This document shows, piece by piece, positions 1-64,000 of a stretch of DNA of 64,000 bases. The translations under genes and the position numbers were made by a program. The notes beneath the pieces are model-generated. The model was not told where the DNA came from. It did no database searches and worked only from the letters and a program-made list of their open reading frames with translations. The first letter of the stretch is position 1; the number at the start of each line of letters is the position of its first letter. Origin of the DNA: a virus; IMG/VR virus record IMGVR_UViG_3300008448_000018, positions 1 through 64,000 of that record. The stretch is one strand, 5' to 3'.

Positions 1-29
1 ATGTGGACTGATTGGAAGGTATCTAAATA

Positions 30-170
30 ATGAACCTTGATGAATATAAAAAATTCGTAAATGATAAGCGTGTATTCTCACGCATTGACGCTATGGCAAT
101 TCTTGCTAATGCTGCAAAACAAAATGAACTTATCCACTCTCAAAAAGAAAATGGTGAAAACAATGGATAA
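30..170 (+). CDS. small hypothetical protein (46 aa)
   Basis: Hand-translated MNLDEYKKFVNDKR...; TAATG junction upstream, overlaps the next ORF. Confidence 0.55.
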   Translation: MNLDEYKKFVNDKRVFSRIDAMAILANAAKQNELIHSQKENGENNG

Positions 171-276
171 AGAAATGATAACCTTGTCATGTCAAATCTG
201 CGAGGAGCCAGCCGTTGAGGTTGCTCTCGAAGATTCTAAATATCTAACTGCTACTTGCTCAGAATGTTGGGGTTAA
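163..276 (+). CDS. small CxxC..CxxC zinc-ribbon protein
   Basis: MDKEMITLSCQICEE...TCSECWG; C-terminal part of track ORF 61..276. Confidence 0.6.
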   Translation: MDKEMITLSCQICEEPAVEVALEDSKYLTATCSECWG

Positions 277-282
277 TATATA

Positions 283-387
283 ATGGATTCCTATGATGAC
301 TACTATGAAAACCCTGCGCCAGTATATGCTGGTTGCTACTGCAAATTAAATTACCTATGTTCAGAATGTAAAAGGAGTTATAACTAA
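283..387 (+). CDS. tiny Cys-rich protein (34 aa)
   Basis: MDSYDDYYENPAPVYAGCYCKLNYLCSECKRSYN; TAATG coupling to the next gene. Confidence 0.55.
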   Translation: MDSYDDYYENPAPVYAGCYCKLNYLCSECKRSYN

Positions 388-563
388 TGAGTATTGAACT
401 TCAAGATGTACTAAAAGTATGCCGTCAAATTCGTGGAAACGATAGAGATTCAGGCACTCACTATTTGCTTGGTTATCTTTGGGCTAACACTCCAGAGAAA
501 GAGCAAATTAGAATTGCAAAATTATTTAATAAAGATTTAGAAGAAATGGAAAATAATAAATGA
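387..563 (+). CDS. hypothetical protein (58 aa)
   Basis: AAGGAG RBS; MSIELQDVLKVCRQ...YLLGYLWAN; ATGA coupling. Confidence 0.65.
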   Translation: MSIELQDVLKVCRQIRGNDRDSGTHYLLGYLWANTPEKEQIRIAKLFNKDLEEMENNK

Positions 564-661
564 ATAACTTTTATCAAACATTTTTTGTAAGTGGTAATGC
601 ATTGTTTTGGTTTTCAATGATTACTTTTATTTATGGAAGTTATTTATTTATAAAAGAATAA
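560..661 (+). CDS. tiny membrane protein (33 aa)
   Basis: MNNFYQTFFVSGNALFWFSMITFIYGSYLFIKE, hydrophobic. Confidence 0.5.
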   Translation: MNNFYQTFFVSGNALFWFSMITFIYGSYLFIKE

Positions 662-706
662 TCTTAAAAATAATTTAACTTTCAACTAAAATGCCCGGCG
701 CACTCG

Positions 707-901
707 GGCGTGTCGTGTGGTTAAGATCACATAAAATAATTTCCAGAATTACGGCGTGTCGTCTTGACTTTTTGAGATTTATCTGGTAGTATTCTCTTAT
801 ACAATTAAATAAATAGCAAAAACGATGTGATGTAATTCACATTCAATTTGTCTGATATGTCCGATTTTCAATTTGATAATGTCAGCCAAAACTGCTAGAC
901 T
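707..901 (+). promoter_or_regulatory. early regulatory block 1: GGCGTGTC x2, CRP-like boxes 716-731 and 826-841, sigma-A promoter TTGACT(764)-N17-TAGTAT(787), 9-nt repeats 849-866, TGTCAG(880)-N10-TAGACT(896)
   Basis: Motifs read directly; they recur in other intergenic blocks. Confidence 0.8.
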
Positions 902-942
902 TACTATGTAAGAAAATGAAAGTCTCTTGAAAGGAGAACTCA

Positions 943-1161
943 ATGTCCGCAAATGTCTATTCAATAGAAAACCTACTTGTAGGAAAAAACTACTACTCAC
1001 GCACCTTGCAAGGTGAAATCGTATCTGCAGAAATTCACCCTAAAGGTATTTGGTATGAAGGTTGCGAAACTTATCTTGTAGAGGTTGCACCTAATAGTGG
1101 CTACAATAATTTTGGTCGCAGAACTTACCGAACTGTAGCCGTAAAAACTGAAAATAACTAA
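943..1161 (+). CDS. hypothetical small beta-rich protein
   Basis: GAAAGGAG RBS; 72 aa ORF after the promoter. Confidence 0.75.
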   Translation: MSANVYSIENLLVGKNYYSRTLQGEIVSAEIHPKGIWYEGCETYLVEVAPNSGYNNFGRRTYRTVAVKTENN

Positions 1162-1178
1162 GAAAGGAAAACTGAAAT

Positions 1179-1361
1179 ATGTATAATGTAAAACTAGAAA
1201 CCTTTAATGGTTCAGTAAAAACTATCAGCCTGCCCTCAAAAGGTGCGGTTGCTCAATTCATATCAACATACCCAACACAATTACCCGTTGGCGTATCCGT
1301 AAAAATCGCTTGCGATACTCTTGGAATTACTGGCACACTTCGTGGAAAGGCTACACTATAA
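1179..1361 (+). CDS. hypothetical protein
   Basis: GAAAGGA RBS; 60 aa. Confidence 0.7.
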   Translation: MYNVKLETFNGSVKTISLPSKGAVAQFISTYPTQLPVGVSVKIACDTLGITGTLRGKATL

Positions 1362-1567
1362 TGAAAAAAATCTATCACTCACTACAATTCGTCACCGAAC
1401 TAGACGAAACTCACCCAGTAGCACAACGCCTGCTAACACTTTCAGAAATTGAACAAGTGCAAATGCTTGAAGGTATGCTAAAAGAATTACTTGCACCTAT
1501 GATTCAACCAACACTTGATGAACTCAACGAGGGCAATTCTTATGCAACGCTAAAGGTGGCAAAATAA
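1361..1567 (+). CDS. hypothetical protein
   Basis: TAATG coupling; MKKIYHSLQF... Confidence 0.7.
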   Translation: MKKIYHSLQFVTELDETHPVAQRLLTLSEIEQVQMLEGMLKELLAPMIQPTLDELNEGNSYATLKVAK

Positions 1568-1738
1568 ATGATGACACGCAAAGACTATGTAGCCGTTGCA
1601 GAAATTCTTTCATCTTATAAAGATTTAATAGGTGATGAATTTTTATTTGAAGATTTGGTAGAAGATTTTTCTTCATTCTTTGCAGAGGATAATCCAAATT
1701 TTAAATTTGATAAATTCAGAGAGGCGTGCATGAAATGA
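1568..1738 (+). CDS. small phage protein (MTRKDY...DNPxF...F.EAC type)
   Basis: Hand-translated MMTRKDYVAVAEIL...EDNPNFKFDKFREACMK. Confidence 0.7.
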   Translation: MMTRKDYVAVAEILSSYKDLIGDEFLFEDLVEDFSSFFAEDNPNFKFDKFREACMK

Positions 1739-1887
1739 TTCTAGATACTGGAACACTAATCGGAATAACAATTGCACTTGCTGGATCTCTTTTTGTAATG
1801 GGTATGTTTTGGAAACAAAATATTGCACAACAAAAAGAAATTCGCAGATTGCAAATTGCGTTGAGAAGTGAACGACTAAAAAAATAA
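1735..1887 (+). CDS. small membrane protein with basic tail
   Basis: MILDTGTLIGITIALAGSLFVMGMFW...; ATGA overlap. Confidence 0.65.
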   Translation: MILDTGTLIGITIALAGSLFVMGMFWKQNIAQQKEIRRLQIALRSERLKK

Positions 1888-1892
1888 ATAAA

Positions 1893-1921
1893 AAATCCTG
1901 AGCAAGATTTAAAACTGCTCA
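1893..1921 (+). ncRNA. H-type pseudoknot, family copy 1
   Basis: AAATC-C-TGAGCA-A-GATTT-AAAAC-TGCTCA. Confidence 0.75.
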
Positions 1922-1928
1922 AAAATTT

Positions 1929-2032
1929 CCGGCGTGTCGTCCACAGGTTATCCACAGACCTTTACGTGTGATATTAAACACACCCCGAAATGACCTTATG
2001 AACTGGAAAATGTCAGTCCAGTCTGATAGGCT
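1929..2032 (+). promoter_or_regulatory. regulatory block 2: GGCGTGTC, DnaA boxes 1937-1945 and 1948-1956, CRP-like box 1967-1982, TGTCAG(2011)-N10-TAGGCT(2027)
   Basis: Motifs read directly. Confidence 0.75.
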
Positions 2033-2059
2033 TGATTTATCAAGACGAAAGGAAAACTA

Positions 2060-2254
2060 ATGGGAAACTTATTTGATAAAATAGGAACTTGCTACACTTG
2101 CTATGATGAGGGCGTTATCTTTACTGATATGGATAGCGATGGATTTATAAATGATTTCTGCGCTGATTGTGAAAAAGGGCAGGGATTTGCTAATGAGTAT
2201 GCCGTATGGTATGCTGAAAATGAAATGAACGAATATGCTAAGGAGAACGCATAA
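2060..2254 (+). CDS. small CxxC..CxxC protein
   Basis: GAAAGGA RBS; CYTC, CADC. Confidence 0.75.
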   Translation: MGNLFDKIGTCYTCYDEGVIFTDMDSDGFINDFCADCEKGQGFANEYAVWYAENEMNEYAKENA

Positions 2255-2463
2255 TGGAATATAACTACTCACTTACTACTTCATATGATGGAGAACTTGT
2301 AAATACCCTGCGTGTTAGCGATATGCTAGAGGCAGTAAACGCTTGGACTAAATGTGTAGACTTTGGCGACGCTAAAGAATACGCAACCTATAACTTGTCA
2401 GACCCTACTGGCAAAATGTATACTAAGACCTTCTACCGCAACGGAAATGTGAGTGTAAAATAA
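2254..2463 (+). CDS. hypothetical protein
   Basis: AGGAG RBS, TAATG coupling. Confidence 0.75.
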   Translation: MEYNYSLTTSYDGELVNTLRVSDMLEAVNAWTKCVDFGDAKEYATYNLSDPTGKMYTKTFYRNGNVSVK

Positions 2464-2464
2464 T

Positions 2465-2749
2465 ATGGGTTCAGTAACCGCACTAGGAATTCAAGATACA
2501 GTATTAGACTTGGAGACTCAGATTCTCTATCACTTGAAGGGTAATCACTATCCTCCAGTACCCGCAGAAATGGTACAACCTTGCATTGAGGCTATTGACG
2601 CTTACTATGATGAGGACTATGACCGAATGATTGATATGCCAAAAGTTGGTGACTTTCAGATTTTATATCGTGGCTCAACGCAAGCACCTGCAAGGGCTAT
2701 CGTAGACCAGCACCACTTATCATTCTGGCTACCTGAAGAGGAATACTAA
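2465..2749 (+). CDS. hypothetical phage protein (HLxGNHYPPVP motif)
   Basis: 94 aa ORF in operon context. Confidence 0.75.
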   Translation: MGSVTALGIQDTVLDLETQILYHLKGNHYPPVPAEMVQPCIEAIDAYYDEDYDRMIDMPKVGDFQILYRGSTQAPARAIVDQHHLSFWLPEEEY

Positions 2750-2750
2750 A

Positions 2751-2993
2751 ATGACTGCTACAATAACAAATATGAAATTTGTGTATGCAGACTTACTTAC
2801 ACCTAGCCAGTTAATGGAAGGTGACTTGATCAATATTGATAATGATATTGTGGAAGTTATTTCAGTAGTTGATGACGCTACTGGAGATAACTATACAATT
2901 ACTCATAAGAATGAATATGATGAAGTAGAAGAAACTCTTTGCACCTATGAAGATATGTTTAAGTTGTATGTCTTTATAGATGATGATGAATAA
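2751..2993 (+). CDS. hypothetical acidic protein, SH3/KOW-like
   Basis: LMEGDLINIDNDIVEVISV pattern. Confidence 0.7.
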   Translation: MTATITNMKFVYADLLTPSQLMEGDLINIDNDIVEVISVVDDATGDNYTITHKNEYDEVEETLCTYEDMFKLYVFIDDDE

Positions 2994-3094
2994 AAATTCA
3001 TAACACTGCATAAAAACCCCGGCGTGTCCGTTTTGTCCAGAACCTCCTGATTATGGGGAGTTGATATTTTTCCCAATTTCTGCTAAGATTAAGT

Positions 3095-3235
3095 ATGAAA
3101 AAAACACCAGAGGAATTACGCAGGCTTATGGAATTACGCCGTAGCAATGCTGCCTCATCGGTCCCTAATAAAAAGAAATACAACCGCAAGAAATGTCAGT
3201 CCCTAATGCTAGAATTAAAGAAAGAAAGTGAGTAA
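3095..3235 (+). CDS. small basic leaderless protein (46 aa)
   Basis: TTGATA(3061)-N17-TAAGAT(3084)-N5-ATG; MKKTPEELRRLMELRRSNAASSVPNKKKYNRKK... Confidence 0.6.
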   Translation: MKKTPEELRRLMELRRSNAASSVPNKKKYNRKKCQSLMLELKKESE

Positions 3236-3241
3236 TCCACC

Positions 3242-3964
3242 ATGTCAAAATTACTTAGAAGCAAAGATAGGAAAGTAGCAAATGCCGTCACCCCAAATGG
3301 AAAACAAGCAAGTATCGCAAATACATTCGGATTACCTGCAGGAAAAAACTATTCATGTCCTGGCGCTACGAGTGTCTGCGAGAGTGTTTGCTATGCAGGC
3401 AAATTGGAAAAGGTATTCCCAACAGTAAAGAAAAACTTATTGCATAACTGGGAATTACTACGTAATGCTGATCGTGTTGAGATGTACACACTAATTTCAG
3501 AAATGATTGCAGAGTTTAAAACAGATTGTGTTAGACGCAATGCCCCTATGCTATTTCGCATTCACTGGGATGGCGATTTCTTTAACGATGAGTACGCACA
3601 AGCATGGCGTTCAGTAATCGAAGAGCAACCTGATATTCAATTCTGGGTATACACTAGAGTTAAGTCTGCAGCGCTTATCCTAAAAGACATTCCTAATCTA
3701 TCTTTATATTATTCTACAGATAGCGAGAATAAGAGTGTAGGCGTTGACCTAAAGAGTAATCATGGTATTAGACTTGCATACCTTGCCAAAAATTTTGCTA
3801 TCGGTCAAGGGGATATGAAAGAGTTATTCAATAAGCCTGGTGCTAAGTGCCCTGAGAATAATAAGTCTATTCCACTTATCTCACAGAAAGGCTCGGCTTG
3901 CGTTTCTTGCGGATTGTGTGTATACTCGAAGGCAGACATAGTTTTTTCCGCAACTAAAAAGTGA
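3242..3964 (+). CDS. GP88-like Fe-S/radical-SAM-like phage protein
   Basis: SCPGATSVCESVCYA, FRIHWDGDF, YTR, C-terminal CxxCxxC; preceded by TGTCAG(3194)-N10-TAGAAT. Confidence 0.75.
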   Translation: MSKLLRSKDRKVANAVTPNGKQASIANTFGLPAGKNYSCPGATSVCESVCYAGKLEKVFPTVKKNLLHNWELLRNADRVEMYTLISEMIAEFKTDCVRRNAPMLFRIHWDGDFFNDEYAQAWRSVIEEQPDIQFWVYTRVKSAALILKDIPNLSLYYSTDSENKSVGVDLKSNHGIRLAYLAKNFAIGQGDMKELFNKPGAKCPENNKSIPLISQKGSACVSCGLCVYSKADIVFSATKK

Positions 3965-4035
3965 GATACCAACAATGGATAACAGTATAATCTTATATAT
4001 TCTGCTATGGCTATTTCTAATGTTTCTTACCCAAT

Positions 4036-4148
4036 AGTCCGTAATGTCCGATATGTCCAGATGTGATTTATATCACAATCAAAAATGTATCAAATAGTGA
4101 GATTTTTACCCTTCCGACTTGCATTTTGTCAGTAGGTAGTAGTAAAAT
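4036..4148 (+). promoter_or_regulatory. regulatory block: three 9-nt repeats 4036-4062, perfect CRP-like box 4062-4077, TTGCAT(4119), TGTCAG(4127)-N10-TAAAAT(4143)
   Basis: Motifs read directly. Confidence 0.8.
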
Positions 4149-4178
4149 AATAATATCAACCTAACGAAAGGAAATACA

Positions 4179-4343
4179 ATGTCAGTAGCAACCGCAACTT
4201 ACAAAGTAGGAGATACCTACACAACACAGAAGTCCAAAGTCACAGGAGTAATCAAGGAGATTATTCCACAGGCTAACGGAAATGTCCGTGTTGCGCTAGA
4301 TGTAGAGGGAAAGACCCGATACACAACTTGGACAGCCAAGTAA
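4179..4343 (+). CDS. small SH3-like beta protein (54 aa), paralog A
   Basis: GAAAGGA RBS; MSVATATYKVGDTYTTQKSKVTGVIKEII...RVALDVEGKTRYTTWTAK. Confidence 0.75.
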   Translation: MSVATATYKVGDTYTTQKSKVTGVIKEIIPQANGNVRVALDVEGKTRYTTWTAK

Positions 4344-4352
4344 AATAAAATA

Positions 4353-4422
4353 ACGAAACAGGGGCAGTTTAGGAGAGTATCTAGCCCAATGTCGTAAGTA
4401 AGAACTCTCCCCCCTTCGGGGG
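4353..4422 (+). ncRNA. larger pseudoknot followed by a cUUCGg hairpin
   Basis: GGGC 4362/GCCC 4384; loop GGAGAGT 4372 pairs with ACTCTCC 4404; then CCCC-TTCG-GGGG. Confidence 0.6.
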
Positions 4423-4477
4423 AAATGTCAGACCCACCCCCTACAATAGAAACTAACCACCAAAGAAAAGGAAACCA

Positions 4478-4903
4478 ATGTCAAGAGGAAAAGCAATCTC
4501 AGTAAAAATCGCAACACCAAAGGTAATCAAGGCACTAGAACAGGCACTAAATAAACTAGAACTTGATTGGACTTCACAAGAAGCCAATGAAGCAAAGTAT
4601 GAGAAGGCAAGAGAGAAGTGGCGTAAAGAAGTTCAAGAATACGCTATTGCTAACATCAAGAAGGCAACCAACTTCCGCACTTCATATCGTTCATACAACA
4701 ACACGCTAAACATTGACTACGATATTATCGTAGCAAAAGAAAGCGATATGCCAGTAGAACCAAATCGTGATTTCGTAGTGCTACACACTCACGAATATCA
4801 AAGTCAGAAAGAGGAAATTGCAAATGCAATTCGTATCCTAAAGATGACAGATGAGGAAGTTGTAAATACTTCTACATATAATGCGGTAGCACGCTACCTA
4901 TAA
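4478..4903 (+). CDS. hypothetical protein (141 aa)
   Basis: AAGGA RBS; TGTCAG(4426)-N10-TACAAT promoter. Confidence 0.8.
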   Translation: MSRGKAISVKIATPKVIKALEQALNKLELDWTSQEANEAKYEKAREKWRKEVQEYAIANIKKATNFRTSYRSYNNTLNIDYDIIVAKESDMPVEPNRDFVVLHTHEYQSQKEEIANAIRILKMTDEEVVNTSTYNAVARYL

Positions 4904-4918
4904 TTCCTACTAAGGAAA

Positions 4919-4948
4919 AGTCCTGAGTATGACTACTAAAACTGCTCA
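4919..4948 (+). ncRNA. H-type pseudoknot, family copy 2
   Basis: AGTC-C-TGAGTA-T-GACT-ACTAAAAC-TGCTCA (U.G wobble in stem 2). Confidence 0.75.
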
Positions 4949-4986
4949 CCAACTCTAAACACCACAACAGAAAGGCAAGACCCAAA

Positions 4987-5157
4987 ATGACACTAGGCGG
5001 ATACACTTACCAAATTGGTGATTTATTCACAACAAGCAAAACAGGAATTACAGGTCGTATTAGCAACTTTACACCTATCAATTCTAAACTTACTAGAGTT
5101 TCATTACAGTTAGCAAATGGCGCACACCGATTTGCTATGGTAAAAACATCTAAGTAA
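4987..5157 (+). CDS. small SH3-like beta protein (56 aa), paralog B
   Basis: GAAAGG RBS; MTLGGYTYQIGDLFTTSKTGITGRISNF...RVSLQLANG. Confidence 0.75.
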   Translation: MTLGGYTYQIGDLFTTSKTGITGRISNFTPINSKLTRVSLQLANGAHRFAMVKTSK

Positions 5158-5164
5158 AAAGAAT

Positions 5165-5263
5165 TCGCCAGGCTGATTAGGGCGATAATAGAAATACTAT
5201 AGAGCCACCTTATTGGGCAGGTGCAAGAACCCATACATCCTGAGCATGATGGAAAAAGGCTCA
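5165..5263 (+). ncRNA. three tandem H-type pseudoknots; the third is family copy 3
   Basis: TCGCC/GGCGA + GGCT/AGCC; ACCT/AGGT + TGGG/CCCA; CATC/GATG + TGAGC/GCTCA. Confidence 0.65.
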
Positions 5264-5272
5264 AAAATTTTG

Positions 5273-5357
5273 CCGGGCTCGTGTGATCAACATCACATCT
5301 CATTATATGAGATAGTTACGATTCCCATTTGTACTTGTCAGTCCTCATATGTATACT
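5273..5357 (+). promoter_or_regulatory. regulatory block: CCGG, perfect CRP-like box 5282-5297, TCTCA-N5-TGAGA, TTGTAC, TGTCAG(5336)-N10-TATACT(5352)
   Basis: Motifs read directly. Confidence 0.8.
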
Positions 5358-5386
5358 TATATTAAACCACAAAGAAGGAGACCCCT

Positions 5387-5650
5387 ATGATAGCAACAGC
5401 GATAGCAATCCAAGATGCAACTGCCTCAGCCGTTCACGATAATATGATTATGGATATGGCTGGACATTTATACCACGCAAGAAACGAAATGACAGACGAA
5501 GAGTTTGTTCAGTTCTTATTTAAATACTCAGCCAGTTTGTCAGCCCTAACTGCTACATTGGTTACATCAGTTTGTTTGACAGAAAGTCAGATGAACGATA
5601 TGGTAGATACCATTAAAGAATTCGACCAACTAGAACAAGAAATGGAATAA
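5387..5650 (+). CDS. hypothetical protein
   Basis: AAGGAG RBS; 87 aa. Confidence 0.8.
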   Translation: MIATAIAIQDATASAVHDNMIMDMAGHLYHARNEMTDEEFVQFLFKYSASLSALTATLVTSVCLTESQMNDMVDTIKEFDQLEQEME

Positions 5651-5655
5651 CCCCT

Positions 5656-6135
5656 ATGTCAACTAATATACTTGAAGCGGTAACAGAAGATAAGTTAACC
5701 GTCGCATACAACCCGCACTTACTGGTTACTTATAAGGCAATTCCAGATACATATGCTGCACCTGAAGTGCCTACATTCTTAACAAGCAAGGTTACCGATA
5801 TTGAATGGGACCTACACGTATCACGCAATAATACTAAGAGACTTGATAAGTTAGAGAATCTTATCAATGGACTAGATGAGCAAGTTATTGAATGGACTAA
5901 TCCTAACTATGAAAAGGATGAGGTTCTTGCTGGAATCTGTGAATACTTTGGTATTAATCCTACCAAGGAAATTGAAGTACAAGGAACTGTAACATTTACA
6001 GGAACAGTGCGTGTACCAATTGCAGAAGCAGAAGACTTTGACTTAAGTAATGTTTCAGTCGATGTTGATTTAAATTCATATGACTATGATGCAGACTTTT
6101 GTGTTGACGAAGTATCTCTTGAGGAGCACTACTAA
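5656..6135 (+). CDS. hypothetical acidic protein
   Basis: 159 aa ORF in operon. Confidence 0.8.
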   Translation: MSTNILEAVTEDKLTVAYNPHLLVTYKAIPDTYAAPEVPTFLTSKVTDIEWDLHVSRNNTKRLDKLENLINGLDEQVIEWTNPNYEKDEVLAGICEYFGINPTKEIEVQGTVTFTGTVRVPIAEAEDFDLSNVSVDVDLNSYDYDADFCVDEVSLEEHY

Positions 6136-6159
6136 GTTTCATAGGGGGCTATGAAAAAG

Positions 6160-6190
6160 GGACCTGAGCAGTGTCCATGTAAACGGCTCA
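6160..6190 (+). ncRNA. H-type pseudoknot, family copy 4
   Basis: GGAC-C-TGAGC-AGT-GTCC-ATGTAAACG-GCTCA. Confidence 0.75.
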
Positions 6191-6198
6191 CCAATATT

Positions 6199-6311
6199 CC
6201 CACTTATTAGAGTGGTAGTGTGTTGAGTAAGTGGGTGCTTATCTCGTAAGAATAAGAATACCTGGAGTTCATCAGAAGGATGATCTATAAGCAACAGGGC
6301 ACACTACCACT
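6199..6311 (+). ncRNA. large pseudoknotted RNA (10-bp and 12-14-bp stems, hairpins in loop 3)
   Basis: CCCACTTATT/AGTAAGTGGG; AGTGGTAGTGTG/CACACTACCACT. Confidence 0.7.
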
Positions 6312-6319
6312 TGTAAATT

Positions 6320-6441
6320 CCGGCACGCCCAGCCTGGTTTGTCAAGTTACGATTATGTGAGATTCCCCACATTCCCAAAATGTCCGATTTACCCCTATTT
6401 AACTATCCTGATTTGCATTTGTCGGTGGCTAGGTGTATGAT
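6320..6441 (+). promoter_or_regulatory. regulatory block: CCGG, CRP-like box 6356-6371, TGTCCGATT, TTGCAT(6413), TGTCGG(6420)-N10-TATGAT(6436)
   Basis: Motifs read directly. Confidence 0.8.
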
Positions 6442-6471
6442 TAGATTAACAACAAAAGAAAGAAGGAAATC

Positions 6472-7494
6472 GTGGCTCACGACTTAGAAACACAAAATGG
6501 TAAAACCTCATTCGCCTCATTCAGAGAACCTGCTTGGCACGGATTGGGTACTGTATTTACCGAAGAAAAAACAACCGCAGAAATGCTAGAGGCTGCAAAT
6601 CTTAATGGGTGGAATGTTCGCCTTGAAGATATGCAAACACCCGCACACCTAACAAGCGACAAGGCTTACCAATATGTCTTGCGTACTAATCCTACTGATA
6701 ACACCCAGACTGATATTCTTGGTGTTGTTGGTGAGCGTTATCACGTATTGCAGAATGAAGATTTATTCTCATTCGGTGATAATATCCTAGACGGCGGAGG
6801 TCGTTGGGAAACTGCTGGCTCAATCAAGGGTGGGCGTGTTGTATTCGGTGCATTAGCACTAGAGCGTGAAACAATCCTAGACCCTAGCGGTGTTGCAGAT
6901 AAGGTAAAGACTTATTTACTTATCAACACATCACACGATGGCTCAATCGCTATTCAAGCAAGCATAACACCTGTTCGTGTTGTGTGCGCTAATACTCTTA
7001 ACCTTGCTCTTGGTGGCGTAGGTCGCAAGAAGAACAAGGGTATCAAGCAATCTTTCAAGATTCGCCACACACAAACTGCAAATGGTAAAGTGCAGATTGC
7101 TCGTGAAACTCTTGGTCTTGCTAATGCTTATATGGACGAATTTGATGTTATGGCTAAGGCTATGATTGAAAAAGAAGTTTCTGCTAAGGATTTCAATGAC
7201 ATCATTCTTGCTGCATATGCTAAGCCAGAAAAAGATTCTAAGGGTTCAATGAAGAAGTGGGAAAATAAAGTTGATGTTATCAACGATATTTACACTGGTG
7301 AATTCAATGGAATGATTGCTGGTAATGCGTGGGGTGCGTTCAATGCACTTACTGAGCGTCTTGACTGGTATCGTTCTGCTCGTGGTGGTTCTAACGAATC
7401 TATCCTTGCAAGCGCAAGCGGATTTGACCCTGCTATCAACGCAGAAAAAAATCGTCTGCTAAAAGTTGTGCAAAATGTTATGCAATTAGCATAA
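6472..7494 (+). CDS. DUF932 / TIGR03299-type phage/plasmid protein
   Basis: MAH..REPAWHGLG, YHVLQNEDLF, ETAGSIKGG, NTSHDGS, TPVRVVCANT, AWGAFNALTE. Confidence 0.9.
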   Translation: MAHDLETQNGKTSFASFREPAWHGLGTVFTEEKTTAEMLEAANLNGWNVRLEDMQTPAHLTSDKAYQYVLRTNPTDNTQTDILGVVGERYHVLQNEDLFSFGDNILDGGGRWETAGSIKGGRVVFGALALERETILDPSGVADKVKTYLLINTSHDGSIAIQASITPVRVVCANTLNLALGGVGRKKNKGIKQSFKIRHTQTANGKVQIARETLGLANAYMDEFDVMAKAMIEKEVSAKDFNDIILAAYAKPEKDSKGSMKKWENKVDVINDIYTGEFNGMIAGNAWGAFNALTERLDWYRSARGGSNESILASASGFDPAINAEKNRLLKVVQNVMQLA

Positions 7495-7508
7495 GCAAAC
7501 GAAAGAAA

Positions 7509-7536
7509 ATTCCTGAGCAAGAATCAAAACTGCTCA
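7509..7536 (+). ncRNA. H-type pseudoknot, family copy 5
   Basis: ATTC-C-TGAGCA-A-GAAT-CAAAAC-TGCTCA. Confidence 0.75.
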
Positions 7537-7539
7537 CAC

Positions 7540-7612
7540 GCTCCGTTAGATTAGCGGTTAAATCATCACACTGTCACTGTGAAGATCACGAGTTCAAATC
7601 TCGTACGGGGCG
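7540..7612 (+). tRNA. tRNA-Asp(GUC)
   Basis: GCTCCGT/ACGGGGC acceptor, TCACA-CTGTCAC-TGTGA anticodon arm, ACGAG-TTCAAAT-CTCGT T arm. Confidence 0.9.
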
Positions 7613-7730
7613 CAATGCAAAAAGCGGTGCCGGATTTTTGTTTATTTTATTAGCATTGCATTACGGAGACTTGATTTATTTCCCATTTTCGGGTAAAATT
7701 AATATATACCTACTAACCAAAGGAAACACC

Positions 7731-8156
7731 ATGAGTGAAAGATCAAAAGGATATATTGGTCAAATAGTTGACGGTAAGAAGTTAGCAACAATAGCAAATG
7801 ATATCTATCGTCTACAGTATAGCAATGACTTTAGTGAATGTACAGTAGATAATTTGTTATTTGTTACCCTTGAAGAAAAGAATGTATTTGGCGACAATAA
7901 GTATGCCTTGGTTTGCTCAGAAGGAGTAGGCTGGGAGCAGGACACTTATGGATGTCTAGAAGTACCAACTAACATTGGTCAAATGGGTCTATGGAATGGT
8001 AGAGTGTTTATCTCTGTAGATACTGTTAAAGAATGTCTAACAGAACAAACAGAGGATATCGCAGACTACATCCGTGTCTTTGGTGATAGATTAGATAGAA
8101 ACTGTTCCCTATGGCAATCTAAGATGTCAGTGCCTAGCGATATGATATTATCATGA
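7731..8156 (+). CDS. hypothetical protein
   Basis: AAAGGA RBS before MSERSKG. Confidence 0.75.
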   Translation: MSERSKGYIGQIVDGKKLATIANDIYRLQYSNDFSECTVDNLLFVTLEEKNVFGDNKYALVCSEGVGWEQDTYGCLEVPTNIGQMGLWNGRVFISVDTVKECLTEQTEDIADYIRVFGDRLDRNCSLWQSKMSVPSDMILS

Positions 8157-8314
8157 CCACAACATACAAACCATACACAATATCAGAACTCGTAAATGAG
8201 ATTTATGAGGACAACCTATCGCACTTTGAATTTGAGGAAAACATGGGGGGAGACCCATGTGATTGCCACTTACATATTACCATGAACACCATTGTCAAGT
8301 ATTGGGGAGAATAA
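8153..8314 (+). CDS. small leaderless protein (53 aa)
   Basis: TGTCAG(8125)-N10-TATGAT(8141)-N6-ATG; MTTTYKPYTISEL...CDCHLH...KYWGE. Confidence 0.7.
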   Translation: MTTTYKPYTISELVNEIYEDNLSHFEFEENMGGDPCDCHLHITMNTIVKYWGE

Positions 8315-8472
8315 TGTTAGGCTATACTAAGGAAGATTTAGATAATATGACTGATGCCGTGGCTTCTGCCATAACTACCGTGAATCCTGACGATGACCCT
8401 TGGTTACACGGGAGCCTATCGAAGACTCAAGAATTCCTTGAAGGTTTGTGGGCAGAGGGGTACTTTGACTAA
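8314..8472 (+). CDS. small hypothetical protein
   Basis: TAATG coupling; MLGYTKEDL...GLWAEGYFD. Confidence 0.7.
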   Translation: MLGYTKEDLDNMTDAVASAITTVNPDDDPWLHGSLSKTQEFLEGLWAEGYFD

Positions 8473-8747
8473 TGTGGGGTAAGTATACTTTTACATGTGA
8501 TCCCGAAGAGTGTGACGCTCTTGTTGAGTTTACTGCCAGGGATGGATTTGGCTTTCCCCTGGGAGTTGTCGAGATGATGTGCCCATGTGGTAGGAAGTTA
8601 AACTATATTAGTTACGAAGAGTTAGGGGAGTCTGAGACTTTCCTGTGCTCCCGTTGCAATGAGGTATTAGATAAAGAGTCAGAGCACTGTGATCATTATC
8701 TCACCGTGTGTAATTATTGTTGCGACTGTGGATGTAGCCAAACGTGA
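8472..8747 (+). CDS. Cys-rich zinc-binding protein
   Basis: Multiple Cys pairs. Confidence 0.7.
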   Translation: MWGKYTFTCDPEECDALVEFTARDGFGFPLGVVEMMCPCGRKLNYISYEELGESETFLCSRCNEVLDKESEHCDHYLTVCNYCCDCGCSQT

Positions 8748-8808
8748 TGAAGGTCACACCCCAAAACCCTATTACGACCTTGCAATTATAATCCCCAAAC
8801 CCTATAAT
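8743..8808 (+). promoter_or_regulatory. CRP-like box 8743-8758 plus sigma-A promoter TTGCAA(8780)-N17-TATAAT(8803)
   Basis: Motifs read directly. Confidence 0.75.
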
Positions 8809-8840
8809 TGTTATTACGACCATAGAAAGGAAATCCCAAA

Positions 8841-9026
8841 ATGCCAACATATGATGTAAAAGTAATCGTTGAATACAATTACGAAGTAGAAGCAGACAAC
8901 GACCAAGAGGCAGAAGAACAAGGCTGGCACTACGAAGACTACGGATACACCGCTGAGGTTTATTCTATTGAGATAGATGAGCAACCTGAACCTGAAGAAG
9001 AGGATGAAGATGAATCAGTTGAATAG
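8841..9026 (+). CDS. very acidic small protein
   Basis: GAAAGGA RBS; YEVEADNDQEAEEQ. Confidence 0.75.
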   Translation: MPTYDVKVIVEYNYEVEADNDQEAEEQGWHYEDYGYTAEVYSIEIDEQPEPEEEDEDESVE

Positions 9027-9177
9027 TTTCATTGAGTATATGAAGATTCATGAGATAAGTCTTTTACAAGACCTTGAGAAGATTGACTATGTTAATGAAC
9101 ATCATTTCTATAGGACTAAAGAGGCTGAGATTTATAATACCCGCCACCTTTTGTCAGTGGCAGAGGGTATGATTTAA
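9010..9177 (+). CDS. hypothetical protein
   Basis: GAGGA upstream; MNQLNSFIEYMK... Confidence 0.6.
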   Translation: MNQLNSFIEYMKIHEISLLQDLEKIDYVNEHHFYRTKEAEIYNTRHLLSVAEGMI

Positions 9178-9179
9178 TC

Positions 9180-9458
9180 ATGAAAGAAAACGCAGACCCA
9201 ATCCAACCGCACCTACAACGTATGGTAGACCATGGGGTATCAGGTATTGATATCCTACATGGCGAACTAAAGAATCTAATGCTGCTGGCAGAGCGTGAAC
9301 TAGAGCATGCACAAGCAGTAGAGGACGCAACTGAAGAAGCCATGGACTCTATGGAACGTACACGAGCAGAAGGCATGCTAGACGCTTATGTACACCTATA
9401 TGGCTTGACATATGATATCTCATTTGCTATCGCAGATATGGAGGCTAAGAATGCCTAA
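9180..9458 (+). CDS. leaderless helical protein
   Basis: TGTCAG(9152)-N10-TATGAT(9168)-N6-ATG. Confidence 0.75.
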   Translation: MKENADPIQPHLQRMVDHGVSGIDILHGELKNLMLLAERELEHAQAVEDATEEAMDSMERTRAEGMLDAYVHLYGLTYDISFAIADMEAKNA

Positions 9459-9630
9459 GTGTTTAGACTGTGGTCAAACCAATAAGTTTTGGTATGACGA
9501 GACATCCCATAAGTTGGGTATCTACAATGCTGCAGGGGAACTTGAAGATGTAGAGACAGACTGGTATGATGATGTTACCAATGGTCACTGTGCAGACTGT
9601 GACTCCACTAACATAGAGGGTAGACTATGA
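9451..9630 (+). CDS. zinc-ribbon protein
   Basis: GGAGG RBS; MPKCLDC...CADC. Confidence 0.75.
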   Translation: MPKCLDCGQTNKFWYDETSHKLGIYNAAGELEDVETDWYDDVTNGHCADCDSTNIEGRL

Positions 9631-10076
9631 GCAACTTTGTTGAGATGGACTTTGATGAGTGGTTTGATACCTACAAGCCAATCCCTAATAATATAGACAC
9701 AAATGCTTCCTTTGATGGTCATATGTTTGAGACATATGGCGATGAGGTAGAGTTTGTCAAGAAGGCAGACCCTGCCTATATCTGGATGTATGGAGATGGA
9801 GACGACGGTGGGTCTTATGTATGGAATGGCTGGCACTTTGTAAATAGGATTGGTTATTTTATTACTGAGGTGCCGTGCCCTGACAATACTACTATTCAGG
9901 TTAAAGTTTCTATGCCGTGGTTTTTCTGTGAAAACTGCAATGCAGAACTAGAAGACCCAGATAATGCTATTAGTGATAAGTTTGGCGGGTATGACTTTAC
10001 ATCCTGCCCAGAATGTGCTACAGTTGAACAACTAAAAGAAATAGAGGAGTATGAAAATGAACACCACAATAACTGA
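9627..10076 (+). CDS. phage protein (FETYG..GWHFVNRIGY) with C-terminal zinc ribbon
   Basis: 149 aa; CENC/CPEC. Confidence 0.8.
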   Translation: MSNFVEMDFDEWFDTYKPIPNNIDTNASFDGHMFETYGDEVEFVKKADPAYIWMYGDGDDGGSYVWNGWHFVNRIGYFITEVPCPDNTTIQVKVSMPWFFCENCNAELEDPDNAISDKFGGYDFTSCPECATVEQLKEIEEYENEHHNN

Positions 10077-10389
10077 TTTAGTCTACGCAGGCTCTTTCGG
10101 AGTTGACTCAGGTCAAGCAATGGTAGGCGACCCGTGCTATCTAGATGAATGGGACACTAACAAGAACGATGAGTGGAACCTAGAAGGCAAGAAGGGTCAG
10201 TACTCATACCACGGCGTATCTGCTAGAACACTGGAGGATAACTTTGGTCAGGTAGGAGCAGCAAGCGCTGTTGTATTCTCTACTGGCTATGGCGATGGTC
10301 TTTATCCTGTCTATGTACAACTAAACGATGATGGACGAGTATCCAAGGTTGTTATTGATTTCGAGGGGGACCTTGATGAAGATGACTAA
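10057..10389 (+). CDS. DUF4241-like protein
   Basis: FGVDSG...FSTGYGDGLYPVY...VVIDF. Confidence 0.7.
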   Translation: MNTTITDLVYAGSFGVDSGQAMVGDPCYLDEWDTNKNDEWNLEGKKGQYSYHGVSARTLEDNFGQVGAASAVVFSTGYGDGLYPVYVQLNDDGRVSKVVIDFEGDLDEDD

Positions 10390-10576
10390 AGAGTTTATCA
10401 ATCTAAAACTAAATGAGGCACAGCAATTGCTTTGGGGTGGATCTGAAACAGAGAACATAGCAGCCCATAACATCATTGCTGAATTAATCAAGGACCTGCA
10501 GGATGAGCAGTAACTGGACACAGCCTGCTCTATTTGATATCATTGAAGTAAACCCTACTATCGAAAGGACCCTACC

Positions 10577-10948
10577 ATGGGAGCACGTACCAATTTCACT
10601 ATCGTAACGACCGAGGACCCAAACCAGAATATTAATCTATACTCACACTGGGGTGGAGACTCTAGCGTTATGGACCTAGCCAATGCCCTTAATAAGGCAA
10701 TGCCACGCATTCGTATGGGAGATACATCCTATGCTGCACGTATCATTATCAATGCCCTCCAAGAAGACCATGACAGTGAGACTGGCTACGGTATCTACGT
10801 AGGAGAGGTTAACCACGAGGAGCAGTATGAGTACAAAGAAGTCGACCTGACTAACAATACTGTTACTATTGGGGACCTAACCAAGCCAATTGATAAATTT
10901 ATTTCTTATCACCTAGACATGATTCCCGCTGAGATAGAGACGGTGTAG
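10577..10948 (+). CDS. phage protein (MGAR..YSHWGG motif)
   Basis: GAAAGGA RBS; 123 aa. Confidence 0.8.
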   Translation: MGARTNFTIVTTEDPNQNINLYSHWGGDSSVMDLANALNKAMPRIRMGDTSYAARIIINALQEDHDSETGYGIYVGEVNHEEQYEYKEVDLTNNTVTIGDLTKPIDKFISYHLDMIPAEIETV

Positions 10949-10973
10949 GGTCACACTGTCCATATAATGAGAC

Positions 10974-11016
10974 GGGGGCAGGTTTGTGGTGGGCTTGCCC
11001 CCTCTCCACTTTTTTG
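10974..11016 (+). terminator. probable intrinsic terminator
   Basis: GGGGGCAGGTT/GGCTTGCCCCC stem followed by a T-run. Confidence 0.55.
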
Positions 11017-11041
11017 ATATAATGAACTGAGAGGAGTTTGT

Positions 11042-11275
11042 ATGTATCGCATTAGCAGAGCCGTTCTAACCAGCAAAGAGGAGAAAACTGCAATCGCTAT
11101 TGGAAAACTACTTTCCGACTTTCATCTTGACTTAGAGAAGGTTGGTTATTACTTAGCCAAAGCCACGCCATATTTGGTTTATCGCAGGGCACTCGAAGTA
11201 TTAGAAAGCGCACAGTTCCAAGAAGACCTAGTAGAACAGAAACGGATAGAATATAACCATGACAGACTTTTCTAG
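11042..11275 (+). CDS. hypothetical protein
   Basis: GAGGAG RBS. Confidence 0.75.
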   Translation: MYRISRAVLTSKEEKTAIAIGKLLSDFHLDLEKVGYYLAKATPYLVYRRALEVLESAQFQEDLVEQKRIEYNHDRLF

Positions 11276-11534
11276 CATTTGCGACATCTTAGGAAGCCTT
11301 TATGCCAATCATAGAGAAGATAAAGACTTCAAAGATTTTATTGAGTTCAACGATTTAGGTTTGCCATTGGCATATCTAACTAAAGAGAACCTTTGCGAAC
11401 CTTCAGATGACGGAGTTCGCTACATCACAGAAACCTGGCAACTATTTTTAGCAGGTCTTAATATGAAAGATGAAGGGTTTGACAGTTTGGAAGAATTATT
11501 TTCAATTGCTGAAGAGAGAAGCAAAGACAAGTAG
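11259..11534 (+). CDS. hypothetical protein (NDLGLPLAY motif)
   Basis: 91 aa ORF. Confidence 0.75.
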   Translation: MTDFSSICDILGSLYANHREDKDFKDFIEFNDLGLPLAYLTKENLCEPSDDGVRYITETWQLFLAGLNMKDEGFDSLEELFSIAEERSKDK

Positions 11535-11539
11535 TCTTT

Positions 11540-12380
11540 AGGTTGCGCTGCCGCTACATGCGGCGGTGCGCCCCGGCAAATCGGACATATGGTACAAACC
11601 TCCCAAACCTTATTTACGAAAAACTTATTACGATCCACCAAATAATTTTCCAGATTCATGGGCTTTTGCCAAACCTTAAAAACTTATTACGAAGGTTTGA
11701 AATATTTTCCAGATTCATAGCCAAACCTTATATCATACAAACCTTGTATTGTCAAACCCTGTATCCAGGTATAAAGGTTTTGTATTGTATCTTATACTAC
11801 TGACATTATGAATGACCTTGTTTATCCCCCGCCCTAGCGATGACTGACAGGATTAGCAGACAGCCCCTGCAGCGGGGGATCAAAAGATACACAACAAACC
11901 ACCCTATATAAAACATTACGATAACAAACCTTTTTTCCTGGTTTTAGATTATTTACCAAACCTTTTATAACTTTTTGTTATTGTTTTCCACAATTTTGGT
12001 GCAAATTTATAGGGGGTTTTTAGGCTATAAAGGTTTGACAAACCACCATATTTGTGGTATAAGCAGGGTATCGGGCATATGAGGTTTGGAGGTTTGACAA
12101 TATGAAGGTTTTGTGGTAGGAGGTTTGACGGCTCCAGACATTACGAAGCCCCTCTATAAAAGCGCTCCATTCTCCACTTATCTCCACTTTCCTCCACTCT
12201 AACCCAATCTAAAAAATATCAGTAAGATTTATCTGTGGATAAACCTGTGGATAACTATAGTATCAAACCAGAAAAACCTCTCAAACCAGACATATTGACC
12301 TGTGGATAACTCCAGGGTATCAAACCATCAAACCCTATCTCTGGCTTATATAAGGCGTATCTCTGGCATATAGGCTATAC
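11540..12380. repeat. non-coding repeat island (CAAACC/GGTTTG repeats, WTTACGA repeats, DnaA boxes, GTGGAG-N4 array); candidate origin or TF-binding array
   Basis: No credible ORF; about 12 CAAACC and several GGTTTG copies; TGTGGATAA at 12234, 12246, 12301. Confidence 0.7.
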
Positions 12381-12387
12381 TAGATAC

Positions 12388-12522
12388 ATGCTCAATGTCC
12401 TATGCTTCGACTGTGGGGGAATGTATGAGGTTTTATATGACACTCCCAAACCAACACAACAATGCCCTAAGTGTATTACTACTAGGGGTAATTCTGCTTC
12501 TTTGCCAATCCCGCCGAAATAG
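12388..12522 (+). CDS. tiny leaderless zinc-ribbon protein
   Basis: TATACT(12376)-N6-ATG; CFDC...CPKC. Confidence 0.6.
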   Translation: MLNVLCFDCGGMYEVLYDTPKPTQQCPKCITTRGNSASLPIPPK

Positions 12523-12554
12523 GGTATACTTGAGATTCAACTAAAGGGGAAACA

Positions 12555-12737
12555 ATGTCAGACAAGATTGAAGATACAACCTGCTATACCTACAAGGTAG
12601 AGATGATTATTCAGATACTAGCAGAGGATGAGCCAAAGGCTGCAGACCAACTTGAAAAGAGTGGTGGATATGTTACTAGCCGTAAGGTTACTTTAATGGA
12701 TTCGGTACCGCTTTTTAACGGCAGGCAATCAGAGTAA
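12555..12737 (+). CDS. hypothetical protein
   Basis: AAGGGG RBS, TATACT upstream. Confidence 0.7.
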   Translation: MSDKIEDTTCYTYKVEMIIQILAEDEPKAADQLEKSGGYVTSRKVTLMDSVPLFNGRQSE

Positions 12738-12926
12738 GTTATCTATAGGAACAAGTCGATCAAAGGGTTCCTGACACTTATTACAATATGACTTAGGGGC
12801 ATCGCCATAGCGATTTTCTTCCCCAGCCAAGAGTATCAAACCATCCTTATGCATCTGCATATAGCGGTCATCGACTATCTTTGTATAGATTATAGGGGTG
12901 AGTTTGTTATTACATAATGGGCACAT
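12729..12926 (-). CDS. zinc-ribbon protein
   Basis: CPLC...PIIY...GLILLAG...CNKC. Confidence 0.6.
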   Translation of the reverse strand: MCPLCNNKLTPIIYTKIVDDRYMQMHKDGLILLAGEENRYGDAPKSYCNKCQEPFDRLVPIDNLL

Positions 12927-13087
12927 CTAATAAGTTTATCACATTCCCGCAGAAATTACAAGGTATAATATATCAATGACTACTTTAATAGACATCTTCT
13001 TTGCCCTCGTTATTTCTTGGATGGTTCTATATGCCATCAAAAAACTTAGTGATTGACAAACATTTATAATTTTGATATACTGAGTAT

Positions 13088-13186
13088 ATGTTCTGTAGTC
13101 GGTGTGGGAATAGACTCATCAATGGTGACTGTAACCTTTGCTTTGATAACTCCAATGCCCTAAAGGAATTTGAGGAAGAAGATTGA
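13088..13186 (+). CDS. tiny leaderless zinc-ribbon protein
   Basis: TTGACA-N17-TATACT-N6-ATG; MFCSRCG...CNLC. Confidence 0.6.
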   Translation: MFCSRCGNRLINGDCNLCFDNSNALKEFEEED

Positions 13187-13228
13187 AAGAACCAAGCATT
13201 ATGAAAATGGATTGGAAAGCGTTGGGTT

Positions 13229-13585
13229 ATGAAAAAGAATACAGAGACGGAAGAGTTCGGTGGGTTCCACAGCAAGAAGGTAGAAAAGACCAGGATACTT
13301 CCGCTTAGGTGGTTTGGCAATGCCTGTAGTTATATTGCTACCAATAGCCTAGTTAAGGCATTTAATTTACAAGATGAGAATAATCTTGGACACCGCTTTA
13401 AATTTCATAGTAAGGTTTGGCATTATGTAAATAAACCCTATGAGTGGTGGGGTACCTACTATCTTGTTGATATGGGTTCAGTTAAGAAGTTTTGGGACCA
13501 AGACCCAGAGCATGAGGAATTGATGAGAAAACTTGGATCAGATTATGATGAGAATGGCGTAGCCTATTGGGAGAAATATGAGTAA
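13229..13585 (+). CDS. hypothetical protein
   Basis: 118 aa ORF. Confidence 0.7.
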   Translation: MKKNTETEEFGGFHSKKVEKTRILPLRWFGNACSYIATNSLVKAFNLQDENNLGHRFKFHSKVWHYVNKPYEWWGTYYLVDMGSVKKFWDQDPEHEELMRKLGSDYDENGVAYWEKYE

Positions 13586-13790
13586 TTGGACTGATGAATT
13601 ATCAGATGAACACAAAGAACAACTTTGGGATTTTATTGTTGAGACTGTAAAAGAGATTAGAGAACAGATTGCTCAGGATATTGAGGGTACTAGTGAGTTG
13701 TGGAAGGCTAAAGGGCTTAATAAGTCCCGTCGCACAACCAAGGCATTTCAGATATCAGCAGCCATTGCCAGAGGGCAGAACGAGATTTAG
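13578..13790 (+). CDS. hypothetical protein (IREQIA...AAIARG type)
   Basis: GGAG RBS. Confidence 0.7.
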   Translation: MSNWTDELSDEHKEQLWDFIVETVKEIREQIAQDIEGTSELWKAKGLNKSRRTTKAFQISAAIARGQNEI

Positions 13791-13897
13791 TTACCGTTAG
13801 TGACACGTAAGTGTCATAGGTAGGAATATAAGTCTCTATTTTGCGCCGAACCTTAAACTTGAATTTGTGATAGACTTATAGAAGATTGGTGGGAATT

Positions 13898-14188
13898 ATG
13901 TGGTGGTCTTGGGTATTAGCAGTGATTGGCGTTGCAGGCATATTTTTTGTCGGACGTAAAACTATTTGGGGTTGGCTCGTTCTATTGTTTAACGAGTTGC
14001 TTTGGATTACCTACGCCCTTATTACCGATCAATACGGCTTTATATTTTCCGCTCTTGCCTATGCCGTGGTCTATGTCAGGTCTTACCTGCACTGGAAAGC
14101 AGATGAAAAGAAAATTCCAGCAAAGACTATTAACGACTTAAAGCGTGAGAATGAAGAGTTCTACGCTACACAAAGCAGTTTTGAGTAA
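13898..14188 (+). CDS. three-helix membrane protein (PnuC/SemiSWEET-like)
   Basis: Hydrophobic segments; RK..WGW...W...Q.G pattern. Confidence 0.6.
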   Translation: MWWSWVLAVIGVAGIFFVGRKTIWGWLVLLFNELLWITYALITDQYGFIFSALAYAVVYVRSYLHWKADEKKIPAKTINDLKRENEEFYATQSSFE

Positions 14189-14288
14189 GAGAGGAGTAGA
14201 TAGATGATACATGTATTATTTTTAATCCCAGCCTTTATTATGGGATACGTTGCCTGTTATGTTGCAATGACATACGGAGTAAATCAGA

Positions 14289-14396
14289 ATGGCGAGTAAC
14301 AGAATAGTTATTTGTGAAGTTTGTAAAAAAGAAGTTGAGGTTAGATCGGACTTTGCTTATCTAACTCTTAATCGTCACATGAAGGAGCATAAGTAA
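14289..14396 (+). CDS. tiny C2H2-type zinc-finger protein
   Basis: CEVC...LNRHMKEH. Confidence 0.55.
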   Translation: MASNRIVICEVCKKEVEVRSDFAYLTLNRHMKEHK

Positions 14397-14653
14397 TGGC
14401 AGACCCAACTCAAACCCCTGCTCGTGGTGATTGGGCATGCCCATGTTCTGGTTGCTCTAAGGCTGTTGCTTGGGAAAGAAAACAGTTAATTGAACTATTT
14501 GAAAAACATAAGCATGAGTATTTAGTTTATCGTGGATCATCATTTAATGAAGATGGTAGTTTGTTTTGGGCTAAAGATGATGCATCAGCATACGCTGAAG
14601 GTATTGATGAAGTTGTTAAACTAATTAAAGAAAGAATGCCAAAGAAAAAGTAA
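14396..14653 (+). CDS. hypothetical protein
   Basis: AAGGAG RBS; CPCSGC. Confidence 0.7.
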   Translation: MADPTQTPARGDWACPCSGCSKAVAWERKQLIELFEKHKHEYLVYRGSSFNEDGSLFWAKDDASAYAEGIDEVVKLIKERMPKKK

Positions 14654-15573
14654 TGGCAAGCCTATCAATGAAAGAGTTGTCCAAGCGAAACAACTTTAAT
14701 ATTTTTACTAAGCGCATTAGCATTGGTCAAGGATTTTATGTTGTTGGCATGGATGAACTAATACTATTAGACACATCTATTCTAGATAATATTGATGACT
14801 TAGAGGGCTTAAGATATTACGAAGAGAAGAACTCTATCCTGCTTCCAACAAGGGGTGGGAACAAGATTAAACTAACAAGCCTATACAAGGACTCAGAGTT
14901 CTCCAATAGAACACAAAACACAACCATTAAACAAGACCTAGAAGTGTATAGTCTATCTCATAAACTAGAAGAGATTAAGAAGAAGACTGGAAAACCCTAT
15001 GTAGATGTTCGTGTTAGTGAAACCATTTATAGAGTTGTAACTGTTATCTCTTCACCATTTGGATACAAGTCTGACTTTCACTTTATGGATATTGAAGGCA
15101 ATGCTGTTCTACATATTTCACATAAGTATGGCAATAGCCCAAGAGACTTTCAGCAATGGTCTGGTACTTCAAAAAGATTTCAGGAAAGAATATTTAATCA
15201 TCCAGAAACTGCAAGTTTTATTGCAGCACTACAAAACCTTGGATCTGAATTACCCAAAGCAAGTACTGTAGCCCGTAGAATTAAAGATGATACGCTAAAG
15301 CAATTGGCTATATATGGCACTGACTTTGGCTTAGGGTTTGGTCTTAACAATGTTGAGGCTGTATTACAAGGTAATCTATCATTAAAGAACATTGGTGACT
15401 GTTATATGCTTATTGCTTCTCACCATGGACTTAGGAATCCAATTGTTCCCTCGCAAAATTATGAGCCAGTATTTATTGCAGTACACAAGAAAGATAGAAG
15501 TGATCATGGAATCAAGAATGCTAGGATAACAATTAACCCTCTTGGTGGAAGAAACATTAAACAATTTATATAA
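14653..15573 (+). CDS. putative PD-(D/E)xK-like nuclease
   Basis: KSD-F...ISHK arrangement; 306 aa. Confidence 0.45.
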   Translation: MASLSMKELSKRNNFNIFTKRISIGQGFYVVGMDELILLDTSILDNIDDLEGLRYYEEKNSILLPTRGGNKIKLTSLYKDSEFSNRTQNTTIKQDLEVYSLSHKLEEIKKKTGKPYVDVRVSETIYRVVTVISSPFGYKSDFHFMDIEGNAVLHISHKYGNSPRDFQQWSGTSKRFQERIFNHPETASFIAALQNLGSELPKASTVARRIKDDTLKQLAIYGTDFGLGFGLNNVEAVLQGNLSLKNIGDCYMLIASHHGLRNPIVPSQNYEPVFIAVHKKDRSDHGIKNARITINPLGGRNIKQFI

Positions 15574-15576
15574 TCT

Positions 15577-15650
15577 GGAGCAGTAGCATAGTTGGTTAAT
15601 GCCCCGAACTCATAATTCGGTAATCGTAGGTTCGAGTCCTACCTGCTCTA
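15577..15650 (+). tRNA. tRNA-CAU (Met or Ile2)
   Basis: GGAGCAG/CTGCTCT, CCGAA-CTCATAA-TTCGG, GTAGG-TTCGAGT-CCTAC. Confidence 0.9.
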
Positions 15651-15654
15651 CTAA

Positions 15655-15726
15655 ACGCCTATAACTCAGCGGAAGAGTATCTGGTTTCTACCCAGACTGT
15701 CGGGGGTTCAAATCCCTCTAGGCGTA
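15655..15726 (+). tRNA. tRNA-Arg(UCU)
   Basis: ACGCCTA/TAGGCGT, TCTGG-TTTCTAC-CCAGA, T loop TTCAAAT. Confidence 0.85.
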
Positions 15727-16410
15727 CTCATATTTACTTGGATTGGGAAAAAGTTTTAATAGCACAACGTCAAGCATCATGCCAAATGCTTGGTCCTCTG
15801 TTGATAAAAATACTGAACTATCCTTAATATGGCTTGATCTTTCTAAATGTTTTTTGTTTACATAAACCTTAACATCATCCATCTGGCTTCCACCAACATT
15901 GTAGATATTGCCATACATAGATCGCCATAAACAACTAGGATACTTTTTAATCACATTATTTAGTTTATCCTTTTCCATTGGCATTGGTATATGTAGTTCA
16001 TAGTCATATGGATTTTGTATACCCTGGTCTACTAGCCTTGTTCGTGTAAGTATTAGTTTTTTGATATACATTGATGACCCTGTAATCTTAACATACTTAT
16101 CTATCTTATCAGACAGAAAACCACTATAGAATTGATCAATTTTTTCTATTGGTTTAATAATAAAAAAGTCATCGTTCATAAGTACAAAGTTATTAGATAT
16201 TTCTTCAGAATTGCATAATGCTTGTAGATTATTTATTGCATTGGCATACTTGTGGTGCTTTTGCTCTACTTCTATAAAGTCACCAGAGTACCAGTCTGGC
16301 TTACCGCCAACCAGCCAAACCCTAGCATCTGGAAAACTATTTACAACAGAACGTATTGAGTATCTAAGTTCTTCATTGTCTCCAGATTTGCATATATAAA
16401 CAAAGTCCAC
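15718..16410 (-). CDS. Stealth-like phosphotransferase/glycosyltransferase
   Basis: DFVY..EELRYSIRSV, NDDFF, YELHIP, RSMYGN. Confidence 0.7.
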   Translation of the reverse strand: MDFVYICKSGDNEELRYSIRSVVNSFPDARVWLVGGKPDWYSGDFIEVEQKHHKYANAINNLQALCNSEEISNNFVLMNDDFFIIKPIEKIDQFYSGFLSDKIDKYVKITGSSMYIKKLILTRTRLVDQGIQNPYDYELHIPMPMEKDKLNNVIKKYPSCLWRSMYGNIYNVGGSQMDDVKVYVNKKHLERSSHIKDSSVFLSTEDQAFGMMLDVVLLKLFPNPSKYEYA

Positions 16411-16472
16411 TATGTCCCTACCTTTATAACAAGTATATCAGAATCTGGTATACTGGTATAAATATAGAATAG

Positions 16473-17438
16473 GTGGGATCCTTGGCTAATATAGTGTTTT
16501 TAGGTAACTTTGAAGTGCCTTATAGTAGTGAAAATCATCATGTAAATAGTCTTGAGTCGCTTGGACATACCGTCACAAAGTTGCAAGAAAAGAAAGCCAC
16601 AAGTGAGCAGGTACTAGACCATTCATTAAAGTCGGATGTATTTGTCTGGGTTCATACACATAGGTGGCAAACTCCAGGATCAAAGTCTATGACAGACGTA
16701 CTAAAAGAATTAAAGGCTGCTGGTATACCAACCATGACATATCATCTAGATTTGTGGTTTGGCATTGAACGTGAAAAAGATTTAAAGAATGACGACTTTT
16801 ACACAAACATAGGTCATTTCTTTGCTACAGATAAACTAATGTGTGATTGGTTTAATGAAAATACAGAGGTAAAAGGTCACTTCTTACCTGCAGGTGTATA
16901 CGATAAAGAATGTTATATGCATAAAGATTACAACCCTTACGATTTTAAATACGATATTATATTTGTTGGCAGCAAGGGATATCACCCTGAGCATAAGTAT
17001 CGTCCACAGTTAATAGATTTTTTAAGAAAAACATATGGAAAAAAGTTTCTTCATGTTGGTGGAGATGGTGATACTGGAACAGTTCGTGGAGACGCATTGA
17101 ACCAGATATATGCACAAAGCAGAATAGCCGTAGGAGATAGTCTTAACATTAATTTTAACTACCCTTACTATACTAGCGATAGACTATTTGAAAGTACTGG
17201 TCGTGGCGGCTTTACTATCTACCCTCGCATTAAGGGGCTTGAGGAATATTTTGAAGATGGAAATGAAATTGTATTTTATGAACATGGCAACCTTGAAGAT
17301 TTAAAAACTAAGATAGACAAGTATCTTCTGGATGGTCTTTCAAGAGAAAACATAAGGATTGCTGGGCATGAAAGAACAAAGAAAGAACATACATATGTCC
17401 ATCGCTGGGCAACTATCATGAAGGAGTTAGGGCTATGA
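16473..17438 (+). CDS. GT-B glycosyltransferase (CgeB-like)
   Basis: DIIFVGS, SDRLFESTGRGGF, FEDGNEIVFY, HTYVHRW. Confidence 0.85.
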   Translation: MGSLANIVFLGNFEVPYSSENHHVNSLESLGHTVTKLQEKKATSEQVLDHSLKSDVFVWVHTHRWQTPGSKSMTDVLKELKAAGIPTMTYHLDLWFGIEREKDLKNDDFYTNIGHFFATDKLMCDWFNENTEVKGHFLPAGVYDKECYMHKDYNPYDFKYDIIFVGSKGYHPEHKYRPQLIDFLRKTYGKKFLHVGGDGDTGTVRGDALNQIYAQSRIAVGDSLNINFNYPYYTSDRLFESTGRGGFTIYPRIKGLEEYFEDGNEIVFYEHGNLEDLKTKIDKYLLDGLSRENIRIAGHERTKKEHTYVHRWATIMKELGL

Positions 17439-18187
17439 ATTTTATTGAAAGATCAGACATTATATGGAAAACAGTTCCATACTTGCGTCAAGGGCAAACA
17501 AAGAACTATGACTACAGATTAAAACTTAATGAGCCATTAGCAAATTGGGATGTATGGGATTATTGGGAGAGCGAAAGAATCTACAGCATGAAGTCTCATC
17601 TAAAAAAGGGTGATGTATTTTTTGATATTGGAACAGAGGCTGGATGGTGTAATTTAGTTTATGCTGACATTGTTGGACCAGAAAACATGGTACTAATTGA
17701 GCCAACGCCAGAGTTCTGGGCAAACATACATGCACTATGGTATAAAAACTATTCTGTAGACCCTATGGCATGTTACTCTGGATTAATGGGTGATAAAACA
17801 ACAGATACCCGAAAAGGCAGTGACTTAAATGCTTGGGGAGAAAAGTATCTTGGACCAATTATTGATAGAAATAAGTATGTATATATTCATGACAATACAG
17901 AAAGCATACCAATGATTAAGGTAGATGATTATGTTTCTGAGGTTGGTATTGTTCCAGATGTTCTAAACATCGACGTAGAAGGTGCAGAACTTCTTGTATT
18001 TAAGGGTGCGGAAAAAACATTACAAGATAATAATTTAAAAATATTTGTATCTATTCATGATGATCTGGGTATCCGTGATTATAATACAACGCCTGAAGAT
18101 ACCATATCTTACTTAGAATCTTTTGGCTATGTTGGAGAGTTCTTAGCAAAGAACCACGAAGCACATTGGTATTTTGAGAAAAGATAA
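17435..18187 (+). CDS. FkbM-family SAM methyltransferase
   Basis: FFDIGTEAG, IEP, PDVLNIDVEGAE. Confidence 0.85.
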   Translation: MNFIERSDIIWKTVPYLRQGQTKNYDYRLKLNEPLANWDVWDYWESERIYSMKSHLKKGDVFFDIGTEAGWCNLVYADIVGPENMVLIEPTPEFWANIHALWYKNYSVDPMACYSGLMGDKTTDTRKGSDLNAWGEKYLGPIIDRNKYVYIHDNTESIPMIKVDDYVSEVGIVPDVLNIDVEGAELLVFKGAEKTLQDNNLKIFVSIHDDLGIRDYNTTPEDTISYLESFGYVGEFLAKNHEAHWYFEKR

Positions 18188-18190
18188 TAA

Positions 18191-19039
18191 ATGGTAAAGG
18201 CATATCTATACTCCTTTGATGAAAAGGATTGTGCTTCTGATAAATGGGATTACGGTTTATTAAAAGAAATATTTGATAAATATAATATTGAACAAATAAA
18301 GGTAAACTCATTACCAGATGTTGATCGTGCTTTTGTTGTTGTTCCTGGACCTCAAAACCTTGGTCACGAAGAAGATGTTAATAAAGAGTTACAAAAAATA
18401 GGTAGAGTAGTTTTATTTTTTACAGGAGATGAAGAAGTTAGATTTAATTTAACTAAGATTAATCATCCTAACATAGAAATATGGATTCAAACACCACATA
18501 AACAACACAAAAAATATAACAAATTACCTTTAGGTGTACCACAACATTTAAAAAAATATGTGCCTGAATATCCAAATAAAAAGTATGATGTATATTTTGG
18601 TGGACAAATCACACATTCAAGACGAAAGCAGTTGTCTGATGCCATGCAAACCATCTCTAATGCCCTTTTTAAGCCTACAGCAGGCTTTGCACAAGGTGAT
18701 CACCCAAAGGACTACTATATGAACCTTGCTAGTGCAAAGATTGCTCCATCACCCTCTGGAGCCGTTGTAATAGAATCTTTTAGATTTTATGAGGCTTTAG
18801 AAATGTTATGCTTGCCAGTGGTAGATGCTGTTGATCCATTTGGTAATCCTATTAATTATTATGATTTTATTTTTGAAGGAAAGACACCAATAAAGTCTGT
18901 AAAAAACTGGCATCTGTTAAAAAGTATAGTTCCTGAGTTATTAAATAATTATCCTGAAAATATGCATGAGGCTGTTTGTTGGTGGATTAAATATAAAAGA
19001 GATTTAGGTATTAAGATTATGAGGCAAGTAAATGCATAA
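18191..19039 (+). CDS. exostosin/GT47-like glycosyltransferase
   Basis: YDVYFGG, PSPSG, SFRFYEALEMLCLPVV. Confidence 0.7.
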   Translation: MVKAYLYSFDEKDCASDKWDYGLLKEIFDKYNIEQIKVNSLPDVDRAFVVVPGPQNLGHEEDVNKELQKIGRVVLFFTGDEEVRFNLTKINHPNIEIWIQTPHKQHKKYNKLPLGVPQHLKKYVPEYPNKKYDVYFGGQITHSRRKQLSDAMQTISNALFKPTAGFAQGDHPKDYYMNLASAKIAPSPSGAVVIESFRFYEALEMLCLPVVDAVDPFGNPINYYDFIFEGKTPIKSVKNWHLLKSIVPELLNNYPENMHEAVCWWIKYKRDLGIKIMRQVNA

Positions 19040-19793
19040 AAGAGATATAACCATTGTAGTTGTAACTTCTGTTTTACCAAGTCATCCTAATACATTTATT
19101 CTTGATGAAACAATTTCTTCAATAAGATCACACTTTCCAGACAATGAAATTATTTTACAAATAGATGGGTTACGTGAAGAAAGAATGTCACGTAAATTAG
19201 ATTATGATGAGTACAAGAATAGAGTTTTATGGAAATGTTTGCATGAGTGGAAAAATGTTTTACCAATAATATTCAAAGAGCATAGCCATCAAACCACGAT
19301 GATGAAACAAACTATTAATCTTATAGATACCTCAGTAATGCTTTATATTGAAGGTGATGCACCGATTACTCCAGACTGTGAAATTGATTGGCAAAAATGT
19401 TTAGATATGTTAGAGTATAAAAAGGCTAATACCATTCGTTTTCATTTTGAAGCATCAATTCCTGAGCCACATAAACACCTAATGTTTGGTTTAGAAGATG
19501 GATTTATGAAGACTGCACAATGGAGCCAACGACCTCACTTAAGCACTGTAAGATATTATAAAGATGTTATCTTACCTTTTTCTGACGAAAAAACTTTTAT
19601 TGAAGATAGGTTTCATGGCAGAGTTCAGGATGATTGTTTACCTTACGGAACTTTTAGTCAAGAAGGATGGGAACACCATAAACTTTGGATATACCATCCA
19701 GAAGGTCACATAAAACGATCTTATCATTTAGATGGTCGTGAAGGTACTAGAAAATTTACAACAGACGATGATATTTGGGGATATACACAATGA
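19032..19793 (+). CDS. GT-A (family 2-like) glycosyltransferase
   Basis: ITIVVVTS..HP, DG, YIEGD, WSQRPHL, HLDGR. Confidence 0.7.
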   Translation: MHKRDITIVVVTSVLPSHPNTFILDETISSIRSHFPDNEIILQIDGLREERMSRKLDYDEYKNRVLWKCLHEWKNVLPIIFKEHSHQTTMMKQTINLIDTSVMLYIEGDAPITPDCEIDWQKCLDMLEYKKANTIRFHFEASIPEPHKHLMFGLEDGFMKTAQWSQRPHLSTVRYYKDVILPFSDEKTFIEDRFHGRVQDDCLPYGTFSQEGWEHHKLWIYHPEGHIKRSYHLDGREGTRKFTTDDDIWGYTQ

Positions 19794-20827
19794 AATTAGG
19801 AATTATTGCACGATCTGATAACACTGGTCTTGGTAATCAAACCATGGAACTTGTTAAAATGCTTAGTCCTGATAAAATACTTTTAATTAACTCTCAATTT
19901 TTTAATAACAATAAACAACATCCTGAATGGTACAAGGGGTATAACGTTATTGAAACTGTTAAGGGTATGCCCAAAACAAATGAGATAATTCAATTTCTTG
20001 AAGGACTGGATGTAGTAATAAGTTGTGAAACTTTTTATCATTTAGAGTTAGTTGATCGTGCTAAAAAACAGGGAATTAAAACTATTCTTCAATATAACTA
20101 TGAGTTATTTGGCAACTTAGTAAACCCAGACTGGACATTGCCAGATGTGTTACTTTCACCAAGCATATGGAACTTAGATATAGTTATGGAAAAATTTGGC
20201 AGTAAAACAAAAGTAGTGCATTTGCCTCCACCAACAGATCACAGTTTATTTAATGATGCAAAAGAAACAAACCTTTTAAAAGACCATAGAAGAATACTTC
20301 ATATTGCTGGAAAAAAGGCTGCAAAAGATAGAAACGGTACTGACAGTATTTTTGAAATGATTAAGTATTCTAAAGAAGATTACGAATTAGTAATTAAATC
20401 TCAAACCCCAATGAACCATACTTGCAAAGATCCAAGAGTGAAGGTTGAAATAGGAAACCCTGATAACAGACAAGACATGTATAGTGGGTTTGATGCTATG
20501 GTGCTTCCTAGACGTTATGCTGGTCTTTGTTTACCTATGAATGAGGCTCTTATGAGTGCCCTGCCAGTTTTTATGACTGACATATCACCAAACAATGCAA
20601 TCCTTCCATCAAAATGGTTAGCAGATTCAAAGAAAATAGATACATTCAGAACTAAATCTATGGTTGATGTTTATAATGTTAATCCAGAAAGACTTGCCAA
20701 GATTATTGATAAGTATATTGGCAATGACAGTAAAAAAGAAATAAAAGAAACTGCGGTTCAAATAGGTTTAGATAACTTTTCTGTTGATAAATTAAAACAA
20801 AAATATCTTGATATTATAAATGAGTAA
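19790..20827 (+). CDS. GT4-like glycosyltransferase
   Basis: TGLGNQT, VLPRRYAGLCLPMNEALMSALPV. Confidence 0.85.
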   Translation: MKLGIIARSDNTGLGNQTMELVKMLSPDKILLINSQFFNNNKQHPEWYKGYNVIETVKGMPKTNEIIQFLEGLDVVISCETFYHLELVDRAKKQGIKTILQYNYELFGNLVNPDWTLPDVLLSPSIWNLDIVMEKFGSKTKVVHLPPPTDHSLFNDAKETNLLKDHRRILHIAGKKAAKDRNGTDSIFEMIKYSKEDYELVIKSQTPMNHTCKDPRVKVEIGNPDNRQDMYSGFDAMVLPRRYAGLCLPMNEALMSALPVFMTDISPNNAILPSKWLADSKKIDTFRTKSMVDVYNVNPERLAKIIDKYIGNDSKKEIKETAVQIGLDNFSVDKLKQKYLDIINE

Positions 20828-20833
20828 ACAGAA

Positions 20834-20859
20834 AAGCCAGCCTATCTCTAGACTGGCTT
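20834..20859. terminator. hairpin at the convergence of + and - transcription
   Basis: AAGCCAG...CTGGCTT inverted repeat. Confidence 0.55.
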
Positions 20860-20875
20860 CCTGATAGAAGATTGA

Positions 20876-21142
20876 TTACTTCTTTGCGGCAGCCTTCTTT
20901 GCTGGTGCCTTTGCAGCCTTAAGAGCCTTCTCAACTTCCTTAACATCTGGTAGTACACCAAAAGCCTTGTCGTTTGGATTAATTGCTCTAATTGCTACTG
21001 GCGCAATGGCTGCAACAAGTGCTGTCCATAGATCCTTTGGATCTGTTACGCCTGCCATGTACAGTGCAAGACCTGATGCAAGTACTGAGCGACCATATGA
21101 TGCCAGCATTGCTTTAGTCTTATCATTGATTATCTTATTCAT
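20876..21142 (-). CDS. holin-like membrane protein
   Basis: GGAGG RBS; SYGRSVLA...PVAIRAINPND; two hydrophobic helices and a basic tail. Confidence 0.6.
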   Translation of the reverse strand: MNKIINDKTKAMLASYGRSVLASGLALYMAGVTDPKDLWTALVAAIAPVAIRAINPNDKAFGVLPDVKEVEKALKAAKAPAKKAAAKK

Positions 21143-21150
21143 TATTCCTC

Positions 21151-21309
21151 CTAGGATATAATTCGTGTTAGTGTTGTGAAGCCAATCCATAAACCAATAA
21201 TTCCTGCGACTCCCGCAAAAACTGGTGGTGCTGGTACTGGCAATTTGAATGCTGCGAACACGACACCGCATCCAAAACCTGTTAATACTGATAAAGTAAT
21301 TTCTTTCAT
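21151..21309 (-). CDS. XapX/DUF1427-like membrane protein (52 aa)
   Basis: MKEITLSVLTGFGCGVVFAAFKLPVPAPPVFAGVAGIIGLWIG. Confidence 0.75.
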   Translation of the reverse strand: MKEITLSVLTGFGCGVVFAAFKLPVPAPPVFAGVAGIIGLWIGFTTLTRIIS

Positions 21310-21515
21310 TCTTTATTCCCCACTTCATTGTTTGGACCATTTGGATGATCTACTGGCGTTGGCGCAGTACATAGAGCACCACAATCATGGCATTGAATAT
21401 CTAAGTGATACATTCCGACTGTATATGTTTTTGGATCAAAAGAAACTAATGCACGAAACAACTCTCCACCACACTGTGGACAAATGCATGTAGGTATTCC
21501 CCTGACATCAAGCAT
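21306..21515 (-). CDS. zinc-ribbon protein
   Basis: CPQCG...CHDCG..APTP. Confidence 0.75.
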   Translation of the reverse strand: MLDVRGIPTCICPQCGGELFRALVSFDPKTYTVGMYHLDIQCHDCGALCTAPTPVDHPNGPNNEVGNKE

Positions 21516-21933
21516 CTTTTGCTACAGGCTCCGATGGCATAAGTTTAATTAGTTCTTGATATGCTGCAAGAATTTTTTTCATTGAATCATAATGTGGGTA
21601 TGCAGAACCAACTATACCAAATTCAGAAAAATATTTCATTTCTGGTTCTATTTCTTTGATAAACTTATCGAGACCAGTCTGAACTTCTTCTATATAATCA
21701 AAAGCCCAATCACGAGAATCTGATAAAAACTTTATAAAATTTTCTTTGTGTATATCGCTATCATTTTTAAACTCAACATTGTTCTTTGCAATAAAGTCTT
21801 GAAGAGATTCATGTGATATAAAAAGTTTTGCAAACGCCTGATTTATTTTAGTAATTCTATAAAGAGTAACGGAATAGGCAATGGCAAAAGAAGCCGTAAG
21901 CGTTCCTAAAACTATAACAATAATGTTACTCAT
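21508..21933 (-). CDS. membrane-anchored hypothetical protein
   Basis: N-terminal TM; FLSDSRDWAFDYIE. Confidence 0.75.
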   Translation of the reverse strand: MSNIIVIVLGTLTASFAIAYSVTLYRITKINQAFAKLFISHESLQDFIAKNNVEFKNDSDIHKENFIKFLSDSRDWAFDYIEEVQTGLDKFIKEIEPEMKYFSEFGIVGSAYPHYDSMKKILAAYQELIKLMPSEPVAKDA

Positions 21934-21978
21934 TTGTTGCCTTTCTATATATTATTGTACTCTTTTGTCCTGGTTTTG

Positions 21979-22467
21979 TCAAACTGAGCGGGTAGCATGA
22001 GTTACCCAGTAGTATAAACATTTATCACAACAAGGCTTATTATTCTCATTCTTAGTATCCTGATAGAACTCAGCATAATATTCTGGATCCTTACGATATA
22101 GGTTTGCTCTGTGGGTAATGTTAATACGCTTTAGGTGTGGACCATTTGAGTTAGCCCAGAAAGGCTTCTCAGTACCCCATATATCGCCACACAAGGCTTC
22201 TAGAGCGTCTATATTGGCTTCGTTCTTATCTGTCCTTATGCCACGGCTCTTAGCCTCTGTAATCATGGTTTTAGCATATGTTCTTAGTGAGTACTCTGCA
22301 TTTTTCCACATAAGAACTGCTGGATGATTACGCCAAGCCCCTGAAGGTGATTGACCAGACAATACCTTTAGAATTTGATAAGACTCAAGTATCTGTTTAT
22401 TTAAACGTTTATTATCAAGAGATTCTGCACACTCGTCATAGTTTTGATATGGTAAAAATGTTTGCAT
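21979..22467 (-). CDS. MSMEG_6728-family / pyrimidine-dimer DNA glycosylase-like protein
   Basis: MQTFLPY..LDNKRLNKQ..E..Q, W.NHPAVLMW, THRANLYRKDP. Confidence 0.85.
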   Translation of the reverse strand: MQTFLPYQNYDECAESLDNKRLNKQILESYQILKVLSGQSPSGAWRNHPAVLMWKNAEYSLRTYAKTMITEAKSRGIRTDKNEANIDALEALCGDIWGTEKPFWANSNGPHLKRINITHRANLYRKDPEYYAEFYQDTKNENNKPCCDKCLYYWVTHATRSV

Positions 22468-22697
22468 TATTTTATTGCCTCTCTAGTGACCAAGACCACT
22501 GCCCCATTCATTTCTAATGCCTTTTTAACTTGAACAACATATTGTAACGCTTGGATCTTTTCATCATGAACCATAGTTACAAAATGCTTTTCATCTAATT
22601 TTATCGTAAGAAAGGCATCGTTGTCAATAATCTGTACTTTAAATCCTTTTGGGGGAATAATAGAATGAAAGGCTCTACGCATAGAATCTGTATACAT
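22467..22697 (-). CDS. hypothetical protein
   Basis: Translationally coupled ORF. Confidence 0.75.
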   Translation of the reverse strand: MYTDSMRRAFHSIIPPKGFKVQIIDNDAFLTIKLDEKHFVTMVHDEKIQALQYVVQVKKALEMNGAVVLVTREAIK

Positions 22698-22981
22698 TAT
22701 TTATCCATTGTTAAAGATTGCCAAGTTTCTGCCCAATCTTTTTTAGTCCTATGATTGTTGAATTCTCTAGATATTTCTCCACCTTCAAGATATATACCAC
22801 CCCAAACTCCCCATTCTTTTCCAGAAACACCATTAGCAAAACATGTCTTTCTAACTGGACATGTATTGCATATAGAGTCTACCGCTAATCTAAGCGTTGG
22901 CTCTTCTTCATATTTATCAAAAAATATATCAGTATCAAGACCTAAACACTCAGCATCGTCTTTCCAGATGTGCTGTTTCAT
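22697..22981 (-). CDS. whiB: WhiB-family Fe-S transcription factor
   Basis: W..DAEC...FF...CNTCPVRKTC...WGVWGG. Confidence 0.92.
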   Translation of the reverse strand: MKQHIWKDDAECLGLDTDIFFDKYEEEPTLRLAVDSICNTCPVRKTCFANGVSGKEWGVWGGIYLEGGEISREFNNHRTKKDWAETWQSLTMDK

Positions 22982-22984
22982 GTT

Positions 22985-23194
22985 TTACATCCTGTATTTG
23001 TTTGGAATATCCCAGCCATTTCGATCAAGTTTAAATACTCGTTGTGTGTACCACTGATCATTGACTCTTACACCGTTTACAGCAGTCCTGCCCATATCGG
23101 TTTTCTTACGCTCTGCAACATCCCAACCAATCCATGCTAATGATTTGTTTGATGCAACAATCTTTTCCATCTTTTCTAATTTATTGATTATCAT
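22985..23194 (-). CDS. hypothetical protein
   Basis: LAWIGWDV. Confidence 0.7.
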   Translation of the reverse strand: MIINKLEKMEKIVASNKSLAWIGWDVAERKKTDMGRTAVNGVRVNDQWYTQRVFKLDRNGWDIPNKYRM

Positions 23195-23207
23195 TTTGTT
23201 CTCTCTG

Positions 23208-23558
23208 TTAGTAACGGAAAATTCCAACTTCAATATTCTTTAATTCAGCAGAAGCAACTAACCTTGAATTTGGTTGCTTAGGTTTGCTAAGAAACGCAAA
23301 ATAGTTTACTTGTTCTAGATTTTCTTCAAGCCAGGCTGAAGCAACTTTATAAAATTTGATCTTACGACCTCTTGCTTTCATCCCACGCTCTGAAAGATTT
23401 GAAAACTCTGAAACAAAAGAATTAATACGAGCAGGTCCAGCAGAATAGATTACGAACTCTCTATCTTCTTCTGGCATTGTGGAAAGTGCAACCCCCATGG
23501 CACGAATGAAGATGTTGTAATCATCAAAGTCATTCGTTCCCTGCACTGCTACTATCAT
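23208..23558 (-). CDS. SLOG/YspA-like protein
   Basis: IVAVQGTNDFDDY resembles the GSRxFxDY SLOG motif. Confidence 0.5.
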   Translation of the reverse strand: MIVAVQGTNDFDDYNIFIRAMGVALSTMPEEDREFVIYSAGPARINSFVSEFSNLSERGMKARGRKIKFYKVASAWLEENLEQVNYFAFLSKPKQPNSRLVASAELKNIEVGIFRY

Positions 23559-23949
23559 TTTTTTTTCCATTCTTTAGGCTATCCAATATGAACAGCATCT
23601 TGTCTAAGTCTCTTCTTGACATACTATTGGTATCAACTGGTTCTGCTGTTTCAGGAATTACTTCTCCGTCAACTGCTTCTGCAACATAAAATATGTTTTC
23701 TGATACCCAGTATGCTAGGTTTCCCATAAAGATAACTTTAATCATATCCTTTTCTTTGCGCTTTGTCAACTGAGAAGGATGTTTTTCGTTATTGTTTATT
23801 TCCAATGAGAAAAAATATTTCAATAGATTATGTATGTCGCTTTGACTATACAGAGTCTTTGAAAAACCTTTTCTAGCATTTTTCCTTATTACTCTAATTA
23901 TAAACCAACTGGCTATGGATGTCAAGCCCACAATAAGGATATATTCCAT
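23530..23949 (-). CDS. membrane-anchored hypothetical protein
   Basis: N-terminal TM. Confidence 0.75.
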   Translation of the reverse strand: MEYILIVGLTSIASWFIIRVIRKNARKGFSKTLYSQSDIHNLLKYFFSLEINNNEKHPSQLTKRKEKDMIKVIFMGNLAYWVSENIFYVAEAVDGEVIPETAEPVDTNSMSRRDLDKMLFILDSLKNGKKNDSSSAGNE

Positions 23950-23960
23950 ATCTTCCCCTA

Positions 23961-24146
23961 TTAATCAGGCTTTGATTTTTTGTCTATAACAGTCTTCACT
24001 GCTGGTCTAGGTTCTTCAAGATTTTGAAAAGAAATAGCCTTATTTAACTTTAATTGAGTGTGTAATAGGCTAAACTCTAAATCCGAAGATTTCTGCTTAT
24101 AAAAAGTAACTAACTGTTTTAATTCTTCAACGCTAAGATCGTCCAT
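23961..24146 (-). CDS. small coiled-coil protein
   Basis: 61 aa. Confidence 0.7.
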   Translation of the reverse strand: MDDLSVEELKQLVTFYKQKSSDLEFSLLHTQLKLNKAISFQNLEEPRPAVKTVIDKKSKPD

Positions 24147-24150
24147 GTTT

Positions 24151-24522
24151 CTACCCCTTTCTGAAACTAAATGCGCTTCCTACCCATGCCTTTTCTGCTT
24201 TACTTTTTTCTCTATTTACTATTGCACGACTCCATGCAAAACCTGCATCTCCACCCCATGCATCCCACATAATACGACCATTAGAAGGAAACTCTGGACC
24301 ATCATAAAAGCCTTTGCCCTTTTTGTCTACCTCATGACGAGAAAAAAAAGAAAACATTCGCTTGACAGTACTCAAAGACATTGGTGATCCATTTACAATA
24401 TCAGTTGCACGACCCCAACCTACGGGAGTTCCTGCACCAGTTGCCTTGCCATCTTCTTTCCACTTTAATGCACGTCTAGCAGCAGCCTTCATTCCAGCAT
24501 TAGGTGTATATGTATCAGCCAT
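24151..24522 (-). CDS. phage head-associated conserved domain protein
   Basis: GTPVGWGRA..TVKRMFSFFSRHE..WDAWGGDAG. Confidence 0.7.
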   Translation of the reverse strand: MADTYTPNAGMKAAARRALKWKEDGKATGAGTPVGWGRATDIVNGSPMSLSTVKRMFSFFSRHEVDKKGKGFYDGPEFPSNGRIMWDAWGGDAGFAWSRAIVNREKSKAEKAWVGSAFSFRKG

Positions 24523-24655
24523 GATTAACCTTCTTTTGTGATTTATTTAAATATGGACCAAGATCTGCCTTAACTGTTCCATCTTTTCTAAGACGAACAA
24601 TTCTTCCATTCTTAATCTGTGTTGGATTAAATGCTGTTGCTTTTCTTTTTGACAT
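24515..24655 (-). CDS. small basic protein (46 aa)
   Basis: MSKRKATAFNPTQIKNGRIVRLRKDGTVK... Confidence 0.55.
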   Translation of the reverse strand: MSKRKATAFNPTQIKNGRIVRLRKDGTVKADLGPYLNKSQKKVNHG

Positions 24656-25389
24656 TACTTAATTAATCCTTTTGGATCAAAAGAACCATCCCAAATACTT
24701 TTTGTTGTAGACTGTGAATCTGACTTATAGGTTCCACCACGACGCTTGTACTCTTGTACAACCCAAGAATTTGCTACTGCAGAAGGATAAACATCAAACT
24801 TATCTTTTGCTGCTTGTACCACTCTTGCATATAACTTTGGATTTGCTGGTGTGGAACCACCACTACGTGGCTGAATCATTTCACCATAGTTAGGCTTCTT
24901 TGCTTTATCCATATAATTCTCTTCAGATTCCATATCTGATTCTTCTTCATCATCTTCTTCATTTTCCATTGAATGATTGTCAATATCAATTACCTCTGCA
25001 TCTTTATACATCATTCCAATGCTATATGCAGTTGGCTCCCAACCATCTTCTTCTTCTTTATAAATTCTTACAGACATTGCTGGATTTTCTGGAGGCATTG
25101 ACTCAAGGGCATACTCAGTTCCAGGTGTTCCCAATGTTCCACCTTCTATCATAATATGTTCTACCATGCCATGAATCATTCCTTCTTTAGTCATACCCAT
25201 GACAAAATCGCCTTCTCTTACAACATGCATTGATTTGTCTATGTTACCTTCTGAACGATTGATTGCATAAATCTGTGCAGCGGCTTCTGCTCGTGTGTTA
25301 TGGCATCCCATTACTTCATTTGTACCCTCTTTTACAGCAGGGTATCCTGAACATCCGTATGAACCCTTTGCCCCAATATGATACGGCAT
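24655..25389 (-). CDS. multi-domain protein with C-terminal DUF5872-like domain
   Basis: PANPKLYARV..KFDVYPSA.ANSWVVQEYKRRGGTY. Confidence 0.7.
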   Translation of the reverse strand: MPYHIGAKGSYGCSGYPAVKEGTNEVMGCHNTRAEAAAQIYAINRSEGNIDKSMHVVREGDFVMGMTKEGMIHGMVEHIMIEGGTLGTPGTEYALESMPPENPAMSVRIYKEEEDGWEPTAYSIGMMYKDAEVIDIDNHSMENEEDDEEESDMESEENYMDKAKKPNYGEMIQPRSGGSTPANPKLYARVVQAAKDKFDVYPSAVANSWVVQEYKRRGGTYKSDSQSTTKSIWDGSFDPKGLIK

Positions 25390-25421
25390 AGTAAACCTCC
25401 TAAGTTTCTATCTAAATTATA

Positions 25422-25757
25422 TCAGACTTTACGCTGGAGCAGCCTAATGATTTCAAACAAAGACCATCTTTCTTGCTTAGATAAGCCTTCAATCTCTTCT
25501 CTATTCAAAGCCTTTGGGGTAATTGTGATTACTGGATCCTTTTGAAATAGATCTAGGTTTAAAAAGCCTTTTTCCCATAGATTCATAACTTCAGAATTGA
25601 CTGTGCGGATATGCTCATTATAAAGATCAGGCATTAATTGTTGTATTTTTGGGGTAAATGAGTAAAGCATCTCGCCAGTATCTTCATCAATGGCAGCAGC
25701 CTCAAGACCACCTTTAAGGATGAGGTCGTCTATAATTTTATCTTCTTCGCTATCCAT
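25422..25757 (-). CDS. hypothetical protein
   Basis: GAGG RBS before MDSEED; LWEKGF. Confidence 0.7.
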   Translation of the reverse strand: MDSEEDKIIDDLILKGGLEAAAIDEDTGEMLYSFTPKIQQLMPDLYNEHIRTVNSEVMNLWEKGFLNLDLFQKDPVITITPKALNREEIEGLSKQERWSLFEIIRLLQRKV

Positions 25758-26004
25758 TAATAAATTCCTCAATTTGCTCTCTTGTTTTGGCACCATTCAT
25801 ACGTCTAAGTTCTTTACCATCTTCTATTAAAATAAAGGTTGGTATTGCTTTAATTTCAAACTTTCTGCAAAGTTCTCCATTATCGTCAGCATCAATAAAT
25901 TGAATTTTAATAACATTATCTCTATTCAACTCTTCTGCAATTGGCTTTGTACGCTTACATGGATTGCACCATTCAGCAGTAAAGTATAGTATATGACGCA
26001 TCAC
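25750..26004 (-). CDS. thioredoxin
   Basis: FTAEWCNPCK, IPTF. Confidence 0.9.
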   Translation of the reverse strand: MMRHILYFTAEWCNPCKRTKPIAEELNRDNVIKIQFIDADDNGELCRKFEIKAIPTFILIEDGKELRRMNGAKTREQIEEFING

Positions 26005-26408
26005 TTGCCAGACTTTGCTCTAGCCTTTTTTAATGCCTCAAAATCTTTGATCTTAGTTTCACCAAGATATCCCCATGCGTATCCATCATTAATCATCTTA
26101 TTATTAAGAGATTCTGATTCTCCATTTACATATACCCAGCCAAGTATGCGACCATATTTTTCTGATGAGTCCATTTTTTCTGTACGAATTACTACAGACT
26201 TAGCATCCTTTAGATGCTTCTTGAGGTATTCTTTTGCTTCAATTCCAAGAGCCTTTTCAGCCTTGTCTGTTGTGCGTGACTCTGGAGTATCAATACCAGC
26301 AAGACGAACACGGGATGAAAATAAAATATCAAACCCTAAATCAATAATAACATCAATGGTATCTCCATCGACAACATTCTTTACTTCTTTAACAAAATAC
26401 TCATACAT
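26001..26408 (-). CDS. staphylococcal-nuclease (thermonuclease) family protein
   Basis: VVDGDT, RVRLAGIDTPE, KYGRILG. Confidence 0.9.
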   Translation of the reverse strand: MYEYFVKEVKNVVDGDTIDVIIDLGFDILFSSRVRLAGIDTPESRTTDKAEKALGIEAKEYLKKHLKDAKSVVIRTEKMDSSEKYGRILGWVYVNGESESLNNKMINDGYAWGYLGETKIKDFEALKKARAKSGK

Positions 26409-26662
26409 TAGTAGTCTTTACCTTTCGCTTTGTTTTCAACCAATTTTTCACGCTCATCAACAATTGTAAGCATAAAAGACATCATCTTTGCATAACCCTC
26501 TTTATTGTCCATAATCCTGTTATAGTGATGACCACAAAACATTAGGTCTCCAGTTAAACCAGTAACCTTGACAAGGGCTTCTGCTGCACATGAATCACAG
26601 CGATCTGTCGCTTTTAATACCCATTCTTTTGCAACAATCTCTTCTGTAATCATTGTTCTCAT
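26408..26662 (-). CDS. actinobacterial zinc-finger protein
   Basis: DRCDSC...LMFCGHH. Confidence 0.75.
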   Translation of the reverse strand: MRTMITEEIVAKEWVLKATDRCDSCAAEALVKVTGLTGDLMFCGHHYNRIMDNKEGYAKMMSFMLTIVDEREKLVENKAKGKDY

Positions 26663-26671
26663 AGTATACCG

Positions 26672-26845
26672 CTACTTTCTGTTGTCTGTTGAATAGAATC
26701 CACTACCATTAAAAATTGTTGCTGTTGCAGTCCAAACTCTTTGCATAGATTGACTACAGCATACTGGTTCCCTATCTTCACCAAATCCTCTTTCAAATTC
26801 AACTTGAGACGAGCACACAGTACACTTGTAGTCATATCTTGGCAT
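26672..26845 (-). CDS. FmdB-family zinc ribbon
   Basis: MPRYDYKCTVC...FNGSGFYSTD (hand-translated). Confidence 0.8.
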   Translation of the reverse strand: MPRYDYKCTVCSSQVEFERGFGEDREPVCCSQSMQRVWTATATIFNGSGFYSTDNRK

Positions 26846-26846
26846 A

Positions 26847-27638
26847 TTACTTACCTCTTAGTGCCTTTAGTGTTGCTTGATCGACTACACCTGTTACTGG
26901 CAAAGAAGATTTCTTTTGAAAAGCCTTAACTGCTTTTTCAGTTCCTGGACCAAAATCACCATCGGCATTGACTCCAAGAAGTTCTTGAACCTTTTTTACT
27001 GTTTCTCCTTTTGAGCCCACCTTAAATGGTTTAAACTCTTTCTTTTCTGCAGGAGCAGAAGGCTTTACAGCAACTGAACCTGATGGAATTATTGATTCAC
27101 CCTTTGAAAGTAATGCAAGGTTTTCTTCTCCAGCGTATACTGGACGACCCCAACCAACAACTGCGTTAAGGATACCTTTCTTATTCTTTACATAAGCACG
27201 AGTCTTTTCTACACACATTCCGCCATTGCGTTGGTCACCCTTTGCAGTTCCAGATGTGTTTCCTTCAATAACTTGAATTGTTCCATCACCATTGTTCTTA
27301 ATGCAAAGACCAACATGTGAAATACGATTTACACCATCATCTGGGAAATCAAAATAAATCCAGTCTCCTGGTGTTGGATCATCATTACGAGCATCTGCCC
27401 AACGATTATTCTTCTTAAACCAATCTGCTGCTGCAACAGTTGATGCAGTCTTTGGATACTTCTTTGGATCTAGACCAGATGTAAATGCACACCAAGAGAC
27501 AAATGACTGGCACCATGGAGCAAAGTTTGCACCAGACCATTTACCATACTTTGTCTCGTTATCTTTTGGACCTTCAATAGTTCCAATTTCTGCTTTAGCA
27601 ACCTCAATAATTGCTGCCAAACTACCTTTTGCTGCCAT
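26847..27638 (-). CDS. endolysin: CHAP domain plus peptidoglycan-binding domain
   Basis: PWCQSFVSW, SHVG, IEGNT; ADGDFGPGTEKAVKAFQ. Confidence 0.9.
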   Translation of the reverse strand: MAAKGSLAAIIEVAKAEIGTIEGPKDNETKYGKWSGANFAPWCQSFVSWCAFTSGLDPKKYPKTASTVAAADWFKKNNRWADARNDDPTPGDWIYFDFPDDGVNRISHVGLCIKNNGDGTIQVIEGNTSGTAKGDQRNGGMCVEKTRAYVKNKKGILNAVVGWGRPVYAGEENLALLSKGESIIPSGSVAVKPSAPAEKKEFKPFKVGSKGETVKKVQELLGVNADGDFGPGTEKAVKAFQKKSSLPVTGVVDQATLKALRGK

Positions 27639-27711
27639 GTTTCCTCCTAATTAAAGTGGACAGTTTATTACAGGACATGTCCAGGTCCTCTAGTCTATTA
27701 TATCCTATTGG

Positions 27712-28140
27712 TTACTTTTTTGCAACTTTGATGTCAATTGTTTTAGGCTTCTTGTCTTCTGGAACAATACGATCTACATTAATGTGTAGCATACCATCCT
27801 TCATTTCAGCCCCAGTTACTTCCATGTATTCTCCAAGAGCAAATGATCGTACAAATTTACGAGCAGCAATTCCCTTGTGAACTACTTCAGCATCTGTTAC
27901 TTCAACAATCTCACCCTTGATAATTAATGTTCCATTATCTACAGATACATTAATATCTTCCTTTGAGAATCCAGCAATGGCTAGTGAGACTCTATATGTA
28001 TCTTCATCTAGTTTTAGGATGTCATAAGGTGGATATGTTTGTGAGTTTGTTTTATATGCGCTGTTTAGGCGATTCAACTCTCTGTTGAAGCCAATAAAAA
28101 AAGGATCATTGAATAGATCCATAGCGAGTTTTGTTACCAT
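27712..28140 (-). CDS. small heat shock protein Hsp20
   Basis: YPPYDI, LAIAGF, HKGIAARKF.RSF, DGML.I. Confidence 0.92.
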   Translation of the reverse strand: MVTKLAMDLFNDPFFIGFNRELNRLNSAYKTNSQTYPPYDILKLDEDTYRVSLAIAGFSKEDINVSVDNGTLIIKGEIVEVTDAEVVHKGIAARKFVRSFALGEYMEVTGAEMKDGMLHINVDRIVPEDKKPKTIDIKVAKK

Positions 28141-28214
28141 TTTTATTCCCCTTTCAAGCGAATAAGTTAGTGTACCCCCGTAGGCAGTACACTACTATTA
28201 TACCAAATCTTTAG

Positions 28215-28285
28215 AGCGACTAGCGAGAATCGAACTCGCACATTAACCTTGGCAAGGTTACGCACTACCACTATGCAATAGTCGC
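28215..28285 (-). tRNA. tRNA-Gly(GCC)
   Basis: GCGACTA/TAGTCGC; TAACC-TTGCCAA-GGTTA. Confidence 0.9.
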
Positions 28286-28286
28286 T

Positions 28287-28362
28287 TGGCTGGTCTGGTA
28301 GGACTCGAACCTACGACCCAGGCATTAACAGTGCCTTGTTCTGCCAACTGAACTACAGACCA
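28287..28362 (-). tRNA. tRNA-Asn(GUU), CCA encoded
   Basis: TGGTCTG/CAGACCA; AGGCA-CTGTTAA-TGCCT. Confidence 0.92.
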
Positions 28363-28369
28363 AAACCTT

Positions 28370-29251
28370 TTACTTTAAAACATCAACAACTGTATTGTTT
28401 TTGTTTGTGTCTGATGTTGTAGCAATAGACTTTAGATAATCATAAGTCATTTGATAGTTTCCAGCATAAGATTTTGCCCAATATGCTGCAAAGGCTGCGG
28501 TTGCAGCAGAAGTTCCTGATACATTTTCTGTAGCAAATTCATGTCTGCCAAGAGCATAAAAATCAGTTTCTGCAGAATCATTATTGTATGCTTCTGTATT
28601 TCCTCTAGGACCAATAGATGCAACTGCCACTGCTTCTGTTAAGCATGCTGGATAGTTAATACGAGTTTTATCTCTTTCATTACCAGTTGCAAAAACTGAT
28701 GCAACACCTAAAGCCTTTAAAGACTCAATAGAAGATTTTAGTCCAGAGTCGAATCTATTCATAGAGCAATAATTTGTTCCAGTCTTTGTTGGTTTTTGAC
28801 CAAGCGAAACAGAAACTGCAACTACATTAAACTTTGTCTTGTTTTTAATTACCCAATCAAGAGCCTGCTTTACTGTGCTGTTTGCATTTGCAGCAGATGT
28901 AGCAACATTTCCATTTTTATCCATAGGAAAAATTCGAATAAATACAATGTCAATGTTTGGATTGGTTTTTGTAGCAACCAAAGACATTTGTGTTCCATGT
29001 GCAAATCCCCCAGAATAAATCTGATTTGCTGGAAGCGTTGCAGATCCTGGACCTTCCATAAAAGACTTCTTGTTTGGACAACGAAGTTCTTCCATTAAGC
29101 AAACTTCATGGATAATCTTACCTTGCAATGCTGGTAGAGATGTGTCTACTGCTGTGTCAATAATAACGATTGACTTTTTATCTTGAGCATATGTTGGTTG
29201 TAAAACCACTAAACTTACTACTGCAATTAACCCCACTGCTATTTTTTTCAT
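28370..29251 (-). CDS. secreted subtilisin-like (S8) peptidase
   Basis: Signal peptide; IIDT, HGT, ATGN, GTSAAT. Confidence 0.85.
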   Translation of the reverse strand: MKKIAVGLIAVVSLVVLQPTYAQDKKSIVIIDTAVDTSLPALQGKIIHEVCLMEELRCPNKKSFMEGPGSATLPANQIYSGGFAHGTQMSLVATKTNPNIDIVFIRIFPMDKNGNVATSAANANSTVKQALDWVIKNKTKFNVVAVSVSLGQKPTKTGTNYCSMNRFDSGLKSSIESLKALGVASVFATGNERDKTRINYPACLTEAVAVASIGPRGNTEAYNNDSAETDFYALGRHEFATENVSGTSAATAAFAAYWAKSYAGNYQMTYDYLKSIATTSDTNKNNTVVDVLK

Positions 29252-29259
29252 TTTTCTCC

Positions 29260-29451
29260 TTAGATCATTAGACGGACTACATGACAACATGGGTCGCCAC
29301 CGTCTTCCCATTCTTGCATTTCATCTTCACCCATGTACTGATATCCACCATCATGGGTATTGCAATACGGTTCTGTTACCCATCCCCGTTCAATTCCATT
29401 TGTTAACCAAATGCCAAACTCTGCGTCTTCTACGCTATCTTCTTCATGCAT
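29260..29451 (-). CDS. small actinophage protein (C.THDG...GGDPC)
   Basis: Leaderless after TTGACG-N17-TATACT. Confidence 0.7.
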   Translation of the reverse strand: MHEEDSVEDAEFGIWLTNGIERGWVTEPYCNTHDGGYQYMGEDEMQEWEDGGDPCCHVVRLMI

Positions 29452-29466
29452 ATTATAAGTATACCC

Positions 29467-29991
29467 TTAAATGCTTACTACGTCAACTGGACCCATGCAA
29501 GATGGACTAAACTTAATTGCTGCTGATACAGCAGAGACTACACGATTTCTTGCATTTTTTTGTTTATCAGTTGCATATAGAACGCCATAAGCATATTCAG
29601 CACCTGAACCCATTGCAAGATATGGAAGTGTATATTTAGATAAAGACATATCCGCAGAACTGTGTTCATATATTTCACCACGAACTGCAATAATCAAACC
29701 AAGATCTCCATCTTTTGATGTATCTACCCAAAACTCATTATAAAATTCTTTTAATTCTTTAACAAATCTTGTTTGCATAAACTTATCTGTATCTTTAATG
29801 TTTGGTGCAGTTGGCTTAAAGTTATAACGAATTCTTTCTCCATCCATTGCCCCCGCATATCCAATTAAATATGGACCAATTTTCCAAACTTTTGGTGCAT
29901 CTAGAGCAAGAATAGTTCCATCATCTGACGCACCACGGTCACCAGCCATGTAAATTTTATCGTCATGTTTTACTACAGCAATGCAAGTCAT
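29467..29991 (-). CDS. Ntn-hydrolase (HslV/proteasome-beta-like) peptidase
   Basis: N-terminal MTC, AGD, KV, LAMGSG. Confidence 0.8.
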   Translation of the reverse strand: MTCIAVVKHDDKIYMAGDRGASDDGTILALDAPKVWKIGPYLIGYAGAMDGERIRYNFKPTAPNIKDTDKFMQTRFVKELKEFYNEFWVDTSKDGDLGLIIAVRGEIYEHSSADMSLSKYTLPYLAMGSGAEYAYGVLYATDKQKNARNRVVSAVSAAIKFSPSCMGPVDVVSI

Positions 29992-30062
29992 GCAAAAACC
30001 CCTCTAGATACGTATATTTAAGTATACCATCTACCCTTAAATAGTGTCAAGCAAGGTGTTAT

Positions 30063-30419
30063 TTATTCAATAAAGTCGTCAAGATCATCAATATCATCTG
30101 CTACCTGGCTAACTGTAGGCTCAGATGTTTGAATAGCCTGTGACTCATATGGCTGAGAAGTTTGTGAACTATCTGAACCCCCACCATTTTTACCAATCAA
30201 GATACCAGCAAGCGTGCCAGTAATAAATGTTGCTACAGATGATAGAACATTGAAAAACATTTTATCATTTTCTGATTGTTCACCTATTGGTTGTGTAACA
30301 AAAACCAGGGCATACAAAATACCCATAGTTGTAAACAATAGAATTGTTCCTAATGTCATGCCAAGGAAAAACTTTAATCTTGCATCTAGTTCATCTGATG
30401 TATATCTTTTTTTACTCAT
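30063..30419 (-). CDS. two-TM membrane protein
   Basis: Two hydrophobic helices. Confidence 0.75.
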   Translation of the reverse strand: MSKKRYTSDELDARLKFFLGMTLGTILLFTTMGILYALVFVTQPIGEQSENDKMFFNVLSSVATFITGTLAGILIGKNGGGSDSSQTSQPYESQAIQTSEPTVSQVADDIDDLDDFIE

Positions 30420-30621
30420 TTACGCTACCCTCCGTAGGATCAAAACCAAGTATGTCTTTAGTGCACAACCCATCTGCTTGGCAGATTGGTGGATTACACT
30501 CTTTATTATACCAGTTAGCAGGGTCATGGCACTCATAACGATATCTATTTTCTAACATTCCGCAAGAAGTTAAAGACATAGATAAGGCTATGATTGATAG
30601 CAGTGCTAACATTTTCTTCAT
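30412..30621 (-). CDS. small lipoprotein
   Basis: Lipobox LTSC; RYEC.DP.NW..EC.PP.C...G.C. Confidence 0.75.
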   Translation of the reverse strand: MKKMLALLSIIALSMSLTSCGMLENRYRYECHDPANWYNKECNPPICQADGLCTKDILGFDPTEGSVNE

Positions 30622-30634
30622 AGTCTGTATTATA

Positions 30635-30814
30635 CTACTCTTCTTTATTTCTAGCAGGACTAGTTAATATCCAAAGTGCGGTAGTTGCTATAATTCCATA
30701 GCCAACTATGGTTTTTGCACTACCATCTAACACAACCCAGGCAATAAACATTCCAAGAAGAGTCCATGCCTGATCAATTAGATCTTTGATTATATTTTTT
30801 AGTATTCTTACCAT
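30635..30814 (-). CDS. small two-TM protein
   Basis: DQAWTLLGMFIAWVVLDGSAK (hand-translated). Confidence 0.7.
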   Translation of the reverse strand: MVRILKNIIKDLIDQAWTLLGMFIAWVVLDGSAKTIVGYGIIATTALWILTSPARNKEE

Positions 30815-33270
30815 TTTCTTCCTCCTCTTGAACCTGGTGAATTGGCACCTGAAGCACCGCCCCCACCAGAACTTCCTCCACCACCTGTACCTCCTCCAGT
30901 TGCCCCACCTGTTGCAACGGCTGCGGCATTAATTGCTGCACCTGCTGCTACAACTGTAGCCACAACCATTTCTGTTGCTTCTTCTCTTTCTGCTTCTGTC
31001 ATATCAGCGCCGATGCTTCCAAGTGCTGCTAATGCTGCTCCAGGATCTGTTAGAGCGGCTGTAAGCAACGCTCCTGGATCTTGAACTAATTCAATATTTG
31101 CTGCTACTGCAGCGGTAATTACAAGAGCATTTCCATTTTCATCAGTGCGAAGTTCAACTGGTGTTGATGGTGGAAGGTCTGCATATGAAACTCCAGATGC
31201 TTTAATTTCTGCTGCTGAAACTGATTCTCCAGGCTTAAGGTCTTCAAGCAAAGCCTCTACAAGAACTTCTTTTTGTTCTTCAGTTAATTCTTTACCGTCT
31301 TTAGCATCTTCAAGAATCTCATTTAATTCTTCTTCTTTTGCTTGAGCCTCTTCTTCTTCAGCCTTTGCTTCTTCTAATTCCTTTTCTTTTGCTTCTGCCT
31401 CTGCTTTAGCATCTTCCTCTGCTTGTCTGGCAGCCTCTGCCTCCGCTTCCTTGGCTGCAGCCTCAGCCTTAGCATCTTCTTCAGCCTGTCTTGCTGCTTC
31501 TGCTTCAGCCTCTAATCTTTCAGCCTCTGCTTTTGCTTCTGCTTCTGCCTGAGCCTGTGCTTCTTGTTCTGCCTTTTGTGCTGCTTCTTCTGCAGCAATC
31601 CTATCTGCTTCTGCCTTTTCAGCATCTGCTTGAGCCTTTGCTGCAGCCTCTTCTGCTGCTATACGATCTGCCTCAGCCTTTGCTGCTGCTGCTTGTGCTG
31701 CTGCTGCTTCTGCTTGTGCACGGGCTGCTGCTGCTTCTGCTGCTCTTGCATTTGCTTCTGCTATTGCTGCTTGTCTAGCAGCCTCCGCTGCTGCTGCAGC
31801 CTGCCGTGCTGCCTCTTCTTCTGCAAGAGTATTATTAACTATTGTTTGTGCAATAACAACTGCTGCTTTCATTGCTTCAACTACTGGCTCAATTGAAGAT
31901 ACTGCAGCATTTAATTCTGCTTCTGCATTGTCTAATTCATTTTCCCAGTAAGCAACTTCTTGTGTTGCTTCTGCAAGATCTGCTTGGGCTGCTGATAGAT
32001 TAGCCTGTGCTGCATCTATTTCAGACTGTAAAGCATCTTCATTTGCAAGCAAACTATTCAGAACTGATTGTGATGCAGACAAAACTGATTGTGCTGCAGA
32101 AAGATCTGCCTGTGCTGATGCAAGTGCCTCTGCTAAATTTGTATCTGCTGGAAGTGGTGTATATGGAGTATATCCAGTAATATCAATATGTGCTGATAAA
32201 TTTGTTGGAGTGCTCCCTTCATTTTGCTGTATAACAGATCCAGTTAATTGATTATTAATTATTTGATTAACTTGAACTTGACCGCTTCCTGCTTGACCCA
32301 CTGAAGATACATCTGCTTTCCATGTTCCATCAATTGGATTTACATCAGCATCAAAAATAATATTAGTTAGTTGCCCAGAACGAGTTCCATACCCTCTAAC
32401 CATCCATTCAATTAAAAGTGTGTTAATAGTTGTTGAATATCTAACATAAGTGTCTGAATCAACATTCCACCAGTCACGGAAGTTAATATAAACTGCTGGA
32501 GCATTTCCACCCCAACCTTGTGGGGTACCAAAAGATATCAAACCATTTGTAGCAACATAAACATCTGTATATTCTTGATCACCAAGTCTGAGGGCATAGG
32601 GCAGAGTCATTTGGAATGACCAGTCATCGTCTTTAGGAAGATCTGTTGTTTGTGGATTGCCTGAATTTTGTAAGGCTATCTGATCTTCAACTAAAGTTAA
32701 GGCAGCCTGCTCTGATGTTACTGTTGCACTATCAGATAAAACTATTGCTGTTTGACTATCTATTTGTCCATTAAGAACTGTCATACTATCTGTCAGAGAT
32801 AAGACTGTTGCTGATTCTGAGGCTACTATTTGAGCCATAGCAGTCTGAGTTTCTACCGCTTGAGCCAGGGAATTCTGAGTAGAAATAACATTGTTAACAG
32901 CCACAGTAGCACTATCTACTACTGTCTGAGCCTGGGTAATAGAAGTATTTGCCTGTGTAATAGTGGCTGTAATGGTCTCTGTAGGGCTTGTAATGGCTGT
33001 TGCTTGGGTCTCTATGACTGCCGTGGTAGTTTCAGCCTGAGTAATTGTAGCCTGTGCTACCTCAATTATGGCTGTAGCACTTTCTACAGATGTATGCACT
33101 ATAACTGTTGAAGAAGAATCTATTGTTGCCGTTGATGTATCAGACGAAGATACTTGGTTTGTTACTGTTTCATCTGCATGTGCTTGGCTAATTGGAGATA
33201 AGATAAACCACAAACCCACCAAAAAAGCAACTACCCCACTTTTTAGTAGGATCTTTTCGATAGAGGGCAC
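30808..33270 (-). CDS. large exported Ala/Glu-rich coiled-coil protein with a NIDO-like beta domain
   Basis: Signal peptide; DD...LP...YTDVYVATNGLISF; long A/E/K helix; C-terminal hydrophobic segment. Confidence 0.75.
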   Translation of the reverse strand: MPSIEKILLKSGVVAFLVGLWFILSPISQAHADETVTNQVSSSDTSTATIDSSSTVIVHTSVESATAIIEVAQATITQAETTTAVIETQATAITSPTETITATITQANTSITQAQTVVDSATVAVNNVISTQNSLAQAVETQTAMAQIVASESATVLSLTDSMTVLNGQIDSQTAIVLSDSATVTSEQAALTLVEDQIALQNSGNPQTTDLPKDDDWSFQMTLPYALRLGDQEYTDVYVATNGLISFGTPQGWGGNAPAVYINFRDWWNVDSDTYVRYSTTINTLLIEWMVRGYGTRSGQLTNIIFDADVNPIDGTWKADVSSVGQAGSGQVQVNQIINNQLTGSVIQQNEGSTPTNLSAHIDITGYTPYTPLPADTNLAEALASAQADLSAAQSVLSASQSVLNSLLANEDALQSEIDAAQANLSAAQADLAEATQEVAYWENELDNAEAELNAAVSSIEPVVEAMKAAVVIAQTIVNNTLAEEEAARQAAAAAEAARQAAIAEANARAAEAAAARAQAEAAAAQAAAAKAEADRIAAEEAAAKAQADAEKAEADRIAAEEAAQKAEQEAQAQAEAEAKAEAERLEAEAEAARQAEEDAKAEAAAKEAEAEAARQAEEDAKAEAEAKEKELEEAKAEEEEAQAKEEELNEILEDAKDGKELTEEQKEVLVEALLEDLKPGESVSAAEIKASGVSYADLPPSTPVELRTDENGNALVITAAVAANIELVQDPGALLTAALTDPGAALAALGSIGADMTEAEREEATEMVVATVVAAGAAINAAAVATGGATGGGTGGGGSSGGGGASGANSPGSRGGRKW

Positions 33271-33316
33271 ATCCTTTCCGATGTTTGATAGTCTTATTAT
33301 ATCATTTTGTTGAAAT

Positions 33317-33347
33317 AAAAAAGAGGGTTAGCACTTGGCTAACCCCC
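33317..33347 (-). terminator. intrinsic terminator
   Basis: Minus strand GGGTTAGC-CAAGT-GCTAACCC then TCTTTTTT. Confidence 0.75.
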
Positions 33348-33361
33348 TAATTTATAAAGTT

Positions 33362-35059
33362 TTACTTCTTAAGAAGTGCAACCTTAGACTTTGGATTCTT
33401 CTTGTTCCATTTAGTTGCAAGAGAATTATACTGCTTTACAAAAGCAGCACGATCAGCAATTGCCTTAGCATCTGCTGCTGCCTTATCAGCCTTAAGTGTT
33501 GTAATTTCTGCCTTAAGGCTATCAAAAATTCCCTGCATTGCGGTAATCTGTGCAACTAATGCTGCAAGAGTAGCGTTTGTGCTAGAAGAAGAGTTTGATA
33601 CCTTCGCTGTTGCAGATACTGCTACCTGTCCAGCCAAAGGAAGTGAAGTTCCACCAGTTGCTGAAATTGTTACAGTGTTTTCTGTCAATGGCATAAATAC
33701 CTTGTATGACTTAACTGTATCAGTATCAGTTGTAACTGATGTTGCTGTAAGAATATCTGAACCTGAACCAAATGCATAGGTTGAAGTAATTCCACCTGTT
33801 GCAAATAGAGCAGAGTGTGTCTTTCCAGATAATGGAAGACCTGCTGCATCAAGAACTGTTACTCTAATAGTTGCTGCTTCTCCTGGAAGATATGTGTCCT
33901 TGTCAAAAGCCAACTTTACAGTTGCTGCTGGTGACTCTACACGTACTGCAACTGAGTTAGAAGAGATTGTTCCAGACTTAATTGTAACTGCAACATCTCC
34001 AGCCTTAACACCAGTAAGAGTAAATACTGCCTCACCATTAACAATTGTTGCTGCTGTACCTGAATCAGATACTGTTGCAATATTGCTTGAGAAAGCATTA
34101 AGTGTTCCTGCTCCAACTGTTACGCCAGAAGCATCCTTTGCTACTGCCTTAACTGTAGTTGTGTTTGCACCAAGTGCAATAACAGACTTGACTGGAGTTG
34201 CTTCGATTGTAGCAATGTCTCCATAGAATGTTACCTTCTCTGTTGCAAGTACTGTACCTGTAAGTGTTGTAATTGTAATTGTTCCAACTCCTGCAGTACC
34301 GTCAGCAAATACGCCAATGTAATTTCCTGAAGGGATAACAACTGAACGACCAAGAAGTGACATTGTTGTGGCATTTGTGCCATATCCAATTGCTCCTGAT
34401 CCAGTTACTGTAGCAAGAAGCGACTCTGAAGTTGCTCTGCCTGCTGCATTCTTTTGTGCAATAACAATAACTGCTGCTGCATCTGTTGCTGCTGCCTTTG
34501 GCGCAAATACTGAATCATCTGCTGTAGCAGTAATTACTTCACCTCTATTAAGAATTGAAGTTGTTGTTGAAGCAGATGGAACTGTATCTCCAGCCCCTAC
34601 TGTTACTGTCCATGCAACTGATGGACCAGTTGATGGGCGAGTTGTAATAATTCTTGCCTCGTATGTACCTGCAACTGATGGAGCAACCAAAGATACTGTA
34701 AACTTTGCAGTTACATATCCTGGAGTATTAACAGTTGAGTTAACATCTGCTGAAAGATTAGTGTTAGCAATTGCTACAGTTGCTGTTGATGTTTCTAGCA
34801 ATGTAATTGTTGCTGACTTGTTAGCCGTTGATGGCTGTGCAAACATAGCAGAAAGCACGGTTGCTGTATCTGCTGTTGTTTCTGAAATAAATGACAGTGT
34901 AACTACTGCTGTTGCAGTTTCACCAACTAGAATTGAGTCTGTAGCAGAATCAATCGTTAGTGTAGGTGCAATCACAGCAGCACTTGTCGGAAGTGCCGAT
35001 AGTACGCCAAAGGACATTGCTGCAGCGAGTCCTAGAGCGATTTTCTTAAATGAATTCAT
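33362..35059 (-). CDS. secreted Ig-like/S-layer-like Thr/Ala-rich protein
   Basis: MNSFKKIALGLAAAMSFG signal peptide; beta-rich repeats; C-terminal coiled coil. Confidence 0.75.
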   Translation of the reverse strand: MNSFKKIALGLAAAMSFGVLSALPTSAAVIAPTLTIDSATDSILVGETATAVVTLSFISETTADTATVLSAMFAQPSTANKSATITLLETSTATVAIANTNLSADVNSTVNTPGYVTAKFTVSLVAPSVAGTYEARIITTRPSTGPSVAWTVTVGAGDTVPSASTTTSILNRGEVITATADDSVFAPKAAATDAAAVIVIAQKNAAGRATSESLLATVTGSGAIGYGTNATTMSLLGRSVVIPSGNYIGVFADGTAGVGTITITTLTGTVLATEKVTFYGDIATIEATPVKSVIALGANTTTVKAVAKDASGVTVGAGTLNAFSSNIATVSDSGTAATIVNGEAVFTLTGVKAGDVAVTIKSGTISSNSVAVRVESPAATVKLAFDKDTYLPGEAATIRVTVLDAAGLPLSGKTHSALFATGGITSTYAFGSGSDILTATSVTTDTDTVKSYKVFMPLTENTVTISATGGTSLPLAGQVAVSATAKVSNSSSSTNATLAALVAQITAMQGIFDSLKAEITTLKADKAAADAKAIADRAAFVKQYNSLATKWNKKNPKSKVALLKK

Positions 35060-35079
35060 CTTTCTCCTTGTTTGTTTGT

Positions 35080-36864
35080 TTATATTAAGTTGAATTTATC
35101 GAGGAAATCCTTAACATCGTTAGGCATTTCTCGATTATCCAATTCTACCATATCCCTTTGTTTTTGTGCAAGTCGTGTTGCAGAACTCCAGGTATGGACA
35201 TCTATTTCTGTATTATTAGTCTTTGCTGTGTGAGAGATAGCCCCAAATACGGCTCCACATACAGCATCTGCCAAGTCTTTAGATTTTTTACGGGGGTGAT
35301 CAACACGGTTGCCCTTCATAATCTTTAACTCTGACATTTCTTCAAGCAAGATTGGAATCATGGGAATTGAAACACGCTCCTCATAAATCATCATAGCCAA
35401 ATCCTCATAGTGTTTCTTTGCAACAGAAACAGTTTCAGTCCTAATTCCTACTGCTTGCAACTCATTTTGAATATCAAATGACTGCCATCGGTCAAAAGAA
35501 ACCATGCCAAGATTAAATCCTTGTCTACGTAAGTTCATAATCCACTGCTTGACTTCTGATAGGTTAACTGGACCTTCTGCTCTTGGTTCCCACCAGGCTA
35601 CTGCATCCACTACAACAATTGGCGCTACCTGTTCATAATCTTTAATGACCTGAATGTTTACCCACTTATCTACGTGAGCAATAGCAACTGCACACTTGTC
35701 ATGCTTTTGTGCAAGGTCAGCATGTATATAATAAACCTTATTCTCATCTGGCTTAAAGGTTTCATCAAACCTTCTGAACTGATCTAGTGGATTTCTTGTG
35801 TTCATACATTTTTCTAGTTTATCTTTTTGCTTAAAGAAAGCATCTGATGCATATGTTGGCATACAAGCAAAGCGCATCATTGCATCTCCTAGGTCTGTGT
35901 AAAAGGCTAATTTAAAATCTTCTATTTTACGAGTAGGATTAACTTCCCAAGTTGGTCTTTTAAATGCATAGACTCTTGGTATTTTATATGAAAGTATTGT
36001 ATCTTCATCCCACGAAATTTCAAACTGGTTTCCTGGATCATCGTGTGGCAAGTCTTCGTTCATGATAAACGTATGTCTACGCTCAATAGTTTCTTTATCA
36101 GCAATAACTGCTTCATATCGTTGGGAAATAAAGTCACCTTGATATCTGGGGAATGAAAGCAAAACAACTTTACCAAGATCAGGGAAACGAGAATCTACGG
36201 TACCACGGAAGGCTTTATAGATGTTATCAGCAGTTTTTCCTTGTTCGTTACCAGTACCTACTTCTGTAGCAAAACCAGAAATCTCATCAAGTACTGCCAT
36301 AAGAAGGTTTAAACCCTCATGAGATTCTCTTTCTGAATGACCAGAATAAACTGTAATTGCCTTATCGAATTCAATTGAGTCAGCCTTAGCGTTATACTTA
36401 CCCGCAAACCACGGAGATTTTTCAATCTTTGTTTTAAAGCCTTTAAAGAAAACGTTCTTAGCCTGTTGTGCGTTAACAGCAACGTTAATAATATCAATTG
36501 CGTCTCCTGCAGGCTTGCCAAAGTATGTTGCTGGATCCTTTAGGCAAAGTAGTTTATATACTACATATGCACATGCCACGGTTGAAATAAAATCTTTGCC
36601 ACTACCCTTGCCAAGTTGGAGAATCAATTCATTTTTTGTATATTTATTAAAATGATTTAAGCCTTCGGCTTGACCCATAAGTTCTATCAGGTCTTCTTTG
36701 CGATAAATTTGACTCATTGCCTCTACTATTTCATATTGAATATCAGAAAGCAGTGGTTGACCAAGATATTCAGGAGACTGAACAAAGGTTTTTACATCTA
36801 CTGGAGTTTCAATAAAATGGTTTTCTTTTAAAACATCAAGAAACTCATTGAACATCGTGGACAA
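35080..36864 (-). CDS. terminase large subunit
   Basis: GKGSGKD Walker A, VLDE Walker B, LLSFPR, HADLA...SKDLADAV nuclease domain. Confidence 0.88.
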   Translation of the reverse strand: MSTMFNEFLDVLKENHFIETPVDVKTFVQSPEYLGQPLLSDIQYEIVEAMSQIYRKEDLIELMGQAEGLNHFNKYTKNELILQLGKGSGKDFISTVACAYVVYKLLCLKDPATYFGKPAGDAIDIINVAVNAQQAKNVFFKGFKTKIEKSPWFAGKYNAKADSIEFDKAITVYSGHSERESHEGLNLLMAVLDEISGFATEVGTGNEQGKTADNIYKAFRGTVDSRFPDLGKVVLLSFPRYQGDFISQRYEAVIADKETIERRHTFIMNEDLPHDDPGNQFEISWDEDTILSYKIPRVYAFKRPTWEVNPTRKIEDFKLAFYTDLGDAMMRFACMPTYASDAFFKQKDKLEKCMNTRNPLDQFRRFDETFKPDENKVYYIHADLAQKHDKCAVAIAHVDKWVNIQVIKDYEQVAPIVVVDAVAWWEPRAEGPVNLSEVKQWIMNLRRQGFNLGMVSFDRWQSFDIQNELQAVGIRTETVSVAKKHYEDLAMMIYEERVSIPMIPILLEEMSELKIMKGNRVDHPRKKSKDLADAVCGAVFGAISHTAKTNNTEIDVHTWSSATRLAQKQRDMVELDNREMPNDVKDFLDKFNLI

Positions 36865-37381
36865 TTGTAATCACTTCGCCTTCTTTTGCAATAGAAGAAA
36901 GTCTATGCATAATTAAGTCACGTATTTCTGGATGCTCTGAAGCAACATCTCTAAGAATTCCAATAAGGACTTCTTGTTTTCTTTCAATCTCAACCATTTC
37001 TTCTGCAAGTTCTTTGTTCTCAAGTAGACCAGCCTTTTGAAGCATTTCAATTCTAGACTTTTCAATATCCATAACAAGTTTAATAGCCTGAGTTTTTGCA
37101 CTAAGATTATTAGTCAAACTTGATTCATCAATAACCTCATAAGCCTTTGTTATAAGTTTGCTGTAATGTGTGTCTGCTCCAGCAAGAGCCTCTTTAGCAC
37201 GAGCACGAATAGCATCATTGGCAGAAGCCATAACTTTCCACTCATTAATTAATGCAACAACACGAGTTCTTGGCATATCTAGGTCTTTGGAAATCTTAGT
37301 TGGATCTTGACCCTTTAAATATTCAGTTACAACCTTGTTAACTTCATCAAGATGCTCTATTAGTTCTACTTCACTTGACAA
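36845..37381 (-). CDS. HTH protein, possible terminase small subunit
   Basis: N-terminal HTH; immediately upstream of TerL. Confidence 0.5.
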   Translation of the reverse strand: MSSEVELIEHLDEVNKVVTEYLKGQDPTKISKDLDMPRTRVVALINEWKVMASANDAIRARAKEALAGADTHYSKLITKAYEVIDESSLTNNLSAKTQAIKLVMDIEKSRIEMLQKAGLLENKELAEEMVEIERKQEVLIGILRDVASEHPEIRDLIMHRLSSIAKEGEVITIVHDVQ

Positions 37382-37622
37382 TGTATTTACCCTCTAACCT
37401 ATTTATTTCATCTTTAATATAAAAGATTGCCTTTTCAAGATCTTGAATTGTTTTTTCTTCATCTTTAAGACCTGCTCTCCAAAGATATTTAAAAGCATTT
37501 CCAATATTAAAATTACGATGTCTAGTTATTTGAATACATTCAACACCAGAAGGATCTGTTGTATAGTGTAATGGATGATTAACTTGGTCAACTGTAATGC
37601 TTAACTCTGTATGATTACTCAT
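37371..37622 (-). CDS. DUF3310 protein
   Basis: VNHPLHY..GVECI..GNAFKYLWRAGLK..DLEKA.FY. Confidence 0.88.
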   Translation of the reverse strand: MSNHTELSITVDQVNHPLHYTTDPSGVECIQITRHRNFNIGNAFKYLWRAGLKDEEKTIQDLEKAIFYIKDEINRLEGKYIVK

Positions 37623-37743
37623 CTGATTCATCCTCTTCCCAATCAAATGCTTCTGGCATACCTTTAAGCGCTGTGATAACATAGGTTAAACCTACTGCGC
37701 CAGCAATTCCAATTCCAATTAAAACCTTTTGTGCTTTATTCAT
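37615..37743 (-). CDS. small membrane protein
   Basis: MNKAQKVLIGIGIAGAVGLTYV... Confidence 0.6.
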   Translation of the reverse strand: MNKAQKVLIGIGIAGAVGLTYVITALKGMPEAFDWEEDESDE

Positions 37744-37895
37744 CGTCGTGACTTCCTTAGTCCAAATTTAGCAAGGTAAACATAGATTGTTTCTACGCTT
37801 GCCCCGCACTCTTTTGCAATCTCTTCTGGAGACTTTTTATCCATAAGAAACCTCTTACGGAGCCAAACCTCTGATGTATATAGTTTACCAGCCAT
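37740..37895 (-). CDS. small HTH protein
   Basis: WLRKRF..KSPEEIAKECGASVETIYVYLAKFGL. Confidence 0.75.
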   Translation of the reverse strand: MAGKLYTSEVWLRKRFLMDKKSPEEIAKECGASVETIYVYLAKFGLRKSRR

Positions 37896-37899
37896 AGCG

Positions 37900-38496
37900 T
37901 TATTTGTCAACCCCCAAAGCCTTATTCCAATTATTTACAGCCCAATGACCAATGCCACAGGCATCAGCCACATCGTTATCAGTAATAGTCTTTTTATACT
38001 GAAACTCTATAAAGTCCATAGTTCTTTGTTTTCTAAGATTACGCTCAAAGGTTTTATACCAAGACAAAGACTTTCCAGGATTTCTAACAGCAATCATTGC
38101 TCTTTCATCTTTAGATATCTTTTTGTTACCAATATAATTTTGCCAGGTAATAGGTGAAACTTTTCCCACTGTAGTAATTCCACACATAGCGGCAGCACCA
38201 AGAAGAGCACCCTGAACCAATGCAAGATCGGCAGCAGTCTTAGGGCTATTCATAAATACCGTATGTTCAATTACTATAGCATCTGCCTTCATAATTGTTT
38301 CAAAATATGCCTTAGTTTTTCTAGCAGCATCCCCCACTTTAGCGTATATGTCTTCACCTTCAAAGTTTATCTTACCAATTTCTTTTAAATCTTTTTTATC
38401 AAATACAGCAAAAGCAAGGCTATTTGTACTAGCGTCTATAGCACAAACACGATCTGGCTGAACCTCTATGCCCCACTTATTCTTGCTCATAATCAA
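37900..38496 (-). CDS. RuvC-like Holliday junction resolvase
   Basis: AIDAST, IVIE, DNDVADACGI. Confidence 0.8.
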   Translation of the reverse strand: MIMSKNKWGIEVQPDRVCAIDASTNSLAFAVFDKKDLKEIGKINFEGEDIYAKVGDAARKTKAYFETIMKADAIVIEHTVFMNSPKTAADLALVQGALLGAAAMCGITTVGKVSPITWQNYIGNKKISKDERAMIAVRNPGKSLSWYKTFERNLRKQRTMDFIEFQYKKTITDNDVADACGIGHWAVNNWNKALGVDK

Positions 38497-38767
38497 TAAA
38501 CCCCTTTAATTCTTTTAACATTTTTGCTACTTGTTTTTCACTTACATTGCAGTTAGCACAAAATCCAGAATCGTTATATATTGATAACTGGGTTTGGCAA
38601 CCACCTAAACAAAATCTTTTCTTGCCTTTTCTCTTTTGACGACGAGTTATCTGATACCTCTCGGTAATCTTTTCTTTAGTTGCAGCGTCTCTACAATCAA
38701 CACTACAGTAAATTTGATAAGTTACTTTAGGTTCAAAATATGTATCACATCTGTCACAGAGTTTCAA
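38477..38767 (-). CDS. zinc-finger protein
   Basis: CDRC..YCS.DC..C..C..CANC. Confidence 0.75.
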   Translation of the reverse strand: MKLCDRCDTYFEPKVTYQIYCSVDCRDAATKEKITERYQITRRQKRKGKKRFCLGGCQTQLSIYNDSGFCANCNVSEKQVAKMLKELKGFIDYEQE

Positions 38768-39569
38768 TCAGCCCCTCCATAGATTTGATTTTAACAACTC
38801 CAGCGCCAGCCTCATCACATGCTGCTTTGATTGGGCATGTCTTACATATTTTTGAATTAGCACGATAATTTTTAGTTGGTAGTGTTCGATCAACCCAAGC
38901 CTTACGAACATCACGCATCCATTGGAAAGTTGCATCAATCCACTGTCGATAATAATCGTCTACTTCAACTGGAAGAACTAAGAGTTCATGATTATTTTTA
39001 TTCTCATAAATCAATACACCCTTTTTCTTACCAAGAATCTTCATATAGATAAGCAACTGAATTAGGTGACCAGTTTTAGGCTTCATTGAGTTCTTACGAT
39101 ACTCAAACCCTTCGTTAAGCATTGTCTTGATTTCTCCGACAATCTCTTCGCCTTCCCAGTCAAGCATTGCATCACCATATCCAAAGATAGGTGGATCATC
39201 ATATCTAATCTTAAATTCTGTTGTTGGCTGGTTATCGTCATCACGGTATACCTTGGCAACTCCAGCATTCATCATGGCATCTTGAATTCTTGCGTGTGAC
39301 AATGTTCCAGCAGTCATATTTGCTGCACCATAGGCATCTGCGTTGTCTTCAAATGTAGCACCATCAAATGCAAGATACCAATAGCGTGGACACTCTCCAT
39401 GGCTATAGGCAATTGTTGATGGGGCAAATGTTTTTTTGGTTTGAAACTTTGGACCACGATTTACAACGTATCCAGATTTAATCTTTTCAATCAGCGCATC
39501 TGCATCCAGTATGGTGCTTTTCTTAGAAACACTTTTGAGCATAACCTGCTGTAATAAACTTTTTGTCAT
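38754..39569 (-). CDS. Cas4-like PD-(D/E)xK exonuclease
   Basis: CPR, GYGD, EIKT, QLLIY, CKTCP..AC. Confidence 0.85.
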   Translation of the reverse strand: MTKSLLQQVMLKSVSKKSTILDADALIEKIKSGYVVNRGPKFQTKKTFAPSTIAYSHGECPRYWYLAFDGATFEDNADAYGAANMTAGTLSHARIQDAMMNAGVAKVYRDDDNQPTTEFKIRYDDPPIFGYGDAMLDWEGEEIVGEIKTMLNEGFEYRKNSMKPKTGHLIQLLIYMKILGKKKGVLIYENKNNHELLVLPVEVDDYYRQWIDATFQWMRDVRKAWVDRTLPTKNYRANSKICKTCPIKAACDEAGAGVVKIKSMEGLIETL

Positions 39570-39601
39570 TATATCCCCTTGTTTTATATAAGTATAGCAT
39601 G

Positions 39602-39913
39602 TTATCGCATTATGTATTTAAGTGCTGATACTAAGTTATTTACTGCTTCTGCTGCTGTATAGTAAATGTTTTTCTTTGCTCTGTTGTTTTTATCTACATT
39701 TGCCATCCAAGTAGCCTTTAGTGCTAACTTTCCTGCAATAGCCTGAAGTCTAACGATTTCAATACTGGCTACTGGAGCAGGGATATCTGGTTTAATGATT
39801 AACTTAGCAATCATTGTTAGAGCCGTATTGAGTTCTTCATCTTCCATAAACTCAGCAATCTCTGCCAAACCATTAATCATTTCTAGTGTTGTTTGCCCTG
39901 TACCCTCTGTCAT
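39602..39913 (-). CDS. hypothetical helical protein
   Basis: AAGGAG RBS. Confidence 0.75.
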   Translation of the reverse strand: MTEGTGQTTLEMINGLAEIAEFMEDEELNTALTMIAKLIIKPDIPAPVASIEIVRLQAIAGKLALKATWMANVDKNNRAKKNIYYTAAEAVNNLVSALKYIMR

Positions 39914-39914
39914 T

Positions 39915-40199
39915 TTATTCTCCTTCTATCAACTGTTCTAGTAGTTCTAATTCTATAATAGCCAGACGTACCTTCTTTGTACCCTCGCCTAAAACAATCA
40001 CTAGCGCTGGATCCATATTTTTCTTTAGAGCATCAGTAACTGCTTTTGCCCATACATCTTGGTTAAGTGTAAAAGATTTAGAGCACTCTTTGAAGTCTAA
40101 AACAAAGTTATGCCAAGAAGCATCTCCCTTTGTATTATTTCTTCCAGAGTTTTTATGCTGCTTAGCACCTATTCTTTTAGATTCTCCACGCTCACTCAT
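39915..40199 (-). CDS. small PD-(D/E)xK resolvase-like nuclease
   Basis: SG...KGD...DFKE. Confidence 0.65.
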   Translation of the reverse strand: MSERGESKRIGAKQHKNSGRNNTKGDASWHNFVLDFKECSKSFTLNQDVWAKAVTDALKKNMDPALVIVLGEGTKKVRLAIIELELLEQLIEGE

Positions 40200-40374
40200 T
40201 TTTAAAATCACTTTTCTTTTTCTTTGGAGGAATGAGATTTACTTTTGATATATGTTTTTCTGGACACATCCATGTTGCATCCCCACTTTCAGCCCAATAT
40301 CTTAAAGATGTAACTTCAACTCCACACTTCTTACATGGAAATTTTCCAGGATATACAGTAAAATCTTTAGCCAT
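40192..40374 (-). CDS. zinc-ribbon protein
   Basis: CKKC..C..KH. Confidence 0.7.
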   Translation of the reverse strand: MAKDFTVYPGKFPCKKCGVEVTSLRYWAESGDATWMCPEKHISKVNLIPPKKKKSDFKNE

Positions 40375-41383
40375 TATTCAACTTATCTTTAAGACTTTGC
40401 TGTAAGTCAAGGTCTTCCTTAACACGAGCAATAAAACCATCTCTACCTTGAACTTTAGTTCCATCATCTAGTTGGTACCATGCACCAGTTCTATTTACAA
40501 GACCTGCTGCTTCTGCTGTATCAACTAAATCTCCTATGGAGTCGATTCCTACTTCATCTCCTCTAAAATAAAAATCATACTCACCTGATTGAAATCCTGG
40601 AGAAGTTTTTGAGAACTGCAGTTCCCAACGAATCTTTCTACCAATCTTTTCTTCAATTAACTTATCACCAATCTTTATTTTGCCTTTAATTGCTTGGTTA
40701 TCCGATTCGGACGAAAACAATTTAATAACAGTAGAAGAATAGAACTTAGTAGCCTGACCACCAGTAGGCTGCTGGCTAGTATACATAGCATTAATATTGT
40801 TACGGCTTTGACTAATAAGAACAAAAAGCGTTGGCTTAACTTTATTATTTGCATAGTTAATCATCTTCCAAGCATTGGAAAAGTCACGAGACTCTGCACC
40901 AATTTGTTTTGTGTTTTCAAGTTGCTTGAGTTCATCGGAATCCTTTTCAAAATAGATTGCTGGAAGTAATGATGTAATTGAGTCAACAACCACAATATCA
41001 ACACCAGCATTGATTAGGTTTGTACCTACGTCAACCATTTCATTAATTGTACGAGCCTGAGAATAAATAAGTTTAGATGAATCTACTCCAAGACGTTCTG
41101 CCCATGCTTTATCGTATGACATTTCTGCATCAATCCATGCACAGATCTTTCCTTCTTTCTGTGCTAGACCAATCATCTGAAGGCATAGAGAAGACTTTGC
41201 AGAGGATTTAGAACCCCAAACAAGTACTTGACGACCATATGGTAATCCACCTGCTAATGCACGGTTTAAACCAAAACTGGGAGTTGCTGCATATTCTGTT
41301 GGAGGTACTGAGTCTCCAACCATAATAGTCTTACGCAACTTAGGGTTAAGTTGTGCCAATACTTCTTCCATTGTTACTGACAT
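40367..41383 (-). CDS. recA: RecA/UvsX-like recombinase
   Basis: GGLPYGR, IDAE, VVVDS, PTGG.A.KFYSS, GAWY. Confidence 0.92.
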   Translation of the reverse strand: MSVTMEEVLAQLNPKLRKTIMVGDSVPPTEYAATPSFGLNRALAGGLPYGRQVLVWGSKSSAKSSLCLQMIGLAQKEGKICAWIDAEMSYDKAWAERLGVDSSKLIYSQARTINEMVDVGTNLINAGVDIVVVDSITSLLPAIYFEKDSDELKQLENTKQIGAESRDFSNAWKMINYANNKVKPTLFVLISQSRNNINAMYTSQQPTGGQATKFYSSTVIKLFSSESDNQAIKGKIKIGDKLIEEKIGRKIRWELQFSKTSPGFQSGEYDFYFRGDEVGIDSIGDLVDTAEAAGLVNRTGAWYQLDDGTKVQGRDGFIARVKEDLDLQQSLKDKLNNG

Positions 41384-41727
41384 TAGAATCGTACCCCGTG
41401 TTTTTCTGGTCTAGTTTTATTAAAATCTATTTTTTCTCTTAACATTTGATCAAGAGATAGTTTTGTATATCCAGCCTCTACCATGCCAGCATATAAATCT
41501 AATGTACGGATAATGATGTCTGCAAATTCTTTAGTTATTTCTTCTTCACCCTTATCTTTACGTACTGCTTCCATTACTTCAGTAACCTCTGAAACAATCA
41601 TCATACACTGCTTAGCAACAAAAATATCGTCTATTGCATCGCTATCTTCTGGGCTTCCCCAAAAACCTTTTTCAACTGCTACCTTATGTAATTCAATTGC
41701 TAGATTATCAAACACGTTATCGTACAT
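41383..41727 (-). CDS. MazG-like NTP pyrophosphohydrolase
   Basis: SEVTEVMEA..EFADIIIR.LD..KHG. Confidence 0.85.
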   Translation of the reverse strand: MYDNVFDNLAIELHKVAVEKGFWGSPEDSDAIDDIFVAKQCMMIVSEVTEVMEAVRKDKGEEEITKEFADIIIRTLDLYAGMVEAGYTKLSLDQMLREKIDFNKTRPEKHGVRF

Positions 41728-44700
41728 TTACTTCCTCCAATGTAATTGTTCCATCTTTTGTTTTACCAAACTTAAATTTATAAGCATTGCCTTCTTCAAT
41801 ATGCATGTATGCCTGTGCAAACGAAGTTGGAAATACTGTAACTGGGTGCAAATCTCTACTAGTATCTGCTAAGGTTAAAGAAGCCATTTTTTTACCAGCC
41901 TTTGTAATTCTTGGCTTAAAGGAAACAACAAACATTTCCTCTTCTGTAAAAGGCAATTGCTTATAATTTAAAAACTTTACAAGTGCATTTGATGAACCTT
42001 TAATCTCTTCTACTGGAATAGCAGAGACAATTCTGTTATCAGTAGCCAGAAGAAGGTAAGTCTTCCCTGGCTCAATCATTGTTTGTTCTTCATCAAAAAT
42101 GCCAACGGATCCAGTCTTGTCAAGAATTTCTACTCTAGACCAACCTTTGCCACGCTTAATACTTTTAACCATACCCATTAATACAAAAGAACCCTTTTCC
42201 TCAAAATCACAAACCTCTTGAATAAATGCATGGTAATGGGATGGGACTGTAATGTTAAACTCAGGAAGATTTAAATAATCATAAAGATTTTCTTTAATCT
42301 CTTGCTCATTACGTGGATTATCTGGGAAGTTAGCAGCACCAATAACTCTTAATGCTTGTAGTGCCCTGCTGTTTACTCCATTTCCTTTTGTAAAGGTAAA
42401 TTCTTCAAGTTCTTTGTATGAACTAAATGGTCGTGCCGTAATGTATCTCTCTGCAATTTTGTCAGATATGTACTTGATAGCAGTGAGTCCAAACCGAATA
42501 CCCTTACCCTCAATTTTAAAATCAATATCCGAATCGTTAATGTGAGGTAACTTAATACTAATGCCCATTCTTTTCGCTTCAATAAGATACTCAGTTCTTC
42601 CATCTTTATCCTTTTCGTTTTTAAGAAGTGCAAACATAAACTCAAGAGGGTAGTAATATTTTAACCACGCCGTCCAATACGAGACTGTAGAGTAAGCAAC
42701 CGCATGAGACTTGTTGAACGAGTAGCCTGCATGCGCCTCAAAGTCATGCCATAAATCAAGAGCCTGATTGGGACTAATATAGGCAGAAGCACCTTTAACG
42801 AATTTGTCTTTGAATACGTCAAACTCTTTAGCATCTTTCTTCTTGCCAATGATCTTTCTAACTTTATCTGCTTCCGACATGGACATACCGCCAAGGTGTA
42901 CGCATGCTTGCATAACTTGTTCCTGGTATAAAACACAGCCATAGGTATCCTCCGTAAATGGTTTCATTACCTGATGACTATATGATACCGACTGTTTTCC
43001 ATGCTTACGAGCAATATAGTCTTTACCAATAGTGTTCATTGCGCCAGGTCGAACTAAAGCGTTTGATGCAGCAAGTTCATTTAGGTTCTTTACACCCATC
43101 TTAATAAGAAGGTTTGTATATGGTGTTGCTTCACACTGAAATACACCCTTAGTGTATCCACTGGATAACATTTCATATACATTTGCATCGTCCATATCAA
43201 TATTTAATAAGTCTATATCTTTAAAATGATTTTGTTTGACCATTTGTAAAGTATCTTGGATTACACTTAAAGTCTTTAACCCAAGAGCATCTATCTTAAT
43301 TAAACCAATTCTTTCAGCCTCTTCCATATCCACAGCAACCACTGGAATGCGATCATCGCTACCAGTACTAGAGCGTGTTTCCATAGGTGCATGTCTAAAG
43401 ATTGGTTCTTTTGATGTTACAACACCAGCAGCATGAATTCCAGTACCACGGATTCTGCCACGAAGTTTATCTCCATAGATTTCTACTTCAGGGTATTTTT
43501 CACGGAACCATGCAGTTGTTTTAGAACTACAATACTCATCCCATGTATCTACTAACTTTAGAACTTTGTTAACATCTGTTAATGGAATATCTAAAACTCG
43601 TGCAACATCTCGCACTACACCCTTATCTTTGAACTGAAGGAATGTTGCAATTGATGCTACGTGTCTATACTGTCTAACTAAATAATCTTTAACTTCTTCA
43701 CGTCTATTATCTTGAATGTCTGTATCAATATCAGGAAAGTCATTACGCTCTGGGTTAATAAAACGGAAGAATAGAAGTCCATGTTCAATTGGATCAATTT
43801 CAGTAATGCCAAGTGCATAACATACCAAAGAGCCTGCAGCAGATCCACGACCAGGACCTACCATAATCCCTTCCTTCTTTGCCCAACTAATCATACTTTG
43901 CACAACAAGAAAGTATGGACCAAAGTTCTTTGTTTTAATAATCTCTAACTCTTCATCAAGACGAGCAAGATATTCTGGATTACTATCAAACCCACGAACC
44001 TTTAAACCTTCTAGTGCAAGAGATTTTAGTTCTTTATCAGGATTCTTGTATTGTACTGGTAGGAGGTTTAGACCATCTTTAATGTCATAGTCCTCTATCT
44101 TATCTGCAATGGTTATAGAGTTGATATACATGTCTTCTCTTACAATACCCTGCGATTCCATGGCTACCTTCATCTCATCATAAGATAAAAGATGGATGTC
44201 AAACTTATTAAATGACATTTGGCGATCTTCACCATACAAATAATCAAGACGCTTCATCATTCCATTTTGCTTTTTAGACTTATCATAGGTTACATCTTTT
44301 TGAACTTTAGCATGTGAGTTCATTAATAGTTTAAATTCTTGAATCTCTTTTTGTGATTCATCAACATGGTGACAGTCTGGTGTTACGACAGTTTGTACCT
44401 TGAACTCATCTGCAAGTTCTGCTAGTTGCTTATTAACTTCTGCACCATTGTGTGGCATGAGTTCCATATAAAAATCATCTTTAAATACACGCTTGAACCA
44501 CTCAATGTGCTTCTTAGCCTGAGCATACTCCCCATGCTCCAAGGCTTTTGCAATGATACCGCTTAGACATCCAGATAAAACAATAATGCCTTCGCTGTAC
44601 TTTTCTAGAACTTCAAAGTCAAAGCGTGGCTTACTAAAATATCCTTCAGTCCAAGCGATTTCATTAATCTTGTTTAGATTTTCTAAACCAAGTTGGTTCT

Positions 44701-44992
44701 TAGCGAGAAGGATAATGTGATTATAGACCATATCAGTTGGCTCAGTGCGTTCTGCCTTTGCCCTTTTATCAAATCTATCAGTACAAAAATATCCTTCTAC
44801 GCCAAGAATAGGCTTTACACCTTTTGCTTTTGCAATTCGGTACAGTTCCCGATGCCCAGATAAGGTTCCGTGATCTGTGATAGCCAATGCTGGCATACCA
44901 AGTTCAACTGCTCGGTCTATATATTCTTCTGGAGTAGCAACACCATCAAATAATGAATAGTGTGTATGTACGTGTAAGCCTACGTAATTCAT
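41717..44992 (-). CDS. dnaE: DNA polymerase III alpha subunit
   Basis: LHVHTHYSLFDG PHP domain, GRGSAAGS, PDIDTD, HAAG, YSFNKSH. Confidence 0.95.
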   Translation of the reverse strand: MNYVGLHVHTHYSLFDGVATPEEYIDRAVELGMPALAITDHGTLSGHRELYRIAKAKGVKPILGVEGYFCTDRFDKRAKAERTEPTDMVYNHIILLAKNQLGLENLNKINEIAWTEGYFSKPRFDFEVLEKYSEGIIVLSGCLSGIIAKALEHGEYAQAKKHIEWFKRVFKDDFYMELMPHNGAEVNKQLAELADEFKVQTVVTPDCHHVDESQKEIQEFKLLMNSHAKVQKDVTYDKSKKQNGMMKRLDYLYGEDRQMSFNKFDIHLLSYDEMKVAMESQGIVREDMYINSITIADKIEDYDIKDGLNLLPVQYKNPDKELKSLALEGLKVRGFDSNPEYLARLDEELEIIKTKNFGPYFLVVQSMISWAKKEGIMVGPGRGSAAGSLVCYALGITEIDPIEHGLLFFRFINPERNDFPDIDTDIQDNRREEVKDYLVRQYRHVASIATFLQFKDKGVVRDVARVLDIPLTDVNKVLKLVDTWDEYCSSKTTAWFREKYPEVEIYGDKLRGRIRGTGIHAAGVVTSKEPIFRHAPMETRSSTGSDDRIPVVAVDMEEAERIGLIKIDALGLKTLSVIQDTLQMVKQNHFKDIDLLNIDMDDANVYEMLSSGYTKGVFQCEATPYTNLLIKMGVKNLNELAASNALVRPGAMNTIGKDYIARKHGKQSVSYSHQVMKPFTEDTYGCVLYQEQVMQACVHLGGMSMSEADKVRKIIGKKKDAKEFDVFKDKFVKGASAYISPNQALDLWHDFEAHAGYSFNKSHAVAYSTVSYWTAWLKYYYPLEFMFALLKNEKDKDGRTEYLIEAKRMGISIKLPHINDSDIDFKIEGKGIRFGLTAIKYISDKIAERYITARPFSSYKELEEFTFTKGNGVNSRALQALRVIGAANFPDNPRNEQEIKENLYDYLNLPEFNITVPSHYHAFIQEVCDFEEKGSFVLMGMVKSIKRGKGWSRVEILDKTGSVGIFDEEQTMIEPGKTYLLLATDNRIVSAIPVEEIKGSSNALVKFLNYKQLPFTEEEMFVVSFKPRITKAGKKMASLTLADTSRDLHPVTVFPTSFAQAYMHIEEGNAYKFKFGKTKDGTITLEEVNVR

Positions 44993-44995
44993 CTA

Positions 44996-45652
44996 CTACC
45001 AGTCGATGTTGGTAGCAGAAGAAGTTGATGGACCGTCAAAGCCCAAATAGAATGCCTCTTGCTCAGCATATGGAATTTTCTTCAATGCTAGTTCTAGAGG
45101 ATATGGTTTTACTTCTGCCCAGTCAAAAGGTTCCTTGTCTGGAGCACCTGGAATAATTGTGTAAGATGTTTCAGTTCCCTGACCATTACGCTTTACTTTC
45201 CAGAGTACGTTTGAGATGCTTCCTGTTTCAAGAGCATACTCACGAATTGTGTTAAATGCTGACTGCTTGCTAACACCCATTGACCAGATTGCAACATAAG
45301 GTGCTTCAATGCCGTCATCTACCAAAACGTTGCAATAGAAACGAAGACGTGCTCTCCAGCCAGCCTTTGGATCCTTGCGGTGCATCTCTTCTGCCCAGTC
45401 ACGACCTTCTGATTCCATTGTGTCTACAGCCTTACGCTTATAGTCCTTTGGATTTGTGTGTTCTTTAACAACTAGTGCAAGACCACGTTCTGCATTATAG
45501 TTTGCAGAGTCTTCATCTAGTTCTTCAATGAAACGAATTTTTACTGATTGACCGTCGGCAAGTTTAAGCCACTTTACCTTTGGTGAGTTTTCATCATACT
45601 TTGGCTTGTCGAGCAGGGCATTAATATTTTTGAGTCCCTTTACTACGCTCAT
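44996..45652 (-). CDS. single-stranded DNA-binding protein (gp32-like)
   Basis: Position in replication module; KVKRNGQGTETSY; acidic/aromatic C-terminus. Confidence 0.7.
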   Translation of the reverse strand: MSVVKGLKNINALLDKPKYDENSPKVKWLKLADGQSVKIRFIEELDEDSANYNAERGLALVVKEHTNPKDYKRKAVDTMESEGRDWAEEMHRKDPKAGWRARLRFYCNVLVDDGIEAPYVAIWSMGVSKQSAFNTIREYALETGSISNVLWKVKRNGQGTETSYTIIPGAPDKEPFDWAEVKPYPLELALKKIPYAEQEAFYLGFDGPSTSSATNIDW

Positions 45653-45676
45653 GTGTTTCTCCTTTGTTTGTTATAT

Positions 45677-46597
45677 TTATTTTAGCATAGCCGATATAGA
45701 ATTGTCAAACTGAAACTCAAGTTTTCTGATTGAATCATCATCCATATCACCTATGTCTTTATATTTTTTATCTAGATTAACAATAGTTACCATTGATCCA
45801 AGTTTTTCAATTAACTTTTCTGTCATGATAATTCCTGCTTCATCATTATCTGCTATTAGTACAACGTTGTTGAAGTACTTCTCTAATAGTCTGATTTGTG
45901 ATACAGACACATTAGCACCCAGAGTTGCAACTGCTGGGAAACCTACTTGATCTAATCGTATTGCATCAAATGATGATTCTACGACATATACAATGCTTGA
46001 TGTTTTAATTCTATTAAGATTGAATAGTATCTTACTTTTTGGAAGACCTGGAGTATTCTTAAACTCTTTACCCTCGATTGTTCTAGCAACAAAGCCCAGG
46101 CACATTCCTTCGTGATTATGCATTGGTACTGTAACTGAATCTTGTTTTTCTGAATATCCAAGGCTAAATTTGATCATAGAATCTTTTGTAATCTTACGAC
46201 CTTCAAAATATCTAATTGCCCTAGGAGATTCCATAGCCTGATTATTTAATCTTTTAATAAGTAGTTCGTCATACTGAACAAAGTCAGGTGGACTATAAAG
46301 TGTTTTATTTATTACACTAGTAAGATCTGTTTCTTGACCCTTGCTACGAATATATCGAACTGCCTCAAAGTATGTCCTATTGGATATAGTCATAACAAAC
46401 TCTTCTAAACTTTTGGTTACTTGACATCCAAAACAAAAGAACCTACCATGCTCTTTAGATATTTCTCCTGCAGGAGTTCTACTATTATTATGATAAGGAC
46501 AATACACAATTAGTTCATTACCAAACTCAGCCTCAACATCTACGCCAATTCCGTTTAATACTCTTCTAATTTGCTCTTCTGTATATATGTCTGTCAT
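45677..46597 (-). CDS. DNA primase
   Basis: CPYH..CFGC zinc finger; TOPRIM VES.FD, ADNDEAG. Confidence 0.9.
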   Translation of the reverse strand: MTDIYTEEQIRRVLNGIGVDVEAEFGNELIVYCPYHNNSRTPAGEISKEHGRFFCFGCQVTKSLEEFVMTISNRTYFEAVRYIRSKGQETDLTSVINKTLYSPPDFVQYDELLIKRLNNQAMESPRAIRYFEGRKITKDSMIKFSLGYSEKQDSVTVPMHNHEGMCLGFVARTIEGKEFKNTPGLPKSKILFNLNRIKTSSIVYVVESSFDAIRLDQVGFPAVATLGANVSVSQIRLLEKYFNNVVLIADNDEAGIIMTEKLIEKLGSMVTIVNLDKKYKDIGDMDDDSIRKLEFQFDNSISAMLK

Positions 46598-46598
46598 T

Positions 46599-47822
46599 TT
46601 ATTTTCCGTCTTCGTAATCTTTGTATCTGTAATAACCTTTATCAAAATCTACTTGTACTAAGAAATCACCCATAAAACCATTACGATTCTTTCTAAATAC
46701 ACACTCAATAATATCACTATTGGTAGCACGACCAAGAGCCATTACCCAGTCAGCATCATAAGCAATCTGTCTAGACCATGCTGTTTGACCCAGAGTAGGT
46801 GCACTACTAAGATCTTTTACATCATCTGGAGTAGCAGAGGAAATAGCAATAATAGGAACTTCTTCACTAATAGCCATAAGTTTAAGTTCTCGTGAAAGGT
46901 TCTTCATTCGTACCGTTTCATTATCTGACTTTTGATTTGGACTCATAAGTTGTAGGTAGTCTACAATAACAAAGTCTGGCTTATACTGATCAATCTTTCC
47001 ACGAATAACGGAGGGTGTAACTTCACCACCATTGTCATTTGAAATAATGTGAAACTCTGGTCTGCCTGCAACCTTATTAGCATGCCAATTTTTAAGCATA
47101 TCAAGTTCTACTTCACCATTGCTTAATTTTCTATGTGACCAAACACCTTCACCCATGATTGCAAAAACACGATTACGAACTTCTGTTTCAGACATTTCAA
47201 GAGAAATAATTAATGGAGACTTTCCTTGCTTCCATGCTTGCACTGCAAAGTATAAAGCCATCCAAGACTTACCAATTCCAGGGTAAGCAAGAAATACTCC
47301 AAGTTGACCTGGCATAATTCCAGAAGGTAGATAGTTATCAAATCCTGGAAGATTAGTTTTAATTCCAATTTGACCAGTCTCTTTTTGTTTTTGAACATTT
47401 TCGTAATATGCAATAGCAGACTCTAAATCTGTAGCATCAATATCACGTATAGCAGAGGTATTCTTTTTTAATTCTGAGGTCTTAGTGATAAGTTCTTCTA
47501 ATGCTTTTGAACCTTCTCCACCCTGCACTTCTCCTGCTGCAGACCTCAATATATCTTTTAGACTATCATTTAAATACTCAGTCTGCAATTCTTCAAGATG
47601 ATGTTTAGTTGCTCCGACACCAGATACTGGTTCAAAATCTCTAAATTTTTCTACAACTAAAGAAGCAGGGGGAACGCTACCATTATTTTCAAAGTACAGC
47701 CTAATAAAATTCCAGATATCGTTATGTGTTCTAAGAAGATTTTCTACATTTGCCTGTAGCAAAACATGCATTTGCTTATCTTCGAGTAGTGCAGATATAA
47801 CCCTTGCTTCTGTATTATTCAC
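46599..47822 (-). CDS. DnaB-like replicative helicase
   Basis: AYPGIGKS, SLEM, IVDYLQL, KNRNG. Confidence 0.92.
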   Translation of the reverse strand: MNNTEARVISALLEDKQMHVLLQANVENLLRTHNDIWNFIRLYFENNGSVPPASLVVEKFRDFEPVSGVGATKHHLEELQTEYLNDSLKDILRSAAGEVQGGEGSKALEELITKTSELKKNTSAIRDIDATDLESAIAYYENVQKQKETGQIGIKTNLPGFDNYLPSGIMPGQLGVFLAYPGIGKSWMALYFAVQAWKQGKSPLIISLEMSETEVRNRVFAIMGEGVWSHRKLSNGEVELDMLKNWHANKVAGRPEFHIISNDNGGEVTPSVIRGKIDQYKPDFVIVDYLQLMSPNQKSDNETVRMKNLSRELKLMAISEEVPIIAISSATPDDVKDLSSAPTLGQTAWSRQIAYDADWVMALGRATNSDIIECVFRKNRNGFMGDFLVQVDFDKGYYRYKDYEDGK

Positions 47823-48123
47823 TAAGCCACTTCCTCGCCATCGCTCTGCGCTCTTTGCGCTCTTGCAAATCTAATTGATAATCTTTTTTACCGTTGATAA
47901 TCTTTTCTGCGTTGTATGCAAAATAATTCCAACTTGGTTCTTGTGCAACACTAAAATAATAATCAAGTAATTCATAGCAATTACTAATGCCATAAGATTC
48001 TATCAAGGCATCAGAAGCCCACTGCTCTACATTTAAATTCAGAGATGGCTTTTGCTCATACTTTGCTGTATGTAACTTGCTGTACCTACTAAGCAAAGCC
48101 ATGCGGTCTTTGCGTTCAGCCAT
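47815..48123 (-). CDS. hypothetical protein (possible helicase loader)
   Basis: Directly upstream of the helicase. Confidence 0.6.
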   Translation of the reverse strand: MAERKDRMALLSRYSKLHTAKYEQKPSLNLNVEQWASDALIESYGISNCYELLDYYFSVAQEPSWNYFAYNAEKIINGKKDYQLDLQERKERRAMARKWLSE

Positions 48124-48344
48124 TATGCCTCTGCAGCCTCTTCCTGTGCTTCTTTAATCTTGTCAGTGAGTTTTTCTTCTACAAACTTGTAGACACGCTC
48201 AAATGCCTGCTCAGTAGTCTCGCCATCACGCTTGCTATCAATAACGCCAAGATCAAGTCTTAGAGATTGAAAGTTTCCAAGGTTTAGCGTATATCCCAGA
48301 GTTACATTTACTTTTGTTGAATCGTTTTCCATTACCCCACCCAT
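48123..48344 (-). CDS. phage protein (TLNLGNFQSLR.D motif)
   Basis: 73 aa. Confidence 0.75.
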   Translation of the reverse strand: MGGVMENDSTKVNVTLGYTLNLGNFQSLRLDLGVIDSKRDGETTEQAFERVYKFVEEKLTDKIKEAQEEAAEA

Positions 48345-48353
48345 TTCATAGTT

Positions 48354-48896
48354 TTAAATACTTTCAGACCAAACAGGAATAAACCTTCCATCTTCAGTCT
48401 TCGTATATGTAAGTATACCGTCTCCCATTCGCCTTGTCAACTCCTGGCTTGTAGGCGTACTATTATTTGTTATTAGTCCATCTTTTCTTGGTTGTCCTAT
48501 ATGTATACTTGCAAGTATAGCACGAATCTCTCTAACGTGGTCTTCTGAATAATAAGATCTGATTTGAAATCCAGTCTTACCACCAATACTTGAACCCACT
48601 GGTCTTGGAATGACTCCTCGTTTAATTAAACTTGGCATATACTTTCTATGACGATTAATTAATTTAGCAGTCTCAGCAACGGTATATGCTCGTTGTCTAT
48701 TTTTTCTAAAGTCAGAACGCAAACATGTTTCTATTCTATCTTTATTAATATTATAAACAGTTACCATTCCAGTAGAACGTGAACTATGATATAGCCTTAC
48801 AAGATCACCATTTAAAAACCAAACCTTTTGATTTCCTTTTATTACAGGCTCGTTATTGTACGCTTGGCTCTGGATTTTTCCTTTTGCAGTATCCAT
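48354..48896 (-). CDS. MerR/excisionase-like HTH DNA-binding protein
   Basis: YTVAETAKLINRH...GVIP...RSYYSEDHV. Confidence 0.7.
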   Translation of the reverse strand: MDTAKGKIQSQAYNNEPVIKGNQKVWFLNGDLVRLYHSSRSTGMVTVYNINKDRIETCLRSDFRKNRQRAYTVAETAKLINRHRKYMPSLIKRGVIPRPVGSSIGGKTGFQIRSYYSEDHVREIRAILASIHIGQPRKDGLITNNSTPTSQELTRRMGDGILTYTKTEDGRFIPVWSESI

Positions 48897-49033
48897 CTAC
48901 CTTGCTCACTTTCTGAAGGAGGGTGAAAAAAAATTCTTGATCCACATAACACACAAAAGATCTCTATATGTTCGGTTGTATTGTATTGTCTATCGACAAG
49001 CATACGACCTTTGCATTTTTTGCAAAAAATCAT
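48842..49033 (-). CDS. zinc-ribbon protein
   Basis: CKKCKGRM..CVLCG. Confidence 0.7.
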   Translation of the reverse strand: MIFCKKCKGRMLVDRQYNTTEHIEIFCVLCGSRIFFHPPSESEQGRWILQKEKSRAKRTITSL

Positions 49034-49048
49034 TTCCCACCCTTAACT

Positions 49049-49492
49049 TTAGTTTGGTATACCAAGAATAATTAAATTAACTGCTAATGATAAATCTCCA
49101 GAAGCACCAAACCTAACTATTCCTTCTACTCTAGAAGTTGTAACTGTTTTTAAAATAACACTAACATTTTGTCCAGCAGGTGTGTTTCCAATGTTTACTG
49201 GTGTAGCAGTGGCTATTGGTTGGTACTTAAAGTCGCTTGGAAAGTCATATGAGAATGTTTTTTCGTTTCCTGCTGATACTGTTGAGTTGTTTGCTACCTC
49301 AACATACCCGCCAATCATACGAGCCTCAGATGTTTTTACGCTTTGTTTTCCTGCGCTTACGGTATCTACCGTTGTGTAGTTGTAGGTTGCTGAAGAAACC
49401 TGTGTAGACAGATCATTAATAGTATCAGCCAACTGATAGATGTATGTAACATCTAAGGGTTGTCCTCGTTCTGGTAGCGGTACTTTAGCCAT
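49049..49492 (-). CDS. virion structural/tail accessory protein
   Basis: Tail-module position; beta-rich C-terminus. Confidence 0.6.
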   Translation of the reverse strand: MAKVPLPERGQPLDVTYIYQLADTINDLSTQVSSATYNYTTVDTVSAGKQSVKTSEARMIGGYVEVANNSTVSAGNEKTFSYDFPSDFKYQPIATATPVNIGNTPAGQNVSVILKTVTTSRVEGIVRFGASGDLSLAVNLIILGIPN

Positions 49493-49510
49493 TATCTCTC
49501 CATTATATCA

Positions 49511-50011
49511 TTAGATCGTATGCATTGCAGGGTTATAAACCAAAAGGTTTACAGAATCTCTTGTTATTGGTTCACCCTTTAAGTAAACTTCTATTGTTAC
49601 TCTATTTGGTGCTTGTGTTTGATCTACACCATTAATATAAAACGTAGTTGGATGAACAAGATTAATGGAATTACCAGAGATTCTTTGAACATAATTCCAG
49701 TCTCCATTTCCTGCAGCCCTACTCCACTTTACCCAAACATCATAATCTTTAGCCTGACGAATTACCTGAGTGCCTATTTTAATAGTAACTGTATCCCATG
49801 CAACAGTAGTTATTCCTGAAGAAACAATGGTTATGTTTCCAGGAACATAAATATATTCTGGATCAAGCGTTACTATTGGTGACCAGTGTGAGGTTCTGTT
49901 TTTATCTTCAGAAATAATTCTATATCTTATATCATATTTTTCTGTAGTACTATTTATTGTTGGAAGATTATCTTGTTCAACTTTAACCTTTTTAATAGTT
50001 TCATTTTCCAT
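49511..50011 (-). CDS. virion structural protein
   Basis: YRIISEDKNRTSHWSP. Confidence 0.6.
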   Translation of the reverse strand: MENETIKKVKVEQDNLPTINSTTEKYDIRYRIISEDKNRTSHWSPIVTLDPEYIYVPGNITIVSSGITTVAWDTVTIKIGTQVIRQAKDYDVWVKWSRAAGNGDWNYVQRISGNSINLVHPTTFYINGVDQTQAPNRVTIEVYLKGEPITRDSVNLLVYNPAMHTI

Positions 50012-51168
50012 TATGTTACCCCAATTGAAAATCTAAATTCAATATAATTACTTGTATTTGGTGACTTAATAATTGTTTCTGCACCGTCAGTCTTAATTAC
50101 TGAGTATCCTGTTAAGCCATATAATGGGTTAACTGTTGCTACGTTTTCTAATCTAATGGCATCCAAAGCAATGTAGTAATCTTCAGATGGAACTCCACCA
50201 TCAATAACACATGCATAAATTTTAACAACTGTTACGGCGTTCCAAGTAAAGTTTGCGCTTGTATATAATTCCTGTAGTTGCTTAGTAACAACAAAATATC
50301 TATTTGTTGAAAAGTCTTGAACATCTTCTGGATTCCCTGATGTTCCATGATTTATTTCTGCTTCAAACCTTGCAAACCCAGTAGGTGTTGATGCATCTGT
50401 ATCTGCAAAATCTACTAATATTCTAATTGTTTCTGGTATTGCTAAAGAGTCTCCATCTTTATTTACTAAAGAAAATGCTAGTTTTAGTTCATCAGTTGGA
50501 GAGTTTCTTGTAAAGTCTACATTTGCTCCAGTTAAATGGATATGATTTGATCCAGGCTCTATAACAAAGTGATCTGCTGCTGGACCACTTTCTTCATTAA
50601 TTGTAAGATCTGAGTCATCGCCTTGAATAAAAATTGTATTATTTAAAAATCTACATCTTTCATATCTTGCTGAACGAGCAGGCTTGTAAAAAATAGAGTT
50701 ATCTGCATTTGTTTGAAATACTGATTCTGCAATAGCAATAACATTGTCATCATTTGGATCGTCAAGTGGTGAAGAATAAGAAGGGATTGCAGTTGCAGCC
50801 GATGCTGTATGATGTTGCCAGTTTTCTGCAGTTGTAAAAGCAAAAACTGTTTTACTGTCATATGCTCCAGCGGAAGGGTTAGATCCTGCTGAGTATAAAC
50901 CAACCTCTGTAATCTCATATCTTTCTTCTGTTGGTAGTTCTGCAGTTAAAACAATTTTATTAACACCATTTTCATTAACAAACCCTCTGGATGAAACTGG
51001 TATTCTAAACATTTCAAAATCAAGGGCTTCCTTTGTGGCAAAATTACCAGGGGTGTCTTCAAGGTCAAGTGGGGTAGGACCACAGCCAACCGCTATAAAA
51101 GAAGCATAGGCAGGAGCCTGTCCAAGCATATATTTTCCTATAATGCTTTTACCAGTGTTAGTTATCAT
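50011..51168 (-). CDS. minor tail/baseplate protein
   Basis: MITNTGKSII..IAVGCG..ITEVGLY. Confidence 0.7.
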   Translation of the reverse strand: MITNTGKSIIGKYMLGQAPAYASFIAVGCGPTPLDLEDTPGNFATKEALDFEMFRIPVSSRGFVNENGVNKIVLTAELPTEERYEITEVGLYSAGSNPSAGAYDSKTVFAFTTAENWQHHTASAATAIPSYSSPLDDPNDDNVIAIAESVFQTNADNSIFYKPARSARYERCRFLNNTIFIQGDDSDLTINEESGPAADHFVIEPGSNHIHLTGANVDFTRNSPTDELKLAFSLVNKDGDSLAIPETIRILVDFADTDASTPTGFARFEAEINHGTSGNPEDVQDFSTNRYFVVTKQLQELYTSANFTWNAVTVVKIYACVIDGGVPSEDYYIALDAIRLENVATVNPLYGLTGYSVIKTDGAETIIKSPNTSNYIEFRFSIGVT

Positions 51169-52142
51169 GACGTGATTTCTCCAAATTCCGCTTCATATAT
51201 TGTACCACTTACCGTAATTTCTATCTCAATCTGCTCATCTTGTTCAACATTTACAGCCTCAATTACTAGGTTTCCATTTGTAGAATCAATATATATGTGA
51301 TTTCCATTAGGACCAGTGCCAACTTTTGGTATCTTATTTTCAAGTTTAATAGGAAAATTAGCAAAATACTTATCAGATGTAGCCTGAACACTAAGTATAT
51401 TATTAGGGTTATATTGCTGCTGAATAGATGAAAGGTTCTTGATTGGCTGATAAGAAACTTGCTGACCATTAATAATATCATTACGAGCAATATTGATTAA
51501 CTCTTGCCCACCAATATTTTCAAATATAAGATCAGTCATTACCTCAATTGGTAATTCATCATCATTAAATAAAACTGTATCAATTGGTGCTGTTTTTACT
51601 GGAGGAGGTGGCGGAAGCGCAGCAGCAACTGAAGCAGTTGTTATGTCTGCTGGAGTTATTGGTGTAGCACTTGTATATCCGCCAGAATATGTACTTCCTC
51701 CGCCACTATCTGTAGTAGTTGTAGTAGTTGTTGTAGTACCAGTTTCAGTGGTACTTGCTGTTGTTGTGGATGTTGTTGTTTCATCTACTTTTGTTGTTTC
51801 TTGTGTTTGAGGAACTAGTGGTGGTGGCACGTCAACTTTTGGCGTAGGTGCTTTTGGTGGTGTTGAAACTTTGGGTGGAATCTTTACAGTTGTTCCAGCC
51901 CATATCATGTTACCGCCTTGATATTTAGCCTGTTCTGTAAATTTAGGATTTGCTGCTAAAATTGCTTTAACTGTTGTATTGTTTTCTTTTGCAATAGATG
52001 AAAGGGTATCTCCTCTTTCAACAGTTACTTTAATTGGTGCTGCTGGCGCAGGTACAACTGCAGCCTTTTGTACGCTTTGTGGAACGTAATCTTCACCACC
52101 ACCATCAATCATATTTCCATAAAATCTCATATTATACCTCAC
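51165..52142 (-). CDS. LysM-domain tail protein with Pro/Thr linker
   Basis: VERGDTLSSIAKENNTTVKAILAAN. Confidence 0.8.
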   Translation of the reverse strand: MRYNMRFYGNMIDGGGEDYVPQSVQKAAVVPAPAAPIKVTVERGDTLSSIAKENNTTVKAILAANPKFTEQAKYQGGNMIWAGTTVKIPPKVSTPPKAPTPKVDVPPPLVPQTQETTKVDETTTSTTTASTTETGTTTTTTTTTDSGGGSTYSGGYTSATPITPADITTASVAAALPPPPPVKTAPIDTVLFNDDELPIEVMTDLIFENIGGQELINIARNDIINGQQVSYQPIKNLSSIQQQYNPNNILSVQATSDKYFANFPIKLENKIPKVGTGPNGNHIYIDSTNGNLVIEAVNVEQDEQIEIEITVSGTIYEAEFGEITS

Positions 52143-55100
52143 TCAAATATGCTGTCATATTTGGTCCGTCAGTTCCTCTAGAGTATTCAATATTATATAC
52201 TACAAATCTACTTGTATCAGAAGAAACAAGATCAAGACCAGTAGAGTCTTTATAGTTAAGTGTAACTATATCTCCAAGTTGAAGAGTTGGGATAGAAAAC
52301 ATATTAACACCAACAGATTTTTTAGGATGCATAATCTTATTAATAATCCACCCCATTAAGGCATTAGCATCATCATCTGTTTGAACATATATACTGTCGA
52401 TTGTAAAATCATTCTTTCCATAAATCATTCTGCTTTGTCTAATTTCATCATATTTAGCCTTTTCAACTAAAGGAGAAAATGCTAAAGTGCTACCTACAAA
52501 CTCTGGATCTGACAAGTTTCCACGCTTTTTAAAGTACTCATCTACAGTTAATTCATGAGTGGTGTCTTGTGTAAATGTTATACCCTGAATTCTTAAAAAG
52601 TTACCAGTAGTTTCGTCAAGACTTAAGGCTTTATCTGTAGCATTAAATATTAAAAACTCTGCTCCATATGAGTCTGCTTTAAATCCAGAGGTAGTGTAGC
52701 CTTTAATTCTGTTAAAGGTTGGAGATAGTTGTGCATATAGTGCTGGGTATGCACGATCATATTTAACATCAAAGTATGCACACTCACGCATAATTGATCC
52801 AAATTCTTCAAAATACATATTGTACTTAGGTGGCTCCTGTGCACTAATACCAGATAGGTATGTTGATTGAATAATACCACTCATTGCATATTTTCTAAAT
52901 GATTCGTTTGCATTAATTTTGCCATCTGAAAGAGCAGAAGATAATGTTTCTCCAACTGTAAATACGCTATTTTGAGAATAGTTTTCTGAAAGTGCATAAA
53001 TGTTTTCAAACATAACTCTTGATGATCCACGAGTAAACAAAGCCATATTGTTATAAATTGGAAGTGGATCTGTATCGTCTACAACCTTAATAAGTTTATT
53101 ATTAATGTATAAATAGAACCTTCTAGTTTTTCCAATATCTTGATACTCTACTGATAAGTCATATACGGTTGGATTGTCTTCTCCAGACATTCTATATTGT
53201 CCAGTAAATCTTCCATCGTCTACAAGTATCTTTGAAAGACCACCCCAAAGTTTAATTGGTATTGCATTATTATTTGAAGAATCTTTTTTAACCTTATAAA
53301 ATACAATATTATTAATAGACTTTTCAGCCTCACCTTTTGTATTTAACTTTAGATAAGAGTTAATATTATCTTCAGTTAGTGCAATAATTTCAAAATAATA
53401 TCCATTGTTTGTTTCTGGATTAAGCAATACTGCTAAGCCACCTGAACCTCCACCAATATTAACATTTTGATCTGGCTGTGTTCCAGAAGCCTGATAGTAG
53501 GTTGTACTACCTATTGGAGTTTGTGTTCTACTTGTATTGTTTTCTATTTTACCAATAATTCTAACCCTTGTGCCAAAGTGTTTGTAAGCATTATTTAATG
53601 ACTTATATACATAAGAAACAAAGTTGAGTGGCGTATCTGTAGTTTTAAATGATGGACCATTCATAACTAATGCTGATGACTGAATAGTTCCAGTTTCAGT
53701 GCTCTTTAAATTATTTACCTGTGTTTCTGTTAAATAATTATTTGACATAAAGTTTTTTATAATACCATTACGAGTTGTTTGTCTGGCAAGAACATTGTCA
53801 ACACCTGCTGCGCCAAGCGTAGTTGATGGATAGGTAACATCTTCATCTAACTGTGTTGTAAACATGTATCCCGCTTGCATATTACATCCACGAACATAGT
53901 CATTATTAGACCAGTAATCGCTAATACCTGCTGTATGTTCAACTATCGTTGTTCCAAATTGACCACGACCATGGTCTACTACAGCACCATTTTGTAGCCT
54001 TGTTATGCCATCGACTGTTTCATAGTATGGTGTTGTATATATTCTTATTAGTCCCGTTGGATAAATTTTTCCATTAAATGGTATTGATGCAAAATATCTT
54101 TGGTACTCTTGGTTACTGCTAATCCAGACATTGCCTACCCCAGTTATACTAAACTCTGCGGCATCATACTTTATTACTTCACCATTTGAATATAGATACC
54201 CATTGTATCTTGTTATCCAATATATATTTTCTCCAAGATCAATCACATTATTTGTTATAGCATGATTGACTACTGTTGGTGCTACCGCAGGAATAATAGA
54301 GTTTAGTGGCATTGCTCCTAAAACATATGCTCCTTGCTTAGATGCAATTTCATTTATTGTTTTAGTATTTTCAGTTCCAGATACTTCCCAAAGCAAAGAT
54401 GGTTTATATATCCAAGTTTTATTTTGATCAACCATGCTGGACTGTCTAATGCTTCCGTATGATCTTTGAATATATCTAGTTGTATAGTTTATCTTTCCAT
54501 CGTTATAAATCTTTTTATCTTTTGATGCAATAGATATAATATTAGGAAGATTTCCAGATGTAGAATTTTCAATAACGCCAGTATCTGTTTGATTATTTGA
54601 TCCAGACAAAACGAAGTCTGTTGATCTCTGATCTACTGTTGGCATTAAATAGTCTTTACTCATAACTACAAAGTTATTGTATTCATCAAAAAACATTGCT
54701 GTCTGAGTGGCAAGTGCCAATTGATTTAAAACTTGTGCAACATTTTGATCTGGAGCAACAAAAAAATATGGAATGATTGGGTCTGACTCTCCAGTAACAC
54801 GTCTAAAGGTATAGTTTGTAAAACCAATATAATCAAGAAGTGTTGTTATTGCATAACTTAAAGATGTTTGGGTAGTTAATAGTCTTGGTGCTGACATAGA
54901 TTCTAAGAAAAAGAAAAAATCTCTTAACTGGATAGATATTGTTCCTGCAGTTACATCTGCTTGTGGAAAACCCTCTGAGTATAAAGTTTTGATAGGAACA
55001 TAATAATCAAACCCATTTACACCTAAGATTACTTCATAAAAATTAAATTTGATGTTTTTTCTTACATATTCTGAAACAATGCTTGAAGAATTTTGATCAT

Positions 55101-56442
55101 TAAATGCTTGGTCATCATCAAACAAAGATATCTCTCCGTTAGATGCAAGCAACTGTCCAACTGGCAAAGATGTAATCCCAATATCAGAAAGTGTTTTAGT
55201 AATTCTAAAGTCAGTAACTTTATCAGAAATATCAACAATTAATCTTGGAGACATCTCAATTAAATCAAAAGTAGAATCAAACTTATTCATAACATCAACG
55301 ACTATACGCATTCCACGTATATATTGGAATTCTCTATAAGTTACGTCTCCGTCTATATCATTGTCAAATGAGTCTGGGGATGTTAAATCAGTTACAAAAT
55401 TAGTGTTATTTGCTACCTCTTCTGAACCTAACTGCCATCCATACTGTGGTGTAAATGTTGCATAGTCTCCATTAGTCCAGATATAGAATGTTCCACGATC
55501 CCCTTCGTTTTCAATAACAAGGTAGGCATAACCTTCTACGCTTGTTTCTGGAAGCAATGTGTCTGAAGATAGTGTTTCTGCAAATACAAAAGAAGACTGA
55601 TACTCTTCTGGAATAATTAAACCATATTCAAGTTCAACGTATCCATCTGTATCTATGATTGGTTCTCCCGATGCTCTTGTGTCATTTTCTCTAAATGAAT
55701 ATGCATCTACCCAACTATTACCCTTAAGGTACTGAACCTTCCATCTTGTGGGAGTTGTTTTATTTGCAGTTCCAAATAATGGATCTGCTATTGAAGAAGT
55801 TCCATTAATAAATGGACCTAAATTAACATCACCAATGTTTGTCTGCATTTTAATAATAATTCTATTGGTTGGAACGTTTTCTTTATATACAACAAATGGA
55901 ACAGCATCATCAATATAGTACAAGCCATTAGAAATATTTTTAGCAATGCCTCTTTCAATATTATTTTCTGTTCTATATGATGTCCAATACTTAAACTCAT
56001 CATACCTAGAAGGCATATAATATCTTGGTCTTTGTGCCATTGATGCACCAGAGTTTGCTAAAAATTTATTATTAAAATATAGTGGTTTATTAATACCTGA
56101 TCTAGGTCTAAATGGCTTTAAGCAATCTTCTAAAGAATATATCATCTTCATCTTATCTTTAGTTGATGTAAATAACTGAGGCACATTTGAATTTGTAAAA
56201 CCACCATCAATTACTACATCGGCATCTGTTGCTCCAGTAAAATAATTTCCAGCATCTAGTTGGTCAAAATCATTTGGTAGTGTAAAATATTGTGAAGAAC
56301 TGTCTAATGGTCTATACCTATAGTTGCCAAGTTTATAAATATTGTCTGGCATATTCATATTCCACTCAGCCAAAACTAATGACTGAAGTCTAACTGTTGC
56401 AGATGTTTCTAGGTGTGTCTTTAGCGCTTCATTTACAAACAC
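52132..56442 (-). CDS. large minor tail protein
   Basis: 1436 aa downstream of the tape measure; LQLGDIVT C-terminal motif. Confidence 0.75.
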   Translation of the reverse strand: MFVNEALKTHLETSATVRLQSLVLAEWNMNMPDNIYKLGNYRYRPLDSSSQYFTLPNDFDQLDAGNYFTGATDADVVIDGGFTNSNVPQLFTSTKDKMKMIYSLEDCLKPFRPRSGINKPLYFNNKFLANSGASMAQRPRYYMPSRYDEFKYWTSYRTENNIERGIAKNISNGLYYIDDAVPFVVYKENVPTNRIIIKMQTNIGDVNLGPFINGTSSIADPLFGTANKTTPTRWKVQYLKGNSWVDAYSFRENDTRASGEPIIDTDGYVELEYGLIIPEEYQSSFVFAETLSSDTLLPETSVEGYAYLVIENEGDRGTFYIWTNGDYATFTPQYGWQLGSEEVANNTNFVTDLTSPDSFDNDIDGDVTYREFQYIRGMRIVVDVMNKFDSTFDLIEMSPRLIVDISDKVTDFRITKTLSDIGITSLPVGQLLASNGEISLFDDDQAFNDQNSSSIVSEYVRKNIKFNFYEVILGVNGFDYYVPIKTLYSEGFPQADVTAGTISIQLRDFFFFLESMSAPRLLTTQTSLSYAITTLLDYIGFTNYTFRRVTGESDPIIPYFFVAPDQNVAQVLNQLALATQTAMFFDEYNNFVVMSKDYLMPTVDQRSTDFVLSGSNNQTDTGVIENSTSGNLPNIISIASKDKKIYNDGKINYTTRYIQRSYGSIRQSSMVDQNKTWIYKPSLLWEVSGTENTKTINEIASKQGAYVLGAMPLNSIIPAVAPTVVNHAITNNVIDLGENIYWITRYNGYLYSNGEVIKYDAAEFSITGVGNVWISSNQEYQRYFASIPFNGKIYPTGLIRIYTTPYYETVDGITRLQNGAVVDHGRGQFGTTIVEHTAGISDYWSNNDYVRGCNMQAGYMFTTQLDEDVTYPSTTLGAAGVDNVLARQTTRNGIIKNFMSNNYLTETQVNNLKSTETGTIQSSALVMNGPSFKTTDTPLNFVSYVYKSLNNAYKHFGTRVRIIGKIENNTSRTQTPIGSTTYYQASGTQPDQNVNIGGGSGGLAVLLNPETNNGYYFEIIALTEDNINSYLKLNTKGEAEKSINNIVFYKVKKDSSNNNAIPIKLWGGLSKILVDDGRFTGQYRMSGEDNPTVYDLSVEYQDIGKTRRFYLYINNKLIKVVDDTDPLPIYNNMALFTRGSSRVMFENIYALSENYSQNSVFTVGETLSSALSDGKINANESFRKYAMSGIIQSTYLSGISAQEPPKYNMYFEEFGSIMRECAYFDVKYDRAYPALYAQLSPTFNRIKGYTTSGFKADSYGAEFLIFNATDKALSLDETTGNFLRIQGITFTQDTTHELTVDEYFKKRGNLSDPEFVGSTLAFSPLVEKAKYDEIRQSRMIYGKNDFTIDSIYVQTDDDANALMGWIINKIMHPKKSVGVNMFSIPTLQLGDIVTLNYKDSTGLDLVSSDTSRFVVYNIEYSRGTDGPNMTAYLSEV

Positions 56443-56443
56443 T

Positions 56444-57085
56444 TTAGACCTCTTCCAGCGTTACCGAAATATTCCAAAGATCATGGTTACCACCACCACG
56501 TTTTACGACAGTATAGTTGAAGTCAGCAAAGTATACCTGCATAATTTGATTATATTGTGCTAGATGACCATAAGCAGCACTATCTTTACCAAAGTTATTA
56601 TATTTATCATATGCCAAATACATCCAGAATGGACCCTTATGGTTTTCATACCAATCCAATAACTCTACTCCACCTGCTCCACCATCTGCTGTGTACTCTT
56701 GACCAGCAACATTTTTATATGGTGAAGCACCAGTTGTTGGATTAAAATCTGCTGGTAAATGAAAACCTCTAGATGGCAATAGATTCCAAGATAATGACAT
56801 AGTTAACTTGTCGGCAATATGATAAGACCTCATCCTACCATTGATGGTTCTTTGACGTTGTTCTATTCTTACTGGTTTAAATTGAAGTTCCCCTCGATTA
56901 TGGTCAGAAAGTATTAAGAACTGGTCTAGAAGGGCTTCATCAGCCCCCTCTGGGGCATCTACGCCTATTTCATAGCCTGTTGGTACATAAACTCCATCTA
57001 CCAAGGTTCCTGCGTTCTCAGACCAAAGTAAAGCCTGTGGGCGTTGATATCTACGACGACCTGTTAAATATGCTGCGGTAGCCAT
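56444..57085 (-). CDS. distal-tail-like protein
   Basis: Directly after the tape measure; WNISVTLEEV end. Confidence 0.65.
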   Translation of the reverse strand: MATAAYLTGRRRYQRPQALLWSENAGTLVDGVYVPTGYEIGVDAPEGADEALLDQFLILSDHNRGELQFKPVRIEQRQRTINGRMRSYHIADKLTMSLSWNLLPSRGFHLPADFNPTTGASPYKNVAGQEYTADGGAGGVELLDWYENHKGPFWMYLAYDKYNNFGKDSAAYGHLAQYNQIMQVYFADFNYTVVKRGGGNHDLWNISVTLEEV

Positions 57086-60000
57086 TATCTTTGTCCTCTA
57101 ATTCTCTGTGAATCAATATACTTAATCTGACCCATTACTGCTCTAGCAATATCGTTAGAACTTGCATTTGATTGTGGAACTGTAATTCCAATATTATAAT
57201 TATACATGGTCGTAGAACTGTCTGAAACTGTTGTTGCTACAGATGTTATTGTTGGCATCACTACAGATGAATTATTAGATGAATAAACTGCTGGAGTCAT
57301 ATCTTCAATCATTGAAGGGAACTTAGAATTATTCATCTGATTAAGCATTGGACCAAATCTCTTGGTTGCAGCCTTATTCATTACAAACTCTCCAGGGGTA
57401 AGCATTGCTGGAACTGAATCAGATCCAACTCTACCACCTGCAGCAAAATACTTAGGAACCATTCCGCCATAGTTCATTGGCATAATCTTTCCACCATACA
57501 TTTTCTTTTGTGTACTACTACCGCCACCTCCACTGCTTGTATAAACAGTATTAACAATATTTGTTGTTGTAATAATTCTATTTACATTTTCTGTAAGGGT
57601 AATAGTCTTACTCTTTAGTGCCTGCCAAGAAGCAAGAATTGCTGCTGTGTTTTTAGCAGACTTACTTGTTTCTGCTTCAACAGCCTTCATTTTAGACTCT
57701 ACAGCAGTTAATTCTGTATTAATAATTACCCACTGATCTTTTGTCTGACCTTGGTAAGTAATGCTCTTAATAAGTGCATCAGTTTGTTTCTCATATTGCT
57801 CTTTAGCAAGAGTTGCTTTTTCAAGAGCCTGTTGTGCTGGTACTAAAGATTCACGTTGCTTCTTATCTATATCAAATTGATAATCTCTAATCTTTTTATT
57901 AATTGGCTCACGAAGAAGTTCTTTAGCATAAATCTGATCTTGTATAGCAAGGATCTGTGCTTCAATAACTTGACGTTGTTGTTCTAGTGCAAATGTTTGT
58001 TGACCAATTTGGAACTGACGCTCTTCAATTTGAACCCTTGTCATTCCGCTAACTGATACTGCACCAATCTCTGCTTCTCGTGCAGCAGCAAGAACTCCAG
58101 ATGATCTACGTGATGCAGCCTCTGCAGCCGTTGCCCTCATTTCTTGAGCAGCAGCAGCGGCGGCGGCAATATCTCCTTGACTTAATGCATCAGCAAGTGT
58201 AAGTCTTTGTTTTTCTTGTGCTGCAATTTCAGAGTTAAGTTGTGAAATTTTTGACAAGGCTTCTTCTTGGGCATCATATTTTTTATTAATGCTTTCTTCT
58301 GCTCTATCAATAAGTCCTAAAGTATTTGAAAGAATGTTAGATTCATCACTTAAGTTTGCAAGCGGTCTATCAAAATTAATATCAGCAGTTCTATTTAAGG
58401 TATCAATCTGTGCATTAAGATTATCTATTATTCTTGCTCCATAGACAGTGTTATATTCTAGGTCATACTGAAGGTTGCCAATTTTATCTTGATAATCACT
58501 AATAACTTTTTCTGCTGCATCTATTGCTGCTGTTTGAGCATCTATCTCTTTTGTTAGTTCTTTATATGCTGGAGCAGCGTTTCTTTCTTGTTCAACAAGT
58601 GCTGATTGTGCATCAAAATAATCCATTGCCGCACCAAATGAATCTTGGAATATTTGGAACTGACCCTCTCTGGTTTGCATGTTAAGGTCTTGCTGTAAGT
58701 CTTTAACTGCCTGTGCTGCAGCCTTAGCATCAGTAGCCATTTTCTTTAACTCTTCAGAACTAATGTCTTTTCCATTTATTGCTACGGCAAGTTCGGCATC
58801 TGCAACCATTTCAATTGCTTGTGCAGCATCTATTCCAGCAGCCTTTAGTTTCATAAATGCATTCCACTGAGCCTTTGTAGAATCTACAGTTTGTGATTGT
58901 GTAAGTTGGTATTCTCCAATTACTGCTTCATCAAATGCTTCTTTAAGAGCCTTGCCTTGTGCAGTTAATACTGGCTGACCATTTTTAATGGTCATATATG
59001 TTTTACGAGTCTTATCGTCCATTTGATTAATAAAATCAAGGAACTCTCTATTCATTGCTCCAGGTGCTTGGTTCATAAGGTTTTGCATTACTCCACCAAA
59101 TTGAGTTAATCCTTTGCCTTTTGTAACCTTGAGCAGTTCATTAATTCCTCCAGTAGCATTAATTGATGCCTTACGAACCATTTTCAGTCTATTTAAAATA
59201 TCATCAAGTGTTGTATCTCTTGAGCCTGTGTCTCCACCTGTTCCACCTGTACCGCCAGGAATAGCGTTTGGATCTACCTTCCCTTGTCTTCCAACAAGGT
59301 CAGCCTTTGCTGCATCCATGTACTTCTTCTTTTGTGCAGCGGCACCCCTACCTCTAAGTTGAGTAATTCCTTGTGCAGCAAGATATGCAGACAGTACATT
59401 TCTATCTCCAGCAGCAACAAAGTCAACAATCACACTCTTATTAATTGTTTTAGAAGTACCAACCAAAGTTGTCCATAACTTATCAAATTCTGCAGATGTC
59501 ATATCTCCAGTAATGCCTAAATTAAGAAATGCCTCTTTGGTTAATTCTTCTCCAGTTATTCCTGCTAATTTTTCAGTTATTGCAACAACTTCTTTTATTT
59601 GTGTTGCTCCATCATCATTAACATCAATAGTAATTCCATACTTTTGCTGCATATTAGCAAGAGTTGCAATAGCATTCATATTTTTATCAAAATTCTTTGG
59701 ATCTTTATTTAAGATATCCATAAAGATTGGAAGATTTGTATCTGTTACTCCAGCCTTCATAAGTAATTGCATTACTAGATTTGCATTTTCACTACCTTGT
59801 GTTTCAACAAGAACTGTAAACTGGCTTTCAAGATTTTCGTTATTTGCAAGTTTCATTATAGTTACTGGGTCAAGTGAACCACTAGCAAACTGAACTTGTA
59901 GCATTGCCTTAAAGTCTGCGTCTTTTATTCCATCCATGGCTTTCTTTGCTTCATCAGCAAAAACCTTCATAGGTCCTTCTTTATAGAGCGCATCTATTGC

Positions 60001-63000
60001 TGCATTAATTCCTTTTGTAAATATTTCTGGACCAAAAGCATCTTTTTGTGCAATAAGAAGATTTAGGGCTTCAGCATTTTTAGCATTTAGAGTATCAAGT
60101 GCTGCTTTTCTTTCTGCTTCAATTGTTTTAATTTCAGCATCTGTTTTAGCCATTTTAACTTTAATGTCATATTGTTTATTAAGTGAGTCGACAAGACCAT
60201 TATTCATTGTTACTTGCTCTAAACCAAGTTGAAGTGCTGCAGCACCTAGTTCAGCATTTACTTCTCTACGTTTATTTTGATCTGATAGTCCAGCGGCAAC
60301 GCTTGCTGATCCTGCTGCAGTAAGAGCAGTTCCACCAGCAAGTAATCCTGCACCTGGAAGACCTCCTGCAGCAAGCGCTGGAACACCTGCTGCTGCCATA
60401 AGCCCACCAACTGCTGCAGTAATTCCTCCACCAATAACTTGACCAACATTGGTAAATGTTACAGTGCTAACTGATTGTTCAAGGGCAGTCTTAAAGAAAT
60501 CAGCCTGTCTATTCATTGATTCCTGCTGAATTGCAAGAGTGATCTTAAGTGGATCTGTTGCAAGGTTTTCGCCATTAGGTCCAAGAAGAGTTGTTAATTT
60601 TCCACTAATAATTGCTGGAATTTCATAACTCTTTAATTCTTCACCAAGCGCTGAGGCAATACTTCTTGCTTGATCAGTTGTTATAACTCCTTGAACAATT
60701 GCATAAGCAAGGCTATTAGAAATATTTGTACCAATTTGTTGAATTCCTTGACCAGACTTTGCTTGCTTTTCGATATCTGCTAAAAGATTTTTACCAAACT
60801 CACTACCAAGAATGTTTTGACCAAATTTTCTTTGTACTGCATCTTCTCCAGTTAAAACATTTTGTCGTTTTCTGTTTGCCTCTTCTGTAGCGCTTACAGT
60901 TCCAGTAGTTTCTGCAAGACTTTGAAGTTTATCAGATGTCATATTCATAGACTTAGCAAGATCAACTCCAGCCTTTCTAGCCTTTTCAACATCTTTAGCC
61001 ATCTTTATAAATACTCCGCCAACAACAGCAATGGCTGCAATGGCTGCTACCCAAGGATTTGCAAGCATAGGAAGAAGCATTGTTATACCCTGCAAACCAA
61101 ATACAAATGGCATAATCTTTTGTGCCATCTCTCCAACTTGACCACCAGCAAATGAGGCAGCAATTGTTAAACCACTCATTGCTCCAATTCCAACGCCTGC
61201 CTTTGAACTGAACTGAGTTAGTTTTTCTTTTGTTGTCATCTGAGCCTTTGTAGACTCTTCCATAGATGTAGTAAGTTTTCTTTCTGCTGCTATCCTACGC
61301 TTGGCTTCCTTTAAACTTATTTTTTCTGTTGCTGCTATTAATTGTGCACGAGATAGTTGTGCTGATTGTGATACCGCTCCAACTGTAGTGCTTCCAGTTT
61401 TTTGTCCTGTTGGAATACCCTGCTCGGCTCCAGCAATTCTAATCTTGCCAAGACCTGGAATAAATGCTGGCTTTCCACTACGAATTGCATTTGTTGTTTT
61501 TTTATTAAGAACTGTTTCGCCCTTACCGATAGCAACTTGTCTTCTATCCCCAATTCCTCCACCAACTACACCTACAGATGTTGGCTTTGCTCTACCAGTT
61601 TGACCATCAACAACTCCAGTCTTAGTTCTTGATTTCTTTGTAGGGGTTATGTCTGCCAAAGTCTTCATTGGTTGTGAATAGAAATTACTCTTTGAGCGAT
61701 ACTCTAGTCCTGCAAGCACAGCCTTTGCTTGATATGAATTAGGATTGATTGAGGCATCATATCTAGCAACAGCACGTAGTGTTTCTGCTGCTCTAGCATT
61801 TGTTGGATGTGTTCCAGACTGCAACTTCTTAAGTTCATTTCTATCAATTCCCATTGACTTAAGTTGTTCGTCAGACATTCCAAGTAGATTTTGACCAAGT
61901 TTGCCCTTTACAGTATTTAAGTAATTATTTACATATCCTAAATCTGCTACTAGGTTATTAGCCTTCCACTCTTTAACTCCAGCACTTCTTACTTCTTGAA
62001 TGTGAGATGCTTGAACATTAAATAAATTCTTTTCTTGTTGTGGTGTTAAAACAATGCCTTGTCTTCTTAAGACTTCCTTAATGGCACGAGTCTCTGACAT
62101 AAATCCTGATTGAGACTGCTTGGCAAGATTTCTAATTGATGATGGTGCAGATGTTCCAGTTGATGAGCCTCTACCAATAGAAAGTCTTCTATCAAGTTGT
62201 GAAGCAGTCATTGGGCGACCACGTTCAACATTTCTATCTAAAGCATTTACAATTTTTTCTGTTTGATATCCATCTGCAAGAAGTTGTTCAATTTTTTTCT
62301 TAAGAGCAAGTGCAGTTTTTTGACTTGTTGTAGGATATGTTTTACCACCAAATGACAACATTCCGTCTGCAGTAACTGTTGCTTTATTTCCTTGCATTCT
62401 TGCAAGCAATTTTGCACTTCTTGCTGCAAACGCTTCATTGCTTTCTTGTGTTACTCCAGATAAACCTAGGACAAGTCTATTTACTTGGCTTGGGTTAGTA
62501 TTAAGAACCTGTGCTGAAGGTCCGCTTAGATCCATCTTTGGTTGGAACTGTGGAGAATTAGCAAATGGTTGTGCATCTCCAGTTCCAGTTCCAAATGCTT
62601 GTAGTTTTCCACTAAGCATTGCATCAATAATTGGTTGGAACTGTGGATCTTGTGCTATATCTGTTGGTATTACTGCTTCTCCAGGCATCAATACTGCAGG
62701 AACATTATCTTTTCTTCCACTGCCTGGAACAGATGCTGTTCCTCTAGCAAATTTCTTTGGAGCGCCACCCTTACCTGGCATCATCATGCCTGGGTTTGCT
62801 CTAGCAAAGTTTGCGGCTGCTACTGTGGCATCAATATATGCTTGACGAAGTAATCTAACTGCAGATGTTTCTGCTGTAAATGATTGGGTTAATCTTGTGT
62901 GTGCCTGGTTAAGAGATGCAGCAACTGTTGCAGCCTCAAGTTGCTCTGCATTCATATATCCAGTTTGCTCTGCAAGAATCTTTGTATTACCACCAAGTTT

Positions 63001-64000
63001 TAAGAATCCACCACGAAGAGCAAGGAATAGTTTAATAATATTTGCTACACCGTTGGCAAGCAAACCAAATGTCATCAACAATGTTGGACCAATAATTCCA
63101 ACAAGGGTAGAGGCAATTACAATAAACTTCTTTGTTCCATCTCCAAGGTTGTTAAACTTATCAAGAAGGTTTCCAATAGTTTTAACAATTGGTGTAACTG
63201 CTTCAAGGAATGTCTTTCCAATTGGAGCAATTGCTAATTTAAGTTCTTCTACTGCTGATTTAAACTGTGTACCAACAGCATCTTCTACTGTTTTTAATTC
63301 TCTTTCTGACAATATTGCAAGTTGTTCAACAGATGCTCCAGCAAGTTGTAGTACCTTGCTTGCTTGTGTACCGTCTTTAGTTACGTTCTGAAATAGTGTA
63401 GACAAACGTGAAAATTGAAACTTACCAAATAACTGTTCAATTGCACGAGCACGATTAAGAGGATCAAGTGTATCAAGCGCTCTTGCAAAGTCAATAACTG
63501 TTTGTCTTACATTTCCTTGATTTCCTTCAACGATTGCCTTAATATTAATTCCATATCCCGCAAGCATTTCAGATGCTTTTTTAGTTGGATTAATTAATGA
63601 TGCTAAACCAGACTTAAGTGCGTTAGCACCTTCTGATGCATTAATTCCACCTTCCTTCATTGCTGTTAGGAAGAATGCTAAATCTTCTACATCTCCGCCA
63701 AGTTGCTGTACAACTGGTCCAGCCTTTGGAATTGCAATTGTTAAATCTTCAATAGATACAACAGTTTGGTTTTCAACTGCGTTAAGGAAGTTAATCTTTT
63801 TTGCTAAATCTTCTGCTGCTATACCAAATGCATTTGTAATTGATATAGTTGTTTCTAGGGCTTGTGTTTGTTCTACCCCGCCAAGAACAGCAAGTCTATT
63901 TGCTTCTGCTACTTGTGCAGTAAGGTCCGCACCCTGTTTACCCATTGCTGCAGCCTGTGAAGCAAGTTCCATAGTCTTAACTGCAGAAACTCCATATTTT
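57085..64000 (-). CDS. tape measure protein (5' end outside the window)
   Basis: TP901-type TMP core, two VPA.L.PGE.V motifs, long coiled coils; frame open to the window edge. Confidence 0.92.
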   Translation of the reverse strand, partial: KYGVSAVKTMELASQAAAMGKQGADLTAQVAEANRLAVLGGVEQTQALETTISITNAFGIAAEDLAKKINFLNAVENQTVVSIEDLTIAIPKAGPVVQQLGGDVEDLAFFLTAMKEGGINASEGANALKSGLASLINPTKKASEMLAGYGINIKAIVEGNQGNVRQTVIDFARALDTLDPLNRARAIEQLFGKFQFSRLSTLFQNVTKDGTQASKVLQLAGASVEQLAILSERELKTVEDAVGTQFKSAVEELKLAIAPIGKTFLEAVTPIVKTIGNLLDKFNNLGDGTKKFIVIASTLVGIIGPTLLMTFGLLANGVANIIKLFLALRGGFLKLGGNTKILAEQTGYMNAEQLEAATVAASLNQAHTRLTQSFTAETSAVRLLRQAYIDATVAAANFARANPGMMMPGKGGAPKKFARGTASVPGSGRKDNVPAVLMPGEAVIPTDIAQDPQFQPIIDAMLSGKLQAFGTGTGDAQPFANSPQFQPKMDLSGPSAQVLNTNPSQVNRLVLGLSGVTQESNEAFAARSAKLLARMQGNKATVTADGMLSFGGKTYPTTSQKTALALKKKIEQLLADGYQTEKIVNALDRNVERGRPMTASQLDRRLSIGRGSSTGTSAPSSIRNLAKQSQSGFMSETRAIKEVLRRQGIVLTPQQEKNLFNVQASHIQEVRSAGVKEWKANNLVADLGYVNNYLNTVKGKLGQNLLGMSDEQLKSMGIDRNELKKLQSGTHPTNARAAETLRAVARYDASINPNSYQAKAVLAGLEYRSKSNFYSQPMKTLADITPTKKSRTKTGVVDGQTGRAKPTSVGVVGGGIGDRRQVAIGKGETVLNKKTTNAIRSGKPAFIPGLGKIRIAGAEQGIPTGQKTGSTTVGAVSQSAQLSRAQLIAATEKISLKEAKRRIAAERKLTTSMEESTKAQMTTKEKLTQFSSKAGVGIGAMSGLTIAASFAGGQVGEMAQKIMPFVFGLQGITMLLPMLANPWVAAIAAIAVVGGVFIKMAKDVEKARKAGVDLAKSMNMTSDKLQSLAETTGTVSATEEANRKRQNVLTGEDAVQRKFGQNILGSEFGKNLLADIEKQAKSGQGIQQIGTNISNSLAYAIVQGVITTDQARSIASALGEELKSYEIPAIISGKLTTLLGPNGENLATDPLKITLAIQQESMNRQADFFKTALEQSVSTVTFTNVGQVIGGGITAAVGGLMAAAGVPALAAGGLPGAGLLAGGTALTAAGSASVAAGLSDQNKRREVNAELGAAALQLGLEQVTMNNGLVDSLNKQYDIKVKMAKTDAEIKTIEAERKAALDTLNAKNAEALNLLIAQKDAFGPEIFTKGINAAIDALYKEGPMKVFADEAKKAMDGIKDADFKAMLQVQFASGSLDPVTIMKLANNENLESQFTVLVETQGSENANLVMQLLMKAGVTDTNLPIFMDILNKDPKNFDKNMNAIATLANMQQKYGITIDVNDDGATQIKEVVAITEKLAGITGEELTKEAFLNLGITGDMTSAEFDKLWTTLVGTSKTINKSVIVDFVAAGDRNVLSAYLAAQGITQLRGRGAAAQKKKYMDAAKADLVGRQGKVDPNAIPGGTGGTGGDTGSRDTTLDDILNRLKMVRKASINATGGINELLKVTKGKGLTQFGGVMQNLMNQAPGAMNREFLDFINQMDDKTRKTYMTIKNGQPVLTAQGKALKEAFDEAVIGEYQLTQSQTVDSTKAQWNAFMKLKAAGIDAAQAIEMVADAELAVAINGKDISSEELKKMATDAKAAAQAVKDLQQDLNMQTREGQFQIFQDSFGAAMDYFDAQSALVEQERNAAPAYKELTKEIDAQTAAIDAAEKVISDYQDKIGNLQYDLEYNTVYGARIIDNLNAQIDTLNRTADINFDRPLANLSDESNILSNTLGLIDRAEESINKKYDAQEEALSKISQLNSEIAAQEKQRLTLADALSQGDIAAAAAAAQEMRATAAEAASRRSSGVLAAAREAEIGAVSVSGMTRVQIEERQFQIGQQTFALEQQRQVIEAQILAIQDQIYAKELLREPINKKIRDYQFDIDKKQRESLVPAQQALEKATLAKEQYEKQTDALIKSITYQGQTKDQWVIINTELTAVESKMKAVEAETSKSAKNTAAILASWQALKSKTITLTENVNRIITTTNIVNTVYTSSGGGGSSTQKKMYGGKIMPMNYGGMVPKYFAAGGRVGSDSVPAMLTPGEFVMNKAATKRFGPMLNQMNNSKFPSMIEDMTPAVYSSNNSSVVMPTITSVATTVSDSSTTMYNYNIGITVPQSNASSNDIARAVMGQIKYIDSQRIRGQR

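What the first reader, a model, noticed from the sequence alone, without database searches (positions are those of the whole stretch)
695..9180. Modular early intergenic cassette that may integrate several host-state signals
Seen: blocks at about 690-900, 1890-2030, 3015-3090, 4035-4150, 5165-5360, 6160-6440 and 8740-8810 repeat one order, with some parts missing per block: structured RNA, CCGG, TF-like boxes, promoter, then a GAAAGG RBS. Known consensus matches point to cAMP-CRP, WhiA, BldC, DnaA and PafBC. Inference: a lytic phage reading host energy, cell-cycle and DNA-damage state before committing, a multi-input logic I do not know to be described for such phages.
Basis: inference. Interest (0 to 1): 0.8.

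Follow-up and report, generated by a model that had tools for sequence, protein, structure and literature searches.

The report
Phage early-gene control cassettes, host-like sites
The gaps between the small early genes of this uncultured lake phage of actinobacteria hold real, repeated control cassettes. Each has an RNA pseudoknot, upstream boxes, and a promoter built like the host's DNA-damage (PafBC) promoters, often behind a CRP-type site. Whether host proteins actually read these sites is untested.

Summary
Observation confirmed. The window is the first 64 kb of a complete 101.5-kb lytic-looking actinophage that encodes WhiB. Its early intergenic gaps carry five over-represented elements in a near-fixed order.

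- **H:** a covarying 28-nt H-type RNA pseudoknot just after stop codons.
- **G:** the box GGCGTGTCG.
- **C:** the palindrome TGTGA-N6-TCACA (5 perfect copies, about 0.1 expected), sometimes with perfect DnaA boxes.
- **M:** the box ATGTCCGAT.
- **P:** the promoter TGTCRG-N10-TAnnnT, followed by a Shine-Dalgarno-led or leaderless start.

P has the sequence and position (-28 to -23) of the PafBC -26 element. The same motif lies upstream of recA in 26 of 30 sampled Actinomycetia genomes. The order holds in 668 distinct blocks from 81 related phage genomes, and P sits in 115 unrelated sequence contexts.

The PafBC and CRP matches are strong and the DnaA match is moderate. The WhiA match rests on a 5-mer inside a 9-mer box, and the BldC match is at chance level. 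The phage shows no lysogeny genes, so there is no visible "commitment" decision, and no host binding has been shown. The cassettes also coincide with homology breakpoints, as do the PeSL cassettes of T4-type phages. This scan has already reported the same architecture in at least 8 other genomes of this phage lineage.

The parts
564..942 (+). Cassette A: GC hairpin 694-708, G box 707-715, C box 716-731, G box 753-761, sigma70-like promoter (TTGACT 764-769, TAGTAT 787-792), C box 826-841 (perfect), M box 857-865, PafBC-type promoter 880-901, SD 929-936, ATG 943.
1888..2059 (+). Cassette B: pseudoknot H 1894-1921, G box 1931-1939, perfect DnaA box 1948-1956, C box 1967-1982, PafBC-type promoter 2011-2032, SD 2047, ATG 2060.
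2994..3241 (+). Cassette C: G box 3021-3029, sigma70-like promoter 3061-3089, possible leaderless 46-aa basic ORF 3095-3235, PafBC-type promoter 3194-3215, ATG 3242 (GP88-family gene).
3965..4178 (+). Cassette D: M box 4044-4052, perfect C box 4062-4077, PafBC-type promoter 4127-4148 (canonical TTGTCAGT form), SD 4166, ATG 4179.
4344..4477 (+). Cassette E: GC-rich hairpin 4407-4425 followed directly by PafBC-type promoter 4426-4447, ATG 4478.
4904..4986 (+). Cassette F: pseudoknot H about 4919-4948 only, then SD 4970 and ATG 4987. No promoter motif.
5158..5386 (+). Cassette G: pseudoknot H 5236-5263, degenerate G box about 5273, perfect C box 5282-5297, PafBC-type promoter 5336-5357, ATG 5387.
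6136..6471 (+). Cassette H: pseudoknot H about 6160-6190, a long-range helix around 6210-6313 that few relatives share, C box 6356-6371, M box 6380-6388, PafBC-type promoter 6420-6441 (exact RecA-NDp form TTGTCGGTG-N8-TATGAT), GTG 6472 (DUF932 gene).
7495..7730 (+). Cassette I: pseudoknot H 7509-7536, tRNA-Asp 7540-7613, sigma70-like promoter 7671-7699, ATG 7731.
8125..8155 (+). PafBC-type promoter 8125-8146 inside the 3' end of the upstream gene. ATG 8153 lies exactly 6 nt after the -10 hexamer (leaderless layout).
8743..8840 (+). Cassette J: C-like box 8743-8758 (one mismatch), sigma70-like promoter TTGCAA-17-TATAAT 8780-8808, SD 8825, ATG 8841.
9152..9182 (+). PafBC-type promoter 9152-9173 (exact RecA-NDp form). 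ATG 9180 lies 6 nt after the -10 hexamer (leaderless layout).

Best explanation
**Shown.** The early arm of this lytic-looking actinophage is cut into many one- to four-gene transcription units, each headed by a modular control cassette. The cassette runs in this order:
1. A 28-nt H-type RNA pseudoknot placed 0-25 nt after the previous stop codon.
2. One or more upstream boxes: G (GGCGTGTCG), a DnaA box, and a CRP-type palindrome C.
3. The M box, ATGTCCGAT.
4. A promoter with no -35, a TGTCRG element at -28 to -23 and an often extended -10 (TGnTAnAAT).
5. A Shine-Dalgarno-led or leaderless start codon.

The cassettes flank swappable ORFan genes and coincide with homology breakpoints between related phages.

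**Inferred.**
- The core promoter is read by host RNA polymerase-sigmaA through the host activator PafBC ('sigma adaptation'). PafBC is switched on by single-stranded DNA, which infection itself may supply.
- The extended -10 probably gives some PafBC-independent basal activity.
- The palindrome, centred near -64.5, -74.5 or -84.5, recruits a host Crp/GlxR-family dimer as an upstream activator.
- The pseudoknot most likely acts as a 3'-end stabiliser or insulator for the upstream mRNA. In relatives it often sits directly in front of tRNA genes.
- The readers of G, M and the cassette DnaA boxes remain unassigned.
For: - **Motif counts and strand bias in this genome:**
- **P logo from 115 unrelated contexts:** positions I did not impose are conserved (G at -14 in 91 of 115; TCC/TGG after TGTCAG). 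No -35 signal appears.
- **Inferred start site:** 14 of 115 contexts have ATG/GTG exactly 6 nt after the -10 and none at 4, 5 or 7-9 nt. A further 79 have a Shine-Dalgarno-led start 23-65 nt downstream. This puts TGTCRG at -28 to -23, the PafB contact region (PMC8635444).
- **Positive control:** a strict TGTCRG-N10-TAnnnT lies upstream of recA in 26 of 30 sampled Actinomycetia genomes. It is 24 of 28 without the two unpublished genomes G031 and G037.
- **C box:** present in 50 of 115 contexts against 3 of 115 in controls. The inner logo fits the CRP family, and spacings cluster at 44, 54-56 and 63-65.
- **Readers:** the phage has no WYL, Crp-HTH, sigma-70 or HTH_3 match, and 30 small early-region proteins scanned have no significant Pfam match to a DNA-binding family. 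Small Actinomycetia genomes have a Crp-family protein plus an adjacent WYL pair.
- **Pseudoknot:** in 141 distinct copies the top mutual-information pairs are the stem-1 columns (100% paired, 4 pair types). Stem 2 shows C-G, U-G and U-A. It starts 0-25 nt after a stop codon in 125 of 194 copies.
- **Order grammar:**. **Mosaic gene content and breakpoints at cassettes:**
Against: - No binding or transcript data exist, and the host is unidentified.
- 63 of 115 promoters carry an extended -10 (TGn), which could make them PafBC-independent.
- The phage -26 element is mostly TGTCAG followed by NCC rather than the canonical TGTCGGTG.
- The C-box centres lie about 3 bp away from the classical E. coli class I positions.
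- A perfect C box followed by a P promoter was not found in any of 301 sampled Actinomycetia genomes. It is therefore a phage invention, not a copy of a host promoter.
- Dozens of small ORFan early proteins could include unrecognised DNA-binding proteins.
- Sigma70-like promoters in the same region (764, 3061, 7671, 8780) could be the true immediate-early promoters. The P class could then be a later class that depends on a phage factor.
Confidence: 0.55

Rival explanations
1. Phage-encoded readers. The ordinary sigma70-like promoters fire first. An early phage protein then binds the TGTCAG element and bridges to sigma region 4, as MotA/AsiA do at T4 middle promoters. A phage dimeric regulator binds the palindrome to time or shut off the units. 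On this view the resemblance to host PafBC and CRP sites is mimicry or coincidence.
For: Sigma70-like promoters lie in the same region. Many conserved small ORFans have no assigned function. The C+P composite was absent from 301 host-class genomes. The flanks of the phage -26 element differ from the canonical host form. The PafBC authors themselves note the analogy with T4 MotA/AsiA (PMC8635444).
Against: No significant match to any DNA-binding family was detected in the phage proteins scanned. The match to the host motif covers sequence, spacing (N10 only; N9 and N11 give 0-1 sites) and position. The CRP-family match extends to positions that my search did not select. The divergent control region at the head of both early arms also uses P and C.
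Confidence: 0.28
2. One reading: the cassette is a logic gate integrating cAMP-CRP, WhiA, BldC, DnaA and PafBC, so that the phage reads host energy, cell-cycle and DNA-damage state before committing.
For: Strong PafBC and CRP matches and enriched perfect DnaA boxes. The G box contains the WhiA 5-mer and sits just upstream of the -35 region in both promoter classes. The phage encodes WhiB.
Against: BldC-type repeats are at chance level. The WhiA motif is too short to test. DnaA boxes in cassettes partly overlap the CRP-like box. No lysogeny module was found, so no commitment step is visible. Most cassettes carry only one or two box types (the commonest strings are P, C, CP and HCP).
Confidence: 0.1
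3. The cassettes are mainly mobile recombination modules, like the promoter-early stem-loop (PeSL) cassettes of T4-type phages. Their repeated sequence persists because it mediates gene shuffling. The boxes are parts of one repeat unit, not separate regulatory inputs.
For: Gene content between cassettes is mosaic; for example 5387-6135 is present in about 5 of 80 relatives and 3242-3964 in about 70. Homology end-points pile up at cassette positions. PeSL precedent: PMC2839356.
Against: Only short motif cores are conserved while the flanks are unrelated (115 context clusters). Boxes occur in varying combinations at discrete spacings. Both fit selection on binding sites better than a single repeat unit. 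This rival is compatible with the best explanation rather than opposed to it.
Confidence: 0.15

Closest known systems
PafBC-dependent (RecA-NDp, recA P1-type) promoters of Actinobacteria, read by 'sigma adaptation' (PMC8635444, PMC11804915)
   Same: Bipartite motif TGTCRG-N10-TAnnnT with the element at -28 to -23, no -35, and strict N10 spacing. The same motif was found here upstream of recA in 26 of 30 sampled Actinomycetia genomes.
   Different: At least 12 copies drive phage early ORFan genes instead of repair genes. Most copies add an extended -10 (TGn) and read TGTCAG followed by NCC. Many are preceded by CRP-type, M, G or DnaA boxes. PafBC dependence is untested.
CRP/GlxR-family sites and class I activation
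   Same: A 16-bp palindrome TGTGA-N6-TCACA with a T.TA.A inner pattern. It lies upstream of the core promoter at discrete spacings about 10 bp apart.
   Different: The centres, near -64.5, -74.5 and -84.5, are about 3 bp off the E. coli class I positions. The partner promoter is PafBC-type. The combination was not found in 301 Actinomycetia genomes.
PeSL (promoter-early stem-loop) mobile regulatory cassettes of T4-type phages (PMC2839356)
   Same: A repeated RNA structure plus an early promoter flanks small non-essential ORFans in a hyperplastic region. The cassettes coincide with insertion, deletion and replacement breakpoints.
   Different: The promoter is not sigma70 -35/-10 type. The RNA element is a pseudoknot without a U-tract, not a terminator hairpin. 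There are extra upstream boxes. Mini-circles were not examined.
Early region of Streptomyces phages of the Jay2Jay group (Stanwilliamsviridae), the closest isolates (DUF932 53% and capsid 44% amino-acid identity)
   Same: One repeated promoter in front of almost every small early gene, and the same DUF932 early gene.
   Different: Jay2Jay uses an ordinary -35 TTG-type element with a TAGACT -10 (17 copies on one strand). It shows no -26 element or CRP-box enrichment.
T4 middle promoters (MotA box at -30 plus AsiA, 'sigma appropriation')
   Same: The -35 is replaced by a factor-binding element upstream of a normal -10, in a phage temporal class.
   Different: The T4 factor is phage-encoded. Here the element matches a host activator's site and no phage factor is detectable.

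Membership tests
PafBC-dependent (RecA-NDp) promoter | Consensus tGTCgg(N10)tA(N3)T with fixed N10 spacing | tested here: met
   12 sites on the + strand and 3 on the - strand against 2.2 expected. N9 and N11 spacings give 0-1 sites. Consensus taken from PMC8635444.
PafBC-dependent (RecA-NDp) promoter | Element at -23 to -28 relative to the start site, with no -35 element | tested here: met
   The start site is inferred from 14 leaderless starts exactly 6 nt after the -10. There is no information content upstream of the element in 115 contexts. The start site is inferred, not measured.
PafBC-dependent (RecA-NDp) promoter | The host encodes the PafB/PafC pair | tested here: inconclusive
   Adjacent WYL pairs are present in all six small or MAG Actinobacteria genomes checked, but the real host is unknown. 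The phage itself has no WYL match.
PafBC-dependent (RecA-NDp) promoter | Transcription requires PafBC activated by ssDNA | not testable with these tools
   Needs in vitro transcription or a pafBC mutant.
CRP/GlxR binding site | 16-bp palindrome TGTGA-N6-TCACA | tested here: met
   5 perfect and 8 one-mismatch sites, 11 of the 13 in early intergenic DNA. Found in 50 of 115 promoter contexts against 3 of 115 controls.
CRP/GlxR binding site | Family-typical inner positions (T at 6, central TA, A at 11) | tested here: met
   Logo TGTGAt.TA.aTCACA, taken from positions not fixed by the search pattern.
CRP/GlxR binding site | Bound by a cAMP-receptor-family protein | not testable with these tools
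   A Crp-family ORF is present in 4 of 5 small Actinomycetia genomes above the Pfam cut-off. None is present in the phage.
DnaA box | 9-mer TTATCCACA, clustered | tested here: met
   6 perfect copies against 1.6 expected: three in cassettes (1948, 101157, 101198) and three within 70 bp at 12242-12309. Binding is untested. Two of the cassette copies overlap a CRP-like box.
WhiA site | Asymmetric 5-mer GACAC upstream of the -35 (PMC10243135) | tested here: inconclusive
   The G box GGCGTGTCG holds GACAC on the opposite strand. It sits 3 nt upstream of the -35 in 29 of 135 contexts and 18 nt upstream of TGTC in 13 of 135. A 5-mer cannot be told apart from a different reader of the longer box.
BldC site | Head-to-tail direct repeats AATTNNNN(C) (PMC5859096) | tested here: not met
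   Single repeats: 376 against 366 expected. Strict tandems: 3 against 0.9 expected, none in the early region.
PeSL-type mobile regulatory cassette | Repeated early promoter plus RNA structure flanking ORFans, at recombination breakpoints | tested here: met
   The promoter type and the RNA fold differ from PeSL.
Known RNA family for the pseudoknot | Match to any Rfam model | tested here: not met
   Only tRNA matches at the gathering threshold and at E up to 5.

The most novel reading that the evidence does not exclude
A globally abundant lineage of lytic lake actinophages has rebuilt its whole early programme on the host's ssDNA-sensing DNA-damage activator PafBC. It has coupled this in a phage-specific way to Crp, and possibly to DnaA and WhiA/WhiB. 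Infection itself, or host stress, would then trigger early transcription, and host physiology would tune it. Each unit would be insulated by a new class of 3' pseudoknot.
Probability: 0.25. Interest if true: 0.8.

Novelty: new variant of a known kind. Interest (0 to 1): 0.6.

Why it matters
PafBC promoters are known only as the chromosomal DNA-damage regulon of actinobacteria. My literature searches found no paper that reports phage promoters of this type. If host PafBC and Crp do read these sites, this would be a clear case of a lytic phage taking over a host alarm activator to launch its own genes.

The motifs are short, numerous and precisely placed, so the idea can be tested directly with existing mycobacterial in vitro transcription systems. 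The pseudoknot family and the cassette-mediated gene shuffling also give a handle on how the hyperplastic ORFan regions of uncultured lake phages evolve and are expressed.

Tried and rejected
- **No close relative among isolates.** A near-identity DNA search of the phage collection found nothing.
- **Host not identified.** The phage WhiB found only six MAG contigs, from taxonomically inconsistent bins. I read these as probably mis-binned phage DNA, so they give no host.
- **No known RNA family.** Rfam gave only tRNAs at the gathering threshold and at E up to 5.
- **No phage regulator found.** Pfam scans of 30 small early-region proteins found no significant match to a DNA-binding family.
- **No host template.** The composite of a perfect C box plus a P promoter gave 0 hits in 301 Actinomycetia genomes. 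The phage architecture is therefore not copied from a host promoter.
- **BldC rejected.** The repeats are at chance level.
- **Streptomyces relative differs.** I first took GTC-N12-TAGACT sites in Streptomyces phage Jay2Jay for PafBC-like promoters. In context they are ordinary -35/-10 promoters.
- **Helical phasing not proven.** The spacings are clearly non-uniform, with modes at 44, 54-56 and 63-65. The period is poorly resolved, with vector strength similar from 9 to 12 bp, so I claim discrete spacings only.
- **Large fold at 6136-6345 is marginal.** Its z-score is -1.8 and few relatives share the region.
- **Not attempted.** I did not try structure prediction of the ORFans, because a negative result would not exclude a phage regulator.

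Full report
**What the DNA is**

The window is bases 1-64000 of a single-contig virus record of 101,516 bp. It has direct terminal repeats and is estimated 100% complete. It is a tailed phage:
- capsid, protease, portal and tail-fibre families lie on the minus strand;
- it encodes a WhiB-family protein at 22697-22981;
- it encodes a GP88-family protein and a DUF932 protein whose relatives are almost all in phages of Actinobacteria.

The closest isolates are large Streptomyces phages, at 53% (DUF932) and 44% (capsid) amino-acid identity. GC content is about 37%.

No tyrosine or serine recombinase and no Cro/CI-type HTH was detected, so the phage looks strictly lytic.

The + strand arm of small genes runs from about 100456 across the record's arbitrary start to about 20.8 kb. 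A divergent control region lies at 100020-100455.

All seven blocks exist, and there are more of them (see the parts list). Five element types recur.
- **P**, TGTCRG-N10-TAnnnT: 12 copies on the + strand, all between 100382 and 9152 across the record start. Expectation is 2.2 on both strands, and changing the spacer by one base gives 0-1 sites.
- **C**, TGTGA-N6-TCACA: 5 perfect copies against my composition-based estimate of about 0.1. Of the 13 sites with at most one mismatch, 11 lie in early intergenic DNA.
- **G** (GGCGTGTCG) and **M** (ATGTCCGAT): these are the two most over-represented 9-mers in the genome. In this genome G occurs only on the + strand and M almost only there (6 against 1).
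- **H**: five copies of CCTGAGYA...GCTCA.

**Relatives**

A search with the DUF932 protein found 451 IMG/VR contigs, and the best 80 were kept. In 668 distinct blocks from these plus the present genome, the order is nearly invariant:

| Pair | Counts |
|---|---|
| H before G | 22:0 |
| H before C | 86:2 |
| H before P | 113:0 |
| G before M | 36:0 |
| G before P | 109:0 |
| C before M | 131:9 |
| C before P | 336:3 |
| M before P | 93:1 |
| DnaA box before P | 129:0 |

G and C interleave. In this genome the one exception is cassette D, where M precedes C.

**P is a promoter of the PafBC type**

The 601 P sites fall into 115 groups with unrelated flanks, so shared ancestry does not explain the motif. 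Positions I did not impose are conserved:
- G at -14 in 91 of 115 contexts and TG in 63 of 115, which is an extended -10;
- A-A in the -10 hexamer;
- TCC, ACC or TGG after TGTCAG.

Nothing is conserved where a -35 would lie.

In 14 of 115 contexts an ATG or GTG follows the -10 by exactly 6 nt, with none at 4, 5 or 7-9 nt. This is the leaderless layout common in Actinobacteria. In 79 more contexts a Shine-Dalgarno-led start follows at 23-65 nt. The start site is therefore about 7 nt after the -10, and TGTCRG occupies -28 to -23.

That is the region contacted by the PafB HTH. The published in vivo consensus is tGTCgg(N10)tA(N3)T, with no -35 (PMC8635444).

As a positive control, the strict pattern lies upstream of recA in 26 of 30 Actinomycetia genomes sampled. 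It is 24 of 28 if the unpublished genomes G031 and G037 are left out.

Two subtypes exist.
- TGTCRG-TGG is the canonical RecA-NDp form. It is often leaderless (10 of 35) and seldom has a C box (8 of 35).
- TGTCAG-NCC is rarely leaderless (1 of 42) and often has a C box (23 of 42).

**The palindrome looks like a Crp/GlxR site**

A site with at most two mismatches starts 25-90 nt upstream of TGTC in 50 of 115 contexts. Controls give 3 of 115 in a downstream window and 3 of 115 in shuffled sequence. The inner positions give TGTGAt.TA.aTCACA.

Spacings cluster at 44, 54-56 and 63-65 nt. This puts the centres near -64.5, -74.5 and -84.5. The distribution is strongly non-uniform, but the period is not sharply resolved. 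M lies 23-24, 32-34 or 40-41 nt upstream of P.

**The other boxes**

G appears in several settings among its 135 distinct contexts:
- 3 nt upstream of the -35 of a strong ordinary promoter (TTGACTTTT...TGnTAgtaT): 29 contexts;
- next to a C box: 38 contexts;
- 18 nt upstream of TGTC: 13 contexts;
- next to TCCACA or DnaA-like words: 12 contexts.

G contains the WhiA 5-mer GACAC on the other strand, and WhiA sites lie upstream of the -35 on either strand (PMC10243135). A 5-mer inside a longer conserved box cannot decide the question.

Perfect DnaA boxes number six against 1.6 expected. Three are in cassettes. Two of those form a repeated composite, TTATCCACATGA-N6-TCACA, that overlaps a CRP-like box. 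The other three lie in an origin-like region at 12.2 kb.

BldC-type repeats are at chance level (consensus from PMC5859096).

**The structured RNA is real**

In 141 distinct 35-nt copies, an unbiased mutual-information scan ranks columns 6-19, 5-20 and 7-18 first. Column pair 6-19 is 100% paired with four pair types. This defines a 4-5 bp stem 1 around the loop CUGAGCAA.

The loop's UGAGCA pairs with a downstream UGCUCA. That stem shows C-G in 107 copies, U-G in 30 and U-A in 3. An A-rich linker joins the two stems. The result is a compact H-type pseudoknot of about 28 nt.

It starts 0-25 nt after a stop codon in 125 of 194 copies. It has no U-tract and no Rfam match. It often lies directly in front of tRNA genes, as at 7509-7536 before tRNA-Asp. 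I infer that it stabilises or insulates the 3' end of the upstream mRNA. This is not shown.

**Who reads the sites?**

A six-frame search of the phage finds no WYL, Crp-type HTH, sigma-70 region 2 or 4, or HTH_3 domain. Thirty small early-region proteins have no significant Pfam match to a DNA-binding family.

Small (1.4-1.9 Mb) Actinomycetia genomes and two lake MAGs carry an adjacent pair of WYL proteins, and most carry a Crp-family ORF. Host reading is therefore plausible.

It remains an inference, for these reasons:
- the host is unknown;
- the extended -10 may allow PafBC-independent firing;
- the perfect C+P composite occurs four times in this phage and in none of 301 sampled Actinomycetia genomes, so it is a phage construction;
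- the ordinary promoters in the same arm could produce a phage factor that reads the P class, as in T4 middle transcription.

**Evolutionary side**

Gene content between cassettes is mosaic. For example, 5387-6135 is present in about 5 of 80 relatives, 7731-8156 in about 15 and 3242-3964 in about 70. Alignment end-points pile up at cassette positions. This resembles the PeSL cassettes of T4-type phages (PMC2839356).

The closest isolate examined, Jay2Jay, has the same one-promoter-per-small-gene layout but with ordinary -35/-10 promoters. The lake lineage thus looks like a variant in which the -35 was exchanged for a -26 element.

**Verdict**

The 'commitment' idea has no support.

This scan has already reported the same architecture in at least eight other genomes of the lineage and in other readings of this stretch. 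My analysis was made independently and agrees with them, except on BldC.

Noticed in passing
window 11900-12400: A non-coding, origin-like region. It holds three perfect DnaA boxes on the minus strand (12242, 12254, 12309), four GGTTTGAC iterons, three TCTCCACTT-like repeats and repeated GTATCAAACC. It may be the phage replication origin, using host DnaA.
   Followed up: partly
window 1894-1921, 4919-4948, 5236-5263, 6160-6190, 7509-7536; 141 or more distinct copies in L001-L080: A family of 28-nt H-type pseudoknots with strong stem-1 covariation and no Rfam match. They lie just after stop codons and often directly upstream of tRNA genes.
   Followed up: yes
window 8125-8155 and 9152-9182: Two PafBC-type promoters embedded in the 3' ends of genes, each with the next ATG exactly 6 nt after the -10. 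These are leaderless genes. The same layout is seen in 14 of 115 unrelated contexts.
   Followed up: yes
window 3095-3235: A possible 46-aa, very basic ORF starting 5 nt after the -10 of a sigma70-like promoter (3061-3089). The stretch is conserved in about 66 of 80 relatives. It could be a small immediate-early DNA- or RNA-binding protein.
   Followed up: partly
window 14653-20827: A cluster of sugar-modifying genes on the + strand: Stealth CR2-like, GT1-like and GT47/RXYLT1-like glycosyltransferases and an FkbM methyltransferase. A PnuC-like fragment lies at 13898-14188.
   Followed up: no
genome 86640-93304 (L090 2640-9304): Four paralogous tail-fibre-like genes of 440-457 aa (phrog_2295). 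Their collagen-like GGN repeats dominate the genome's k-mer over-representation list.
   Followed up: no
L093 (Streptomyces phage Jay2Jay, 1-11612, reverse complement): 17 copies of a -35 TTG-type element with a TAGACT -10 on one strand, roughly one per small early gene. The cassette layout is the same but there is no -26 element or CRP box.
   Followed up: partly
window 11784-11805, minus strand: A PafBC-type motif (TGTCAGTAGTATAAGATACAAT) pointing antisense to the + strand genes. It may be an antisense promoter or a chance match.
   Followed up: no
genome 100020-100455 (L090 16020-16455): A divergent control region. A leftward PafBC-type promoter (100076, minus strand) has a perfect C box at the 44-nt spacing. 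Two more C boxes, a G box, an M box and the rightward promoter at 100382 complete it.
   Followed up: partly
window 5538-5559: A PafBC-type motif inside the coding sequence of 5387-5650, 97 nt from the next start. It may be an internal promoter or a chance match.
   Followed up: no

Follow-up and report, generated by a model that had tools for sequence, protein, structure and literature searches.

A dozen candidate PafBC-type promoters in one genome arm of an uncultured lake actinophage

Results

Gene content and actinobacterial character of the phage

This study examined IMGVR_UViG_3300008448_000018, the 101,516-bp record of an uncultured lake phage with a G+C content of 38%; the whole 64-kb stretch analyzed here is referred to as the window. 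One arm of the genome contains approximately 40 small ORFs that match no known family, together with several conserved sequence boxes and two types of promoter-like element (Table 1). TGAGC...GCTCA hairpins mark the borders of its transcription units.

The WhiB-family gene scored 47 bits against a cut-off of 23.6 in the family search. WhiB genes are characteristic of phages that infect actinobacteria, and the phage DnaE exhibited 56% identity to its closest matches, those of Streptomyces phages. The phage also encodes a GP88-family gene and uses leaderless starts. Judged by its WhiB, DnaE, and GP88 genes, it is an actinophage despite its low G+C content, and the WhiB gene, the DnaE likeness, and the leaderless starts together point to an actinobacterial host. 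The top matches in the WhiB homologue search were all relatives of the phage and provided no host information, and no near-identity DNA match was found among cultured phages. No integrase, tyrosine or serine recombinase, or lysogeny module was found in the phage genome; a reading based on prophage induction was therefore rejected. A six-frame family search and a scan of 114 ORFs revealed no WYL domain, no sigma factor or sigma-70 region 2, and no recognizable HTH protein in the phage.

Table 1. Positions of promoter candidates and associated features in the window
Feature	Position	Strand	Remarks
Ordinary SigA-type promoter, TTGACT-N17-TAGTAT	764..792	+	Similar at 3061-3089 and 7671-7699; second promoter type in the arm
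Palindrome, TGTGA-N6-TCACA	826..841		Copies at 4062-4077 and 5282-5297; confined to the control arm
Candidate promoter, TGTCAG-N10-TAGACT	880..901	+	PWM 27.1; TTGATA (-35-like) at 873-878, 17 nt from -10; heads operon 943-1887
Hairpin after operon end, TGAGC...GCTCA	1899..1921	+	Copies at 5241-5263, 6165-6190, and 7514-7536
Candidate promoter, TGTCAG-N10-TAGGCT	2011..2032	+	PWM 34.8; TG extended -10, no -35; heads genes 2060-2993
Near-match, TGTCAG-N10-CAAAAT	2396..2417	+	PWM 14.9, chance level; inside gene
Candidate promoter, TGTCAG-N10-TAGAAT	3194..3215	+	PWM 31.5; no -35; heads GP88-family gene 3242-3964; footprint in 67 relatives
Candidate promoter, TGTCAG-N10-TAAAAT	4127..4148	+	PWM 21.3; TTGCAT at 4119-4124, 18 nt from -10; heads gene 4179-4343
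Candidate promoter, TGTCAG-N10-TACAAT	4426..4447	+	PWM 24.3; GC hairpin directly upstream; heads gene 4478-4903
Candidate promoter, TGTCAG-N10-TATACT	5336..5357	+	PWM 27.2; TTGTAC at 5329-5334, 17 nt from -10; heads genes 5387-6135
Exact pattern match, doubtful function	5538..5559	+	PWM 13.4, chance level; inside ORF 5387-5650
Accessory box, AATGTCCGATTT	6380..6390	+	Copies at 857, 4044, and two beyond the window end
Candidate promoter, TGTCGG-N10-TATGAT	6420..6441	+	PWM 26.3; TTGCAT at 6413-6418, 17 nt from -10; heads DUF932 gene 6472-7494; footprint in 63 relatives
Candidate promoter, TGTCAGTGCC-N6-TATGAT	8125..8146	+	PWM 25.2; -10 ends 6 nt before leaderless ATG at 8153
Candidate promoter, TGTCAGTGGC-N6-TATGAT	9152..9173	+	PWM 26.6; -10 ends 6 nt before leaderless ATG at 9180; box identical to cellular recA box
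Opposite-strand pattern match, probably chance	11784..11805	-	Below PWM threshold
WhiB-family gene	22697..22981	-	Only recognizable transcription factor in the phage genome

Enrichment, spacing, and scoring of the motif

We scanned both strands of the window and of the whole record for the pattern TGTCRG-N10-TAnnnT. An earlier note had listed ten forward-strand sites between 880 and 9152, and all ten were recovered at those positions. The enrichment over shuffled sequence, which that note had proposed as a check, was clear: the window contained 11 matches, whereas 1.16 +/- 1.02 were expected from 100 dinucleotide shuffles, none of which reached 11. Across the whole record, the pattern matched 12 times on the forward strand and 3 times on the reverse strand, whereas the reversed-pattern control matched once and not at all, respectively. 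The spacing likewise proved as exact as claimed, with 15 sites at N10 compared with 0-2 at each other spacing among those tested (6 to 15).

A weight matrix (PWM) built from 28 family sites identified 12 strong sites in the 101.5-kb genome, with scores of 21-36; nine were located in the 880-9173 range, and the other three (100076(-), 100382(+), and 101261(+)) lay just across the record junction. Training on the family sites inflates their scores, but the gap between at least 21 and at most 15 is still wide. The matches at 5538, 11805(-), and 87484(-) and the near-match at 2396 scored no higher than shuffled sequence, which reached 13-16, and were dropped as promoters. Of the approximately ten promoters proposed for the range, about nine thus appear real, because 5538 scores at noise level; the additional near-match at 2396, whose -10 reads CAAAAT, did not hold up. 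All strong sites were co-oriented with genes, lay 6-54 nt upstream of start codons, and were confined to one arm of the genome.

An origin of the matches by chance or from base composition is exceedingly improbable. Four matches, counted against the 15 in the genome, do behave like chance (the three exact ones and the near-match named above), but for the 12 strong sites a chance origin is refuted by the shuffles, the exclusive spacing, the co-orientation, and the conservation of the motif in hundreds of relatives.

Promoter architecture

In PafBC promoters, the box is located at -23 to -28 from the transcription start; they need PafBC together with single-stranded DNA (ssDNA) to be transcribed, and DNA damage induces them. 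A weak -10 is typical of promoters that depend on an activator. In the phage family, only 1 of the 28 sites carried a TATAAT -10, and 19 carried the TG of an extended -10. Position 5 of the box exhibited a strong preference for A. An A was located 7 nt after the -10 in 23 of the 28 sites, and the two leaderless ATGs that the earlier note had reported, each 6 nt after a TATGAT, occupy the same position; we infer that transcription starts there. The four TTGnnn -35 elements reported at a distance of 17-18 nt were confirmed, so that 4 of the 12 strong sites in this genome carried such an element and 8 did not. Among the family sites, TTGACA was matched at 5 or 6 of its 6 positions in 8 of 28, compared with a background of 2%.

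The geometry of the phage sites equals the published consensus tGTCgg(N10)tA(N3)T, a -26 element combined with a SigA -10 (PMC8635444), and this supports, at the sequence level, the original assignment to the actinobacterial RecA-NDp/PafBC type. Published PafBC promoters lack a -35. PafB R46 and R50 read the GTC triplet (PMC8635444), and these are exactly the letters constrained in the phage box.

Conservation in relatives and in cultured phages

We prepared footprints of approximately 130 related upstream regions without presupposing the motif. In 63 distinct DUF932 and 67 GP88 upstream regions, TGTC and TA...T were at least 97% conserved, whereas the 10-nt spacer was approximately 55% conserved. 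The box variants in relatives (TGTCAC, TGTCTG, TGTCGC, AGTCAG, and CGTCAG) all retained GTC and N10. In some relatives, an ordinary TTGACA-N17 promoter replaced the box at the same gene; the box is therefore not indispensable.

This exchange is compatible with an alternative in which the sites belong to plain SigA promoters. TGTCAG would then be an element peculiar to the phage, in the spacer or upstream, that adjusts promoter strength independently of PafBC (by DNA shape or contacts with sigma region 3/4, for instance), and the likeness to PafBC promoters would be convergent or incidental. The TG extended -10 in 19 of 28 sites or the good -35 in 8 of 28 could suffice, and actinobacterial SigA promoters often need only the -10. 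We nevertheless regard this alternative as unlikely: it leaves unexplained why GTC lies at exactly N10 from the -10, which is the readout of a known activator, why the same TGTCAGTGGC box stands at recA in likely host lineages, and why the box is absent from all 24 strong TGnTATAAT promoters of the phage.

By DnaE, the closest cultured relatives are the Stanwilliamsviridae (Streptomyces cluster BE, e.g., BillNye), which are likewise large siphoviruses with a DnaE-type polymerase, WhiB, tRNAs, and an arm of small genes. They differ in not carrying the motif: the three genomes scanned yielded 0, 0, and 3 scattered matches, and the PafBC reading therefore has no cultured model system behind it. 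Seven other cultured actinophages (Mycobacterium Shaqnato and WaldoWhy, Gordonia Pupper and Buggaboo, Microbacterium Krampus, and Streptomyces Emaanora and PHTowN) yielded 0-3 matches each. Thus, ten cultured actinophages are without the signature. The Planktophila phages E7 and F5, both isolates, are members of another family, with genomes of 39 kb, that encodes a sigma factor (PMC10202952). In the literature, we found no paper describing this phage promoter signature.

Other promoters and regulatory elements

The earlier note had attributed the programme of the arm to the box promoters. Ordinary -35/-10 promoters (764, 3061, and 7671), however, coexist with them, and relatives swap the two types at the same gene; the programme therefore does not stem from the box class alone. 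A generic sigma-70 consensus scan of the arm revealed no enrichment (41 vs 31 +/- 6). The replication, virion, and lysis genes use a different class, namely perfect extended -10 TGnTATAAT promoters; none of the 24 such sites in the genome was paired with a TGTCRG box.

The accessory box AATGTCCGATTT was conserved in relatives to the same degree as the promoter boxes, and together with the TGTGA-N6-TCACA palindrome it suggests a heavily regulated arm. TGTCRG itself could accordingly be imagined as an operator for a host or phage repressor between -35 and -10 that prevents expression of the arm in the absence of a signal, and where a -35 is present the box does lie within the spacer, the classic operator position. 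We consider such a role very improbable, given that the box is asymmetric and comprises only 6 bp and that the phage yielded no candidate for a repressor and neither an integrase nor a lysogeny module. Moreover, because most sites lack a -35 and have a weak -10, they would need activation rather than repression.

Candidate hosts and cellular PafBC

A host search of the genome collection with the phage RecA as query yielded nothing but phage contigs that had been mis-binned into freshwater MAGs (labeled Methylococcus, Beijerinckiaceae, Bifidobacterium, Lishizhenia, and Aquiluna) and gave no host call. In each of five streamlined freshwater actinobacterial genomes (1.3-1.4 Mb), TGTC(A/G)G-N10-TAnnnT preceded recA, with a LexA box after it; in four of them, the site read TGTCAGTGGC-N6-TAnnnT, the letters of the phage site at 9152. 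Other cellular sites were located upstream of a LysM gene (beside LexA boxes), carD, and a peptidase gene, and two exhibited the same 6-nt leaderless geometry. The streamlined genome G207 encodes PafB (E 7e-34 to 9FND/7P5X) and PafC (E 2e-26) in tandem, with an identical DNA-reading RMFERDK recognition helix, and G006 also encodes a tandem pair. WYL proteins were present in 201 of 201 sampled genomes of the class. The sampled small genomes had a G+C content of 48%, compared with 38% for the phage. Judged by their sequences, lineages that are plausible hosts possess genuine PafB/PafC and have the TGTCAG variant before recA.

Discussion

The motif and its neighborhood suggest that the phage probably plugs into a DNA-damage switch of its host. 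We consider it fairly probable that the sites are host PafBC/SigA-dependent promoters, some of them dual-mode with a -35; on this explanation, which we hold somewhat better than evenly supported, the 12 strong sites would be real promoters for the host housekeeping RNA polymerase (SigA). The -26 box would replace or accompany the -35, and the -10 would be deliberately suboptimal, as in the RecA-NDp (recA P1-type) architecture. By the mechanism termed "sigma adaptation", host PafBC loaded with ssDNA would dock at sigma region 4 on one side and at the GTC of the box on the other and thereby switch on or boost approximately 12 short transcription units of small function-unassigned genes, including the GP88-family gene, the DUF932 gene, and an endonuclease VII operon. 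Box promoters with a TTGnnn -35 would have basal PafBC-independent activity and hence act in two modes. Actinobacterial SigA can fire from a -10 or an extended -10 alone, and 19 of the 28 family sites carry the TG; some basal activity without PafBC is therefore likely.

The ssDNA may come from the ends of the injected DNA, from replication or recombination of the phage, or from degradation of host DNA. Whether a virulent phage makes a gene block depend on the ssDNA alarm activator of its host, with infection-made ssDNA serving as the timing signal (from injected ends, from intermediates of replication or recombination, or from damage that host defences inflict), we judge to be an evenly balanced proposition. 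The motif, its exact spacing, its conservation, its confinement to one arm, and the occurrence of PafBC and of an identical box in plausible host lineages are observations; the PafBC dependence, the ssDNA source, the "early" timing, and the triggering by phage DNA are inferred.

The phage sites share with the PafBC promoters of Mycobacterium and other Actinobacteria the 22-nt motif, the near-invariant GTC, and the SigA-type -10 (PMC8635444, PMC11804915, PMC6789036). The TGTCAGTGGC variant recurs before recA in likely host lineages. Most copies carry no -35, but the phage family differs in adding a real one at a third of its sites and in strongly preferring A at position 5. Approximately 12 phage copies are packed into approximately 12 kb, as many as the matches in a whole 1.3-Mb cellular genome, and they head orphan genes rather than repair genes.

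T4 middle promoters likewise carry a box approximately 10-12 nt upstream of the -10 where a -35 would otherwise stand, and sigma region 4 is linked to the DNA by an adaptor. MotA and AsiA, however, are both phage-encoded and remodel sigma, whereas no adaptor was found in the lake phage, whose box is the site of a host activator; the pair of phage-encoded activator and co-activator that defines T4-type sigma appropriation was not found in it. A phage-encoded reader of the box, either an unrecognized small DNA-binding protein or a MotA/AsiA-like activator controlling a middle class, seems rather improbable. The geometry resembles the MotA box at -30 plus -10 (compared in PMC8635444), the roughly 40 small orphan proteins of the arm could leave room for a DNA-binding factor that escapes recognition, and an action of the phage WhiB on sigma region 4 is conceivable. 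Nevertheless, no WYL, sigma, or HTH domain was detected in six frames or 114 ORFs, and likely hosts carry an identical box in their own genomes. WhiB proteins are also not known to recognize a sequence of this kind.

Under the PafBC reading, the phage resembles SOS-coupled temperate phages (lambda, 186 Tum, and CTXphi), in which repressors and antirepressors under LexA/RecA control also wire phage expression to host DNA-damage sensing. Those switches remove a repressor in prophages, whereas the lake phage, which has no integrase, would use activation by PafBC at many promoters.

To our knowledge, PafBC-type promoters have been known only as a cellular DNA-damage regulon of actinobacteria. With a dozen sites of this type ahead of its orphan genes, the virulent and abundant lake phage suggests that gene timing in phages may run through the alarm activator of the host. 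If this is true, the ssDNA sensor would gain a function during infection, and the system would be a host-encoded counterpart of T4 MotA/AsiA. The pafBC status would alter phage susceptibility, making pafBC a factor on which the phage depends and through which resistance might arise; a 2025 report, as cited in PMC12848934, linked pafBC to mycobacteriophage resistance. The natural promoter variants with and without a -35 would then also serve studies of sigma adaptation.

Phage identity and gene content

The phage is a siphovirus, whose IMG/VR record (101,516 bp, with a terminal overlap; rated 100% complete; 38% G+C; the window is its first 64 kb) encodes a large terminase, portal, capsid, prohead protease and a 2,295-aa tape-measure protein, together with a DnaE-type polymerase, DnaB, RecA, a class II ribonucleotide reductase and five tRNAs. 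No integrase or resolvase was found in the phage genome, and the phage therefore looks virulent. In spite of its low G+C content, it is an actinophage. It carries a WhiB gene and a GP88-family gene, its DnaE is 56% identical to that of Streptomyces Stanwilliamsviridae phages, and the start codons of many of its genes lie 6-8 nt 3' of a -10 element, in the leaderless style. Leaderless gene starts are common in actinobacteria. IMG/VR holds hundreds of relatives, and copies in the genome collection were mis-binned into MAGs, the label of one of which points to Lake Mendota.

The phage has its own Pyr_excise pyrimidine-dimer DNA glycosylase (E 2e-19), Hsp20 and RecA, none of them behind a TGTCAG promoter. 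In a 174-aa ORF, only residues 119-160 resemble the Pfam Proteasome subunit family, weakly and in part (24.1 bits against a cut-off of 22.4). The similarity could be spurious; it is a curiosity because PafBC, the host WYL-domain activator, is tied to the Pup-proteasome locus.

A co-oriented promoter class in the small-gene arm

The motif TGTCRG-N10-TAnnnT, which the earlier note had proposed as a DNA-damage-type promoter, was found at every position named there, and its enrichment over shuffled sequence was borne out (11 window matches against 1.16 expected; 0 of 100 shuffles reached 11). The whole genome yielded 15 matches versus 1 for the reversed-pattern control; the 10-nt spacer occurred at 15 sites, and every other spacing from 6 to 15 at 0-2. 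A weight matrix built on 28 family sites, drawn from the phage itself and, in three relatives, from the arms rich in the motif, gave 12 strong sites scoring 21-36, with all else at 15 or below, a level that shuffles also reach. Chance matching has a negligible probability as the explanation of this class. Two positions proposed earlier, 5538 and the near-match 2396, did not hold up as promoters, since their weight-matrix scores are indistinguishable from chance; 11805(-) and 87484(-) were rejected at the same level. All strong sites are co-oriented with genes and end 6-54 nt 5' of a start codon, most with a strong ribosome-binding site downstream, and, as had been described, the motifs at 8125 and 9152 stop exactly 6 nt short of a leaderless ATG.

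Coordinates of promoters and associated features (window positions unless marked as genome or L010, a fetched stretch of the phage record)
Feature	Coordinates	Strand	Remark
Strong sites in window	880, 2011, 3194, 4127, 4426, 5336, 6420, 8125, 9152		weight matrix
Strong sites just across the record junction	genome 100076(-), 100382(+), 101261(+)		weight matrix
AATGTCCGATTT box	857, 4044, 6380; genome 100349, 101228	always +	
Ordinary -35/-10 promoters in small-gene arm	764, 3061-3089, 7671-7699		
tRNA-Asp gene	7540-7613		small-gene arm
Non-coding stretch	11784-12400		~600 bp, + arm
Pyr_excise gene	21982-22467	-	
WhiB gene	22697-22981	-	above Pfam cut-off
Hsp20 gene	27715-28140	-	
Proteasome-like ORF	29470-29991	-	
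RecA gene	40367-41383	-	
Endonuclease VII gene	L010 16745-17374 = genome 98744-99373	-	

Among the family sites, the W-S-S-C immediately after TGTCAG (TGGC, ACCC or TCCC) and a TTG at the -35 position are informative, an extended -10 G (TG) is present in 19 of 28, and 23 of 28 have an A exactly 7 nt past the -10, at the predicted transcription start. All four TTGnnn -35 elements named earlier are present; across the family, 8/28 sites have a hexamer with five or six of the six letters of TTGACA at a distance of 17-18 nt from the -10, versus 2% of all genomic TAnnnT. The box might accordingly be read as a PafBC-independent spacer element within plain SigA promoters, a reading that we consider unlikely. 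The -10 hexamers of the box class are sub-optimal, with TATAAT in 1/28 only. The genome is divided between two promoter classes, the box type and TGnTATAAT, because 20 of its 24 perfect extended -10 TGnTATAAT sites lie on the long leftward arm, where the genes for replication, virion and lysis are located, and no box accompanies any of the 24.

Several further elements were observed in or near the small-gene arm. Occurring only there in the whole genome are AATGTCCGATTT, GGCGTGTC, TGTGA-N6-TCACA and TGAGC...GCTCA hairpins. The AATGTCCGATTT box lies 23-83 nt 5' of several TGTCAG promoters, contains a TGTCCG that has no -10 at N10, and, across 63 related regions upstream of DUF932, equals the promoter boxes in conservation. 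Two of the ordinary promoters (3061 and 7671) have a common conserved spacer, TTGAT(A/T)-T-TTTCCCA-, and constitute a third type, which in some relatives (L260, L296) stands before the GP88 gene in place of a TGTCAG promoter. The tRNA-Asp gene directly follows the hairpin ending the DUF932 unit and precedes a canonical promoter. The non-coding stretch, where another sequence-only reading claimed DnaA boxes, may be an origin region; a - strand TGTCAG match within it is at chance level. One of the 41 ORFs of the + arm contains a PnuC-like fragment (nicotinamide mononucleotide transporter; Pfam E 9e-8, PHROG 1880), which may be a host-derived auxiliary gene. The divergent TGTCAG promoter 100076(-) heads a leftward operon of an endonuclease VII gene (E 2e-21) and small orphan ORFs.

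Conservation in related phages

In each of three relatives whose DnaE is approximately 81% identical, 5-6 motif copies form a cluster and point the same way. In the relative G002 (IMGVR_UViG_3300002835_000068, 103 kb, 93% complete; 81% DnaE identity), clustered copies are absent; either its record lacks the small-gene arm or another promoter type is used. The DUF932 gene was fetched from 80 related contigs, with the motif not required, giving 63 distinct upstream regions. Conservation there is at least 97% for TGTC and for the -10 letters TA and T, against approximately 55% in the spacer. The six regions without the exact pattern have TGTCAC, TGTCTG or TGTCGC at N10; one region has exchanged the box for an improved -35 (TTGACT-N18-TATGAT). 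Upstream of the GP88-family gene, which the phage also carries, the exact motif is kept in 49 of 67 distinct regions and AGTCAG or CGTCAG occurs in 3; in the remainder, the gene is fused to the upstream operon or stands behind a canonical TTGACA-N17-TATTAT promoter. These variants indicate constraint on GTC and on the spacing. That the box is a repressor operator seems quite improbable. In evolution, box-type and plain SigA-type promoters can take each other's place, an argument for both being read by the host polymerase.

Comparison with PafBC promoters and plausible hosts

The PafBC motif is tGTCgg(N10)tA(N3)T, with its 5' part at -23 to -28, its 3' part being the SigA -10, and without a -35; the GTC, contacted by PafB R46 and R50, is strictly conserved across actinobacteria (PMC8635444). 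WYL proteins were present in 201 of 201 sampled genomes of the class with an Aquiluna-labelled MAG, including streamlined ones of 1.3-1.5 Mb; the tally takes in five genomes flagged unpublished (G016, G031, G036, G039, G045), on which no specific claim rests. The pafBC genes sought in the host were found as an adjacent WYL pair in one plausible-host genome of 1.35 Mb, a streamlined freshwater actinobacterium. The pair corresponds to PafB (E 7e-34 to 9FND/7P5X) and PafC (E 2e-26), and the RMFERDK recognition helix has the same sequence as in mycobacteria. Upstream of recA in five small genomes stands TGTC(A/G)G-N10-TAnnnT followed by a LexA box, and in four of the five the sequence is cTTGTCAGTGGC, letter for letter that of phage site 9152. 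The cellular sites examined precede recA, a LysM gene beside LexA boxes, carD, a trypsin-like peptidase and a DNA methylase, and two have the 6-nt leaderless geometry. The LysM gene occupies what we take to be the position of mycobacterial chiZ/Rv2719c. Each small genome has only 13-14 pattern matches, near the control count, so that the phage arm has roughly the number of an entire cellular genome.

The promoter signature was absent from the ten cultured actinophages scanned, including the closest cultured relatives. The sole hint among the ten was Gordonia phage Pupper (NC_054723.1), with 3 forward matches (reversed control 0), a number too small to call; two of them, at 104162 and 105047, stand no more than 2 kb ahead of the DnaE gene. 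Full-text literature searches revealed no published account of phage promoters of the PafBC type; PMC12848934 cites work from 2025 concerning pafBC and resistance to mycobacteriophages.

Predicted reader and timing of the box promoters

Six-frame family searches of the phage detected no WYL domain and no sigma-70 region 2, and no HTH or other transcription-factor family except WhiB was found in the 41 small-gene-arm and 73 long-arm ORFs. Isolated Planktophila phages, which belong to another family, encode their own sigma factor (PMC10202952). A small phage protein beyond family recognition would be compatible with these negatives, and we regard an activator of this kind, acting in the manner of T4 MotA/AsiA, as improbable. 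On the sequence evidence, the best-supported reading is that the box promoters are probably PafBC-type promoters of the host RNAP. PafBC requires ssDNA, and the only RNAP-SigA that it binds is that already sitting at a promoter of this kind (PMC11804915). In an infected cell, PafBC loaded with ssDNA would switch on or strengthen the box promoters, and copies with a -35 would have basal activity as well. That the small-gene arm is early is a supposition drawn only from its small orphan-gene content and from its having a promoter class of its own. Given the ssDNA requirement of PafBC, it is just as possible that the box class forms a delayed-early or replication-coupled wave, preceded by the few canonical promoters.

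Follow-up and report, generated by a model that had tools for sequence, protein, structure and literature searches.

A widespread 30-nt RNA pseudoknot near gene ends in phages and prokaryotes, with a possible role as a 3'-end cap

The stretch of viral DNA analysed here (the window: 64,000 nt, positions 1 to 64,000 of IMG/VR record IMGVR_UViG_3300008448_000018) carries a dispersed family of RNA elements of about 30 nt, which covariation shows to be H-type pseudoknots. The motif is not specific to this actinophage clade but is a very widespread module, and its context points to a 3'-UTR element. In our preferred reading, to which we give a probability of roughly 45%, the pseudoknot would act as a compact 3'-end cap and terminator surrogate, marking and protecting the 3' ends of mRNAs.

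Scanning the window for the pattern CTGAGY-N10-22-GCTCA yielded exactly five matches, all on the + strand, at positions 1898, 4923, 5240, 6164 and 7513, against 0.76 expected from shuffled sequences; the whole 101.5-kb genome held no further match to this pattern. A covariance model scored the five copies at 33.8-52.5 bits, and the next best match in the window at 7.8 bits. Both results bear out the five-member + strand family that a sequence-only reading of this DNA had proposed.

Copy 1 (1893-1921, + strand; 52.5 bits) is composed of the 5' strand of stem 1 (S1a, 1893-1897), loop 1 (L1, C1898), the 5' strand of stem 2 (S2a, 1899-1903), loop 2 (L2, 1904-1905), the 3' strand of stem 1 (S1b, 1906-1910), loop 3 (L3, 1911-1916) and the 3' strand of stem 2 (S2b, 1917-1921). 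Its stem 1, AAATC/GATTT, begins 5 nt past the TAA that ends ORF 1726-1887; DnaA-box-like and palindromic boxes are found 3' of the copy. Copy 2 (4919-4948, +; 45.2 bits; stem 1 AGTC/GACT; L3 ACTAAAACT) starts 15 nt past the TAA of ORF 4478-4903 and is separated by 38 nt, counted from S2b, from the next ATG (4987). Its S2a reads TGAGT, giving a U.G wobble with G4944.

For copy 3 (5236-5263, +; 40.7 bits; stem 1 CATC/GATG; L3 GAAAAAG) the closest ORF stop upstream (5155-5157) is 78 nt off; a promoter-like site occurs downstream at 5335-5363. Copy 4 (6160-6190, +; 33.8 bits; stem 1 GGAC/GTCC; L3 ATGTAAACG), in which L2 is the trinucleotide AGT, starts 24 nt past the TAA of ORF 5656-6135; a stable element of about 105 nt was noted downstream, at 6210-6312. 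Copy 5 (7509-7536, +; 47 bits; stem 1 ATTC/GAAT) starts 14 nt past the TAA of a DUF932 gene (6472-7494) and ends 3 nt ahead of a tRNA-Asp (7540-7613, +) identified by ARAGORN and Rfam; in the corresponding spacer of related loci the pseudoknot was kept in 67/67 cases, with stem 2 rewired in two. The observation that each copy lies just after a TAA was correct for four copies (5-24 nt) but not for copy 3. Four of the five sit at gene ends, just before the next promoter region or tRNA.

Reading of all five sequences confirmed that stem 1 is different in each copy and paired in every one, and that stem 2 is invariant in the window apart from the C-to-U change of copy 2. Covariation of each stem was tested in samples picked independently of that stem. 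Stem 1 covaried heavily in 130 unique relatives: its pair 6-19 occurred as AU (49), UA (28), GC (26), CG (22) and GU (5), and was never unpaired. Stem 2, invariant in the window, covaried elsewhere, in 148 sequences selected without regard to stem-2 pairing, and was fully rewired at an orthologous site. Covariation of both stems substantiates the H-type fold and the RNA-level selection that had been proposed.

The outermost pair of stem 2 as originally drawn (U10-A37) was not conserved, so that the stem reduces to a 4-bp core, GAGY/GCUC; in many copies an A15-U32 pair is added. The stems vary, and the invariant positions were found in the loops: a single nucleotide of L1, the nucleotide with which L2 begins and the adenines of L3. 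Loop 3 was A-rich across the copies, as noted at the outset, and contained an invariant AAA in the relatives, which may make triplex contacts with stem 1 in the manner of compact triplex-type knots. Nested folding recovered stem 2 alone (-3.8 to -6.9 kcal/mol); therefore, thermodynamic prediction by itself would have missed the knot. No pairing excess indicative of a third helix between the flanks was detected (at most +0.06).

Scanning the window with Rfam 15 at gathering score returned tRNAs only, and at E values up to 10 nothing in positions 1500-8000 overlapped the five copies. Our literature search found no description of it; it may figure as an unnamed candidate in the supplement of the 2015 RAGATH paper. 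Whatever its function, the motif has a strong claim to an Rfam family of its own.

A near-identity search with 7.5 kb against cultured phages gave no match. Short-query BLAST against cultured phages identified one true copy, in cyanophage S-RIM4; the matches to Staphylococcus Silviavirus were false (18.5 bits or less). Exact-pattern scans were run on IMG/VR and GTDB, and their counts, which refer to the matches listed, are lower bounds. Among these matches, real copies were present in many bacterial phyla, in a cyanophage and in Methanobrevibacter, and ordinary bacterial operons in many phyla also carried the knot; the description as a local family of five was accordingly too narrow. Up to 7 copies occurred per locus, with a smallest inter-copy gap of 28 nt and a median of 1151 nt. 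The pseudoknots were counted on one strand in 244 cases versus 9 on the other, and no locus had copies on both.

Among the matches listed, the upstream stop codon typically ended 9-11 nt before loop 1, with a sharp lower bound. In 54% of 434 phage contexts the distance was 6-20 nt, with a peak at 9-10 nt and almost no values under 9 nt, and the listed GTDB copies peaked likewise. Measured to stem 1, the spacing peaked at 4-5 nt. The distances had a tail beyond 100 nt.

A spacing of 4-5 nt is also the one at which frameshift and read-through stimulators are placed. In luteoviruses (BWYV, ScYLV, PEMV-1) the -1 frameshift pseudoknots are compact H-type structures that span about 28-32 nt. Their stem 1 has 4-5 bp, and their stem 2 is short and rich in G-C; loop 1 is very short and opens with C, junction nucleotides are present, and the A-rich loop 3 finishes in AAAC or AAAA. 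The fold described here has the same overall layout, with putative triplex contacts. A signal acting on the ribosome at the stop codon, through recoding, pausing or a post-termination barrier, is nevertheless highly improbable: in 265 contexts, the sequence past the stop stayed open for a median of 7 codons in frame 0, 6 in frame -1 and 4 in frame +1, and in-frame slippery heptamers numbered only 3; when the spacing is 9, an in-frame UGA is provided by the knot, and stop-to-knot distances extend beyond 100 nt. Unlike the luteovirus knots, the present one has no slippery site or -1 ORF and is located past stop codons, its carriers being DNA phages and bacteria. A programmed -1 frameshift or read-through stimulator, which would call for a slippery heptamer or leaky stop 5-9 nt upstream and a long ORF in the new frame, was rejected on the heptamer count and the short open frames.

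The region downstream of the knot was distinctive. When pairs within 30 nt were considered, the order knot-then-tRNA was found in 94 instances, with the tRNA at +2 to +13 and six tRNA types represented, and the reverse order once. Hammerhead ribozymes adjoin the knot in loci L245, L210, L087 and L090 (Rfam hammerheads being present in L245 and L210), and in three unrelated loci their cleavage sites were located at +5, +5, +7 and +12. Altogether, a cleavage site lies between the knot and the downstream gene in more than 90 instances. Hammerheads are known to flank genes in prophages, and it has been suggested that they divide long phage transcripts into mRNAs of gene length (PMC3088659).

Runs of at least four T starting at +1 to +6 followed 17-25% of copies, whichever of the three data sets was considered, compared with about 2% at control positions. 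G was depleted at +1 and +2, which we attribute to avoidance of an extended stem 2. About half of the copies had only the ribosome-binding site of the next gene downstream, with no 3' end predicted there; in bacteria the next start codon was often 11-44 nt away.

These contexts agree best with one part of what the sequence-only reading had listed, an exonuclease roadblock or processing signal: stop codons lie upstream, and tRNAs, hammerheads and U-runs downstream. Antitermination, also on that list, does not fit: the knot is found where genes end, and the U-run that directly follows it lacks a separate hairpin.

In the preferred reading, the knot would be a self-contained H-type unit in the 3' UTR of the upstream gene. 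The stem 1 hairpin (4-6 bp, free in sequence and closed by C-G) would form first, and its loop would then pair with GCUC about 12 nt downstream as stem 2, the invariant C crossing stem 2 and the invariant AAA running along stem 1. The knot would sit just beyond the reach of a ribosome halted at the stop codon and therefore remain folded on translated mRNA, where it would mark the 3' boundary of the message.

In copies followed by a U-run, the closure of stem 2 probably serves as the terminator stem. In those followed by a tRNA or a hammerhead, the cut made by RNase P or by the ribozyme itself would place the knot 2-12 nt from a new 3' end, where it could block 3'-to-5' exonucleases and stabilise the upstream mRNA. 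For copy 5, 5' maturation of tRNA-Asp by RNase P would give the upstream RNA a new 3' end that is 3 nt from the knot. Both exonuclease resistance and termination are what we infer from the fold, the positions and the neighbours of the knot.

A comparable arrangement exists in the eukaryotic nuclear lncRNAs MALAT1 and MEN-beta, in which a compact triplex-type structure lies directly upstream of the tRNA-like mascRNA, so that the 3' end generated by RNase P is a protected one. The logic is that of copy 5 and its tRNA-Asp, with no homology implied, since the MALAT1 structure is a U.A-U triple helix on a genomically encoded A-tract and not an H-type knot. The 3' stabilising stem-loops of bacterial and phage mRNAs (intrinsic terminator hairpins, RNase III-processed sites between T7 early genes, REP elements) are likewise dispersed between genes, at gene ends of early polycistronic transcripts, where they define and protect 3' ends; however, they are simple hairpins of clade-specific sequence, whereas the knot is one conserved pseudoknot module across phyla.

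Two observations speak against the cap: about half of the copies have no predicted 3' end, and stop distances tail off beyond 100 nt. In addition, a 3' cap alone leaves unexplained why the loop residues are so strongly conserved across phyla, because any stable hairpin could block exonucleases.

Intrinsic termination, which relies on a stable stem ending 0-2 nt ahead of a U-tract, could be the primary role, with the pseudoknot replacing the G+C-rich hairpin and the copies that lack U-runs being decayed or leaky. The excess of U-runs over controls is in line with this, as is the scarcity of separate canonical terminators nearby (7/505 versus 6/505 controls, no enrichment). The early region of the window has promoters and no convincing canonical + strand terminators, and an archaeal copy is followed by UUUUUUAUU. 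This explanation is quite unlikely all the same: about 80% of copies have no U-run, and read-through would be required both where a tRNA, a hammerhead or DUF2800 RNA begins 2-13 nt past the knot and for operon copies that precede a start codon by 11-40 nt. We know of no demonstration of termination by a pseudoknot.

The knot might instead be a processing module of its own: a very small self-cleaving ribozyme, or the target of a universal RNase (RNase P, Z or E). It would then punctuate polycistronic transcripts in the manner of tRNAs and hammerheads. According to Weinberg et al., occurrence in many phyla, a pseudoknot, invariant residues and no gene association are traits of sophisticated RNA functions (PMC5737381). 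Under these 2017 criteria, the knot, with its multiple phyla, pseudoknot topology and several near-invariant nucleotides, is of a kind that usually proves biochemically demanding; it is present in phages as well, and it occurs in the hammerhead-rich neighbourhoods that yielded new ribozymes.

The hairpin-loop/3'-strand knot with its AAA linker resembles the P1-pseudoknot scaffold of the pistol ribozyme, in which a 3' strand reaches back over a conserved-AAA linker to pair with the loop of a hairpin and which shares the hammerhead-rich phage neighbourhoods. The pistol 3' knot strand, however, lies beyond P2, and the knot has no P2, P3, G-U cleavage site or Rfam match. We regard a processing module as unlikely, given that there would be no need for it at sites with a tRNA or a hammerhead cut 2-12 nt further on, that the element is only about 30 nt long with no third helix formed with the flanks, and that no Rfam ribozyme matched even at E values up to 10. 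A tRNA-like CCA tail is not general either: among the matches listed, CCA at +1 to +3 was found in 53/434 phage contexts (12%), mostly orthologous sites, and in 1/84 from GTDB, on which ground an acceptor-arm mimic, whose 3' strand would lead into a discriminator base and CCA within a stacked helix of about 12 bp, was rejected.

A ligand or protein site, riboswitch- or operator-like, could tune the downstream gene or mRNA fate according to host state. The architecture and conservation resemble small pseudoknot aptamers, above all the preQ1-I riboswitch (RF00522), an H-type knot of about 34 nt with variable P1, conserved P2 and an A-rich 3' tail; the covariation of both stems and the invariant AAA match this fold, a resemblance of fold only. 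The short distance to bacterial start codons is also suggestive, for example in three Geobacteraceae loci where the knot precedes P-type ATPase genes. Such a role is very unlikely in view of the remaining data. When 64 ORFs downstream of the knot and 73 upstream of it were scanned with Pfam, they proved heterogeneous, with no shared function; there are up to 7 copies per locus, a cleavage site often separates knot and gene, the knot never overlaps the ribosome-binding site, and no Rfam riboswitch matched. Unlike preQ1-I, which belongs in the 5' leader of genes for queuosine or preQ1 synthesis or transport, the knot lies 3' of ORFs in many copies per genome and gave no covariance-model match at E up to 10; queuosine genes were absent from the scanned ORFs, and a preQ1-I riboswitch was rejected.

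The proposal of a decoy RNA against host defence, mimicking an antitoxin like ToxI, or of a DNA-level protein-binding palindrome, is largely refuted. ToxI and the pseudo-ToxI of phage phiTE are phage-portable pseudoknotted units of about 36 nt, close in size to the knot, which occurs in phage early regions, and TGAGC...GCTCA is palindromic. However, ToxI units form head-to-tail arrays beside a toxin gene of the ToxN/AbiQ type, whereas the knots are dispersed, one per 3' UTR, and occur in ordinary cellular operons as well. A type III antitoxin RNA was rejected: tandem repeats were absent (gaps of at least 28 nt) and no toxin family was found among the neighbours. As for a DNA site, G.U pairs were found among the covarying positions, a single strand is used, and pseudoknot topology would be senseless in duplex DNA.

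More broadly, the knot may represent a new, widespread class of functional RNA with a biochemical activity of its own, a portable gene-end module that phages would pass on horizontally and that is either a universal exonuclease-proof 3' cap or the smallest natural self-cleaving or factor-recruiting pseudoknot; we hold this possibility to be doubtful though worth considering. A universal cap would work in bacteria, archaea and their viruses, and would be for prokaryotes what the MALAT1 triple helix with its RNase P site is for eukaryotes.

If the preferred reading as a 3'-end cap is correct, the 3' ends of mRNAs from phages and mobile elements would be marked, in much of the prokaryotic world, by one 30-nt module that is easily recognised in sequence, and transcription units of uncultured phages could be annotated better. 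The module would also help to explain the hammerheads and tRNAs between phage genes, these cutting and the knot protecting, and would offer synthetic biology a very compact, portable RNA-stability or terminator part.

The count of five overlooked a divergent sixth copy on the - strand (27657-27688), spotted by an architecture scan and then read as GGAC-C-UGGAC-AU-GUCC-UGUAAUAAACU-GUCCA; this generic pseudoknot scan was very noisy and served for no other purpose. Stem 2 is GGAC/GUCC in place of GAGC/GCUC. Confidence in this copy is lower, because the covariance model did not detect it and its two stems have identical letters. It lies 23 nt past the TAA of ORF 28140-27712 and 18 nt ahead of the ATG at 27638. 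Two relatives with a nucleotide match to its gene, L109 and L148, both carry canonical copies, in the same spacer or elsewhere.

The window covers the first 64 kb of an IMG/VR phage genome of 101.5 kb that carries direct terminal repeats. Its gene content is actinophage-like, with GP88-family and DUF932 proteins whose closest named relatives belong to Streptomyces phages (approximately 52% identity). The pattern CTGAGY-N10-22-GCTCA yielded five matches, all on the + strand (at 1898, 4923, 5240, 6164 and 7513), against a chance expectation of 0.76 from shuffles, so the five-copy family noticed in the sequence-only reading is real (1893-1921, 4919-4948, 5236-5263, 6160-6190 and 7509-7536). No match was found outside these five sites in the entire 101.5-kb genome. 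Each copy is laid out as S1a-C-UGAGY-A(W)-S1b-A-rich loop-GCUCA, S1a and S1b being the two sides of stem 1; this order is that of an H-type pseudoknot (here, the knot). Nested folding recovers stem 2 only, at -3.8 to -6.9 kcal/mol. Four of the five copies lie at a gene end, shortly ahead of the next promoter block or tRNA, where a phage 'moron' cassette has its terminator.

A sixth, divergent copy is located on the - strand (27657-27688), downstream of a 142-aa ORF, and has GGAC/GUCC as stem 2. This gene is matched at the nucleotide level by two relatives (L109 and L148), both of which carry canonical copies somewhere in the locus. By eye, the 142-aa ORF (27712-28140, - strand) resembles a small heat-shock protein of the Hsp20/alpha-crystallin type.

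Stem 1 was analyzed in 80 related phage loci gathered via the DUF932 protein (91-97% amino-acid identity). The strict pattern occurred 244 times on the gene strand vs 9 times on the opposite one and gave 130 unique variants, which were selected by the stem-2 pattern alone. In these variants stem 1 covaries fully: pair 6-19 was AU in 49, UA in 28, GC in 26, CG in 22 and GU in 5, with none unpaired; pair 7-18 was UA in 85, AU in 36 and CG in 4; and the closing pair was C-G in 124 of 130. The covariation score was reached by none of 500 shuffles, and pairing fell from 91.5% to approximately 30% when the 3' partners were shifted by 1-3 columns.

For stem 2, a non-circular sample was selected by stem-1 pairing and invariant loop residues, with up to two mismatches allowed anywhere in stem 2; this stem-2-free selection yielded 148 unique 35-mers, aligned without gaps. 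The four inner pairs covary (127 GC, 11 AU, 8 GU and 1 UA; 143 AU, 3 GC and 2 GU; 143 GC, 2 AU and 2 UA; 110 CG, 31 UG and 6 UA), with at most one unpaired sequence at each; of the 30 double mutants, approximately 25 were compensatory within one pair. The outermost pair, U10-N37, is not kept (20/148 unpaired). Covariation in homologs, of stem 1 (n = 130) as of inner stem 2 (n = 148), confirms the pseudoknot that had been proposed from the five copies. The knot was present in 67/67 orthologous spacers between the DUF932 gene and tRNA-Asp. In the two that the pattern had missed, stem 2 is rewired to UAGAC/GUCUA and UAGGC/GCCUG, which indicates that it is the stem-2 helix that matters and not its letters. 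Truly invariant in the 148-sequence alignment are the C-G pair closing stem 1, C9 in loop 1, U10, A15 and the AAA of loop 3. The 5' and 3' flanks do not pair with each other. G is nearly absent (2%) from the first and second nucleotides after stem 2, which we take to mean that lengthening stem 2 onto C9 and C8 is avoided.

Scanning IMG/VR with an exact 25-30-nt pattern gave at least 119 loci. Among the matches listed, most loci had no nucleotide similarity to the window, G+C ranged from 30 to 58%, and at least three consecutive stem-1 pairs were present in 163 of 164 instances. A scan of GTDB, one genome per species (596 Gb), was expected to return approximately 170 chance matches; stem 1 was paired in 84 of the 121 instances listed. 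The paired instances listed came from Saccharibacteria, Bacteroidota, Firmicutes, all Proteobacteria classes, Cyanobacteria, Actinobacteria, Omnitrophota and others, and also from Methanobrevibacter. Cyanophage S-RIM4 provides a cultured example (44.7 bits), located at 45609-45644 with an annotated CDS on either side. The sequence-only reading had made novelty depend on Rfam: Rfam 15 gave no match to the knot, and no published description of the motif was found in the literature searched. The knot is a widespread pseudoknot family and appears not to have been described before.

The position of upstream stop codons was determined for 434 unique phage contexts (ORFs of at least 45 codons). A stop lies 6-20 nt ahead of loop 1 in 54% of them; the distance peaks at 9-10 nt, with almost none below 9, and an identical peak was obtained for the GTDB copies. 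The knot belongs to the upstream gene. Applying the established geometry of the ribosome footprint, we infer that the 4-5-nt gap between stop and stem 1 is the nearest position that spares the knot from unwinding by a ribosome whose A site is occupied by the stop codon. A signal directed at the ribosome is very doubtful, since extended frames and slippery sites are absent.

The neighbouring genes have no common function: they include anti-restriction, scaffold and recombination genes and methylases, as well as Geobacteraceae P-type ATPases, Cpn10 and cytochrome c assembly genes. This lack of any gene association makes a ligand or protein sensor improbable. Knots are dispersed (median gap 1151 nt, up to 7 copies per locus) and were never seen on both strands of one locus. 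The functional guess of the sequence-only reading was right in part; the ToxI-like decoy that it included, or a DNA site, is most improbable, being contradicted by copy arrangement, neighbours, G.U pairs and strand bias. In three Geobacteraceae MAG loci (L229, L238 and L239), a cellular, non-phage setting, the knot lies 31-32 nt ahead of genes for heavy-metal P-type ATPases and has after it a short hairpin that covaries (CCG/CGG, CGG/CCG and CCA/UGG).

The knot is often followed by an element that makes an RNA 3' end. There are 94 instances of a tRNA (Asp, Arg, Leu, Gly, Gln or Ser) beginning 2-13 nt past the knot, and a single one of the reverse order. In three unrelated loci a hammerhead lies downstream, with the cleavage site 5, 5, 7 or 12 nt past stem 2; Rfam hammerheads were confirmed in L210 and in L245, a Polynucleobacter MAG locus with a tandem knot-hammerhead-60-aa ORF-knot-hammerhead unit (7290-7620, - strand). 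The RNA excised from this unit would have a 5'-OH and a 2',3'-cyclic phosphate, hence its circularisation is conceivable. The first knot of the unit has a compensatory stem 2, UGAGU/ACUCA. The distribution of the knot and the presence of hammerheads nearby make it attractive to see the knot itself as a ribozyme or an RNase target; such an activity would be redundant beside a hammerhead or tRNA, and we consider it rather unlikely.

Runs of at least four T starting at +1 to +6 after stem 2 follow 25% of clade, 17% of IMG/VR and 20% of GTDB copies listed, vs approximately 2% at control positions; separate hairpin terminators downstream were not enriched (7/505 vs 6/505 controls). A pure terminator is unlikely, as approximately 80% of copies lack a U-run and some must be read through.

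The simplest model, to which we give a probability of about 0.45, is that the knot may be a 3'-terminal structure, or cap, of the upstream message. It would account for the stop-codon spacing, the one-sided tRNA association, the sites of hammerhead cleavage and the U-runs. Such a cap would survive translation; with a U-tract downstream the knot would terminate transcription, and a cut by RNase P or a ribozyme would leave it a few nt from the RNA end. Hammerheads flanking prophage genes have been proposed to cut long transcripts into gene-length mRNAs (Perreault et al., PMC3088659); the knot could supply a protected 3' end after such cutting. Protection alone does not explain the conservation of loop residues across phyla. 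In its logic the arrangement is most like the MALAT1 triple helix with mascRNA; in shape, luteovirus frameshift knots come nearest. The knot is well worth experiments, and the cap is a candidate function.

In Clostridia and Bacteroidales loci the DUF2800 RNA (RF02960) adjoins the knot. In L107 it scores 159.9 bits (285-445) and starts at the nucleotide right after the knot; it also follows the knot in L218 (693-841 and 1089-1179), L214, L215, L232, L282 and L284. A 5' pseudoknot module may be missing from the Rfam RF02960 model. The DUF2800 RNA repeats ahead of successive small ORFs.

Other elements were observed near knots in the window. A stable multi-branch RNA-like element of approximately 105 nt (6210-6312, + strand) starts 19 nt past the fourth copy; it has a 14-bp closing stem (GUGGUAGUGUG.../...CACACUACCAC), an MFE of -37.5 kcal/mol (z -3.46) and no Rfam match. 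Between knot and next promoter, DnaA-box-like or related boxes occur at 1935-1958, 3019-3045 and 6320-6345, including a perfect TTATCCACA (1949-1957) with a weaker neighbour GTCGTCCACA (1936-1945), and a CCGGCGTGTC(C) box (3019-3029) with variants elsewhere; boxes of this group are present in most related loci, immediately past many of the knots. CRP/GlxR-type palindromes, TGTGAT-N4-6-ATCACA, lie in early intergenic regions (1966-1983 and 5282-5297) and are common in relatives too. A conserved 43-nt box, TTCGCCAGGCUGAUUAGGGCGAUAAUAGAAAUACUAUAGAGCC (5164-5206, + strand), whose fold alone is not significant (z -0.26), is found again in several related loci, where its distance from the knots varies. 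Finally, the gene at 4179-4343 is followed, where other genes have a knot, by a box, CGAAACAGGGGCAGUUUAGGAGAG..., and then a hairpin, CUCCCCCCUUCGGGGGA (4354-4424, + strand); in two other loci, L112 and L047, the CGAAACAGGGGCAGUUUAGGAGAG box is placed after a knot.
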